Of a stretch of 46,962 bases of DNA, positions 1 to 46,962 are shown in pieces. Position 1 is the stretch's first letter. Each line of letters begins with the position of its first letter. The notes beneath the pieces were generated by a model, which did not search any database, was not told the origin of the DNA, and saw only the letters and a program-made list of their open reading frames with translations. The translations under genes were made by a program, and so were the position numbers. Origin of the DNA: Verrucomicrobiota bacterium (GTDB lineage Bacteria; Verrucomicrobiota; Verrucomicrobiia; Chthoniobacterales; UBA10450); the NCBI GenBank assembly GCA_003218705.1, contig QHOI01000157.1, forward strand, positions 1 through 46,962, given 5' to 3'.

Positions 1-2
1 GC

Positions 3-1607
3 GATATCAGCTTTCCGCTTCCGCTGCCCGATGATCCGCGAAAGTGGCAGGGATGGAATAATTATCGGTCGCCGAACTACTACGAGCGGCTCTGTCTCGA
101 TCGGCACGCCAATCCAAGCAACGAGCTGATCGAAGAACACTGCCGCGAGCTCATGCGGTGGTGGCAAAAAAAACTGCCGCTTAAGAATCAGCCGAGTAAT
201 CCACTTGCCCAACTGCTTCGCTCGGGACTGGAGGAATCATCCCGATTTCTGACCGAGGCGCGGGTGGAACTTGTCGATCCTGAACACCGCCGGGTTCTCG
301 ATGAACAACTGGAGGCGCTGCAACACGAAGCGGCCATATTTGAATTTCTTAAATACCTCGAGTTCGTCCTTTCCAACGGCCTCCTCACCGTCGAGGAAGA
401 AAAAAATCTCCTACGCTTCGGGGCCGAGCGGGCCCTGACCGAAGCCGAAATGAATTCGATGATCGAAGAGGCGCTGCACAAAAGTGGCGCGCAACGTCAG
501 GCAGTTGCGCCTCCGCCAGTCGCGAACGGCACGGGAGCGCCCGTGAAATCTTCGTCCGCTAATCCTCAGGAGGAATTCTTGCGCCTGATGCGCCTGAGCA
601 ACCTCGACAGTTTCAGCCTGAGTGACGATCAACGCGACACCTTTATCGACATGGCGGAAAACCTCGGGCTCGACCCGGCCGAAGCCGAGGATCTGGTGGA
701 TCTTTACCTGGAAGAAGCGGACGAGAAATCACTCGCAGCTCCGCCAAGCGCAACGTCGACTGCACCCACGCCGCGCGCTGAAGGAAAGCCTGTTTCGACG
801 CCCTCTCCGGTTGAGGAAAAACCGTCGCCCGCAAAGATCGAGCACAATCCAGAGCTGGAACGCTCGCGTTACAGCAATTTCACAAACACGGTCGGTGAAA
901 TGATGATTTTTATTCCATCGGCCGACTTCACGATGGGAAGTGACGCCGAGGACGCCGCGCCAAATGAGCGTCCGCTTACGCATGTTACCTTGAGCCGCTT
1001 TTATATCTCGCGATGCCTGATCACCAACGCCGAGTACGAGCAATTCGATCGTGCTCACCAGGCCAAGCGGGCTCCCGGCGCGGGGGATCGCCATCCCGTC
1101 GTTTACCTGAGTTATCTCGATGCCGTGAAATTTTGCCAGTGGTTGAGCACGCGCGAACGCCGAAAATATCGTCTGCCCACCGAAGCGGAATGGGAGTACG
1201 CGGCCAAAGGAAATGACCAGCGCAAATTCCCGTGGGGAAATTATGACGGCCGCGGCGATCTCGCGAATTTTGCCGACCGCAACACCGTTTTTGCCTGGAG
1301 CGATCGCGAAATCGATGACGGTTATCCGGAAAGTTCGCCGGTCGGCGCGTTCCCGCTTGGCGCCAGTCCATTTGGAATCGAAGACATGGCCGGAAATGTC
1401 TGGGAATGGTGTCTCGATTATTACGAGCTTTATCGCCCGGGACCGAAAACGAACCCGCGCGGATCGACCGCCGGCAGCAAGCGCGTGCATCGTGGCGGCA
1501 GTTGGAAATCGCGCTTCAGCAGTTTACGGACAACGGCGCGCAGTTCGAACGTGCCCGGTTTTGGGTGTAACGATCTCGGCTTCCGGATCGTTTGTGAGTG
1601 CGACTAA
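3..1607 (+). CDS. FGE-sulfatase (SUMF1 / formylglycine-generating-enzyme-like) domain protein, 5' partial
   Basis: Frame 3 is open from nt 3, with no stop before the listed ATG at 153, so the gene probably starts upstream of the window. The C-terminal ~250 aa carry FGE-sulfatase hallmarks (RPLTHVTLSRFYIS, LPTEAEWEYAAKG, GNVWEWCLD, RVHRGGSW, DLGFRIV). The N-terminal part is helical/acidic with a P/S/T-rich linker. Confidence 0.8.
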   Translation, partial: DISFPLPLPDDPRKWQGWNNYRSPNYYERLCLDRHANPSNELIEEHCRELMRWWQKKLPLKNQPSNPLAQLLRSGLEESSRFLTEARVELVDPEHRRVLDEQLEALQHEAAIFEFLKYLEFVLSNGLLTVEEEKNLLRFGAERALTEAEMNSMIEEALHKSGAQRQAVAPPPVANGTGAPVKSSSANPQEEFLRLMRLSNLDSFSLSDDQRDTFIDMAENLGLDPAEAEDLVDLYLEEADEKSLAAPPSATSTAPTPRAEGKPVSTPSPVEEKPSPAKIEHNPELERSRYSNFTNTVGEMMIFIPSADFTMGSDAEDAAPNERPLTHVTLSRFYISRCLITNAEYEQFDRAHQAKRAPGAGDRHPVVYLSYLDAVKFCQWLSTRERRKYRLPTEAEWEYAAKGNDQRKFPWGNYDGRGDLANFADRNTVFAWSDREIDDGYPESSPVGAFPLGASPFGIEDMAGNVWEWCLDYYELYRPGPKTNPRGSTAGSKRVHRGGSWKSRFSSLRTTARSSNVPGFGCNDLGFRIVCECD

Positions 1608-1632
1608 GTTGTAGGGACTGGTGTCCTTACTG

Positions 1633-1664
1633 GCAAAAAGAAAGCCGCCGTCAGCGGCGGCTTT
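1633..1664 (-). terminator. Rho-independent terminator hairpin downstream of rpsU, possibly bidirectional
   Basis: Perfect 10-bp stem aaagccgccg (1641-1650) / cggcggcttt (1655-1664) with loop tcag. On the minus strand a cttttt run follows. It lies in the 81-nt gap between the convergent FGE-domain gene and rpsU. Confidence 0.75.
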
Positions 1665-1688
1665 CAAAAGACGTCAACGTTGTCGATG

Positions 1689-1883
1689 TTATGCGGTAAA
1701 GCGGAACTTTGTCCGGCCGCGCTTGGCGTTGTTCTTCGCTTTGCGGCGGTGCTTTTGATTCGGCGTCTCGAAAGCGCGCAGACGGCGCACTTCCTCGAGA
1801 ATGCCCTCGGAATCAAGCTTGTTCTTCAACCGCTTGAGTGCGCGATCTACCGGCTCACCTTTGCGAACGAGTACTTCTGGCAT
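1689..1883 (-). CDS. rpsU: 30S ribosomal protein bS21
   Basis: 64-aa ORF MPEVLVRKGEPVDRALKRLKNKL... with a basic C-terminus, the classic S21 sequence pattern. Confidence 0.93.
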   Translation of the reverse strand: MPEVLVRKGEPVDRALKRLKNKLDSEGILEEVRRLRAFETPNQKHRRKAKNNAKRGRTKFRFTA

Positions 1884-2009
1884 CGATAATCAACTCCAAT
1901 TCCTTGCAAATTTTGTGCCCAAATGGCGAGGCCGAGCTTAATCGGGCTAGGCGACTCCGTCAAATCGGCCACGCGGACAGGCTGATTCGCACGATTTTCA
2001 TATAGACTT

Positions 2010-2453
2010 ATGCGCCATTTTCTCGTCATCGTCTTAATCGGGCTGGCGTCGTCTGCGTTCGGAGCAACGCTCCAAATGCCAACCGAGAACCGCGTCATAA
2101 TACCCGGACACTGGAGACCGTCAGGCGGCTACATGGACGTTGCATTAAGGTGCGCTGCCTGGTTTCTTGAACACCCCGATGTGTCAGATGCGAATTCTCT
2201 GCGCGAGATAGCGCTCATTCGCCAGCACGCACGCGAATATCGCGTTCAGTTCATAGGCACGTTTCGGAACGGTCAGACCGTGCTTCTCTGCAACTTTTTT
2301 CCAGCTCCCAAACCCGGAGAGAAACAGGATCCTTACTCTTATTGGCGGAGCAGACGAGTCGAAGCAAAAGGCGGCGGGTTTTGGTTTTGGAGACTCGAGT
2401 TCGATAACGCGGTCGGCCGCTGCACGAATTTCGCTGTGAACAGCAACAGCTGA
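2010..2453 (+). CDS. Hypothetical secreted protein
   Basis: 147-aa ORF with a signal-like N-terminus (MRHFLVIVLIGLASSAFGA). No family recognised. Confidence 0.55.
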   Translation: MRHFLVIVLIGLASSAFGATLQMPTENRVIIPGHWRPSGGYMDVALRCAAWFLEHPDVSDANSLREIALIRQHAREYRVQFIGTFRNGQTVLLCNFFPAPKPGEKQDPYSYWRSRRVEAKGGGFWFWRLEFDNAVGRCTNFAVNSNS

Positions 2454-2486
2454 TAGCTGGGAGGCAATTCTAGCTTAAAAGACGCG

Positions 2487-4826
2487 CTAACGGGCGAGCG
2501 GATTCGCGGCCGTCGGCTTTTGCGTGACTTCCCGACGCAAAGTGCTGGTGCTTTGGCCCCGAGCGCGGCTCCACCAGAGGACGATTGGCGACGCGATGAA
2601 GATGGATGAATACGTTCCGACTACGACTCCGACGATGATTGCGAGTGAGAAATCGCGCAGGACCGCGCCGCCAAGCAGGAACAGACACAGAATCGGGATG
2701 AGCGTGACCGTGCTGGTCAATATGGTGCGGCTCAACGTCTGATTGATGCTCGAGTTCATGATTTCTTCGATCGACCCGCGCCGTCCGCTGGCCAGACCTT
2801 CACGAATACGGTCGTAAACGACGATCGTGTCGTTGATCGAATAACCGGCGATGGTCAGGACGGCGCCGACCATGGTCAGAGTTAGCTCCCGTCCGAGAAG
2901 CGAAAAGACGCCGACCGTGATGATGACGTCGTGCAGCAACGCGACGATCGCGCCGACCGCGAATGAAAGTTCAAACCGAAAGGTGACGAAAATTAAGATG
3001 CCAAGAATTCCGAGTCCAAGGGCCACGAGGGAGCTTTTGGCCAGTTCGCCGCCAACTAAAGCACCGACTCGCTCCGACCGTTCCACTTTGAAATTCGCGC
3101 TCGGCATGGTCTGGATGATTTGCTTCTCCACTTTGTCACTCGTGTTCAGCGGGCTGCGAACAGTGATGTAGTATTTGCCGCTTTGGGCCGATTCCTGAAT
3201 CGATGCGTCCGCCAAACCGATCGGTTTCAACCCGTCGCGCACTTGCCCGACGTCGATCTTGGCCGGCGAGCTTAGCGTCACCAAATCGCCGCCTCGGAAA
3301 TCGACGCCGAAGTTTTTCTCGCCACGAATATAAAACGATGTCGCGCCGGCCAGGATGAGCGCGAGCGAGCACATGCAGGCGAGAAATCCTTTGCCGAGGA
3401 AGTTGATGTTTTGCGACGAAATCAGATGCAGCATCGAGATCTTCTTCACCCGGCCCGTGTCTACCAGCCAGCCGAGTGCGTTCCGGCCGACGATGAGCGC
3501 GGTAAAGAGCGACGCGAGGATGCCGAAGGTCAACGAAATCGCGAACCCCCTGACCGGACCAGCGGCCTGCCAGAATAAAATGAGTGCGGTGATCAGCGTG
3601 GTCACGTTCGCGTCGAAAATGGAGCTGAATGCTTTTTGATAAGCCGTTTCCATCGCCACCCTGAGCGATTTCCCAAGGGCCATTTCTTCGCGCAGGCGCT
3701 CGTAAATCAGTACATTGGCATCAACCGACAAGCCAATCGTCAAAATGATGCCGGCAATTCCAGGAAGAGTCAGAACGAATCGAAACATTGTGAGCGCGCC
3801 GATCAGGAGAACGAGGTTTACTAGGAGCGCGAGGTTCGCGACCAATCCCGGCAGTCGATAATAGATAAGCACGCACACCAACGTGATTGCCAGTCCTAGC
3901 AAGCCGGCCATGATGCTGGCGCGGATCGAATCCAGGCCCAGTGTTGGCGAAACGCTGCGCTCTTCTTCGATGCTGACCGGTGTTTGGAGCGGGTTTTCCA
4001 AAACGCTGGCCAAGCCGCGCGCTTCTTTTTCCTCGAACTTCCCCGTGATAATGGCGTCGCCGCCATAAATCGCATCGCGAATCACCGGTGCGGATTGAAT
4101 CACGCCGTCGAGCACGATCGCAAAGCGGTGCCCTTTGTATTGTTCTGTGATTTTGCCGAATTGTTTCGCGCCTTCGCCATCGAACTTGAGCTGCACGGTC
4201 CAGCCTTCGTTGCCGTAGTAAGCATGCGATTCTTTGACGCGATCACCGCCGAGATCGGCTTTCTTTTTGACGAGTAAACGTTCCTCGCGCGGCTTTTCAT
4301 TTCCTTCCGCCGTCATTTTGTAAACTTCGATCCGATACTCGGGTGGAATGACTTCCTTGCCCTCATCGATCAATCTCAAGCGCTCGCCGTTGTCGGGATA
4401 AACAAGGCGAAACTCGAGTTTTGCCACCCGGGAGAGTTGCTCGCGCGCCTCCTGAATTTTCGCCGTATCGAGACCAGGAATCTGGACCAGAATGCGATCA
4501 TTCCCCACTGGACTGATGACTGGCTCGCTCACGCCAAAATAATCGATGCGCTTACGAATCACTTCGACCGCCTGGTCGAGCATTCCCTTGTTCACATCTT
4601 TGTCGCCACCCATCAGGCGAATGAGGAACGAGGTGCCGCCTTGAATATCGAGACCGAGCTGAATTTTTTCTTTCGGCGGCCAGATCGTGGCGATGCTGAA
4701 CGCAACCAACAACATCACCAAGGTCGTAGCCAGTAATCGTTTTCGCAGACCGACGTCAGTCGCAAAATACCAGCCAAAAAGAACCAGCAGTCCGAGACCG
4801 GCAAAAAATGTGAGAGCGGGAGTCAT
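2487..4826 (-). CDS. secDF: Protein translocase subunit SecDF (fused SecD-SecF)
   Basis: 779-aa ORF with an ATG at 4826. It has an N-terminal TM segment, a large periplasmic domain (GLDIQGGT...), then two successive 6-TM modules with SecD/SecF motifs (SVDANVLIYERLREE; INDTIVVYDRIRE). It follows yajC as in the conserved tgt-yajC-secD-secF arrangement. Confidence 0.93.
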   Translation of the reverse strand: MTPALTFFAGLGLLVLFGWYFATDVGLRKRLLATTLVMLLVAFSIATIWPPKEKIQLGLDIQGGTSFLIRLMGGDKDVNKGMLDQAVEVIRKRIDYFGVSEPVISPVGNDRILVQIPGLDTAKIQEAREQLSRVAKLEFRLVYPDNGERLRLIDEGKEVIPPEYRIEVYKMTAEGNEKPREERLLVKKKADLGGDRVKESHAYYGNEGWTVQLKFDGEGAKQFGKITEQYKGHRFAIVLDGVIQSAPVIRDAIYGGDAIITGKFEEKEARGLASVLENPLQTPVSIEEERSVSPTLGLDSIRASIMAGLLGLAITLVCVLIYYRLPGLVANLALLVNLVLLIGALTMFRFVLTLPGIAGIILTIGLSVDANVLIYERLREEMALGKSLRVAMETAYQKAFSSIFDANVTTLITALILFWQAAGPVRGFAISLTFGILASLFTALIVGRNALGWLVDTGRVKKISMLHLISSQNINFLGKGFLACMCSLALILAGATSFYIRGEKNFGVDFRGGDLVTLSSPAKIDVGQVRDGLKPIGLADASIQESAQSGKYYITVRSPLNTSDKVEKQIIQTMPSANFKVERSERVGALVGGELAKSSLVALGLGILGILIFVTFRFELSFAVGAIVALLHDVIITVGVFSLLGRELTLTMVGAVLTIAGYSINDTIVVYDRIREGLASGRRGSIEEIMNSSINQTLSRTILTSTVTLIPILCLFLLGGAVLRDFSLAIIVGVVVGTYSSIFIASPIVLWWSRARGQSTSTLRREVTQKPTAANPLAR

Positions 4827-4872
4827 GTCTTTGTCATGTCGAGCGAAGTCGAGACATCTCTTACTATTTCAG

Positions 4873-5190
4873 TCATTCCGTTTTTAAAACATTCGTGATC
4901 GCCGATTTTTCCATCTCGATCTTCACGTTATCGGCCACTTTCAGCATCACGGTTGTCTCCTTCACGTTCGCGATCAACCCGTGAATGCCTGCGTTCGTCA
5001 CCACCTGGTCGCCTGTTTTCAAGCTGGAAATCAAGCGTTGCTGCTGCTGTTGCCGTTTTTTCTGCGGCCGAAACAACACGAAGTACATGATGACGAAAAT
5101 GAAAATGAACGGGATGAAGAACCCGATGCCGCCGGCCGGACCTGGAGCAGGCGCGGCGGGTTGCGCTTGAGCTAAAAACAAAAACAGCAT
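4873..5190 (-). CDS. yajC: Preprotein translocase subunit YajC
   Basis: 105-aa ORF with a single TM segment and the YajC motif (VLFRPQKKRQ...LKTGDQVVTNAGIHG...V). Confidence 0.9.
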   Translation of the reverse strand: MLFLFLAQAQPAAPAPGPAGGIGFFIPFIFIFVIMYFVLFRPQKKRQQQQQRLISSLKTGDQVVTNAGIHGLIANVKETTVMLKVADNVKIEMEKSAITNVLKTE

Positions 5191-5305
5191 GCTGAAAATT
5201 TAGGTGAGCCGGAGCTTAAACCCGAACGCTTCCGCTGCAATCGAGAATCGCTGTAGGGGACGCTGTTAGCGTCCCGTTTCTTGGTCGGGAAGCAAACTGC
5301 TCCCC

Positions 5306-6520
5306 CTACAAATCCGTTACATCGACCTCTCGCGTTTCGTAGTTCGAAACGAACTCGCGCCGAAACTCGTCGAGCGTGCCTTTGTCGATCTTGTCCCGCG
5401 CCTGGCGCATCAAATCGAGATAAAAATGCAAATTGTGCAGCGTGATCAGGCGCAGCCCGAGAATTTCTTCAGCTTTAATCAAATGGCGGATGTAACCACG
5501 ACTGAATTCACGGCAACTCATGCACCCACAATTGTCTTCGATCGGCCTTTTGTCCCTCGCAAACTCCGCGTTTTTCAAATTGAGCGTGCCGGTAGAAGTG
5601 AACGCGGTGCCATTCCGCGCGAGTCGCGTTGGCAATACGCAATCGAACATGTCCATGCCGCGCGCGATCATTTCCAGCAATTGCGGTGGCGTGCCGAGCC
5701 CCATCGCGTAACGCGTCTTGTCGCTTGGCAAGAACGGCTCGCTCGAGTCGACAGCGCGGAACATTTCTTCTTCCGGTTCGCCGACACTGACTCCGCCAAT
5801 TGCGTAGCCGTCGAAATCAAGAGCGACAATCGCTTGCGCGCTTTGTTGGCGCAGCTCACCAAACGTCGCACCCTGAACGATTCCGAAAACTAATTGTCTG
5901 GCTGTAGCGGCGGCCGTGTCGGCCGCACGGTTTTCAGAACTGCTGCTGGGGGCAGCTACAACATCAGCAGAGCGTTGGGCGTTTGCTTCTGCCCATTCTT
6001 TGCATCTCTTCGCCCAGCGTGTCGTCCTTTCCGCACTTTTTGCAGAGTAATCGTACTCGCATGGCCAAGGCGGGCATTCGTCCAACACCATTGCGATGTC
6101 GCTTCCGAGCGCAGCCTGGATTTCCATCGCGATCTCCGGCGAAATAAATGCGGGCGTTCCGTCGACGTGATTTTGAAACTGAACGCCCTCGTCGGAAATT
6201 TTTCGCAACTTCGCCAGCGAAAAAATCTGGTAACCGCCGCTGTCGGTCAGAATCGGCCGGTCCCAGGTCATGAATTTGTGGAGACCGCCGAAATGTTTGA
6301 TCACCTCAATCCCCGGCCTGACGAAGAGATGATAAGTGTTTCCCAGAACGATCGGCGCGTTCAATTCGCGCAATTCGCGCGGGCTCACCGCCTTAACACT
6401 TCCCTGCGTCCCTACCGGCATGAACGCCGGTGTTTCAATCGCGCCATGCGCCGTCGTTAAACGACCATGCCGCGCTTTTGACTCCCGATCTTGGGCCAGA
6501 AGTTCGAACATTTTCGGCAT
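5306..6520 (-). CDS. tgt: Queuine tRNA-ribosyltransferase (tRNA-guanine transglycosylase)
   Basis: Tgt motifs are present: [24 protein letters not shown], and the zinc site CGCMSC...H. The ATG at 6520 (MPKMFELL) is preferred over the TTG at 6541 given in the ORF track. A low-complexity insertion lies near 5894-5989. Confidence 0.92.
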
Positions 6521-6577
6521 GCGAAGAGAGACTTCGCGCAATCGCGCCGCAAAACAAATCCAGACGCAAAATATTCT

Positions 6578-6605
6578 TTGCGGCCTGGGATTTTCCCTCT
6601 ATATT
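6578..6605 (+). promoter_or_regulatory. Candidate sigma70-type promoter for the rpsL operon
   Basis: TTGCGG (6578-6583), a 16-nt spacer, then TATATT (6600-6605). It sits about 100 nt upstream of the rpsL ATG in the divergent tgt/rpsL intergenic region. A T-rich leader follows (gggcgggttttttt). Confidence 0.4.
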
Positions 6606-6707
6606 CGCGCTTCACCGCATCAGGCGCGTGACAGTGTATTACGCGACTGGGCGGGTTTTTTTGTCGCCGGGAACACGAGGTTTTTGGCGGCGCTTTGTTT
6701 GGAAAAA

Positions 6708-7154
6708 ATGCCCACGATTAATCAGTTGATTCGGAAAGGACGCCGAAAAATGTCGGTGAAATCGAAGTCACCGGCGTTGACTAATTGTCCTCAACGCCGC
6801 GGCGTTTGCGTGCAGGTGATGACGCGCACGCCGAAGAAGCCAAATTCCGCGCTGCGGAAAGTGGCCAAGGTTCGCTTGACGAACGGCGAGGAAGTGATTG
6901 CCTACATTCCAGGCGAGGGCCACAACTTGCAGGAGCACTCGATCGTGCTTGTGCGCGGGGGGCGAGTAAAAGATTTGCCGGGCGTTCGCTACCACATTGT
7001 GCGGGGCACGCTCGATTCGTTGGGCGTCGATGGACGCCGGCGAAGTCGCTCCAAGTATGGGGCGAAGCGCCCGAAAGGTGGCGCGGGCGGCGGCGGCGGC
7101 GCGAAACCGGCCGCGGGCGCAAAGGAAGCGGCGCCAAAGGAAGAGAAGAAGTAA
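6708..7154 (+). CDS. rpsL: 30S ribosomal protein uS12
   Basis: [13 protein letters not shown]...; ATG at 6708 within the longer ORF 6336-7154. It has a Gly/Ala/Lys-rich C-terminal tail. Confidence 0.96.
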
Positions 7155-7177
7155 ATTTTTGAGACGAAAGATCGACA

Positions 7178-7651
7178 ATGTCGCGACGGAAGAGAGTTTA
7201 CAAAAAGGAAGAGCGCGTCGATTCCCGTTACGGGAGTCCGGCGGTCGCGCGTCTCATCACCACGGTGATGAAGCGCGGCAAGAAATCGCTCGCCGAGCGC
7301 ATTGTTTACACCGCGATTGAAAAATCACGCGAAGGTTCCGATTCGGTCGATCCGCTCGAAGTCGTAAACAAGGCGATCGAGAACGTTCGCCCGCGCTTGG
7401 AAGTGAAATCGCGCCGAGTTGGCGGTGCGACATATCAAGTGCCGCTGGAAGTGCCGCCGGCGCGCCAAATTTCCCTAGCCACACGCTGGATCGTTCAATA
7501 CGCCGATACTCGCAAAGGCATGCCGATGGCGCAGGCGCTCGCCCAGGAAATTAAGGACGCGGCAGCCGGTCAGGGCAACGCAATTAAGAAACGCGAAGAC
7601 ACACACAAAATGGCGCAAGCGAACCGTGCGTTTGCCCATTTCCGTTGGTAA
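7178..7651 (+). CDS. rpsG: 30S ribosomal protein uS7
   Basis: 157-aa [23 protein letters not shown]...; conserved position after rpsL. Confidence 0.96.
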
Positions 7652-7655
7652 ATTT

Positions 7656-9833
7656 ATGCCCGCGACGCTCGAAAAGAAAAAATCGACATCGGCGGGCCCG
7701 AACTCGCCGAACCGCAAGTTCCCGCTCGAGCGGACGCGGAACATCGGCATCGCCGCGCACATCGACGCCGGTAAAACGACGATCACCGAACGCGTTCTCT
7801 TTTACACGGGAATGATCCACAAGATGGGCGAGGTCCATGAAGGCACCACCGTCACTGACTGGATGGAACAGGAGCGCGAGCGCGGAATAACGATCACATC
7901 GGCCGCGACCACCTGCAGCTGGGCCCAGCGCAAGGAAGAAGGCGTTTACAAAATTTTCGAAGGGATCAAACAGCGGATCAACATCATCGACACGCCCGGT
8001 CACGTGGATTTCACGGCCGAAGTGGAGCGTTCGTTGCGCGTGCTCGACGGCGCGATCGCAGTTTTCGATGGAGTGGCTGGCGTGCAACCGCAATCAGAAA
8101 CCGTTTGGCGTCAGGCCACGAAATACAACGTCCCCTGCCTTGCGTTCATCAACAAGATGGATCGGGTTGGCGCCAACTTCGAGATGTCGGTCGATAGCAT
8201 TCATAAAAAACTCGGCGCAAACGCCTGGCCGGTGCTTTTGCCTCTGGGCAGGGAGGATCAGCTCAAAGGTCAGCTCGACGTTATTAATAAGAAGGCAATC
8301 ATTTATTCCGACAGCGATCAGCTTGGATCGACATATGAGGTCACGGACATCCCGAAGGAACACGTCGCTGCTGTCGACAAGGCTTACAAAGAACTGGTCG
8401 AACAGATTTCCAATCTCGATGACGAGATTGCCGAAGCGGTCCTGGAAGAGAAGCCGATCACTCCGGAGCTGTTGAAGGCCGCGATTCGCCGACAAACGAT
8501 AGCGAACAAATTTGTGCCGGTCATCGGCGGTTCGGCGTTGAAGAACATTGGTGTGCAGTACTTGGTCGACGCGGTGGTCGATTACCTGCCGAGTCCGCTC
8601 GACATTCCGCCAGCCAAAGGGATGGACCCCGACACCCACGAGCCGATGGAAGCGCTGACGGACGATAACGGGAACTTCTGCTCCCTCGCGTTTAAACTTT
8701 GGAGCGATCCATTTGTCGGGAAACTCGTTTTCTTCCGCGTCTATTCCGGCACGCTTTCGAAAGGCGACACCGTTTACAATCCGCGCACGAACAAACGTGA
8801 ACGCATCTCGCGTTTGATCCAAATCCAGGCCGACAAGCGCGAAGACATCGAAACGTGTTATTCGGGCGACATCGCCGCGATTGTTGGAATCAAGAACATT
8901 ACGACCGGCGACACATTGTGCGATGAGGACCATCCGATCCTGCTCGAGCCGCCGACGTTTCCTGATCCCGTCATTTCAATGGCGATCGAGCCAAAGACGA
9001 AATTGGACCAGGAAAAAATGGGCGTGGCCTTACAGCGTCTGGCCGAAGAAGATCCGACGTTTCGCGTCTACACCCACGAAGACACTGGTCAGACCATCAT
9101 CGCGGGCATGGGTGAGTTGCATTTGGAAATCATCCGCGACCGCATGTTCCGCGAATTCAAGGTGGACGCGAACGCGGGCAAACCGCAGATCGCGTATCGC
9201 GAAACAATCACCACCAACGCGCACGGTGTCGGCAAGTTAATCAAACAATCCGGCGGTCGAGGTCAGTACGGACACGTTGAAGTGGATTTACGGCCAGGCG
9301 AGCGCAGCAAAGGCCTCGTGGTCGAAAACAAGATCGTGGGCGGCGTTATTCCGCGCGAATACATCCCGGCGGTCAAGAAAGGCATCGAAGAAGCAGTGCT
9401 CGATGGTGTGCTTGGCGGCTACCCAGTTGTCGATGTTGAGGCGGACATTGTTTTCGGAAGCTTTCACGAAGTCGATTCGAGCGAGCTCGCGTTCAAGATG
9501 GCTGCGATCTTCGCGATGAAGGACGGCTTCCGGCAGGGCAAACCGATCCTGCTCGAGCCGATCATGAAGGTGGAAAACATCACCCCGGAAGAATATCAGG
9601 GCGACATTATCGGCGACTTAAACCGGCGTCGCGGCCAGGTGAACAGCATCGAGTCGCGTGGAAACCTGACCATCGTTCACGCTGAAGTTCCGTTGGCAGA
9701 GCTGTTCGGCTATGCCACCGCGATTCGCTCGCTTTCGAAAGGCCGGTCGAGTTACTCGATGGAGCCGTCGCACTTTCAACAGGTGCCGCAGAATTTGGTC
9801 GCGGCGATTCTTGATCAAAGGGAAGAAAAATGA
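7656..9833 (+). CDS. fusA: Elongation factor G
   Basis: GTPase motifs [17 protein letters not shown] and NKMD. The ATG at 7656 lies 4 nt after the rpsG stop, whereas the ORF-track start at 7626 lies inside rpsG. About 18 extra N-terminal residues precede the G domain. Confidence 0.96.
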
Positions 9834-10141
9834 CGGACGGCCAACGTATTCGTATTCGTTTGAAGGCGTTCGATCATCGCATGCTCGACCAGTCCGCGGT
9901 CGAGATTGTTGAAACCGCGAAGCGCACCGGCGCCCGTGTGGCCGGACCGATCCCGCTGCCGACGTTGATCGAGAAGTTCACCGTGAACCGTTCGCCGCAC
10001 GTGGACAAAAAATCGATGGAACAATTTGAGATCCGCACGCACAAACGGTTGCTCGACATAATCGAGCCGACCGCAAAAACGGTGGATGAGTTGAAGAAAC
10101 TGAATTTGCCTGCGGGCGTCGATATTACGATTAAGATTTAG
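9830..10141 (+). CDS. rpsJ: 30S ribosomal protein uS10
   Basis: 103 aa, [16 protein letters not shown]...; ATGA overlap with the fusA stop. Confidence 0.96.
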
Positions 10142-10170
10142 CCGCTTGAGAATTTTGCCACGACGCCAAC

Positions 10171-10950
10171 ATGAGTATCGGGTTACTAGGACAGAAAATC
10201 GGCATGACCAGCGTCTACGACGCCAACGGTCGGCTGCATCCTGTGACCGTGATCGCGGCGGGCGATAACGCTCTTCTGCGTCGCCTGACCAACGAAAATG
10301 ACGGCTACTCGGCCGTGCAAGTTGGGTTCGATTCGCAAAAGGAATCACGCGTGAACAAAGCCGAGCTCGGCGTCTTCAAGAGCGCGAACTCCGAACCGAA
10401 ACGCTTCGTCCGCGAATTTCGTCTAACGAGTGATCTGGCCGAAGGCGAAGTGGACCTCACCGTCACCCAATTTCAGTCGGGCGATTTTGTCGACGTGATT
10501 GGTCGCTCCAAAGGCAAAGGCTTCCAAGGCGTGATGAAGAAGCACAACTTCGATGGGCAAGGCGCGGCGCACGGCTCGAAGACGCATCGCCGCAATGGTG
10601 CCGTCGGCAATCGTTCCACTCCGGGCCGCATTTGGAAGAACATGGGCATGCCCGGTCATCTCGGCGACGAGCGCGTAACTGTGCAAAACCTGCAAGTGAT
10701 GCAGGTGCGCGAGGCCGAGAAAGTGATTTTGATCAGCGGCGCAGTTCCCGGTTGTAATGGGAGTTATGTGGTCGTTAGGCCGGCGATTAAGAATCCCGCA
10801 GCTCAGATAAAGCTGCACCAACAGCACGCAAAACAAGATAAGGCCGTCGCGAAGAAACACGAAGCTGAAAAGAAATCGGAAGAGAAGAAGCCTGAAGCAG
10901 AGAAGAAACAGGAAGCCGAAAAAAAACCTGAGGCGGCAGAGAAGAAATGA
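10171..10950 (+). CDS. rplC: 50S ribosomal protein uL3
   Basis: MSIGLLGQKIGMTSVYD...; 259 aa with a ~50-aa K/E/A-rich C-terminal extension. Confidence 0.96.
   Translation: MSIGLLGQKIGMTSVYDANGRLHPVTVIAAGDNALLRRLTNENDGYSAVQVGFDSQKESRVNKAELGVFKSANSEPKRFVREFRLTSDLAEGEVDLTVTQFQSGDFVDVIGRSKGKGFQGVMKKHNFDGQGAAHGSKTHRRNGAVGNRSTPGRIWKNMGMPGHLGDERVTVQNLQVMQVREAEKVILISGAVPGCNGSYVVVRPAIKNPAAQIKLHQQHAKQDKAVAKKHEAEKKSEEKKPEAEKKQEAEKKPEAAEKK
10855..10947 (+). repeat. Degenerate in-frame tandem repeat encoding (K)KPEAEKK-type units in the uL3 tail
   Basis: The sequence gaagctgaaaagaaa...cctgaagcagagaagaaa...gaagccgaaaaaaaacctgaggcggcagagaagaaa translates to HEAEKKSEEKKPEAEKKQEAEKKPEAAEKK. Confidence 0.6.
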
Positions 10951-11555
10951 GCGCGAAAGTTTTAACCAAAGCCGCCGCCAAGGAAGCCAAGATCGACATC
11001 ATCGAGGATGGTCGTGGCTCGCAAGCCGTTCACGATGTCGTGGTCGCAATGCGCGCAGCGCGGCGTTCGGGTTCAGCGAACACGAAAACAAAGGCCGAAG
11101 TCGACATGTCGGGCGCGAAACCATGGCGGCAAAAGGGAACGGGTCGTGCACGCGCCGGTTACGTTTCATCGCCGATCTGGCGAGGTGGCGGCGTCGTGTT
11201 TGGTCCTAAGCCGCGCGATTACTCCAAGAAAGTTTCCAAATCAGTTCGACGCCTGGCGTTGCAAAAGGCGCTGAGCGAGCGAATCAAAGCCGGCGACGTC
11301 CTGACGATCGACAAATTTGCCGTTTCCGAAATCAAAACCAAAGCCTTCGTCGATCTTGTCCGGAAGCAAACCGACGCGACGAAGGTGCTGATCATTTCCG
11401 ATTTTTTTGACGACAAGACCCACAAGTCCGCGCGGAACGTGAAGCCGGTGAAACTTGCGACGGCGGCTGACGTGAACACGGAGCAATTGCTCGCGTTTCA
11501 GAAAATTTTAGTCACGCCGCAAGCACTCGAGAAATTGGCGGAGAGACTTCAATGA
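10947..11555 (+). CDS. rplD: 50S ribosomal protein uL4
   Basis: 202 aa, ...KPWRQKGTGRARAG...; ATGA overlap with rplC. Confidence 0.95.
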   Translation: MSAKVLTKAAAKEAKIDIIEDGRGSQAVHDVVVAMRAARRSGSANTKTKAEVDMSGAKPWRQKGTGRARAGYVSSPIWRGGGVVFGPKPRDYSKKVSKSVRRLALQKALSERIKAGDVLTIDKFAVSEIKTKAFVDLVRKQTDATKVLIISDFFDDKTHKSARNVKPVKLATAADVNTEQLLAFQKILVTPQALEKLAERLQ

Positions 11556-11836
11556 GAGAGCCGCACGACATTATCGAGACCGCGTCGCTGACCGAAAAAT
11601 CCATTTCGGTTCTGCGCGACAAGTTCAACAAGTACGTTTTCCGCGTCAACCCACGCGCGAACAAGATTCAAATCAAAGACGCGGTTGAGCGTTTGTTCCA
11701 AAAGAAGGTGGTCGATGTGAACACCTGTAACTACGCCGGAAAAGAAAAACGCGTTCGCGGACCGCTCGGCCGGCGCCCGCATTGGAAGAAAGCGATCGTG
11801 ACGCTGGCGAAAGGCGAGAAGATCGAACTGGTGTAA
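11552..11836 (+). CDS. rplW: 50S ribosomal protein uL23
   Basis: 94 aa, ...YVFRVNPRANKIQIKDAVE...; ATGA overlap with rplD. Confidence 0.95.
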   Translation: MREPHDIIETASLTEKSISVLRDKFNKYVFRVNPRANKIQIKDAVERLFQKKVVDVNTCNYAGKEKRVRGPLGRRPHWKKAIVTLAKGEKIELV

Positions 11837-11839
11837 TTT

Positions 11840-12688
11840 ATGGCGCTCAAAAGTTATCGTCCACTCACGCCGATTCAGCGGTTCAAGCAGACGCCCGCCT
11901 TCGATGAGATCACGAAGTGGCAGCCAACGCGCAGTTTACTCGAGCCGAAGAAAAAATCGGGCGGCCGGAACAACTACGGCCGGCTCACGTCGCGCCACAT
12001 TGGCGGCGGTCACAAGCAAAATTATCGCAAAGTCGATTTCAGACGCCGCAAGCACGGCGTCGCGGCCGAAGTGATGGGGATTGAGTACGATCCGAACCGT
12101 TCGGCGCGAATTGCTCTTATTAAGTACAGCGACGGCGAACTGAGCTACATCCTGGCGCCGAATGGCCTGCAGGTCGGCGCCAAAGTTGTCGCCGGTAACG
12201 ACGTCGCGCCCGATCTTGGCAATTCATTGCCGCTGCGCGCGATTCCGCTCGGCACCAACATTCACAACATCGAACTAAGCCCCGGCCGGGGCGGTCAAGT
12301 TGCGCGCAGCGCCGGTCAGCAAGCGATCCTGAACAATCTCGAGGGCGGCTACGCGCTCGTGAAAATGCCGTCCGGCGAAGTCCGCCGAATTCACGAGAAC
12401 TGTTTCGCCACCATCGGCCAGGTTGGAAACGTCGATCACATGAATGTGGCCAGCGGCAAAGCCGGGCGCACGCGTTGGCAGGGACGTCGTCCGCACGTGC
12501 GCGGGATGGTGATGAACCCGATCGACCACCCGATGGGCGGCGGTCAGGGCAAATCAAAGGGCGGCGGCGGACGTCATCATCCAGTCAGTCCATGGGGGCA
12601 GCTGGCCAAAGGATTTAAAACACGCAGTAAACGCAAGCCGAGTGACCGATTCATTCTCGAGCGCAAGCGAGCGAACAAGAAAGGTTGA
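11840..12688 (+). CDS. rplB: 50S ribosomal protein uL2
   Basis: 282 aa, [11 protein letters not shown]...GGGHKQ...[10 protein letters not shown]... Confidence 0.96.
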
Positions 12689-12693
12689 TTTTT

Positions 12694-12972
12694 ATGGGAA
12701 GATCACTAAAGAAAGGACCCTTCGTCGAATCGCATCTTCTGGAGAAGATCGACAAGATGAACGCGTCGGGCTCGAAAAAGGCGATCAAGACCTGGTCGCG
12801 ACGCTCGATGGTAACGCCGGATTTTGTCGGCCACACGTTTTTGGTGCACAACGGAAAGATATTTAATTCCGTTTTCATCACCGAGAACATGGTCGGTCAT
12901 AAGCTCGGCGAGTTTTCGGCTACCCGAATCTTTAAGAAACACGGTTCGCACACGGCGAAGGTGACCAAATAG
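12694..12972 (+). CDS. rpsS: 30S ribosomal protein uS19
   Basis: [11 protein letters not shown]...HNGK...; ATG at 12694, 5 nt after the rplB stop. The ORF-track start at 12685 overlaps rplB. Confidence 0.95.
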
Positions 12973-13764
12973 TTGAGAATTTTTTTGGCAGTGTTGGGCT
13001 GCGTAACGCTGGCTCGAGGGCTGGCGGCAGAGGGAAATAGTTCTTTGTCAGAATCCAAAATTGAAAGCGCGGAGCAAAAGATCACCGCGGAATCGCTGCT
13101 GGCGCAGAACGAAGATTTGCGCAGGCAATTGTCGATTCAACAGGAGTCGCTCAAGACAGTGACAGCGAGCCTGGCGGAATCGAATGCGGAAGCGGAAGTG
13201 TTTCGCCGCAAATATTCCGACCTGGAATCGCGGATGGCAGCGTTGGGGCTGGCGTCGGCGAGCAAAGATCGGGCAAAACTCGAGCAACGTTTGCTTGCCG
13301 CAGTAAGTGATCTTCGGTTGGCGCAAAGAGAGGGCGATGAGCTTCGCGATCAACTACTTGGTTTGAACGAGGCCCTGTTGCGATATTTGCAGACATCGCA
13401 GGGTGGCGACGCGCAGGCGCGGATGGACGTGGAAACGCAATTGCGCAAAACGAACCAGCTGGTGGGAAGATCGATCCCGCCGCTGCGGGACGCGCAAGAG
13501 CCGCAACCGAGTTTGATGGACGGCAGTGTCCTGAGCGTGAAGGACGAATGGTCTTTTGTGGTTGCGAACATTGGCGAGCAGCAAGGCGTCAAGATTGGGA
13601 TGCCGCTGCGAGTAATGCATGGGGAACAAAAGATTGCGACCCTGAGGGTGGTGGACGTGCGACAGCGAATTTGCGGTGCGGTAATTGAGGATTCTGGAAA
13701 AGAGAAAATAAAAGTGGGCGATCGCCTCCAGGCGGATGCCCGCTCGAATGTGACTTTAAAATAG
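12973..13764 (+). CDS. Hypothetical exported coiled-coil protein inserted between rpsS and rplV
   Basis: The 263-codon frame exactly fills the rpsS-rplV gap, with a TTG abutting the rpsS TAG and its own TAG abutting the rplV ATG. It has a signal-like N-terminus (MRIFLAVLGCVTLARGLAA), ~140 aa of heptad-like E/Q/L/R-rich sequence and a beta-rich C-terminal ~80 aa. The start codon is uncertain (TTG at 12973, or an internal GTG/TTG). Confidence 0.65.
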   Translation: MRIFLAVLGCVTLARGLAAEGNSSLSESKIESAEQKITAESLLAQNEDLRRQLSIQQESLKTVTASLAESNAEAEVFRRKYSDLESRMAALGLASASKDRAKLEQRLLAAVSDLRLAQREGDELRDQLLGLNEALLRYLQTSQGGDAQARMDVETQLRKTNQLVGRSIPPLRDAQEPQPSLMDGSVLSVKDEWSFVVANIGEQQGVKIGMPLRVMHGEQKIATLRVVDVRQRICGAVIEDSGKEKIKVGDRLQADARSNVTLK

Positions 13765-14223
13765 ATGGAAGTTAGATCGATATATAAGTACGCGCGGATT
13801 TCGCCATTCAAGGTGCGCGAAGTCACGCGAGAGATTCAGGGTCTGCCGGTTTCGGCGGCACTCGACATTCTTGCTTTCACGCCCAAGAAAGCGGCGTTCC
13901 TGATCAACAAAACGCTCAAGAGCGCGATCGCGAACGCGGAAAACAATGCGAACTTGAAAGCCGACGGTCTGGTGGTCAAGGAAGCGGTCGTGGGCGAGGG
14001 CCCGACTTTTAAACGAATGACGCCGCGCGCTCGTGGCAGCGGCAGCCGGATTTTGAAACGGACGAGCCATATCAGGATCGTTTTGACGGACGACGTAGCA
14101 ATTGAGACTCGCGAGACTCGAAAAGCGAAACGCAAGCAAGAAAAGAAAACAGGGGAGGCCGGAGCAAAATCGACAGCGGCGAAAAAAGATAAGAAGAAGA
14201 CCGCGAAAGCGGCCAAGAAATAA
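13765..14223 (+). CDS. rplV: 50S ribosomal protein uL22
   Basis: MEVRSIYKYARISPFKVREV...; 152 aa with a K-rich C-terminal extension. Confidence 0.95.
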   Translation: MEVRSIYKYARISPFKVREVTREIQGLPVSAALDILAFTPKKAAFLINKTLKSAIANAENNANLKADGLVVKEAVVGEGPTFKRMTPRARGSGSRILKRTSHIRIVLTDDVAIETRETRKAKRKQEKKTGEAGAKSTAAKKDKKKTAKAAKK

Positions 14224-14226
14224 TTT

Positions 14227-14916
14227 ATGGGACAAAAAGTTAATCCGATTGGATTCAGACTCGGGGTGAACCGTGATTGGCGGTCGCGCTGGTACGCGTC
14301 GCCCCAAGAGCTGCCCGCGTTTTTGCACAGCGATCTCGAGATTCGCGCTTACGTGAAGAAGAAGCTGCAATTCGCCGCGGTCTCGAAAATTGTGATCGAA
14401 CGCGCGTGGAATTCAATTCGCGTGACCATTCACACCGCCCGTCCCGGCATAGTCATCGGCCGCAAAGGCGCCGAGATCGAGAAGATGACGGAAGAAATTT
14501 CCAAGATGGCGCAGGGCAAACAAATCAAGATTGACATCCAGGAGATCAAAACACCGGAACTCGACGCGCAGCTCGTCGCGGAAAACGTGTCGCTGCAAAT
14601 CGAGCGTCGAATCGCTTACCGCCGGGCCATGAAAAAAGCGGTGCAGGTAGCAATGGATTTCGGCGCGGAAGGGATTCGCTTGCGTTGCTCGGGCCGATTA
14701 AACGGCGCAGAAATTTCGCGCTCGGAATGGTACCGCGAAGGGAAGGTTCCACTGCACACTTTGCGCACTCCGATTGACTATGGTTTCGCCGAAGCAAACA
14801 CCGTTTATGGCAAGATCGGCGTGAAATGCTGGATGTGTAAGAAGGAAGAGGCGCCGAGCGAAGCCCCACTTGCAATGGCTCCGCCACCGCCGCCAGCTGA
14901 GCCGGTCGAAGCCTAG
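14227..14916 (+). CDS. rpsC: 30S ribosomal protein uS3
   Basis: [24 protein letters not shown]...; Pro-rich C-terminal tail. Confidence 0.96.
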
Positions 14917-14924
14917 GAATTTTT

Positions 14925-15350
14925 ATGCCGTTGATGCCCAAACGAGTGAAGTATCGGAAGTCCCAGCGGGGAAGCCGCAAAGGGACTGCTTCGCGCAATT
15001 TACGAATCAATTTTGGCGAGTTCGGATTGCAAACGCTCGAGCGCGCGTGGATCACGAACACGCAGATTGAAGCGGCGCGCGTGGCGTTGACCCGCAACAT
15101 GAAACGCAAAGGCAAACTGTGGATCCGGATTTTTCCGGACAAATCAGTCACGGCGCGTCCGCCGGAAACGCGAATGGGCAAGGGAAAAGGTCAGCCGGAG
15201 TTCTGGGTCGCGACGGTGAAGCCCGGAAACATTTTGTTTGAGCTCGACGGTCTGACCGAATCGGTCGCGCGCGAGTCGCTGCGACTAGCGGCGGACAAAT
15301 TACCGGTGCGCACGAAATTTATTAGCCGTCACCACGTGGCCGCGGCCTAA
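14925..15350 (+). CDS. rplP: 50S ribosomal protein uL16
   Basis: [16 protein letters not shown]... Confidence 0.96.
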
Positions 15351-15355
15351 CGAAC

Positions 15356-15589
15356 ATGAAAATTAAAGAAATAGTTGAGATGAGCACGGACGAGTTGCTG
15401 ACAAAACGGCGCGATCTCCGCCAGGAACGTTTGCATCTGCGTTTGCAACAGCAGAGCGGCCAGCTCGAGCAGCCAAGCCGGCTGCGTTTGCTGCGGCGCG
15501 ATGTGGCGCGGATCGACACGATTCTTTCCCAGCGGGCCAAGCAACCACAGGCCATTCCCGCCGCAGAACCAAAGCCGAAGAAGAACTAA
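15356..15589 (+). CDS. rpmC: 50S ribosomal protein uL29
   Basis: 77 aa, MKIKEIVEMSTDELLTKRRDLRQERLHLR... Confidence 0.92.
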   Translation: MKIKEIVEMSTDELLTKRRDLRQERLHLRLQQQSGQLEQPSRLRLLRRDVARIDTILSQRAKQPQAIPAAEPKPKKN

Positions 15590-15592
15590 TTT

Positions 15593-15904
15593 ATGGCCGA
15601 GCAAGCAACCCAAGATCGACAATCTACGGCGCAACCGCCACCGTTGCCGGCGAAGTACACGCGGGCGGCGCGCAAGACGCGCGTCGGCGAAGTCATTTCC
15701 GAGCGGATGAACAAGACGATCGTGGTCCGGACGATCACGCGCGTGCCGCATCCGAAGTTCGGCAAGATTGTGAAACAGATCCGAAGATTTTACGCGCACG
15801 ATGAGGAGAACAAGGCGAAGACGGGCGACACCGTCCGGATTATGGAAACGCGGCCGCTGAGCAAATTGAAACGCTGGCGATTAGTAGAGGTGCTTCAGAA
15901 GTAA
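15593..15904 (+). CDS. rpsQ: 30S ribosomal protein uS17
   Basis: 103 aa with a core of ...[31 protein letters not shown].... About 20 extra residues at the N-terminus. Confidence 0.93.
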
Positions 15905-15909
15905 TTGTT

Positions 15910-16275
15910 ATGGTGCAGCTTCGATCGAGACTTGACGTCGCGGACAATACCGGCGCGCGGATGGCGACGATGATCGGCGTGATCGGCAAGGCCACGCTTT
16001 ACGCTGGGATTGGGGACGTCATCACTGCGAACGTGAAAGAAGCGAGCGCGACGGGCACGGTGAAAAAGGGCGAAGTCGTGCGAGCGGTCCTGGTTCGCAC
16101 GCGGCAAGCGATTCGTCGCGATGACGGCTCTCTTCTGCGATTCGACAACAACGCGATCGTGATCATCGACAAGGATTTGAATCCTCGCGGGACGCGCATT
16201 TTCGGTCCGGTCGCGCGCGAACTGCGCGAGCGCAATTTTATGAAAATCGTTTCGCTGGCTCCGGAGGTTTTATGA
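15910..16275 (+). CDS. rplN: 50S ribosomal protein uL14
   Basis: [17 protein letters not shown]... Confidence 0.96.
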
Positions 16276-16571
16276 GCCGGATGAAATTTCATGTTAAAAA
16301 AGGAGACGAAGTAGAGGTGATCTCCGGGAACTTCAAAGGTTCGAGCGGCAAAATTCTCGAGGTGTTGTCAAGCAAACAGCGAGTGCTGGTTGAAGGCGTG
16401 CGGATTATTAAAAAGCATCTGCGCAAATCGGAAGACAATCCGCAGGGCAAAATCGCCGAACGCGAAGGGCCGATTCATATTTCGAACGTGAAATTGGTCG
16501 AGCGCGAGAAGAAGGCCGAAAAGAAAGCGAAAACGAAGCCGAAGAAAGAGGCTGAGAAGAAGGCGGCCTAA
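16272..16571 (+). CDS. rplX: 50S ribosomal protein uL24
   Basis: [25 protein letters not shown]...; ATGA overlap with rplN. An alternative ATG is at 16281. Confidence 0.94.
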
Positions 16572-17179
16572 TGGAAAACGAATTTTACCGTCATTACAAA
16601 GACCGCGTGGTGCCCGCTTTGCGCGAACGGCATAAGTACAAAAACGTCCACCAGATTCCGCGGGTCCACAAAGTGGTGATTAACACTTCGGTTGGTTCGC
16701 AGCCGGACATCAAGCAGGCTTTGGACGAAGCAAAAGTGGAGCTGGCGCTCATTACCGGGCAACAACCGGCCGAGACGCGCTCGAAAAAGAGCATCGCCAA
16801 TTTTAAATTGCGCAAGGACCAGATTATCGGCGCGAAAGTTACACTGCGTGGTGATCGGATGTACGAATTTCTAGAGCGATTGATTAAAGCTGCGCTCCCG
16901 CGGATTCGAGATTTTCGAGGTGTTTCACCCCGCTGTTTTGACGGGAACGGCAATTACACACTCGGTGTCCCCGATCAGACAATCTTTCCCGAGATCGAGA
17001 TGGACAAAATCAAGCGCAACATCGGTTTTGATGTTACAATTGTGACCACCGCGCGAACGGACGAGGAGGCCAAATCGCTCTTGAGCGAACTGGGAATGCC
17101 TTTTTCCGATCGCGCGAAAAAGCTCGCCACGGCGAGTCCGTCCGAAGGCGGACCGGCTGGGCAAGAGCAAGCCGCCTGA
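16571..17179 (+). CDS. rplE: 50S ribosomal protein uL5
   Basis: 202 aa, ...[18 protein letters not shown]...; TAATG overlap with rplX. The C-terminal tail is about 20 aa longer than usual. Confidence 0.95.
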
Positions 17180-17184
17180 ATTTC

Positions 17185-17583
17185 ATGAGTACTGTTACAG
17201 ATCCAATTGCAGACCTGCTTGCTCGCATGCGCAACGGCGCGCACGCGCAAAAGATCGAGATCTTCGTGCCGTACTCCAAGCTGAAAGCCGAGGTTGTCCG
17301 GATTCTGAAGAATGAAGGTTACATCAGCGATTACGAAGTCGACACGAAGGCGGCGCATCCGCGCATCAAAATCACGAACAAGCTGGTCGATCACACTTGC
17401 GCCATCACCGGATTGAAACGGGTCAGCCGGCCCGGTCTACGGCGTTACGTCGGCGCCGGCGAAATTCCGCGCGTGCTCGGTGGAATGGGAACGGCGATTT
17501 TGTCGACGTCGCGCGGTATTATGTCCGGTCGTGAAGCCAAGAAACAAAAAGTGGGCGGCGAACTGCTCGCCTACGTTTGGTAA
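17185..17583 (+). CDS. rpsH: 30S ribosomal protein uS8
   Basis: MSTVTDPIADLLARMRNG...; starts 5 nt after the rplE stop, so no rpsN lies between them. Confidence 0.96.
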   Translation: MSTVTDPIADLLARMRNGAHAQKIEIFVPYSKLKAEVVRILKNEGYISDYEVDTKAAHPRIKITNKLVDHTCAITGLKRVSRPGLRRYVGAGEIPRVLGGMGTAILSTSRGIMSGREAKKQKVGGELLAYVW

Positions 17584-17588
17584 GTTTT

Positions 17589-18128
17589 ATGTCGCGAATT
17601 GGAAACAAACCGGTCGACATTCCCGACAAAGTCAAAGTCAACATCGACAATGACGGCGGCGTTTCGGTGGAAGGCCCGAAAGGCAAACTCAACTGGAAAT
17701 TGCCACGGCAAATCACGGGCAACGTGAAAGACAATCATGTCTCGCTCGCGCGCGGCGCGGAAACTCGCAGCGTGAAAGCGTTGCACGGACTATCCCGTGC
17801 GCTCGTGCACAACATGGTCGTCGGCGTGAGCGAAGGTTTTACGAAACAGCTCGAGATCGAGGGCGTCGGTTTTAAAGCGGCAGTGCAAGGAACGAATCTC
17901 AATCTTAGTCTCGGTTTTTCGCACCCGATCCTGTTTCCGATTCCAAAGGACATCAAAATCACCGTCACCGATCAGACCAAGATCATGGTTCAAGGCGCGG
18001 ACAAGAAAGTTGTCGGCCAGGTTGCGGCGGACATTCGCCGCTATTACCCGCCGGAGCCGTACAAGGGCAAGGGCGTGCGTTACGCCGGCGAGCAAATCCG
18101 TCGCAAGGAAGGCAAGACGGTCCAGTAA
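17589..18128 (+). CDS. rplF: 50S ribosomal protein uL6
   Basis: [17 protein letters not shown]...; ATG at 17589, 5 nt after the rpsH stop. Confidence 0.95.
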
Positions 18129-18132
18129 TTTT

Positions 18133-18498
18133 ATGGCGACGTTCAATCGAAAAGCTGCGCGGGAGCGATTGCATCGGCGAATCCGGAAAAAAATTTCCGG
18201 CACGTCGACGCGTCCGCGTTTGTCGATCTACTTTTCTGGGAAACACGTTTATGCGCAGGTAATTGATGATGACGCGGGCAAGACGTTGATCGCAGCTTCA
18301 ACCGCCGAGAAGGACGTGCTTGGGAAAAGTAAAGCCGCCGCCAATCGTGCGAGCGCCGAAGTTGTCGGCAAAGTGATTGCCGAGCGCGCTCTTGGAAAAA
18401 AGATCGACAAAGTCGTGTTCGACCGCGGCGGATTCCAATATCAAGGCAAAGTAAAAGCGCTGGCCGATGCGGCCCGCGAAGGTGGATTAAAGTTTTAA
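18133..18498 (+). CDS. rplR: 50S ribosomal protein uL18
   Basis: [46 protein letters not shown]...; ATG at 18133 within the longer ORF 18010-18498. Confidence 0.95.
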
Positions 18499-18502
18499 TT
18501 TC

Positions 18503-19063
18503 ATGGCAGCACCAGGACAAGGCAGACGACCAGACTCCCGTCATCAGGACAGAACGCCGGCGGCAAGAGGCGACACGACCGAGAAGGTCGTGTTCATCAA
18601 CCGCTGTGCAAAAGTCGTGAAGGGGGGACGGCGTTTCAGTTTTAGCGCGCTAATCGTGGCTGGGGATCACGACGGCAGCGTTGGTGTCGGCTTCGGAAAA
18701 GCAAACGAAGTTTCGGAAGCGATTCGCAAGGCTTCCGAGTCAGCGCGGAAATCGATGGAAAAAGTGTCACTTCACGAAAACACGATTCCGCACGAGACGA
18801 TCGGCGAGTTTGGTGGCGGGCGCGTTCTGTTACGACCGGCTTCACCGGGAACCGGGGTGATCGCGGGCGGCGGTGTGCGCGCGGTCGTGGAAGCGGCGGG
18901 AATTCGTGATGTGCTCGCGAAATCTCTCGGCTCGAGTAATCACGCCAATGTGGTGAAGGCGACTATCGCAGCGTTGAAATCGTTGCGCCGCAAAGATGAA
19001 ATTTTCAAAGTGCGCGGAATCAAAGGCGGCGGCGACGGAAAAGCGGCCGCGCAAGGGACATGA
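18503..19063 (+). CDS. rpsE: 30S ribosomal protein uS5
   Basis: ...[27 protein letters not shown]...; 186 aa with a basic N-terminal extension. Confidence 0.95.
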
Positions 19064-19638
19064 TGCGGTTGCATAATCTTAGGCCGCGTCCGGGCGCTCG
19101 GCATCGGGTCAAGAGACTTGGTTCCGGCGAAAGCTCCGGCCACGGAAAAACGAGCGGCAAAGGCCATAAAGGTCAAAAGGCGCGCTCCGGTGGCAGCATT
19201 CGTCTTGGATTCGAAGGCGGACAGATGCCACTAATTCGACGTTTGCCGAAGCGTGGGTTCAACAACGCCGCTTTTCGCGCGACCTACGCGATCGTGAACC
19301 TGAGCGATCTGAACGAATTTAAAGCCGGCACGGTGGTGAACGAAGAGTTGCTGCGCGAATCGAAGCTTGTGCGTGGCGATGTTGCTGGAATCAAAATTTT
19401 GGGCGACGGAGAATTGAAGCACGCGCTGAAGATCGAAGCGGACAAAGTCAGCGAATCGGCCAAAGCAAAGATCGAGAAGGCTGGGGGAACGATCACGATG
19501 CGGGAACCGGCAACACGAAAGCCGACGGCGGGCGCGGACGACGTCGATCAAACGGCCAAAGAATCTGAAGCCGCAACTAAGTCGAAGAAAAAATCGACAA
19601 CGGCGAAGGCAAAAAGGAAGGCTTCCAAGAAGCGGTAG
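19060..19638 (+). CDS. rplO: 50S ribosomal protein uL15
   Basis: [44 protein letters not shown]...; ATGA overlap with rpsE, so no rpmD lies between them. About 45 aa of K/A/T-rich C-terminal extension. Confidence 0.95.
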
Positions 19639-19657
19639 CGCCGGCGTGAATTTCTAA

Positions 19658-21163
19658 ATGGTTTCGGCCTTTCTCAACACGGTCAAGATACCGGAGTTAC
19701 GGCGGCGAATTTTGTTCACGCTGGCGATCGTCGTTGTTGTGCGACTTGGCGCGGCGATCACAACGCCCGGAGTCAATCAGGCGGTGTTGCAGGAATGGTT
19801 TCGAAGTGCGCTAACCGAAAAATCCGGTGGGAATCTCGCAGCTTTGCTGAATTTGTTTAGTGGCGGCGCATTGGAAAATTGCGCGATATTTTCACTCGGA
19901 ATCATGCCCTACATCAGCGCATCGATCATGATGCAGCTGCTTTCGGCGGTAATTCCGCAATTGGGGAGACTCGCTCGCGAAGATGGCGGCCGGCAAAAGA
20001 TCATGCAATACACCCGGTTCATGACTGTCGGCCTTTGCATTTTTCAGGGATATTTACTCGCAATCTCATTCCAGCATCCGGAAGCTTATCGGGTCGCGTT
20101 GCCGGGAATTTCGGAAACGATTGCGCGGTTAGGCATTCCGCTAGTCGACGATCCCGGATGGGTTTTTCGGATAGTGACGGTGATTTCCCTAACCACCGGC
20201 ACATTGTTGTTGATGTGGCTGGGCGATCAAATCACTGAGCGTGGCATCGGGAACGGCATTTCGTTGATTATCACCATTGGTATCGTCGCGCGATTACCGG
20301 CCGCGCTCGCCCAGGCGTGGAAAACGTTTGTCCCGAGCGGCGGCGCGGCGACGCAGGTCAATCCGATGGTGCTTGTAATGATGATTTTGTTTCTCTTTTG
20401 TGTTATCGCTGGAGTCATTGCGATTACGCAAGGCGTGCGAAAGATCACGGTCCAATACGCCAAGCGTGTGGTCGGTCGCAAACAATATGGCGGCAACACG
20501 CAGTACATGCCGTTGAAAGTGAATTATCCCGGCGTAATGCCCATCATTTTTGCGTGGGCGCTCCTGCTATTCCCGAACCAGATCGTGAGCTGGGCCTTCC
20601 CGAACAGTCCGACCGCGCGGCAACTTTCAGAAATGCTTTCGACCGGATGGCTGCATTACGTCGTCCTGGCTGCGATGATTTTCTTCTTCAGCTATTTTTG
20701 GGTCGCGACCCAGTTTCAACCATCGCAGATCGCAGACGATCTTAAGAAATATGGCGGCTACATTCCGGGCGTCCGACCCGGGAAGCCAACTGCGGATTTT
20801 CTCGATTACACCATGACGCGTCTGACGTTCGCAGGCGCGATCTTCCTCACGATCATAGCAGTGCTCCCGAGTTTGCTGAGCCAGAGTTTGCACGTGCCAA
20901 CGGTAACCGCGCAGTTTTTTGGCGGCACGAGTTTGCTCATTATTGTCGGTGTCATGCTGGACACGATGCGTCAGGTTGAAACGCATTTGATTCAGCGGCA
21001 TTACGATGGATTTCTGCGCAAAGGTCGGGTGCGCGGTGGATTCACAGGCCGCTCTGCTTATGTTCGCGGTGAAGCCGCAGCGCAACGCACGCTGATGTGG
21101 CTTTATGTCGGCATCGCCATCATCGTCATTGGTGGCGTGGCGGCGTTTTTGGCATCGAAGTGA
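19658..21163 (+). CDS. secY: Preprotein translocase subunit SecY, with C-terminal extension
   Basis: 501 aa, ...IPELRRRILFTLAIVVVVRLG...GIMPYISASIMMQLL...; canonical position after rplO. About 35-45 extra C-terminal residues include a hydrophobic helix. Confidence 0.95.
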   Translation: MVSAFLNTVKIPELRRRILFTLAIVVVVRLGAAITTPGVNQAVLQEWFRSALTEKSGGNLAALLNLFSGGALENCAIFSLGIMPYISASIMMQLLSAVIPQLGRLAREDGGRQKIMQYTRFMTVGLCIFQGYLLAISFQHPEAYRVALPGISETIARLGIPLVDDPGWVFRIVTVISLTTGTLLLMWLGDQITERGIGNGISLIITIGIVARLPAALAQAWKTFVPSGGAATQVNPMVLVMMILFLFCVIAGVIAITQGVRKITVQYAKRVVGRKQYGGNTQYMPLKVNYPGVMPIIFAWALLLFPNQIVSWAFPNSPTARQLSEMLSTGWLHYVVLAAMIFFFSYFWVATQFQPSQIADDLKKYGGYIPGVRPGKPTADFLDYTMTRLTFAGAIFLTIIAVLPSLLSQSLHVPTVTAQFFGGTSLLIIVGVMLDTMRQVETHLIQRHYDGFLRKGRVRGGFTGRSAYVRGEAAAQRTLMWLYVGIAIIVIGGVAAFLASK

Positions 21164-21819
21164 AACGGCGACTCGTTTTACTCGGCGCTCCCGGTTCCGG
21201 TAAAGGAACGCAGGCGGAAATGATCACCCGTCAATTTGGAATTCCGGTCACATCGCCCGGCGCGATTTTGCGCCGCGAAAAAGATTTAGAGACGCCGCTT
21301 GGATTGGAGACGGCTGAAATTCTGCAGCGGGGGGATTTGGTGCCGGACAAGATCATTGTGAAGTTGATCGAAGATTGGCTGCGCTTGCATGGCGGATACG
21401 GTTTCGTGTTCGATGGATTTCCAAGAACGCTTCCGCAGGCGGAAAGTTTGGCATCTATTTTGAGCGGCCTCCACGCGTCACTCGACGCTGCGATCTGGCT
21501 GGAGGTTTCGGAAGAAACGGTCCGTGCTAGAATTTCTGGACGGCTACAATGCCGGACCTGTGGTTTCACGACCAGTATGGACAGCGCAAAATTTGCTGAC
21601 CGTCCGATTTGTCCTTATTGCGAAGGGCGGCTCGAGCGCCGAAGCGATGATGATATGAGCGTATTGCAGACACGGTTGCGCGAATACAACACCAAGACAC
21701 AGCCACTCGCGGATTTTTACGGGAAGATGTCGATCTTGCGCCGAATCGATGGAAATCGCGATCGCGAAACGGTGTTCGGCGATATTTCGCGAGTAATCGA
21801 AAATAAAGTGCCGGCATGA
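21160..21819 (+). CDS. adk: Adenylate kinase (zinc-lid type)
   Basis: P-loop GAPGSGKGT and a Cys4 lid (CRTC...CPYC). The GTG at 21160 overlaps the secY stop (GTGA), and the ORF-track start at 21097 lies inside secY. Confidence 0.92.
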   Translation: MKRRLVLLGAPGSGKGTQAEMITRQFGIPVTSPGAILRREKDLETPLGLETAEILQRGDLVPDKIIVKLIEDWLRLHGGYGFVFDGFPRTLPQAESLASILSGLHASLDAAIWLEVSEETVRARISGRLQCRTCGFTTSMDSAKFADRPICPYCEGRLERRSDDDMSVLQTRLREYNTKTQPLADFYGKMSILRRIDGNRDRETVFGDISRVIENKVPA

Positions 21820-22592
21820 TCCCAATCAAAAGCGCAAAAGAAATAGAAAAAATGCGGCAATCATGCCGCACGGCGAGCGACATTCTGGATCGCGTGAGCG
21901 AACTGATTCGTCCCGGAATTACGACGAAGGAAGTGGACGAAGCAGCCGCGGATTTCATGAACGAAGCGAAGGTGAAGAGCGCGTTCCTCGGATATCGACT
22001 GGGTCATCGTATTTTCCCGGGTAACATTTGCATCTCGCTTAACGATGAAGTTGTGCACGGCATCGGTAGTCAACGCCGGATTCAGTACGGCGATATCGTC
22101 AAACTTGATATCGGTGTGATTCAAGAGGGTTGGGTGGGGGACACGGCCACAACGGTTCCGGTTGGAATTGTCGATGAACGGACGGATCGGCTTTTGCGCG
22201 TTACCGAAAAAGCGCTCGATTGCGCGATCAACATCGCCGGGGAAGGCGTTCGGCTGGGTGATATCTGCGCAGAGATTGAAGATGAAGCTGCGCGCAACGG
22301 GTTCTCGGTTGTGCGCGAGTTTGTCGGACACGGTGTGGGCCGCAAATTGCACGAAGAGCCGCAAATTCCCAATTACGGCCGGCGCGGCAGCGGACCCAAA
22401 CTGAAATCCGGCATGACGCTGGCGATCGAACCGATGATTAACATCGGCAGCGCAGAGGTTCGCCTCCTCGATGACGGGTGGACGGTGCGCACGGCCGACG
22501 GCACCCGATCGGCCCATTTTGAACATACGGTCCTGATTACGAAAGACGGGCCGGAAATCCTGACATGGCGCGGAAAGACGCAATTGAAGTAG
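21816..22592 (+). CDS. map: Type I methionine aminopeptidase
   Basis: Metal-ligand motifs are present ([30 protein letters not shown]). ATGA overlap with adk. Confidence 0.94.
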
Positions 22593-22783
22593 AAGGCACT
22601 GTCGTCGAGCTGCTTCCGAATACCATGTTTCGGGTCGAGCTGCCGAATGGCCACCGGGTTTTGGCCCACATTTCCGGCAAAATGCGTCTCCACTTTATTC
22701 GTATCTTGCCCGGCGACAAAGTTATGCTAGAGGTATCTCCCTACGATTTGTCGAAGGGGCGGATCACCTTCCGCCAGAAGTGA
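22565..22783 (+). CDS. infA: Translation initiation factor IF-1
   Basis: 72 aa, [30 protein letters not shown]...; overlaps the map 3' end by 28 nt. Confidence 0.95.
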
Positions 22784-22784
22784 C

Positions 22785-22814
22785 AACGCGGAAATGGCTC
22801 CGCGTTTTTTGTTT
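22785..22814 (+). terminator. Intrinsic terminator / attenuator between infA and rpmJ
   Basis: 8-bp stem aacgcgga (22785-22792) / tccgcgtt (22799-22806) with a 6-nt loop, followed by a run of six T then gttt. It starts 2 nt after the infA stop. Confidence 0.65.
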
Positions 22815-22822
22815 CGACCAAC

Positions 22823-22936
22823 ATGAAAGTGCGACCGTCAGTTAGAAGACTTTGTGAAAGCTGCAAGATTGTGAAGCGCAAGAATGTGGTGCGCGTGATT
22901 TGCAAAAATCCGCGCCACAAACAACGCCAGGGCTGA
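22823..22936 (+). CDS. rpmJ: 50S ribosomal protein bL36
   Basis: Not in the ORF track because it is too short. Read directly from the sequence as ATG 22823 to TGA 22936, giving [37 protein letters not shown] (37 aa) with the CxxC...C...H zinc-ribbon pattern of L36. Confidence 0.92.
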
Positions 22937-22956
22937 TTTTTATTTGACGATTACCA

Positions 22957-23352
22957 ATGCCACGATTACTCGGAGTTGAAATCCCAGCGGACAAACGCAT
23001 CGAAGCGTCACTGACCTATGTTTATGGGATCGGATTCAGCACCGCGCGCAAGATTTTGGAGCAAACCAACATCGATCCCAATCTGCGTGCCAGTAAGCTG
23101 ACTCCTCAGCAGATCAACGAGATCATTCACGCGATCACCAACAACAAAATCAAAATCGAAGGCGACCTGCGGCGCGACATTCAGGGAAATTTGAAACGGT
23201 TGCAGGCGATCAATTGTTATCGTGGGCAACGACACCGTCGCGGTCTACCCGTGCGTGGACAGCGAACATCGACAAATGCGCGCACGCGCAAGGGGCCGCG
23301 CAAAACGGTCGGCGTGATCCGTAACCCTGAAGCAAAAGCAGGCAAGGTTTAA
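22957..23352 (+). CDS. rpsM: 30S ribosomal protein uS13
   Basis: [26 protein letters not shown]... Confidence 0.95.
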
Positions 23353-23357
23353 TTAAA

Positions 23358-23981
23358 ATGGCTGAACACAAAAAACCCGCGAAGCCCAAAGCGGAGAAGG
23401 CAACGAAGAAGCCAAAAGCGGAAGAGCCGCCTCCGACGGTCGAAGTGAAAGAAGAGGCAGCGCAACCAACGCTCACTCCGGAAGCCGCAGCGCCCGTCGC
23501 GGCTGAGGCAAAGCCCGCGAAAAAGCCGGCGAAACCAAGTAAACCAGAAACGGCCGAAGCCCCGCGAGAGAACCTTTCATTAGACGCCGACGACGTCGAG
23601 AAGCCCAAGATTGTTAAGGCAAAAGGGGCCAAGAACGTTCATTCCGGCATCGCGCATGTTTATGCGACCTTTAACAACACCATCGTCACGATTACGGATT
23701 TGAATGGAAATGTGATCGGCTGGTCGAGCGCCGGGAAAGTTGGTTTTAAAGGTTCGCGCAAGAGCACGGCGTATGCGGCACAATTGGTCGCACAGGACGC
23801 ATCGCGACAGGCGATGGGCCACGGGCTCAAAGAAGTCCAGGTCCTTGTTAAAGGTCCCGGTGCCGGACGCGAGTCGGCGGTGCGTGCGTTGCAGGCGATC
23901 GGCCTCGATCTTACCTTGATCCGCGATGTCACGCCGGTTCCGCATAACGGTTGCCGGCCGCCGAAACAACGCCGCGTCTGA
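23358..23981 (+). CDS. rpsK: 30S ribosomal protein uS11, with long N-terminal extension
   Basis: The C-terminal ~125 aa are canonical S11 (...[18 protein letters not shown]...GWSSAG...[13 protein letters not shown]). The first ~80 aa are a K/P/A/E-rich low-complexity extension. Confidence 0.94.
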
Positions 23982-23986
23982 TTTTT

Positions 23987-24598
23987 ATGGGTAGATACAC
24001 CGGACCGAAAACAAAGATCAGCCGCCGTTACGGCGTGCAGATTTTTGGACCGTCGAAGTCGCTCGAACGAAAGAATTATCCGCCCGGGATGCATGGGCCC
24101 AAAGGCTCGCGGCGCAAACAATCCGATTACGCGATCGCGCTCGGGGAGAAGCAGAAGCTGCGTTATCAATACGGCCTGCTCGAAAGACAGTTCCGCCGGA
24201 TTTTCCAAAACGCGCTCCGCAAGCGCGGTGTAACCGGTGAAACGCTGCTGCAACTGCTCGAGACGCGTCTCGATAATGTGATTTATCGTCTAGGTCTGGC
24301 CAACACTCGCAACGCGGCGCGCCAGCTCGTTTCGCATAGGCACGTCCAGGTCAACGGTCGCAACGTCAACGTCGCTTCCTTCAATGTGAAAGCCGGCGAC
24401 GAGATCGCGATCAACGACAAACCGAAATCGCGGCAGCTCGCTCTCCGCAATCTCGAGCTCACGCAAATTGTGCCGGTGCCGGATTGGCTGACGGTCGATC
24501 GCGATGCTCTCAAAGGAAAAGTGGCGCACATCCCTTCGCGTGAAGAGATGCAGCCGATCGTCAACGAACAGTTGATCGTCGAGTTGTATTCGCGCTAA
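23987..24598 (+). CDS. rpsD: 30S ribosomal protein uS4
   Basis: MGRYTGPKTKISRRYGV...; ATG at 23987, 5 nt after the rpsK stop. The ORF-track start at 23951 lies inside rpsK. Confidence 0.95.
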   Translation: MGRYTGPKTKISRRYGVQIFGPSKSLERKNYPPGMHGPKGSRRKQSDYAIALGEKQKLRYQYGLLERQFRRIFQNALRKRGVTGETLLQLLETRLDNVIYRLGLANTRNAARQLVSHRHVQVNGRNVNVASFNVKAGDEIAINDKPKSRQLALRNLELTQIVPVPDWLTVDRDALKGKVAHIPSREEMQPIVNEQLIVELYSR

Positions 24599-24607
24599 AC
24601 GCGCTCT

Positions 24608-24844
24608 TTAGACGCGGTTGTTTTCCAAGAATTCCAAGGCTTTGTCGTAGCTTTTGCGCCGGAGAAAGTGGGCGAGCTGCGGATCGATTGGTTTTGGCAT
24701 CGCGGCGGCGAGTTTCTCGATCTTTTCTGAAATCGCCTGCAATCGCGCGGTGTGCGCTTCGGGATCGCGTCGGCTGCTTTCGTCGCTAATGATCGCGAGC
24801 CGCTCGCGCAAAGCAGCGGCAAGATCGAGAATCGCCCGGTTCAT
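24608..24844 (-). CDS. Small helical hypothetical protein (78 aa)
   Basis: ATG at 24844 (MNRAILDLAAALRERL...KSYDKALEFLENNRV). The longer 170-aa version in the ORF track would overlap the receiver gene on the opposite strand. Family not recognised. Confidence 0.5.
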   Translation of the reverse strand: MNRAILDLAAALRERLAIISDESSRRDPEAHTARLQAISEKIEKLAAAMPKPIDPQLAHFLRRKSYDKALEFLENNRV

Positions 24845-24977
24845 TTGATTAACCAATAATAAGCCCGCGACGAGTGGCGGCAAGCGGAGCGCTCGCCTTA
24901 CAATGGCACACGGCGAGAGCGCGCCGTGGCTCAAATCATTCGTGCTTATTCGCGGCCATTCGTGGTAAATCAACGCT

Positions 24978-25397
24978 GTGGCGGCCCAGCCGAAACGCAT
25001 TTTGATGGTGGACGATGACGTCGCCCTGTTGCGAGTGGTGCGTGAAGCGTTGGTGGCGTCGCTCCAGTGTGAGGTCGATACCTCGCCCAAACCGGAGTAC
25101 GCGTTCGAACTGGCGCTCAAGAAGAAATACGACCTGCTCGTCTTCGATTTCCAAATGCCGATGATCGACGGCGCGATGTTGTTTTTTTTAATCGGGAAGG
25201 TTTATCAGAATAGCCAGCCGGTGAGAGAAGTTCCGCCGCTGCTCCTTATCTCCGGAAAAGCCGAGGAAACGAGAGCGCAGGAATTGCTCAAGGAGCCTGG
25301 CGTCGCCGGTTTAGTGGCCAAGCCTTTTGCAATCAATCGCCTGCTCGAAAAAATCAAAGCAGCTGTTCCCGCAATCCGGTCGGTCACATCATTCTAG
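24978..25397 (+). CDS. Single-domain CheY-like response regulator (receiver only)
   Basis: Receiver signature is present: MVDDD acidic pocket, LLVFDFQMPMIDG phospho-acceptor Asp, LLLISG, and KPF. GTG start, with no output domain and no adjacent kinase. Confidence 0.85.
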   Translation: MAAQPKRILMVDDDVALLRVVREALVASLQCEVDTSPKPEYAFELALKKKYDLLVFDFQMPMIDGAMLFFLIGKVYQNSQPVREVPPLLLISGKAEETRAQELLKEPGVAGLVAKPFAINRLLEKIKAAVPAIRSVTSF

Positions 25398-25439
25398 CCG
25401 TCGGGCGTGTTCGTCCCCCGGTCGGATGCGGTTACAACG

Positions 25440-25760
25440 CTAGTGGCGTGTTTCGGATAGAAGCTGTCGCTTGGCTTCCAGCCAATCGGAATTTGCGTCG
25501 CCTGGAAGGGCGAATCGGCGACGCCGCTCGGATATGAAATAAGCCCGGGTCTGGATCTGTTCATCGGTTGGCTCCGGGCCGAGCGGAGCCGCTGTTGGCT
25601 GGTCTGTCTTCTCAGAAGCCATCTTCCTTCGCGGCGGAGATTTTTTCCCTGCAGATGGCGATCTTCCGCCCGCTTTGATTTTGCCCACTTTGCCGTCGCC
25701 GGCCATCGAGACCGCGTCAGCCGCCAATTGTTTTCCAATTTCCTTTTTCCTCTTCGCCAC
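25440..25760 (-). CDS. DUF2934-like protein
   Basis: 106 aa with a basic, disordered N-terminal half. The C-terminus IQTRAYFISERRRRFALPGDANSDWLEAKRQL matches the (R)AY-x-I/LW-x-x-R-G-x-P-x-G-x-x-x-x-DW-x-x-AE pattern I associate with DUF2934. Confidence 0.65.
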   Translation of the reverse strand: MAKRKKEIGKQLAADAVSMAGDGKVGKIKAGGRSPSAGKKSPPRRKMASEKTDQPTAAPLGPEPTDEQIQTRAYFISERRRRFALPGDANSDWLEAKRQLLSETRH

Positions 25761-25865
25761 AACTAAAATTCCTTCCTAAAATAACGCTTTAGCGAGGGAC
25801 GTTTGCTTGACAAGCGGTTTCTGAACTCTGCTTGGCGAAAAGGTAAACTTCCAATAACGTGCCCC

Positions 25866-26282
25866 ATGCGGCACTTCGTTTTTCGCTGGTTCGTCACGGC
25901 GTTTGCCGTGTTTGTGGCAGCGCCAATCGTGGGAATTGATTACACCGGGATCGGCTGTTTGCTCGGCGCATCGCTGCTCTTGGGAATCATCAACGCTTTT
26001 GTTCGCCCGATTCTACTGTTCCTGAGTATTCCGTTGATTCTGGTAACGCTCGGCTTTTTCATTTTGATCATCAACGCGCTGATGTTGAAGTTCGTGAGCG
26101 AGATTGTGCCGTGTTTTAAAGTGCATGGGTTTTGGAGCGCGATTTTTGGCGCGATCATCATCTCGATTGTGAGCTGGCTGCTGAGCGCATTCTTTCGCGG
26201 CAGCGACGGACGGGTCCACGTGCTGACACATCACAGCCAGATCAAACAGGTTCGCGGTCGAGTGATCGAACCCGGCGAATAA
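25866..26282 (+). CDS. DUF360 / phage-holin-family-4-like small membrane protein
   Basis: 138 aa from the ATG at 25866, with four hydrophobic segments (FVTAFAVFVAAPIV..., ...GIINAFVRPILLFLSIPLILVTLGFFILIINALML..., ...FGAIIISIVSWLL). The pattern is typical of the YvlD/DUF360 family. Confidence 0.7.
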   Translation: MRHFVFRWFVTAFAVFVAAPIVGIDYTGIGCLLGASLLLGIINAFVRPILLFLSIPLILVTLGFFILIINALMLKFVSEIVPCFKVHGFWSAIFGAIIISIVSWLLSAFFRGSDGRVHVLTHHSQIKQVRGRVIEPGE

Positions 26283-26290
26283 TCGCGAGC

Positions 26291-26956
26291 ATGTTTGGCA
26301 GTAAGTTACGGCCAGGCGACCGCGTTCGCGTCAAAATCTGTGGGATCACGAACGAGCCAGACGCGCTCGCGGCGATCGAGGCCGGCGCGGACGCGCTCGG
26401 ATTCAATCTCGTTCTCAAAAGCAAACGCTACATTGACATTGAGACTGCGGCCCCGTGGATCGACAAATTGCCGCGAAAAATCTGCAGGGTCGCCGTCATG
26501 GTGAATCCAAATCTGGAGGACGCTCTCCGGATCGGTCGATTACCATTTATCGACGCACTCCAGTTGCACGGGAACGAGTCTCCGGAGTTCTGTGGACGTT
26601 TGGCCGAAGCTGCAATTCGATTCGCCAAAGCGCTGCCGGTCTCCGATTCGAAATCGCTAACGGGCGTGAGTGACTTTTTTACGGATACAGTAATTTTGGA
26701 TTCGGCTTCGGGCGACGAATTTGGAGGGACCGGGAAATCATTTCCGTGGAAATTTGCCGGGGAATTCGTCCGGGCGCATCGCGACCTGAATGTGATTCTT
26801 GCCGGCGGACTAAGCGCTGAAAATGTAGCCGACGCCATCAATCAGGTGCACCCCGGAGGGGTCGATGTGACGACCGGGGTCGAGATTTCACCTGGACGGA
26901 AGGATCATCGCAAGCTCGAGGCTTTCATTCAGAGCGCCGGTCTCGCGGAGGGGTAA
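26291..26956 (+). CDS. trpF: Phosphoribosylanthranilate isomerase
   Basis: ATG at 26291. Sequence VKICGITNEPDALAAIEAGADALGFN...LQLHGNES...ILAGGL...GGVDVTTGVE matches the PRAI TIM-barrel pattern. Confidence 0.88.
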   Translation: MFGSKLRPGDRVRVKICGITNEPDALAAIEAGADALGFNLVLKSKRYIDIETAAPWIDKLPRKICRVAVMVNPNLEDALRIGRLPFIDALQLHGNESPEFCGRLAEAAIRFAKALPVSDSKSLTGVSDFFTDTVILDSASGDEFGGTGKSFPWKFAGEFVRAHRDLNVILAGGLSAENVADAINQVHPGGVDVTTGVEISPGRKDHRKLEAFIQSAGLAEG

Positions 26957-27063
26957 ACGGCGTTAGGCGTCGATAGTCTGGAAGCTTCTTCAGGGAAACT
27001 TCCTGAGGGCTGGTCTGCTTCCTGCTTTTATCCGGCCAGCACTTATCTCACTTCCTTCTAATT

Positions 27064-28779
27064 ATGGTTACTTCACTTAAGCAACGAGGATACGTCGCCG
27101 CGGCGGTGGCCTTTCTGGGCGCGCTTTCCCTGTCACAAGCGCAGACAATTCCTGCCCCGGCGGGCTCAGCTCAGCCGCCCAACCCACCCAAGCCCGCTGA
27201 CCAGCCTCCGACGTTGTTGGTTCAAGCTCCGGCGCAGGCCGCTTCTCCAGCCGCCCCTAAGTCGACCACGGCGACAGCGTCTGCTCCCGTCTTGACTGAA
27301 GCCGATGCCGCAGTTGAAAGCGGCGGTGTTGGCGTACGCGAATTTCAAGGCGACGACGTCGGCCAGGTGCTCCGATTGCTCGCGCGCCAAGCTAAGGTCA
27401 ACATGGTTGTGAGTGATGCCGTTACCGGAACAGTAACGATGCGCTTGGAAGATGTAACCGCGCTTCAGGCGATCTCGATCATTGTCAAAGCCAAAGGGCT
27501 TTTCATGGATAAGATCGACACCGTCTATTACATCAAGACCGCGGCCGAGCGGACGGCTGAGCCCACTGAAACTGACAATTATCAATTCAGCTACGCGCGC
27601 GCGAAGGACGTTTCGCCGCTGCTTGCATCCCAACTGGCGAGCAAAGATCCACCGCAGATCGACGAGCGCACCAACACCATTTTCTTCCGCGAGACCCGCA
27701 GCAACATCGACAACATCAGGAAAATGCTGGTGCAGATCGATAAACCGACCAAGCAAGTGATGATCGAAGCGCGGTTGGTCGAAGTGACGGCAGATCCGGT
27801 GCAGGCCTACGGAATTAACTGGGCCGGAACGGTAGGGAGTTTTTCGGCCCCAAAGCAGGTTACTTACGGTGGCTTCAATGCTGTGACCCAGCCGAAGCCG
27901 GGCGAAAATATTCCAACGAATGGCTTGGCCCTCGGCGATCAATCGAACCACAACTTCTTCGGCGGCCTGGGACAGTTGTCCGGCGTAGCGAACAGCGCGT
28001 TCGCAATTTTATCGGTACCGCAATTTTCCGCGACGTTACAAGCGTTGAATGAGGATTCAGACGCCGAGTTCCTCGCCAATCCGCGGGTGGTGACGGCCGA
28101 TAATCAACAGGCAAAGATTGAGATCCTTCGCAATCAGCCAGTGCCTCAGTTGAACTTCAACGAACAAACGGCAACCGCCGTGTTCGGCGGTTTTCAAGAC
28201 AAAGTGTTCGGGAACACTCTGGTGGTCCGGCCATCAATCAACAAAGACAATTTCATCACCCTGTCGGTAAAGCCCGAAATCAGTAACAAGGTAACGGATT
28301 TTGATTTCACGTTTAATGGCGCAGTCGTCAAGAGCCCGATTATCGACAAGCGCTCGCTCGATTCCAGCGTTCTGATACGGAGCGGCGACACTCTCGCGAT
28401 CGGCGGGTTGATTTCCGATCAAGTGAGCAAATCGAAAACGAAGGTGCCGCTACTGGGAGACATTCCAGTGCTGGGCTACGCGTTTCAAAGTCACGCCAAT
28501 GAACGCCACAAGCGCAATTTGCTGATCTTTGTCACGCCAACGATCATCGACCAGCGCTATGGGACTGGCTTGGAAGACCAGGTTTCCGGGCTTCATCACG
28601 CCGGCGAGGAATATGCGGATCCGAACGGATGGCGGAATAACGCCAAGGGCGCGGTGCGCTTAGTCCCAACGTCGCATCGTCAGCTCGCGGCCGATTACGC
28701 CAAGCCGGGGTCGCCTCCAGCGGTTGAGGAAGCTGCCCAAGTCCAGTTTAAGAGCGACGTAAAAGATCGCGACGAATAA
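27064..28779 (+). CDS. Secretin family outer-membrane channel (GspD/PilQ-like)
   Basis: 571 aa with a signal peptide, a P/A-rich linker and N-domains (VLRLLARQAKVNMVVSDAV...). C-terminal secretin motifs are present (NPRVVTADNQQAKIE, LIRSGDTLAIGGL, VPLLGDIPVLGYAF, LLIFVTPTII). Confidence 0.88.
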   Translation: MVTSLKQRGYVAAAVAFLGALSLSQAQTIPAPAGSAQPPNPPKPADQPPTLLVQAPAQAASPAAPKSTTATASAPVLTEADAAVESGGVGVREFQGDDVGQVLRLLARQAKVNMVVSDAVTGTVTMRLEDVTALQAISIIVKAKGLFMDKIDTVYYIKTAAERTAEPTETDNYQFSYARAKDVSPLLASQLASKDPPQIDERTNTIFFRETRSNIDNIRKMLVQIDKPTKQVMIEARLVEVTADPVQAYGINWAGTVGSFSAPKQVTYGGFNAVTQPKPGENIPTNGLALGDQSNHNFFGGLGQLSGVANSAFAILSVPQFSATLQALNEDSDAEFLANPRVVTADNQQAKIEILRNQPVPQLNFNEQTATAVFGGFQDKVFGNTLVVRPSINKDNFITLSVKPEISNKVTDFDFTFNGAVVKSPIIDKRSLDSSVLIRSGDTLAIGGLISDQVSKSKTKVPLLGDIPVLGYAFQSHANERHKRNLLIFVTPTIIDQRYGTGLEDQVSGLHHAGEEYADPNGWRNNAKGAVRLVPTSHRQLAADYAKPGSPPAVEEAAQVQFKSDVKDRDE

Positions 28780-28798
28780 ATTTCGGAATGTGGGGTTG

Positions 28799-28836
28799 AG
28801 AGGGGGCGGGCGCCCGCGAGGGTCCCGCCCTCTTTG
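28799..28836. terminator. GC-rich hairpin between the convergent secretin and sigma genes
   Basis: Stem gggcggg (28804-28810) / cccgccc (28824-28830), followed by tcttt on the + strand. It lies in a 61-nt convergent gap. Confidence 0.55.
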
Positions 28837-28840
28837 GGTC

Positions 28841-29440
28841 TTATCGCCCTAGGTAATCCTTTAAACGCGCGCGCAATTCCGTTCGCGCGCGAAAGAGCAG
28901 ACTCTTTACTGCCGGCACGGACAGATCGAGAACGTCCGCAATTTCTTCATAGCTCAACTCTTCGTATCGTCGTAGCACGATCGCCATGCGCTGCGTTTCC
29001 GGAAGGAGCGTGATGGCTTTTTCAATCGCGGCCTGTAATTCGGCTTGAAGCAGCGTTGCGTCGGGGGTGGCCGTTGCCTCGTCCTTTAACGGTATCTCGT
29101 CCGCTTCTGGTTCGATTTGCACCGGCAGATGCGGATGACGCTTGGCCCGGCGCATTTCGTTAAACACTAGATTGCGCGTGATCTTCAGCAGCCAAGTGGT
29201 GAACTTCGCGCGCGCGACGTACCGCCCGGCGCTTTTCCAGACACGGATGAAGACCTGCTGGGCGATGTCTTCCACGTCCGAATTGCTACCGAGCATGCGG
29301 GCGACGGTGCCGGCAACTAGGGCCTGGTGGCGCTCGATCAGTTGTTCAAGCGCGGTAGCATCCCCGCCTGAAACCAATCGCATCAGGCGGACGTCCTCGG
29401 CGTCATCCTCGGATCGCGCCGCTACTTCGGGATCGGCCAT
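28841..29440 (-). CDS. ECF-type RNA polymerase sigma factor (sigma-70 family group 4)
   Basis: Region 2 (DIAQQVFIRVW...FTTWLLKITRN) and region 4 (LSYEEIADVLDLSVPAVKSLLFRAR). 199 aa with an acidic N-terminal extension. Confidence 0.9.
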   Translation of the reverse strand: MADPEVAARSEDDAEDVRLMRLVSGGDATALEQLIERHQALVAGTVARMLGSNSDVEDIAQQVFIRVWKSAGRYVARAKFTTWLLKITRNLVFNEMRRAKRHPHLPVQIEPEADEIPLKDEATATPDATLLQAELQAAIEKAITLLPETQRMAIVLRRYEELSYEEIADVLDLSVPAVKSLLFRARTELRARLKDYLGR

Positions 29441-29595
29441 TGATAAACAGACGGTGGTTGATGGGCGCGGATTCGAAGGTTATTGCGTTAGGCCGCCGGC
29501 ACGCCGGTTCTACCGCACCGGCCACAGTGCTTTTTGTTGCAACTCGTGAGTCGTCTGTGCATGGTAGGCTATAGATTTTCAGCGTCGGGCTCCGG

Positions 29596-30735
29596 ATGAA
29601 TTACACACTTATTCCAAAGGAACTTAGACCGATCGCTGAGAAAATCGAGGCGGCCTCGCGTATTTCGGAAAGCGACGCTCTCATATTGTATCGCTCAAAC
29701 GATCTTAACGCGCTCGGAATGTTGGCCAATGTCGTGCGCGAGCGAAAGAACGGAAATTTCGCCACTTACATCCACAATCGTTATATCAACTACTCGAACA
29801 TCTGCGTCTTATCGTGTCAATTTTGCGCGTTTGCCGCCAAAAAACGGGACGCTCATGCCTTCGAGCATGCCGTCAGCGAAATTATTCAGGCGGTGGCGGA
29901 AGCGCTGCCGCTCGGAATTACCGAAGTGCACATGGTCGGCGGTTTGCATCCGACCTTGAAAAAGGAGTGGTATCTCGATCTGTTGCGCGGATTGCGCGCT
30001 CTCGATCCTGATTTGCACATCAAAGCCTTTACGGCGATCGAAGTTCGCCATCTCGCCCAGCGAATCTTCAAGATGTCGATCCCCGAGACGCTCGAGCTGC
30101 TTCGCGAAACCGGATTAGGATCCATCACTGGCGGTGGCGCCGAAATCTTTGATGCGGAAGTGCGAGACCGCATTTGCCGCGGCAAAGAAACGGCCGAGGA
30201 ATGGCTCGATGTTCATCGGATCTGGCATCGGATGGGCGGCCGCAGCACTTGCACCATGCTATACGGTCACATTGAAACGCTCGAACAGCGCGTCGATCAT
30301 TTGCGACAACTACGCGGGCTTCAGGATGAAACCGCCGGCTTCAGCGGTTTTGTTCCGTTTGCCTTCGAGCCGCAAACCACAGTGCTTGCTCATATCAAAC
30401 GCGCCTCCGCCATTGAGCAACTTCGCAATCTGGCCGTCAGCCGGATTTATCTCGATAACATCGACCATCTGACTGCTTATTGGGTAAGCTTGGGTCTGCC
30501 GCTGGCGCAGGTGTCGCTCAGTTACGGGGTAGACGATTTGCACGGGACGATCATGGAAGAAAAGATTTTCCATATGGCCGGCGCGACCACGCCGCAGCAG
30601 CAAAGCATCGCTGCACTGGAGCACGCCATTCGCGAGGCTCGACGAATTCCGGTCCAGCGCGACAGTTATTACCGGCATCTCAAAAGATCGACGTCGAGCC
30701 GACCGCGCTCTGAAGCGGAGCTCGCCTGCGCCTAA
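29596..30735 (+). CDS. Radical-SAM menaquinone (futalosine pathway) enzyme, MqnE/MqnC family
   Basis: CxxxCxxC cluster motif (CVLSCQFCAF) and a conserved ...VHMVGGLHP...IKAFTAIE...MLYGHIET... pattern. It sits immediately upstream of mqnA. MqnE (aminofutalosine synthase) is favoured by this adjacency but cannot be distinguished from MqnC by eye. Confidence 0.75.
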   Translation: MNYTLIPKELRPIAEKIEAASRISESDALILYRSNDLNALGMLANVVRERKNGNFATYIHNRYINYSNICVLSCQFCAFAAKKRDAHAFEHAVSEIIQAVAEALPLGITEVHMVGGLHPTLKKEWYLDLLRGLRALDPDLHIKAFTAIEVRHLAQRIFKMSIPETLELLRETGLGSITGGGAEIFDAEVRDRICRGKETAEEWLDVHRIWHRMGGRSTCTMLYGHIETLEQRVDHLRQLRGLQDETAGFSGFVPFAFEPQTTVLAHIKRASAIEQLRNLAVSRIYLDNIDHLTAYWVSLGLPLAQVSLSYGVDDLHGTIMEEKIFHMAGATTPQQQSIAALEHAIREARRIPVQRDSYYRHLKRSTSSRPRSEAELACA

Positions 30736-30738
30736 AGA

Positions 30739-31512
30739 GTGCAGGATCGACAACCGCTAAGAATTGGCTGCGTTAAATATCTCAACGCGCGTCCGCTCAT
30801 TCTCGGCGGCCCAGCCGATGTTGTGCTCGATCATCCATCGGTTCTTTGTGCGCAGCTTGCCCGCGGCGAGCTCGACGTCGCGCTCGTTTCTAGCTTCGAG
30901 TTTCTCCGGAACCCGATTTACCGGATCGTAGATGGCATTTCTATTTCATCGGACGGCCCGGTTTATAGCGTTGTGGTGGCGCACGTCGGCGAGATCTCCG
31001 CGGCAGAACAGATCGAGCTCGACCCGGCTGCGGAAACGTCCGGCAATTTGCTGCGCTGTTTGCTCAGCGAGTTGAAGCTGAGGCCGCAGTTCGTCGCAAC
31101 ATCGACATCTTCTCTTGCGAAAGTTAGGGCGCGCTTGCTCATCGGGGATCAAGCCGTTCGGTTCCGGCAACAGCATGGAAACGAATTCCAGTTTTGGGAC
31201 CTCGGCGAAAATTGGCAAAAACTTGTCGGCCTCCCATTCGTTTATGCGCTCTGGCTCTTGCGTCCGGAAGTGGTCGATCCGAAATCAGTTGCGGATCGGC
31301 TGCGCGCGCTGCGCAACAAAAATCTTGCCGACATCGACAATCTGATTGCCGCCGAGAAGGAATTCGACCGCGGTTTTTGCGGCCGCTATTACCGGGAGCA
31401 TCTCCGATTCAGTTTTGGAGAACGCGAGAAGAAAGGCCTGCGCGCGTTCCAAGAGTTATGCCAAAAACACGATCTGCTGCCAAAACGTGACATCGCGTTC
31501 AGCGTCGTATAA
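30739..31512 (+). CDS. mqnA: Chorismate dehydratase (futalosine pathway MqnA)
   Basis: GTG start. LRIGCVKYLNARPL... N-terminus and periplasmic-binding-protein-like fold pattern typical of MqnA (VitK2_biosynth family). Confidence 0.75.
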   Translation: MQDRQPLRIGCVKYLNARPLILGGPADVVLDHPSVLCAQLARGELDVALVSSFEFLRNPIYRIVDGISISSDGPVYSVVVAHVGEISAAEQIELDPAAETSGNLLRCLLSELKLRPQFVATSTSSLAKVRARLLIGDQAVRFRQQHGNEFQFWDLGENWQKLVGLPFVYALWLLRPEVVDPKSVADRLRALRNKNLADIDNLIAAEKEFDRGFCGRYYREHLRFSFGEREKKGLRAFQELCQKHDLLPKRDIAFSVV

Positions 31513-31525
31513 ATGCGCCGACGCG

Positions 31526-31930
31526 CTAAGGTCTTGTTTGTTTCGGCGCGTTCATATTCGGCCCGGTGGCGCCACCGGGCGGCGTCCATTGTCCGACGAT
31601 ATCCGCGCCGAAAATCCAATCATCTTGAAGGGTTCCGTTCACAGAGATGGTTTTTTCGTAGTACTTTCTCAGATTAATTTGCTGTTGCGCAAACTCGGTT
31701 TCTCTGCGAGCGCGCGTGAGACGCAAGAGCGTGTCAGGATCTTTCAGGAGACTTAAGCGGTATGCACCATCAACCAAGACAACTTTACCAGTGAACACCT
31801 CCGTCTTGCGTTCGAGCTTGGCCGATTGTTCTTGTGGCGGTCCGCTTGGCTGCTCCAACATTTTTTTGCCAAGCGCGCATCCGGACAAGGCAAACAGACT
31901 CGCGGACAACATGATTGCGATCGATTTCAC
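31526..31930 (-). CDS. Hypothetical lipoprotein
   Basis: The GTG at 31930 gives (M)KSIAIMLSASLFALSGC with an LSGC lipobox. The longer ORF-track start at 32032 would overlap recJ. No family recognised. Confidence 0.55.
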   Translation of the reverse strand: MKSIAIMLSASLFALSGCALGKKMLEQPSGPPQEQSAKLERKTEVFTGKVVLVDGAYRLSLLKDPDTLLRLTRARRETEFAQQQINLRKYYEKTISVNGTLQDDWIFGADIVGQWTPPGGATGPNMNAPKQTRP

Positions 31931-32025
31931 AGATCTCTGTCTATTTAGCGCTTTGGCGAGAGTCAACTGATTATGAGTAAATGCTCTCCGAGTTGTCAGG
32001 GAATGTCCGGCAGATAAAATAATCG

Positions 32026-33726
32026 GTGCCAAGTCGATGGATCCTGCTGCCGCCTGAGGAACTCAATGGCGGTCCAATTTCGTGGAGCGAAATCTGTGGC
32101 TGCGCATGCATTGCCCGATTGCTAATGCGAAAAGGTTTCGGCACGGCCGATGAGGTCCAGGCGTTCCTGCAGCCGCGGCTGAAATCGTTGAGCGATCCAT
32201 TTTTACTGCCGAACATGAAAGCGGCGGTGACGCGGATTCTCGTGGCCTTGGATCGACGTGAACGAATTGTCCTTTTTGGCGATTACGACGTCGATGGAGT
32301 CACGTCCCTCGCCCTACTCGCCGAAACGCTGCGCGCTTACGGTGCCATTCCGGATTTGTTTTTGCCGTCGCGGATGGAAGAAGGCTACGGGCTGAGTCAT
32401 GACAGCGTTCAGCGCTCTATCCAGCAATTTCACCCGCAGCTTCTCATCGCGCTCGACTGTGGGACATCTTCGGGCGCGGAGATTTTCGATCTTCGGAAAC
32501 GCGGCGTTGAAGTAATCGTGCTGGATCATCATGAGCCCAAATCGGCGGCTCCAGAATGCGTTGCGGTCGTAAATCCAAAAGTCGATCCTGGATCGCCTTT
32601 TCACTATTTGTGCAGCGTCGGAATTGTCTTCAAACTTTGCCACGCGCTTTTGAAAACGCGGCCGATCGATTTTGATCTCAAATCAAAACTGGATCTGGTC
32701 GCGCTCGGGACCGTTGCCGACATTGTGCCACTTCTCGGCGAGAACCGGACGCTTGTTCAGCGCGGCGCGATCGAAATTGCGAGATCGACCCGGCCGGGCT
32801 TAAAAAAGTTGATTGAAGTCAGCGGCGTGAAGCCGCCAATTTTTACCGAGGACATCGGTTATCGGCTTGGACCGCGTTTGAACGCAGCCGGACGTCTGAG
32901 CACCGCCGAAAAATCACTGCGCCTTTTGCTGACGCAAGATGGGGCCGAAGCAACTGAGCTGGCCGAATTTTTGGACAAACAAAATCGCGAGCGGCAGGAA
33001 GTTGAGAAACGAATTTTTGCGGCCGCGGAAGAGAAAATCGCGAAAGAATTCGATCCGTCACGCGATGCGGCGATTGTGGTGTTCGAGCGTGACTGGCATC
33101 CCGGTGTTCTCGGAATCGTGGCCTCTCGCATAGTGCACAAGTACCATCGGCCCGCGATTGTGATCGGTCTTGATGAGAATGGCGTCGGGAAAGGGAGCGG
33201 CCGCAGCATTGAAGGTCTCAATCTGGTGCAGACATTGACGCGATGCGCGGACAGGATCGACAAGTACGGCGGACACGAAATGGCCGCGGGGCTTACGGTT
33301 CAGGAAAAGAATCTCGATCTTTTCGCGAAACAATTCCGTCAGGTTGCGCGTGACCTTTTGTCCGATGAGGATTTGCAGCCGCGGTTGCGGCTCGATCATG
33401 AGATCAGTTTCGCGGAGTTGAACTTCGATTTTCTGGGGTGGCACGAAATGTTGCAGCCTTTTGGCAACGGCAACCCACAGCCCCTTTTTCTTGCCCGCGG
33501 CGTCGAGTCGGTCGCCGTGCCCCGCATTGTGGGCGAAAAACATTTACAGTTGCGTCTGCGGCAACACAATTATCATCAACGAGCAATCTTCTTCGGCGCA
33601 GCAGCCGATGCGCTTCCGAAGCAGCCGTGGGACATTGCCTTTCGGATTCGAGCGGACGAATACGAAGGCGAGACGCGCTTGGAGATGCGAGTGGAAGCGG
33701 TGCGTGAGGCCGCGCCGACGACTTAA
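32026..33726 (+). CDS. recJ: Single-stranded-DNA-specific exonuclease RecJ
   Basis: DHH-family motifs (GDYDVDGVTS, ALDCG, VLDHH) and the DHHA1 GGH motif (YGGHEMAAG). 566 aa. Confidence 0.92.
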   Translation: MPSRWILLPPEELNGGPISWSEICGCACIARLLMRKGFGTADEVQAFLQPRLKSLSDPFLLPNMKAAVTRILVALDRRERIVLFGDYDVDGVTSLALLAETLRAYGAIPDLFLPSRMEEGYGLSHDSVQRSIQQFHPQLLIALDCGTSSGAEIFDLRKRGVEVIVLDHHEPKSAAPECVAVVNPKVDPGSPFHYLCSVGIVFKLCHALLKTRPIDFDLKSKLDLVALGTVADIVPLLGENRTLVQRGAIEIARSTRPGLKKLIEVSGVKPPIFTEDIGYRLGPRLNAAGRLSTAEKSLRLLLTQDGAEATELAEFLDKQNRERQEVEKRIFAAAEEKIAKEFDPSRDAAIVVFERDWHPGVLGIVASRIVHKYHRPAIVIGLDENGVGKGSGRSIEGLNLVQTLTRCADRIDKYGGHEMAAGLTVQEKNLDLFAKQFRQVARDLLSDEDLQPRLRLDHEISFAELNFDFLGWHEMLQPFGNGNPQPLFLARGVESVAVPRIVGEKHLQLRLRQHNYHQRAIFFGAAADALPKQPWDIAFRIRADEYEGETRLEMRVEAVREAAPTT

Positions 33727-35783
33727 TGGAAATCGCCCAGCCGCTCGAGGAACTCGATTGGATCCCGCGTCCGAAAATTCTGGCGCTCCGAAGACTCGGG
33801 GTCACGACCGCGGAAGATTTGCTAACTCATTTCCCGCGACGACACGAAGATCGACATCAGTTTCCGGAATTCCCGCGCGATGGGAGCGACGTGCCGGTCT
33901 GTTTGTCTGGAGAAGTGATCAAAACGTCGCTCCGGCGTTTCGGAGGTTGGAAAAAGATCTTTGAGGCGACATTACAGGAACCGAACGCGAACGCGCTCAG
34001 TCAGCCGCTCATCTGCCGGTGGTTTAATTTGCACTACGTCCAGAAAATGATCGCCACTGGACAACAACTCGTCATCTTCGGCAAGCCGCGGCTCCGGGGA
34101 AACCGAATTTGCATGGATCATCCTGAATTTGAGGTGATTGAGAACGACGAGGAGAAGTCGATCCATCTTCGCCGGATTACGCCGATCTATCCTGCCACCG
34201 AAGGTCTTTCGCAGCGGATGCTGCGCAGCATCATTTATCGACTTCTCCAGGACCTCGACACGGCACCGATTGAACCGTTGCTGCCGGAGGACCTGAAGGA
34301 CGGCGACCGCGCCGAAGCGATTCGGGCGATTCATTTCCCCGAGTCTTGGGAATCGCTCACTGCGGCACGTGAGCATTTGGTTCTATCCGAATTCTTCGCC
34401 ATGCAAATGCTGATCGCGTCCCGGCGAGCCGACTCGCATGCGCGGGTGAGCGCCGCGCATTGCGGGCGAGGGGACCTCCTCGAGAAATTCCTGGGCACGC
34501 TTCCGTTTGAAATGACAACTGCCCAGAAAAAAGTCATCGCTGAGCTCGAGCAGGACCTGGCCGCGAAGCATCCGATGAATCGGCTTTTGCAGGGCGATGT
34601 GGGCTCGGGAAAGACGGTGGTCGCGATCGCAGCGATTCTGCTCGCGGTTGAGGCCGGTTATCAGGCGGCGTTCATGGCGCCGACGCAGATTTTGGCTGAA
34701 CAGCATTACACTGTTTTAAGGCGCTGGCTCGAACCGCTCGGCGTCAAGTTGTCGATCCGGACTGCGGCTCGCCGGGAAGAAAATTTTTTGCCATTGCTTG
34801 AAGGCAACGAAAAGGCAGACGTGATCATTGGGACGCACGCGTTGCTCTACGAGAAGGTTTCATTTGCGAACCTCGGATTGGTGGTGATCGACGAACAGCA
34901 CAAGTTCGGTGTGGCGCAGCGTGCGCGCCTGACGAGCCGCGAACCCGCGCCGGACGTGCTGGTGATGACAGCCACGCCCATTCCGCGCACGATCACCATG
35001 ACCGTGTACGGCGATCTCGATGTTTCGATCTTGGACGAGATGCCGCGTGGTCGCGGCAAAATCATCACCGCCGTGCGCGATTCCTCAAAACTCGGCGAAG
35101 TGCTAAGTTTCCTGCGCAAGCAATTGGAAGCCGGGCGGCAGCTCTATGTTGTTTATCCGCTAATTGAAGAGAGTGAGAAACTCGAGGCAAAAGCGGCTGC
35201 GACGGAGTACGACCGCTGGCGCGAGCGTTTGCATCCGTACTTTTGCGAATTGTTGCACGGACGAATTCCTGGCCCGGAAAAGCAGGAAATCATGGAGCGA
35301 TTTCGCCGCGGCGAAACGACGGTTCTGATCAGCACAACGGTGATTGAGGTCGGTGTCGATGTTCCAAATGCGACTGTGATGTTGGTCGAAAATGCGGAGC
35401 GATTTGGTTTGGCCCAACTCCATCAACTCCGAGGTCGCATCGGCCGCGGCGAGCACAAATCGTATTGCATTTTGCTCACCTCCGAACCGTCGTCAGAAGC
35501 GGCCGCCAAATTGGCCGTGCTCGAGAAGACAAGCGACGGTTTTGAGGTGGCCGAAGCGGACTGGGAACTGCGCGGCCCGGGTGATTTGCTGGGCACGGCC
35601 CAGAGCGGTCTGCCGGCCTTGAAAATTGGCAATCTGCGCCGAGACGCGGAATTGATGCGTCGCGCTCGGAGGGCAGCGATGTCGATCTTCGTGGCCGATC
35701 CCAAGTTGGAGTCGGCGCAGAATCAACGTTTCCAGCAGTTGATTGTCGAAAAACAGGGACGAACCTTTTCGAACGTTAGCTAA
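33726..35783 (+). CDS. recG: ATP-dependent DNA helicase RecG
   Basis: N-terminal wedge region (HFPRRHEDR), Walker A GDVGSGKT, DEQH box (VVIDEQHKFG), and helicase C motifs (QLRGRIGRG). TAATG overlap with recJ. Confidence 0.93.
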   Translation: MEIAQPLEELDWIPRPKILALRRLGVTTAEDLLTHFPRRHEDRHQFPEFPRDGSDVPVCLSGEVIKTSLRRFGGWKKIFEATLQEPNANALSQPLICRWFNLHYVQKMIATGQQLVIFGKPRLRGNRICMDHPEFEVIENDEEKSIHLRRITPIYPATEGLSQRMLRSIIYRLLQDLDTAPIEPLLPEDLKDGDRAEAIRAIHFPESWESLTAAREHLVLSEFFAMQMLIASRRADSHARVSAAHCGRGDLLEKFLGTLPFEMTTAQKKVIAELEQDLAAKHPMNRLLQGDVGSGKTVVAIAAILLAVEAGYQAAFMAPTQILAEQHYTVLRRWLEPLGVKLSIRTAARREENFLPLLEGNEKADVIIGTHALLYEKVSFANLGLVVIDEQHKFGVAQRARLTSREPAPDVLVMTATPIPRTITMTVYGDLDVSILDEMPRGRGKIITAVRDSSKLGEVLSFLRKQLEAGRQLYVVYPLIEESEKLEAKAAATEYDRWRERLHPYFCELLHGRIPGPEKQEIMERFRRGETTVLISTTVIEVGVDVPNATVMLVENAERFGLAQLHQLRGRIGRGEHKSYCILLTSEPSSEAAAKLAVLEKTSDGFEVAEADWELRGPGDLLGTAQSGLPALKIGNLRRDAELMRRARRAAMSIFVADPKLESAQNQRFQQLIVEKQGRTFSNVS

Positions 35784-37295
35784 ATGAAGAATCTCCTGAA
35801 ATTTTTTGCCTTTGTCGCGTTGCTCAGCCTGGCGATTTCGGCGCTGTACGACTACCGCTTGAAGCATGGCGGTTTGAGTACCCTACAACGCACCACTCCG
35901 GAAAAATACACCCTCGCGTCCTCGCCGAATGTCGATCCGAAGCAGGTCGCTTCGCTGGAAGCGTTGAATCGTGAGCGCCGCGCGCTGGTCAGCGCTGTTG
36001 TGCCGTCGGTGGTGGCCGTGAAGACGACCAAGAAGATCGCGATTGAGCGTCAGAATCAGCTCGATCCGTTTGGTTTTTTCTTTCGGCGACCGCGCGGATT
36101 TCAAAATCCAAATGACGAGGCCTTAGTCCAGAATTCATTGGGTTCGGGCGTGATTGTTACGAATGAAGGTCACATCATTACCAACAATCACGTGGTCGAT
36201 CAGGTGGACGAGATCGAAGTGCAGTTGAGCGATGGGCGCACCGAAAAAGCGCGCCTAATTGGGGCCGATGATCAAGTCGATCTCGCGGTCCTAAAAATTG
36301 ACAACTCAGGAGTGAAGCCCCTCAAGCTCGCCGATTCCGATACCGTCCAGGCGGGCGATTTTGTTCTTGCGATCGGCAATCCATTCGGCTTCGACGAAAC
36401 GGTCACGGACGGAATTGTCAGTTCCAAAGGGCGGCCGAATCGCGCCGATGTGTTCGGCGACTTAATCCAGACAAATGCCGCTATTAATCCGGGCAATAGC
36501 GGCGGTCCGCTTATCAACCTGCGTGGGGAAGTGGTGGGCATTAATACCGCGATCATTTCGCGTAGCGGCGGCTCCCAGGGGATCGGTTTCGCCATTCCGT
36601 CCAACACCGTCCGCACCGCGCTCGAGAGTTTGTTGAAGAAAGGCCGGATTATTCGTGGCTACCTCGGAATCCAGATGCGCGTTCCGCAAACGGGGCAGCC
36701 GGCGCCATCGCCAGGCGAACCGGTCGTGGTGGATGAAATCGTGCCCGGATCACCAGCCGAAGAGGCGCACCTGGAAAAAGGCGACGTGATCAAAAAATTT
36801 GACGGTCACGAAGTGAAAAGCTTTACCGATTTACGTAACCTGGTTTCGCAAGCCGACTTGAATAAAAAAGTTGAACTGGAAATTGTGCGCGCGGGAAAAA
36901 CGATTGCCGTGGCAACGCAAATTAAGGAGCAGCCGGTAGGATATGAAACTGGTCGCGTGGTACCGCAACAACCGCCGGCAAAGCCGACACCGGGCGAAGA
37001 GAATAAAGGCGGCAATGGGCTCGCCGGAATCCACGTCGGTTCGCTAACTCCCGAGCTCGCGCGCCAACTGGCCCTGCCGAACGGCGTTCATGGGGTTGTG
37101 GTAACCGCGGTTGATCCGGACGCCGGTGTTGCCGATCTCCAAAAAGGCGACGTGATTGAGGAAGTGAATCAGCAACCGATTAATTCCGTGGCCGATTATA
37201 ATAAAATCGTCCAGTCCGTCGATCCGGGGCAGGCACAGGTCCTGTCGGTTTGCCGGCATCGGGTGAGATCGTTTCTTGTTTTGCGCCCGCGCTGA
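35784..37295 (+). CDS. htrA: HtrA/DegP-family periplasmic serine protease with two PDZ domains
   Basis: N-terminal TM/signal segment, catalytic triad contexts (TNNHVV, DLAVLKI, GNSGGPL) and two PDZ-like segments. The ATG directly abuts the recG TAA. Confidence 0.9.
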   Translation: MKNLLKFFAFVALLSLAISALYDYRLKHGGLSTLQRTTPEKYTLASSPNVDPKQVASLEALNRERRALVSAVVPSVVAVKTTKKIAIERQNQLDPFGFFFRRPRGFQNPNDEALVQNSLGSGVIVTNEGHIITNNHVVDQVDEIEVQLSDGRTEKARLIGADDQVDLAVLKIDNSGVKPLKLADSDTVQAGDFVLAIGNPFGFDETVTDGIVSSKGRPNRADVFGDLIQTNAAINPGNSGGPLINLRGEVVGINTAIISRSGGSQGIGFAIPSNTVRTALESLLKKGRIIRGYLGIQMRVPQTGQPAPSPGEPVVVDEIVPGSPAEEAHLEKGDVIKKFDGHEVKSFTDLRNLVSQADLNKKVELEIVRAGKTIAVATQIKEQPVGYETGRVVPQQPPAKPTPGEENKGGNGLAGIHVGSLTPELARQLALPNGVHGVVVTAVDPDAGVADLQKGDVIEEVNQQPINSVADYNKIVQSVDPGQAQVLSVCRHRVRSFLVLRPR

Positions 37296-37404
37296 TCGCG
37301 GCAGCTGCGATATCTTAGTGGGGTCGTGGTGTTTGCGAAGCGGGAAACCGGTGAATAAACTTCTCCCCGCGAAAGTCCAACGCTCCAAAACCATTAACCA
37401 GATT

Positions 37405-39021
37405 ATGAAAAAACTGCTGTTTGTTTGTGCGTTAACCGTCCTGCTTCTGCCCTTTGTGCCACAGGCAAAAAGCCAGGACGTTTCGGTCGATTTCTTCTAT
37501 AACAACTTGAACGGCGGGAGCTGGGTCGAGGTCGGCAATTATGGCTACTGCTGGCAGCCAGACGTTGCCGTGAGCGATGCCTCCTGGCGACCGTATGCCG
37601 ATGGCTACTGGGCCTACACCGATGAGGGCTGGACATGGGTGTCATACGAGGATTTCGGGTGGGCCACTTACCATTATGGACGCTGGGTCAGGCTGGCCGA
37701 TTACGGCTGGGTCTGGAGACCCGGTTATGAATGGGGCCCGGCCTGGGTCTCCTGGCGCTTCGGTGGCGGTTACGCTGGTTGGGCGCCATTGCCTCCGGAA
37801 ACAGAAGTGGTTTACGAAAGCCGGCCGCTCACCGGCCATCTCGACGTCGAGTTTGATATCGGTCCGGGGTATTACAATTTCGTCGACGTCCGTTACATCG
37901 GCGAGCCCGTCCTGCGTTCCCGCATTGTCGATGTTTCGCAGAACGTGACCTACATCAACCAAACGGTGAACGTCACCAACATCACTTACAAAAATAAAAC
38001 GGTTTACAATTACGGGCCTGATCTCAACACCGTAAATCAGTACTCGAGCCGCCCGATCCAAAAACTGAAACTCGAACGACAGGCGAATGTCGATGTTACC
38101 GTGGCGGCAAAATCAGGCGGCCTAACGAAAGTGCAGGGCAATGCTTTAGTCGTTGCCGCTCCAATGAAAATCAACAAGTCGGCCAAGCAAATTACGCCGC
38201 CGACAGTGAAAACGAAAGTGGCGGAGAGCAGGGTTGAGCACGGTTGGTCGGTCGCTGGTGACGCCAATGCACAGACTCAACTTAAGGAAAAAATCAAAAC
38301 CCAGGATTTGAAGAAGGTTCCTCCACCGACAGCCGGTGGAAACGCCGCGGCGGCAGCTGGCGCGAGTGCTTCGGGCTCGCCCTCGGCATCGTTGGCACCG
38401 GGAATGGCACCAGTTGAGAAAGGCAAACACAAAGGCAAATTTGGTGAGCAGGCCCAGCCTGGTGCGAGCTTGGCGCCCGTGGAGTCTCCTGGAGCTGGAG
38501 TATCCCCATACACTCCGGAATATGGAAAGCCGGGTAAGGGCAAACGTGCCGAAAAATTCGGTGCGACACCGCCGCCGACTGGCCCGACCGCTGGTCCCGA
38601 AGGTATGACTGCGCCGGAACGAAAGCGAAAAGGCTTTGAGCGCCAGAATGTTGGACCAACTCCGGGTGGCGCTGTCAGCCCCGGCGAAAATTTCAATCAG
38701 CCTCGGGGCAAACATAAGCAATTCGAGCAACCGCAACCTGGAATGTCACCGGCTGGTGCAACGACTCCTGGTGAAAGTTTCAATCAACCAGGCGGCAAGC
38801 ATAATAAACGCATCGAGCAGCCGGCAATAACGCCATCCGGTCAAGAAGGTGGCGCTCCTGGAGCCCAGGGCGGCCCTTACGGTGAGGGTCGCGGCAAACA
38901 CAAAGCTGAAGGCCTAAATCCGCCGCCGCCGAGTGGTGCACAAATGCCTGCCGGACAACCGGGCGAGAAAAAGCACGAAGGTAAAGGAAAGGGCGCGACG
39001 CCAACGCCCGGTCCACAGTAA
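37405..39021 (+). CDS. Secreted W/Y/G-rich domain protein (DUF6600-like) with a basic/Pro-rich repetitive C-terminal half
   Basis: The ATG at 37405 gives the signal peptide MKKLLFVCALTVLLLPFVPQAKS. The N-terminal domain is GYCWQP...WRPYADGYWAYTDEGWTWVSYEDFGWATYHYGRWV...GWVWRPGYEWGPAWVSWR...GWAPLPP. The C-terminal ~230 aa are low complexity with GKHK-type repeats. The family name is from memory and unverified. Confidence 0.7.
   Translation: MKKLLFVCALTVLLLPFVPQAKSQDVSVDFFYNNLNGGSWVEVGNYGYCWQPDVAVSDASWRPYADGYWAYTDEGWTWVSYEDFGWATYHYGRWVRLADYGWVWRPGYEWGPAWVSWRFGGGYAGWAPLPPETEVVYESRPLTGHLDVEFDIGPGYYNFVDVRYIGEPVLRSRIVDVSQNVTYINQTVNVTNITYKNKTVYNYGPDLNTVNQYSSRPIQKLKLERQANVDVTVAAKSGGLTKVQGNALVVAAPMKINKSAKQITPPTVKTKVAESRVEHGWSVAGDANAQTQLKEKIKTQDLKKVPPPTAGGNAAAAAGASASGSPSASLAPGMAPVEKGKHKGKFGEQAQPGASLAPVESPGAGVSPYTPEYGKPGKGKRAEKFGATPPPTGPTAGPEGMTAPERKRKGFERQNVGPTPGGAVSPGENFNQPRGKHKQFEQPQPGMSPAGATTPGESFNQPGGKHNKRIEQPAITPSGQEGGAPGAQGGPYGEGRGKHKAEGLNPPPPSGAQMPAGQPGEKKHEGKGKGATPTPGPQ
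38680..38853 (+). repeat. Two tandem 87-nt (29-aa) in-frame repeats within a longer degenerate array
   Basis: PGENFNQPRGKHKQFEQPQPGMSPAGATT is followed by PGESFNQPGGKHNKRIEQPAITPSGQEGG. Further degenerate basic-cluster/Pro-rich units flank them (GKHKGKFGEQAQPG, GKGKRAEKFGATPPP, RKRKGFERQNVGP, GKHKAEGLNPPPP, KKHEGKGKGATPTP). Confidence 0.7.
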
Positions 39022-39047
39022 TCCGAGCTCAATCAGATGAAAACGAG

Positions 39048-39073
39048 CGGCCCCGGACTTTCCGGGGCCGTTT
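39048..39073. terminator. Bidirectional intrinsic terminator between convergent genes
   Basis: 9-bp GC stem cggccccgg (39048-39056) / ccggggccg (39062-39070) with a 5-nt loop. It is followed by ttt on the + strand and by ctcgttttc on the - strand. It lies between the repeat-protein gene and asd. Confidence 0.75.
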
Positions 39074-39118
39074 CGCGTTCAAGATAGGCAATCTGTAGCC
39101 GCTGTCGCTGACTGCGGT

Positions 39119-40117
39119 TTAAAGCAGTTCGGCAATCTGCACCGCGTTGAGCGCGGCGCCTTTGAGCAGTTGATCGCCCGAGACCCAAAAGGCGAGACCG
39201 TTCTCCAGCGCGCAATCGAGCCGCACTCGTCCCACTTCGCAATTATCTTTGCCCGCGACATTTAGCGGCATCGGATAACGATTCATCGGCGGCTCATCCA
39301 CCAACTCCAATCCAGGCGCCTTTGCCAAAACCTCGCGAGCCTGCTCCACTGACACTTTTTTTTCGAATTCAGCACTCACGGCAACCGAGTGTGCGCGATA
39401 AACCGGAACCCGCACGCACGTGACCGACGCGCGAAATTCCGGCAAGTGCATGATCTTGCATCCCTCGTTTTGCATTTTCATTTCTTCTTTCGTGTAGCCG
39501 CTCTCGAGGAAAACATCGACGTGCGGCAGGACGTTGAACGCGATCGGATGCGGATAAACCTGCGCCGGTGATTGTCGATCTTGGGCCGCGGCTTCCACCT
39601 GATTCTTTAATTCAGCAATGGCTCGGGCGCCGCTGCCGGAAACAGCTTGATAACTCGCAGCGAAAACGCGGCGAACCCCAAATGCGCGATGCAGCGGGTA
39701 AATTGCCATCAGCGCGACTGCGGTCGTGCAATTCGGATTGGCAATGAGACCGTGATGTTCCTTTACATCCTGCCCGTTGATCTCTGGAATAACCAGGGGA
39801 ACGTCCGAATCCATTCGGAAAACCGACGAGTTATCGATCACAACCGCGCCCCTTTTGCGGGCAGTCGGGACGAATTTTCGGGAAGTCTCTCCGCCCGCGC
39901 TGAAAAATGCGATGTCAACGTTGTCGAATGAATTCTCGCCGAGTTCCTCCACCATGATTGGCTTGTTCCTAAATTGAACTTTCTTTCCGGCGGATCTTCC
40001 GGATGCGAGCGCGCGCAGGTTCAAAACGGGGAAATTTCTGCGCTCCAGCACGCGCAGCAGCTCCGCGCCGACTGCACCGGTCGCGCCGACGACCGCGATG
40101 TGATATTCTTTTTTCAC
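39119..40117 (-). CDS. asd: Aspartate-semialdehyde dehydrogenase
   Basis: GTG start at 40117, Rossmann motif VVGATGAVG and the active-site context ANPNCTT. 332 aa. Confidence 0.92.
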   Translation of the reverse strand: MKKEYHIAVVGATGAVGAELLRVLERRNFPVLNLRALASGRSAGKKVQFRNKPIMVEELGENSFDNVDIAFFSAGGETSRKFVPTARKRGAVVIDNSSVFRMDSDVPLVIPEINGQDVKEHHGLIANPNCTTAVALMAIYPLHRAFGVRRVFAASYQAVSGSGARAIAELKNQVEAAAQDRQSPAQVYPHPIAFNVLPHVDVFLESGYTKEEMKMQNEGCKIMHLPEFRASVTCVRVPVYRAHSVAVSAEFEKKVSVEQAREVLAKAPGLELVDEPPMNRYPMPLNVAGKDNCEVGRVRLDCALENGLAFWVSGDQLLKGAALNAVQIAELL

Positions 40118-40147
40118 CGCGGCGAATTGTAAGGCCGCTCTTGAGCG

Positions 40148-40609
40148 ATGGAAAGTGCCCGAACCAAAATCGACGTCTCCGTTCGCGATCAGCGTCTCAT
40201 TTTGACGCGTGATGGCGAAGAACTCCGTTCCTATCCGATTTCCACTTCACGTTTTGGGATCGGCATTCAAGAAGGGAGCATGAAAACACCGCTGGGCAGA
40301 TTTCGTATCGCGGAAAAAATCGGAGATGGCGCTGCGTCGGGAACAATTTTTAAAGCCCGCGTCGCGCTTGGACCCGATGACCCGCTTCCTGACACTGAAG
40401 ATTTTGTCACTTCGCGAATTCTTTGGCTCGACGGGGTGGACGAACATAATGCCAATACGCGCGACCGGTTTATTTACATTCACGGGACGAAACATGAGGA
40501 CGAAATCGGGACGCCGGCCAGCCACGGTTGTATCCGGATGCGCAACGCAGACGTGATCGAATTATTTGAGCTGGTTGATGAAACCACGCAGGTGGTCATC
40601 CGCGAATAG
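40148..40609 (+). CDS. YkuD-domain L,D-transpeptidase-like protein without a signal peptide
   Basis: 153 aa with the catalytic motif IYIHGT...GTPASHGCIRM. An in-frame TGA 6 nt upstream of the ATG (40142-40144) precludes a longer N-terminus, and there is no hydrophobic leader. Confidence 0.85.
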   Translation: MESARTKIDVSVRDQRLILTRDGEELRSYPISTSRFGIGIQEGSMKTPLGRFRIAEKIGDGAASGTIFKARVALGPDDPLPDTEDFVTSRILWLDGVDEHNANTRDRFIYIHGTKHEDEIGTPASHGCIRMRNADVIELFELVDETTQVVIRE

Positions 40610-40703
40610 CTTGTACGGCAAAACATTCAAAAAAGCGTTGCTTCAATGGTGTTCCATGCCTAGAAGAACCGGAGCAACACAACCGAAAGGAGGCGAGAAT
40701 AGA

Positions 40704-40832
40704 TTGAAGTTCATCAAAGCGATCATGATCATGGCCGTTTTAGCGGGCGCTCTCAGCTTGGGAGCGTGCGCTCAACACAAAGAAGCGGCGACAACCACAA
40801 CCACGGGTGCCACTCACGGGTACGCGAAGTAA
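40704..40832 (+). CDS. Small (42-aa) putative lipoprotein
   Basis: TTG at 40704, preceded by aaaggagg at a typical spacing. (M)KFIKAIMIMAVLAGALSLGAC carries an LGAC lipobox, and the mature part contains a TTTTT run. A strong terminator follows. Confidence 0.5.
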   Translation: MKFIKAIMIMAVLAGALSLGACAQHKEAATTTTTGATHGYAK

Positions 40833-40875
40833 CCCCTTCGTCCAAGTTGTCCCCAACTGGGACGCTTTCGACAAG

Positions 40876-40907
40876 AAGGCCAGGTCGCTTTGGCGGCCTG
40901 GCCTTTT
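40876..40907 (+). terminator. Intrinsic terminator after the small lipoprotein gene
   Basis: 9-bp stem aaggccagg (40876-40884) / cctggcctt (40897-40905) running into tttt. Confidence 0.7.
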
Positions 40908-40924
40908 CTAATCATTTTACCAAC

Positions 40925-41542
40925 GTGAATTTCAGATCAGTTCTGATCTTCGCATTGGCCGTCTGTTCGAGCACGGTCTGGGCGCAAGACTGGAAATCGG
41001 TCAGTGGCTTGCGTGACGCCCTCGTCGCGCTCGCGCCGCATAGTGTCGATCCGCACGAGGCTGAGTTGTTGTCGGTGACAGCTCACATCATGTCCCGCCA
41101 GCTTGCACGCGAATACGGCGTCACTGGAGACCCAGCGGTCCACAATTTCCTCATTAACGTTGGCGCGAAAAAGCGTGGCATCTGTGCCGATTACACCCGC
41201 GACATCGGCGCGCGCTTAAAGGAGCTTCATTTCAAGACCCTCGTCCTTCACTGGGGCGCTGCTTATGCAAAAGAATCGGACGAGAACAATGCTTTGGTGG
41301 TCACGGCCTGGAACCAGCCTTTTGCGGACGGGATTGTCCTCGATGGCTGGCGCAGAGGCGGCCGATTATTTTGGTGCCCGGTGAAAAATGACCACGAATA
41401 CGAAGCTGGACGCCGCGGCTTACTTGGTCACTTGGGAGGACATCTCCATACCGGAATTACAGCATGGAGAGAGGATTTGCAGGAAACCGCCTTGCTCCAG
41501 GAAAATCAATCCGCCAAAGCAGAGCTGAAGCGCACGCGATAG
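40925..41542 (+). CDS. Hypothetical secreted protein
   Basis: The GTG at 40925 gives (M)NFRSVLIFALAVCSSTVWAQ, a signal-like N-terminus. The upstream part of the ORF-track frame overlaps the lipoprotein gene and the terminator. No family recognised. Confidence 0.55.
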   Translation: MNFRSVLIFALAVCSSTVWAQDWKSVSGLRDALVALAPHSVDPHEAELLSVTAHIMSRQLAREYGVTGDPAVHNFLINVGAKKRGICADYTRDIGARLKELHFKTLVLHWGAAYAKESDENNALVVTAWNQPFADGIVLDGWRRGGRLFWCPVKNDHEYEAGRRGLLGHLGGHLHTGITAWREDLQETALLQENQSAKAELKRTR

Positions 41543-41590
41543 GGCCGCCGCCGCCTTCCATTTGCTCGAGTTGTCACTAAAATTGGTCTC

Positions 41591-43090
41591 ATGGAATTAA
41601 ACGGTAGCCCGCTCTCACTCGAGGAGATTGCCGCCGTTGCTCATGGATACGAACCGGTGCAAATCGCGGCTTCGGCGCGCCCGCGCATTTTGGCGTCGCG
41701 CAAAGTGGTGGACGACATCGTCACGCGCGAAGCGGTGGTGTATGGCGTTAACACCGGCTTTGGCAAGCTCGCGGACGTGCGGATTCCGCCCGACGAAATC
41801 GGCGCGCTTCAACTCAATCTCGTTCGCAGTCACGCCTGCGGAATCGGCCCGCCACTATCCGAGCCGGAAGTGCGCGCGATGATGTTGCTGCGCGCAAACG
41901 TCCTCACGCTTGGATTCAGCGGCGTTCGCCCGGAAGTTATTGAACTGCTTTGTCAGATGCTCAATCGGCGCGTGCATCCATTCGTTCCGGAAAAAGGATC
42001 GGTCGGTGCAAGTGGCGATCTCGCGCCATTGGCGCATCTCGCTCTGAGTTTGATCAGCGAAGGCGAAGCGTTCTTTGCCGGAAACCGGCTGGATAGTGGC
42101 GAAGCGCTTAAGCGGGCGAAATTAAAGCCGGTGAAGTTGGAGGCCAAAGAAGGTCTCGCATTGTTGAACGGCACTCAGGCCATGCATGCCGTCGGGGGAT
42201 TGTCGATCTTGCGTGGGAAACGCCTGACAAATATTGCCGATGTTGCCGGCGCGATGACGCTCGAAGGTTTGCGCGACACGCCAGCTGCATTCGATCCACG
42301 TCTGCAAGAAGCGCGGCCGCATCCCGGACAAAAAGCGGTTGCTGCTCATTTGAACTCGCTTTTACAAGAGAGCGAGATTCGAGAATCGCATCGCAAAAAT
42401 GATCCGCGTGTCCAGGACGCCTACAGCGTGCGTTGCATGCCGCAAGTGCACGGCGCGGTCCGCGACGTTGTCGCTCATTGCGAACAGATTTTATCGGTCG
42501 AATCCGCGTCGGCGACCGATAATCCACTCGTGTTTGCTGACAGCGGAGACGTCGTCTCCGGTGGAAATTTTCACGGTGCGCCGCTCGCGCTCGCGTTCGA
42601 TTACGCCGCGATTGCGCTCACCGATCTCATGAGTATCAGCGAGCGCCGCATCGATCGACTGGTGAATCCGGATAAGAGCGAAGGGTTGCCGGCATTTCTG
42701 GCGCGCAACGCAGGCGTAGAATCGGGTTTCATGATCGCGCATGTCGCTGCGGCCTCGCTGTTAAACGAAGCGCGTGTGCTTGCGCATCCGGCCAGCGTCG
42801 ACAACGTGACAACCTCAGGGGGGAAAGAAGATCACGTTTCAATGGGAATGACCAGCGCGCTGAAATTGCGGTCGATTGTTGATCTTGCCGAGAATTCGTT
42901 CGCGATCGAATTGCTCGCCGGCGCCGAAGCGCTTGAACACCGCCACCCATTGCACGCCGGCAAAGGTGTCGAACGCGCCTTTAAACTCGTTAGGGAAGTC
43001 GCCAAACCGCTGACAGCAGATCGGGCACTGTCAGGTGACATCGCGCGGGTGGCCCAGAAGATTCGGGCCGGCGCATTCGACGATTTATGA
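41591..43090 (+). CDS. hutH: Histidine ammonia-lyase
   Basis: MIO-forming [12 protein letters not shown] motif in a 499-aa aromatic amino-acid lyase pattern. It precedes hutU. Confidence 0.93.
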
Positions 43091-44772
43091 GCGGGAAACG
43101 ATCCGCCAGTCCGGCTCGGACCATTCGCGCGCCGCGCGGGACCGACTTGAGTTGTAAAGGCTGGCATCAGGAAGCCGCGATGCGGATGCTGATGAACAAT
43201 CTCGATCCGGACGTCGCAGAGAATTCGGATCAGCTCATCGTTTACGGCGGGACCGGTCGGGCGGCGCGGAGTTGGGATGCATTCGATACGATCGTTCGCT
43301 CGCTCCGCGAATTGAAAAACGACGAATCCTTGCTCATTCAATCAGGCAAGCCCGTGGGAAAATTTCGAACCCACGACGAAGCGCCGCGCGTTCTGATCGC
43401 GAATTCGAATCTCGTTGGACAATGGAACAATTACGCCGAGTTCAACCGTCTCGAGCGTCTCGGATTGACAATGTACGGCCAAATGACCGCCGGCTCATGG
43501 ATTTACATCGGCAGCCAGGGAATCGTGCAGGGCACGTTCGAAACCTTCGCCGCCGCCGGACGAAAGCATTTCGGCGGCTCGCTCGAAGGAAAATTTGTTT
43601 TAACCGGCGGTCTCGGCGGAATGGGCGGCGCGCAACCGCTTGCCGCTACCATGAACGGCGCCGTTTTTCTCGGCGTCGAAGTAGATCCGGTGCGAATCGA
43701 GAAAAGACTGAAGAGCGGCTACTGTGATAAGATCGCGCGCTCGCTCGATGACGCGTTGAAGTTGATCGAAACAGCGCGCAAAGATCGACAATCGATTTCG
43801 GTCGGGCTTGTCGGGAATTGCGCCGATGTTTTACCGGAAATTGTGAAGCGCGGCGTTGTTCCCGATGTTCTGACCGACCAAACCAGCGCGCACGACGCGC
43901 TCAACGGGTATGTGCCGCACGGAATACAGCTGGCGGACGCGCTCGCGTTGCGGAGAAAGAATCCGGACGAATACATCGAGCGCGCGATGCAGTCCATGGC
44001 GGTTCACGTCGAGGCGATGCTCGCGTTGCAAAAGAAAGGCGCGATCACTTTTGATTACGGGAATAACATTCGCGCGCAAGCGCAGAAGGCTGGTGTCAAA
44101 AACGCGTTCGACATTCCCGGTTTCGTTCCGGAATACATTCGCCCCCTTTTTTGCGAAGGGCGCGGCCCGTTTCGTTGGGTGGCATTGAGCGGAGAGCCGG
44201 AAGACATCGCGCGCACAGACAAGCTCGCACTCGAATTGTTTCCCAAAAACGAAACGCTCATGCGCTGGATGAAACTGGCGAAACAGCGGATCCATTTTCA
44301 AGGATTGCCCGCGCGGATTTGCTGGCTCGGTTACGGCGAACGCGCCGAGTTTGGCGTGGCTATGAACGAGCTTGTGAAGCGCGGGGAGATCAAAGCACCG
44401 GTCGTGATCGGGCGCGATCATCTCGACGCCGGCTCAGTTGCTTCACCAAATCGCGAAACCGAAGGGATGATCGATGGCAGTGACGCGATTGCCGATTGGC
44501 CATTGCTCAATGCGCTCATCAACACCGCTGCCGGTGCATCTTGGATTTCAATTCATAACGGCGGCGGAGTCGGCATCGGTTACTCGCAACATGCCGGAAT
44601 GGTCGTTGTCGCCGATGGCAGCGAAAACTCCAAGCGGAGATTGGAGCGCGTTCTCACGAGCGATCCGGGAATGGGCGTCCTGCGCCACGCCGATGCGGGT
44701 TATCCACGCGCAATCGATTTCGCGGCCAAGAACAAGATCGACATCCCGATGCAGCCCAAGCCGCGCGATTGA
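43087..44772 (+). CDS. hutU: Urocanate hydratase
   Basis: 561 aa with the NAD-binding [13 protein letters not shown] motif. ATGA overlap with hutH. Confidence 0.93.
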
Positions 44773-44774
44773 GC

Positions 44775-46457
44775 ATGGAAAAACTAATTGAGTGCGTACC
44801 GAACTTTTCGGAAGGGCGCGACGAGGATGTGATTCGACAGATCTCCGACGCGATTAAGTCGACTGACGGCGTTTCGCTGCTCGATGTGGATCCTGGCGCG
44901 ACCACGAATCGCACCGTTGTCACTTTTGTCGGCAGTCCGGAAGCCGCGGTTGAAGCGGCGTTTCGCGGAATTCAGAAAGCGGCGGAGCTGATCGACATGC
45001 GCAAACACAAAGGAGCGCATCCACGCATGGGCGCGACCGATGTCTGTCCGTTTATTCCGGTGAGCAATGTCAGCTGGGAGGAAGCGATCGCTTGCGCGCA
45101 GAAATTGGGAAAGCGGGTCGGCGAAGAATTAAAGATCCCAGTTTATCTCTACGAGAAGGCAGCGAAAGATAAATCGCGATCGAATCTCGCGGTCGTTCGG
45201 ACCGGCGAATACGAAGGTTTCGCCGAAAAAATCAAAAAACCGGAATGGAATCCCGACTTTGGTCCGGCAAAACTTAACGAGAAAGCAGGCGCGACCGCGA
45301 TCGGTACGCGCGAATTTCTTGTAGCATACAACGTCAATCTAAATACCAAATCGGTGCGACGCGCCAACTCGGTTGCGTTCGATGTTCGCGAACAGGGAAG
45401 ATTCAAAACGGAAGATGGTACTCCTTCGGGAAAAAGGGTTCTCGATGCAAAGGGCGAGCCGGTCCGCATGCCCGGAATGTTGAAGCACGTGAAAGCGATT
45501 GGTTGGTTCGTGAAGGAGTATGGGATCGCGCAGGTGTCGATGAATCTGACCAACATCGAGGAAACACCGTTGCACGCTGCGTTCGAGGCCTGCTTCGAAG
45601 CCGCGAACAAGCGAGGCCTCCGTGTCACCGGTTCGGAAATTGTCGGCATGGTGCCGAAGAAATGTCTGACCGATGCCGGACGCTATTTTTTGCGGAAGCA
45701 GAAATGGTCGGAAGGCGCTTCCGAAGAAGAATTGATCGACATCGCAGTCCGCTCGATGGGCTTGAGCGAATTGAAACATTTCGATCCGAAAGAAAAAGTG
45801 ATTGAATTAAAGATTGAATCCGATTCGAAATCGCTTGTGAAAATGAATCTGCGTGAATTTTGCAACGAAACCCTGAGCGATTCGCCCGCGCCGGGCGGCG
45901 GCTCGGTTGCGGCATTGATGGGCGCGCTCGGCGCGTCGCTTGGCGGAATGGTAGCGAATCTCTCAGCGGGCAAACGCGGCTGGGACGATAAGCTGGAATA
46001 TTTCAGTCAGTGGGCGGTGAAAGCGCAGCAGCTCAAAGACGAATTGCTACGGCTGGTCGATGAAGACACCGTCGCTTTCAACAAAGTGATGGCCGCTTTC
46101 GCGCTCCCAAAACAATCCGTTGAGGAAAAGGCTGCGCGCACAGCCGCGGTCGAATCAGCGACGAAGTACGCGGCGGAGATTCCGTTAAAAGTGATGGAGA
46201 CGGCGGCAAAGTCCTACGAACTGCTGGCGGAAATGGCGGAGAAGGGAAATCCGAATTCGATTTCGGATGTTGGCGTCGGTATTTGCGCGACGCGTGCCGG
46301 CATCGATGGCGCGGCGCTTAACGTTCGAATTAATCTCGCAGCGTTGAAGGATGAAAAATTTAAGTCCGATCTTCAGAAGAAAGTTCGTAAGTTACAGGCT
46401 GGTTCAGAGTCCGAGTTCAAGAAGATCGATCAGATCGTGCAGAGCAAACTGACTTGA
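44775..46457 (+). CDS. ftcD: Bifunctional glutamate formimidoyltransferase / formimidoyltetrahydrofolate cyclodeaminase (FTCD-like)
   Basis: The N-terminus ECVPNFSEGRD is the formiminotransferase signature. The C-terminal ~200 aa are helical with SPAPGGGSVAALMGALGASL, a cyclodeaminase signature. The ATG at 44775 is preferred over the TTG at 44769. Confidence 0.85.
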   Translation: MEKLIECVPNFSEGRDEDVIRQISDAIKSTDGVSLLDVDPGATTNRTVVTFVGSPEAAVEAAFRGIQKAAELIDMRKHKGAHPRMGATDVCPFIPVSNVSWEEAIACAQKLGKRVGEELKIPVYLYEKAAKDKSRSNLAVVRTGEYEGFAEKIKKPEWNPDFGPAKLNEKAGATAIGTREFLVAYNVNLNTKSVRRANSVAFDVREQGRFKTEDGTPSGKRVLDAKGEPVRMPGMLKHVKAIGWFVKEYGIAQVSMNLTNIEETPLHAAFEACFEAANKRGLRVTGSEIVGMVPKKCLTDAGRYFLRKQKWSEGASEEELIDIAVRSMGLSELKHFDPKEKVIELKIESDSKSLVKMNLREFCNETLSDSPAPGGGSVAALMGALGASLGGMVANLSAGKRGWDDKLEYFSQWAVKAQQLKDELLRLVDEDTVAFNKVMAAFALPKQSVEEKAARTAAVESATKYAAEIPLKVMETAAKSYELLAEMAEKGNPNSISDVGVGICATRAGIDGAALNVRINLAALKDEKFKSDLQKKVRKLQAGSESEFKKIDQIVQSKLT

Positions 46458-46962
46458 AGTCTCTCGCTCTTCTCCACGCATCGGAGCTGGTCACGTTGGC
46501 GGGTCCGAAACGTCCACGCCTTGGCAAGGAATTGTCCGAGCTGGCAATTATTCGCGACGGCGGAATGCTGATTCGCCATGGCAAGATCGACATCGTCGGA
46601 CCGAGCGATGAAATCGAGAAGAAAGCGGGCGACGCGGAGATTATCGATCTTGGCGGGCGGCTAGTGCTTCCCGGATTTGTTGACGCGCACACCCATTTGG
46701 TTTTCGCGGGAAATCGATTGGACGATTTCGAGCGGCGCGCCCGTGGCGAAAGCTATGAGCAAATCGCCAAGGTTGGTGGCGGAATTTGGTCAACGGTCGA
46801 GAAAACGCGCGCCGCGACCGAGGACGAACTTTTCGCGCAGACGAAAAAGCATGCGGGTTGGTTTCTGAAATGCGGCACGACAACGGTTGAAGCGAAATCA
46901 GGCTACGGACTTACACTCGACGATGAGCTTAAGATTTTGCGCGTGATGCAGCGATTGAATCA
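46454..46962 (+). CDS. hutI: Imidazolonepropionase, 3' partial
   Basis: Not in the ORF track because no stop occurs before the window end. The TTG at 46454 overlaps the ftcD stop (TTGA). The frame reads ...LVTLAGP...IIRDGGMLIRHGKIDIVGP...LVLPGFVDAHTHLVFAGNR...TTVEAKSGYGL..., with the HxH amidohydrolase metal site. Confidence 0.85.
   Translation, partial: MKSLALLHASELVTLAGPKRPRLGKELSELAIIRDGGMLIRHGKIDIVGPSDEIEKKAGDAEIIDLGGRLVLPGFVDAHTHLVFAGNRLDDFERRARGESYEQIAKVGGGIWSTVEKTRAATEDELFAQTKKHAGWFLKCGTTTVEAKSGYGLTLDDELKILRVMQRLN

Follow-up and report, generated by a model that had tools for sequence, protein, structure and literature searches.

The S10 operon of Verrucomicrobiota carries a protein-coding gene between rpsS and rplV, two genes whose adjacency is one of the most invariant in bacteria. 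In the contig analyzed here (the window, 46,962 nucleotides of a Verrucomicrobiota genome) the gene spans positions 12973-13764 of the forward strand, and all the relatives examined across the phylum, a range known from MAG labels, have a counterpart of it at this junction. By those labels the gene appears restricted to this one phylum, and it appears to be an old, lineage-specific addition to a highly conserved operon. The explanation that we favour, with a probability of about 0.55, is that a single ancient insertion introduced a gene for an exported protein made of a coiled coil and a β-barrel, which would be co-expressed with the ribosomal proteins at a throttled level and, by analogy, may serve as a scaffold.

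The inserted gene and its descent

In the source genome the genes follow the order fusA-rpsJ-rplC-rplD-rplW-rplB-rpsS-[ORF]-rplV-rpsC-rplP-rpmC-rpsQ-rplN-rplX-rplE-rpsH-rplF, that is, the canonical S10 operon (rpsJ-rplC-rplD-rplW-rplB-rpsS-rplV-rpsC-rplP-rpmC-rpsQ) save for the extra gene. The upstream neighbour, rpsS (uS19; 12694-12972, forward strand), was assigned through Pfam Ribosomal_S19 at homologous loci, and its translation, ending in HTAKVTK, agrees with S19 at all loci. The 263 codons of the ORF fill the whole junction: the rpsS TAG (12970-12972) abuts the TTG start at 12973 and the ORF's own TAG (13762-13764) abuts the ATG of rplV (uL22; 13765-14223, forward strand), coordinates that agree exactly with those of the initial annotation. 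rpsS and the ORF are in one frame, separated by a single TAG. An SD-like AAGGTGA lies within the last rpsS codons (12958-12964, forward strand), 8 nt upstream of the ORF start, and rplV has no SD-like sequence in front of it. The TTG is the sole non-ATG start in the S10 operon of this genome, and scanning the operon for promoters and terminators gave no signal above chance.

The ORF is a genuine protein-coding gene. The opposite possibility, a chance frame within an extended rpsS-rplV spacer or a remnant in decay, could draw on the many long non-coding ORFs found on both strands of the window, on the TTG start and on a database annotation that reads just 'hypothetical protein'; its probability is practically nil, and it is already refuted by the analyses of selection, conservation, fold and spread among genomes. 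Comparison of orthologues, a check proposed in the initial annotation, gave a dN/dS of 0.14, indicative of purifying selection (0.03-0.08 in the neighbouring ribosomal protein genes), with a synonymous divergence that equals that of the neighbours (pS about 0.6) and approaches saturation. Relatives are encoded by at least 269 species-level genomes. The search returned 4240 homologues at E ≤ 1e-3, which form 816 clusters at 50% identity (349 at E ≤ 1e-10), and full-length matches extend down to 28% identity with length and architecture kept. Moreover, the AlphaFold model of the whole protein is confident (pLDDT 86.9). The codon adaptation index is 0.64, against 0.69-0.84 in the ribosomal protein genes, whose own values are inflated because they constitute the reference set; secY (0.65), tgt (0.64) and adk (0.61) are similar to the ORF. 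Hence the less optimised codon choice described initially is a real difference from the flanking genes, but a mild one, no stronger than in secY or adk of the same gene cluster. The GC content of the ORF (55%) is like that of its surroundings and therefore gives no sign of recent transfer.

Conservation of the position is extensive. The order rplB-rpsS-ORF-rplV-rpsC was found in 80 of 80 species-level genome loci, and five distant homologues (28-42% identity) also lie between S19 and L22. In a metagenome scan with a six-sequence alignment as query, the gene was located directly upstream of rplV at 66 of 68 loci, with rplV downstream at every assessable one and rpsS upstream at all assessable loci save two, L155 and L156. 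L155, from a divergent lineage, keeps the linkage to rplV and lacks that to rpsS. L156, a 1.2 kb contig, contains the barrel and rplV, but its upstream region is scrambled and overlaps urease-like and aminotransferase-like frames; it was treated as a chimeric assembly and discarded as evidence. Thus the occurrence of orthologues at the same junction in relatives, which the initial annotation had left to be checked, is borne out in all of them.

The identity of the ORF between genomes tracks that of rplB (Spearman 0.78, n = 111), which together with the matching GC content argues for vertical descent. A single insertion, immediately 5' of rplV and early in the evolution of Verrucomicrobiota, followed by vertical inheritance, would produce this distribution. 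The named cluster members bear MAG labels only (Chthoniobacterales, Chthoniobacteraceae, Verrucomicrobiales, Verrucomicrobium sp. and Verrucomicrobiota), and none of the named matches was recognized as a cultured strain. The gene has been held at the junction while the ribosomal proteins diverged to about 60% identity, and it provides a clean synapomorphy-type marker for the lineage. Another lineage-restricted hypothetical protein, CT421.2, has been suggested to be a phylogenetic marker of the PVC superphylum, the wider group to which Verrucomicrobia belong (Gupta et al. 2012, PMC3444138). It was considered as the identity of the ORF product and rejected, having 53-80 residues and an unrelated size and architecture. 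The literature searched contains no description of this insertion, in keeping with the initial view that an exported protein abutting ribosomal protein genes is unusual and undescribed.

Architecture of the encoded protein

The product would be exported to the periplasm. Residues 1-19 (12973-13029, forward strand), MRIFLAVLGCVTLARGLAA, form a putative signal peptide with predicted cleavage in front of the conserved EGNSSLSESK. On inspection it divides into an n-region MR, an h-region IFLAVLGCVTLA and a c-region RGLAA/EG, the slash marking the cut. The features sought, a positively charged n-region, a hydrophobic h-region 7-15 residues long and a c-region in which -1 and -3 are small, are those of Sec-dependent substrates of signal peptidase I, and were recognized by inspection in the aligned members, for instance MKVVASAAAIVFLLVGLGLQAQ/E. 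In relatives this segment is variable in sequence, always hydrophobic and closed by an AxA-like end; distant members present textbook signal peptidase I sites, such as GLGLQAQ/E and VALSAQ/E. The signal-like N-terminus noted initially can accordingly be read as a Sec-type signal peptide in all aligned members, which suggests export and cleavage by signal peptidase I.

The remainder of the protein was described at the outset as about 140 residues of coiled coil, a Pro-containing linker and a C-terminal β-module, a layout upheld by the AlphaFold model. The predicted coiled-coil region (residues 26-167; 13048-13473, forward strand; pLDDT mostly above 90) consists of helices at 26-90, 97-144 and 147-167, with a conserved turn at EALG (G92) and, in alignment A2, the conserved motifs SLAxANxEAExFRR and LExRLLxAVxDLR. 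A variable and apparently flexible Pro-rich linker follows (residues 168-183; 13474-13521, forward strand), with pLDDT below 50 at residues 171-174 and indels in alignments A1 and A2. The C-terminal module (residues 184-254; 13522-13734, forward strand) is modelled as a barrel of six β-strands with pLDDT above 90, in which G201, G205, G209, P211, R216, D228, R230, G235, G249 and D250 are invariant or nearly so. Selection follows the same division, with dN/dS values of 0.56 in the signal peptide, 0.14 in the coiled coil, 0.60 in the linker and 0.08 in the barrel.

A model of the barrel alone (pLDDT 87, pTM 0.76) was compared with known structures by Foldseek. The best structural matches were to the C-terminal domain of FlgT (8z5n_0, TMq 0.69, E 2.6e-4; 3w1e, TMq 0.67, E 7.7e-4), and the crown domain of F1/V1-ATPase superimposed with TMq 0.58-0.67 and rmsd 2.2-3.5 Å over about 75 residues. 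The search with the whole protein, which retrieved MreC (2j5u, E 3.3e-4), gave TMq values of 0.17-0.26, which understate the similarity since the coiled coil dominates the query. The modelled barrel thus has the fold shared by the FlgT C-terminal domain, the F1-ATPase crown domain and the MreC barrel (TM 0.6-0.7), a generic fold, and the likeness to MreC pointed out in the initial annotation extends to all three. A full-length profile search of PDB sequences returned only coiled-coil noise (vimentin, liprin, BST2) and was set aside.

No Pfam or NCBIfam model reached its threshold for the ORF product. The early statements that no family could be assigned and that the product is not ribosomal both stand: all matches in the two collections are below threshold, none is to a ribosomal protein, and a signal peptide and an acidic to neutral coiled coil are not features of ribosomal proteins, which are cytoplasmic, basic and bind RNA. 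The sole recurrent Pfam match is FlgT_C (PF16538), found below threshold (E < 1) in 23 of 44 members. The barrel of the window protein scores 15.8 bits (E 0.019) against a gathering threshold of 27 bits; the best family member attains 25.0 bits (E 2.7e-5) over profile positions 4-29, the first third of the profile. TsaP, a protein associated with the type IV pilus secretin, was matched by the domain profile at E 0.022. With the FlgT C-terminal domain and the homologous CI and CII domains of TsaP the barrel shares a periplasmic β-barrel or β-roll of about 70-80 residues and the motif hydrophobic-hydrophobic-x-N/D-x-G-x-x-x-G-V-x-x-G-M/T-P. Unlike FlgT and TsaP, the product lacks FlgT-N, FlgT-M and LysM domains, carrying a long coiled coil instead, and its gene has ribosomal neighbours at all loci rather than flagellar or pilus genes. 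The F1/V1 α/β crown is likewise a six-stranded barrel, but it is cytoplasmic and part of a 500-residue ATPase of unrelated context, and no significant sequence similarity to it was detected, so the resemblance is one of fold and not of family. Periplasmic adaptors of the HlyD/AcrA type, in which an α-hairpin interrupts a lipoyl domain and a β-barrel and a membrane-proximal domain are added, have little in common with the product: the one match, at the level of a motif, links 34 residues to the first half of the lipoyl domain in a MexC-like protein (E 0.0016) and does not run parallel to the order of domains in the product, and Pfam HlyD gave no match in the window protein or in 44 members. A model dedicated to the family, which neither Pfam nor NCBIfam offers, would be worth having.

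Two alternative identities for the product can be weighed against these data. Anchoring as a lipoprotein of the outer or inner membrane, through the VLGC lipobox proposed in the initial annotation, would be in line with the [LV][VL]GC sequences that many Chthoniobacterales members have in the hydrophobic segment (LVVGC, ILVGC). We consider it improbable. A lipobox requires [LVI][ASTVI][GAS]C with an invariant Cys, and the Cys is missing in all distant members and in several close relatives (MIMFVGMLPAGGLAGEGNSS and VSGSVVAASVAQAQGNSS, as well as MFVGLLPAG, VSGSVVAAS and MMGWVML); in the window protein it would fall at position 10, the hydrophobic stretch runs on beyond it, and every member has an AxA-type cleavage site further on. 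The lipobox is thus not a feature of the family. It is also unlikely that the product is the MreC of this lineage, or a truncated MreC paralogue, moved into the S10 operon, where it would act as a membrane-anchored coiled-coil protein and activate the elongasome transpeptidase through its periplasmic barrel. The layout is similar, with a hydrophobic segment at the N-terminus followed by a coiled coil and a β-barrel; the Foldseek match to 2j5u agrees with this identity, weak Pfam MreC matches (E < 1, best E 0.004) occur in 3 of 44 members, the window protein gave NCBIfam MreC at E 1.8 and no Pfam match at E ≤ 10, and two members have been labelled MreC by JGI. Nevertheless, all the matches fall far below the curated thresholds of Pfam PF04085 and NCBIfam PRK13922 over the barrel core of 147 profile positions, the one inspected covering positions 9-43; the product has a single barrel of 70 residues instead of the MreC core; its N-terminus resembles a cleavable signal peptide and not a bitopic anchor; and the gene never adjoins mreB or mreD, being always in the S10 operon. 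FlgT and the F1 crown domain fit the structure better and, in addition, a canonical MreC is reported in Verrucomicrobia (PMC5147048).

Junction spacing, output and proposed role

In the source genome the ORF and its neighbours leave no space for a promoter or a terminator, which argues for co-transcription with the ribosomal protein genes, and since stop and start codons abut at both ends, translation is probably coupled on both sides. Among relatives the spacing varies. Of 81 sequences, 43 have a start codon within -4 to +1 nt of the rpsS stop, and 42 of these 43 start with TTG or GTG. At the other end, 36 of the 81 close relatives have a gap of 0 or -1 nt between the ORF stop and the rplV ATG, and 35 have a hairpin spacer of 55-111 nt in front of rplV. 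Distant members have gaps of 14-60 nt, some with their own SD-like sequences, and ATG starts. As tight abutment is not universal, translational coupling cannot be essential to function. The near-cognate TTG start and the ordinary codon usage would set the output of the ORF below that of its neighbours.

The position in front of rplV lends itself to another reading, in which the ORF would be a secretion monitor of the SecM/MifM/VemP type, its signal-peptide-bearing nascent chain tuning the translation of uL22 and of downstream genes according to Sec activity or by tethering the mRNA to the membrane. uL22 lines the ribosomal exit tunnel that senses arrest peptides. The predicted signal peptide, the ORF stop abutting an rplV that has no SD-like sequence of its own, and a linkage specifically to rplV that persists at L155 even where rpsS is absent would all suit such a device. 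The pattern of conservation is the reverse of that in these regulators, which keep a C-terminal arrest motif, next to the gene they regulate, in an otherwise poorly conserved chain: here the protein of 260 residues is under strong purifying selection as a whole, the folded barrel above all, and the tail after the barrel is variable and devoid of a conserved arrest-like motif. Moreover, the ORF and rplV no longer abut in 35 of 81 close relatives, nor do they in the distant members, where spacers and, in some cases, separate SD-like sequences occur. This makes a secretion monitor very unlikely. A related proposal, which we also regard as unlikely, holds that the position itself is functional and that Verrucomicrobiota have in this product an essential envelope component of their own, the construction of the envelope being stoichiometrically coupled to ribosome production, perhaps with the S10 mRNA tethered to Sec. 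Were it correct, ribosome biogenesis would be connected to the cell envelope by a link of a new kind, and the tethering would make the translation of uL22 and of the downstream genes sensitive to secretion capacity.

On the favoured explanation, an inserted gene for an exported coiled-coil and barrel protein, the product could be a housekeeping periplasmic scaffold whose synthesis follows that of the ribosome and hence the growth rate. The barrels of the F1 crown pack side by side into a ring. By analogy with that crown, with the FlgT H-ring and with the TsaP spokes around the PilQ secretin, the barrel may be a module for protein-protein contacts or ring-forming oligomerisation, and the coiled coil may be a spacer or stalk. 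Roles in rings and spokes have been described for FlgT_C-type domains (bioRxiv 10.1101/2020.05.29.123786). The scaffold or oligomerisation role is the least certain part of the explanation; no partner, oligomer model or neighbourhood outside the ribosomal genes supports it. The product is a candidate essential envelope protein, as yet without annotation, of soil bacteria that are abundant and for the most part uncultured (Chthoniobacterales, including 'Candidatus Udaeobacter').

Non-ribosomal genes that travel with ribosomal protein genes have a precedent in secY, adk and map, passengers of the adjacent spc operon. These housekeeping genes, together with infA of the same operon and rpoA of the alpha operon, resemble the ORF in being co-transcribed with ribosomal protein genes and in having ordinary codon usage. 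The known passengers differ in being near-universal and in lying at the ends of spc or alpha, whereas the ORF separates rpsS from rplV within the S10 operon. It thereby offers a natural test case of how adjacent cistrons of one highly expressed mRNA may give very different outputs, the features that could set them being the near-cognate start, the abutment of stop and start codons and, in relatives, the bracketing hairpins.

A gene between rpsS and rplV

The genes around the ORF in the window follow the canonical str/S10/spc array: rpsL, rpsG, fusA, rpsJ, rplC, rplD, rplW, rplB, rpsS, the ORF and rplV, then rpsC, rplP, rpmC, rpsQ, rplN, rplX, rplE, rpsH and rplF, and further on rplR, rpsE, rplO, secY, adk, map, rpsM, rpsK and rpsD. 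Sequence inspection and an ORF listing reproduced exactly the junctions of the initial annotation: rpsS (12694-12972, plus strand) ends with a TAG at 12970-12972, the ORF (12973-13764, plus strand, 263 codons) starts with TTG at 12973 and stops with TAG at 13762-13764, and the ATG of rplV (13765-14223, plus strand) adjoins that stop at 13765.

The ORF is a gene on the grounds of family size, selection and structure. A homology search returned 4240 proteins matching its product at E<=1e-3, of which the best 120 stem from Verrucomicrobia or Chthoniobacterales MAGs and have lengths of 255-285 aa, at 82-99% identity. An exhaustive HMMER search covering 1.84 billion cluster representatives gave 816 matching clusters at E<=1e-3, 349 at E<=1e-10 and 79 at E<=1e-30, and the length of full-length matches is near constant down to about 28% identity. 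Median dN/dS, estimated by Nei-Gojobori on codon alignments of the window and 80 species-level relatives, was 0.14 for the whole ORF, being 0.56 in the signal peptide, 0.14 in the coiled coil, 0.60 in the linker and 0.08 in the barrel, which implies purifying selection. The values for rplB, rplV and rpsC were 0.06, 0.08 and 0.03, and synonymous divergence was equal in the ORF and these three genes (pS about 0.6). The full-length AlphaFold2 model, built from a 44-sequence alignment, has a mean pLDDT of 86.9. Family size, dN/dS and this confident model together refute the view that the ORF is spurious.

Architecture and fold of the product

The N-terminus varies in sequence among aligned members, always being a short hydrophobic stretch that ends with an AxA-like site, directly followed by a highly conserved (E/Q)GNSSL(S/T)ESK. 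Distant members start with ATG and carry textbook signal peptides, such as MKVVASAAAIVFLLVGLGLQAQ and MKHIFSLLRTILLGLFGFGWVALSAQ, each followed by E. The initial annotation had pointed to a possible VLGC lipobox; its Cys is not conserved, even in close relatives, hence the N-terminus is read as a predicted Sec/signal peptidase I signal, although members of the Cys-bearing subclade may have a lipoprotein form. In the model, three long helices (26-90, 97-144 and 147-167) make up residues 26-167, with a conserved E-A-L-G turn, in which G92 is nearly invariant in the alignment, and the motifs SLAxANxEAExFRR and LExRLLxAVxDLR. A variable, Pro-rich linker modelled with low confidence (residues 168-183) leads to a six-stranded beta-barrel (residues 184-254), where G201, G209, R230 and D250 are invariant and G205, P211, R216, D228, G235 and G249 nearly so.

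No Pfam or NCBIfam model matched the window protein at threshold, in keeping with the initial annotation, which could not assign a family. When 44 diverse members were scanned one by one against Pfam, FlgT_C (PF16538) was the sole recurrent match outside coiled-coil models; it appeared in 23 members, always below the 27-bit cut-off, and spanned mainly profile positions 4-29. The best match had an E of 7.5e-5 on full-length members and of 2.7e-5 (25 bits) on the isolated barrel. The domain-only AlphaFold model of the barrel (pLDDT 87, pTM 0.76) matched FlgT structures at TMq 0.67-0.69 and the N-terminal crown barrel of F1/V1-ATPase at 0.58-0.67. Comparison of the barrel profile with PDB sequences gave motif-level matches only, to the lipoyl half of a MexC-like adaptor (E 0.0016) and to TsaP (E 0.022). 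The modelled barrel thus has an FlgT-C-type fold, short of formal FlgT_C family membership. The flagellar H-ring of Vibrio is known to have domains of this type, and TsaP, which forms spokes around the PilQ secretin, has two of them at its C-terminus (bioRxiv 10.1101/2020.05.29.123786).

Junctions, linkage and descent

Neither side of the ORF in the window leaves space for a promoter or terminator, and a scan of the window operon for such signals found none above chance. The end of rpsS includes, in its last codons and 8 nt ahead of the TTG, an SD-like AAGGTGA; rplV has no such sequence upstream. Across window positions 9800-17600 the ORF has the only non-ATG start; recognisable Shine-Dalgarno sequences are nearly absent there and starts typically follow A/T-rich runs (aattt ATG, ttttt ATG). 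Among the window and 80 close relatives, the start codon lies -4 to +1 nt from the rpsS stop in 43 of 81, being TTG or GTG in 42 of those 43, and the gap from the ORF stop to the rplV ATG is 0 or -1 nt in 36 of 81. The lower codon optimisation noticed initially holds against the ribosomal-protein genes (CAI 0.64 versus 0.69-0.84, the latter inflated because these genes are themselves the reference set), but secY, tgt and adk have the same value as the ORF. The tight junctions, TTG/GTG starts and CAI fit a passenger gene that would share a transcript with the ribosomal genes, would often be coupled to them in translation and would be translated at a rate below theirs.

Tight abutment is one of at least two solutions in the clade, since 35 of 81 close relatives have instead a 55-111 nt spacer between the ORF and rplV (L011, e.g. 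3790-3883, L014, L031-L033, L050, L062 and other homologous loci). These spacers consist of short periodic repeats, and folding of four of them gave, in each case, a long hairpin with periodic bulges (-27 to -38 kcal/mol, z -2.4 to -7.5). Their sequence varies between sublineages and the palindromic repeat layout is apparently kept; many rpsS-ORF spacers resemble the same element and translate oddly, for example to NFRFSIFDFRL and LKIEDCRLRQ.

When one genome per GTDB species was scanned, at least 269 proved to encode a relative, and in all 80 genome loci retained the order is rplB-rpsS-ORF-rplV-rpsC. An orthologue at this junction, for which the initial annotation had proposed to look, is also found in five members that are much further removed (28-42% identical to the window protein, one labelled Verrucomicrobiales) and are flanked by Ribosomal_S19 and Ribosomal_L22 genes. 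Distant members served as seeds for a metagenome scan, which added 68 loci; rplV is immediately downstream in every assessable one, and rpsS upstream in all assessable ones but L155 and L156. The latter, whose 1.2 kb contig appears to be chimeric, was set aside. L155 is a contig of 28.7 kb and belongs to a high-GC lineage that is further removed, its rplV being 53% identical to that of the window. Its region 1739-3147 has, directly upstream of rplV, a clear homologue (hhalign probability 98.7%, E 2.6e-16), which comprises a membrane or signal segment, then a Pro-rich, acidic spacer, a coiled coil shorter than that of the window protein and the barrel. The place of rpsS is taken by a divergently oriented, unrelated HTH/PTS-EIIA-like ORF. 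What is conserved is thus the link to rplV, and the S10 operon is split in this lineage.

Identity of the ORF follows that of rplB (Spearman 0.78, 111 loci), and in the window the ORF has the same GC content as the sequence around it; together with synteny, this points to a single old insertion and vertical inheritance from then on. The family diverges at roughly two to three times the rate of the ribosomal proteins, reaching about 30% identity where rplB has about 63%. Its taxonomic range, known from MAG labels only, comprises Chthoniobacterales, Chthoniobacteraceae, Verrucomicrobiales, Verrucomicrobium sp. and Verrucomicrobiota. Two carriers are labelled otherwise: locus L076 (DATIOX010000041.1, Candidatus Dormiibacterota) and protein P0310 (Pyrinomonadaceae). 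The ribosomal genes flanking L076 are 86-95% identical to those of the window (rplB 86%, rpsC 95%), which suggests that this contig was mis-binned, not that its carrier lies outside Verrucomicrobiota. Between the near-identical contigs L086 (region 5301-6174) and L087 (region 5301-6149) the rpsC call differs, being an 82-aa fragment in the former and an intact 282-aa gene in the latter; the fragment probably reflects a frameshift or assembly error in L086.

Putative role and genomic surroundings

It is well supported that the S10 operon encodes a predicted exported protein which is kept by selection and has a stalk of coiled coil and a barrel at its C-terminus. Its role can be proposed tentatively, by analogy (probability about 0.3): the barrel would oligomerise in the periplasm, in a ring or by binding partners, with the coiled coil as its stalk, and the protein would be a housekeeping envelope scaffold made in proportion to ribosome synthesis. 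A replacement for MreC was considered as well. The MreC-like impression of the barrel noted initially is borne out by MreC 2j5u, matched at E 3.3e-4 in the whole-protein structure search, and Pfam MreC matches occur in 3 of the 44 members; nevertheless, thresholds, barrel number and gene context all speak against a replacement, and a separate MreC is reported from Verrucomicrobia (PMC5147048). Against a SecM-like monitor of secretion acting on rplV, the product lacks a conserved arrest tail and its most constrained part is the folded domain.

Non-ribosomal passengers such as secY, adk, map, infA and rpoA are a known phenomenon in ribosomal operons. Hence passenger genes of this kind and the barrel fold are already known; what is new is an unmodelled protein family in a new, remarkably stable operon position. 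As the initial annotation had supposed, no description of the rpsS-rplV insertion was found in the literature searched (PVC signature protein; Verrucomicrobia S10 operon, rpsS/rplV). Databases name the homologues 'hypothetical protein' or mis-annotate them by their coiled coil, for example as ZapB, SlyX, Lpp, AcrA or MreC.

Other features of the window concern the operon at large. There is no tuf between fusA and rpsJ, and the fusA stop overlaps the rpsJ ATG (ATGA, 9830-9833), so that str and S10 form one operon, fused head to tail. The alpha-operon part ends with rpsM-rpsK-rpsD; in the region 24598-26130, in place of rpoA or rplQ, two minus-strand ORFs without Pfam matches (24608-25120 and 25394-25762) come next, followed by trpF. 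Envelope or export genes are plentiful around the cluster, none adjoining the ORF: secDF (2487-4826, minus strand) and, on the plus strand, secY (19658-21163), a secretin (27064-28779), an HtrA-type protease (35784-37295) and a YkuD L,D-transpeptidase (40148-40609). Long C-terminal tails rich in Lys, Glu and Ala occur on several ribosomal proteins, among them those of rplC (10171-10950; ...KKHEAEKKSEEKKPEAEKKQEAEKKPEAAEKK), rplV (13765-14223; ...KAKRKQEKKTGEAGAKSTAAKKDKKKTAKAAKK) and rplX (16272-16571).
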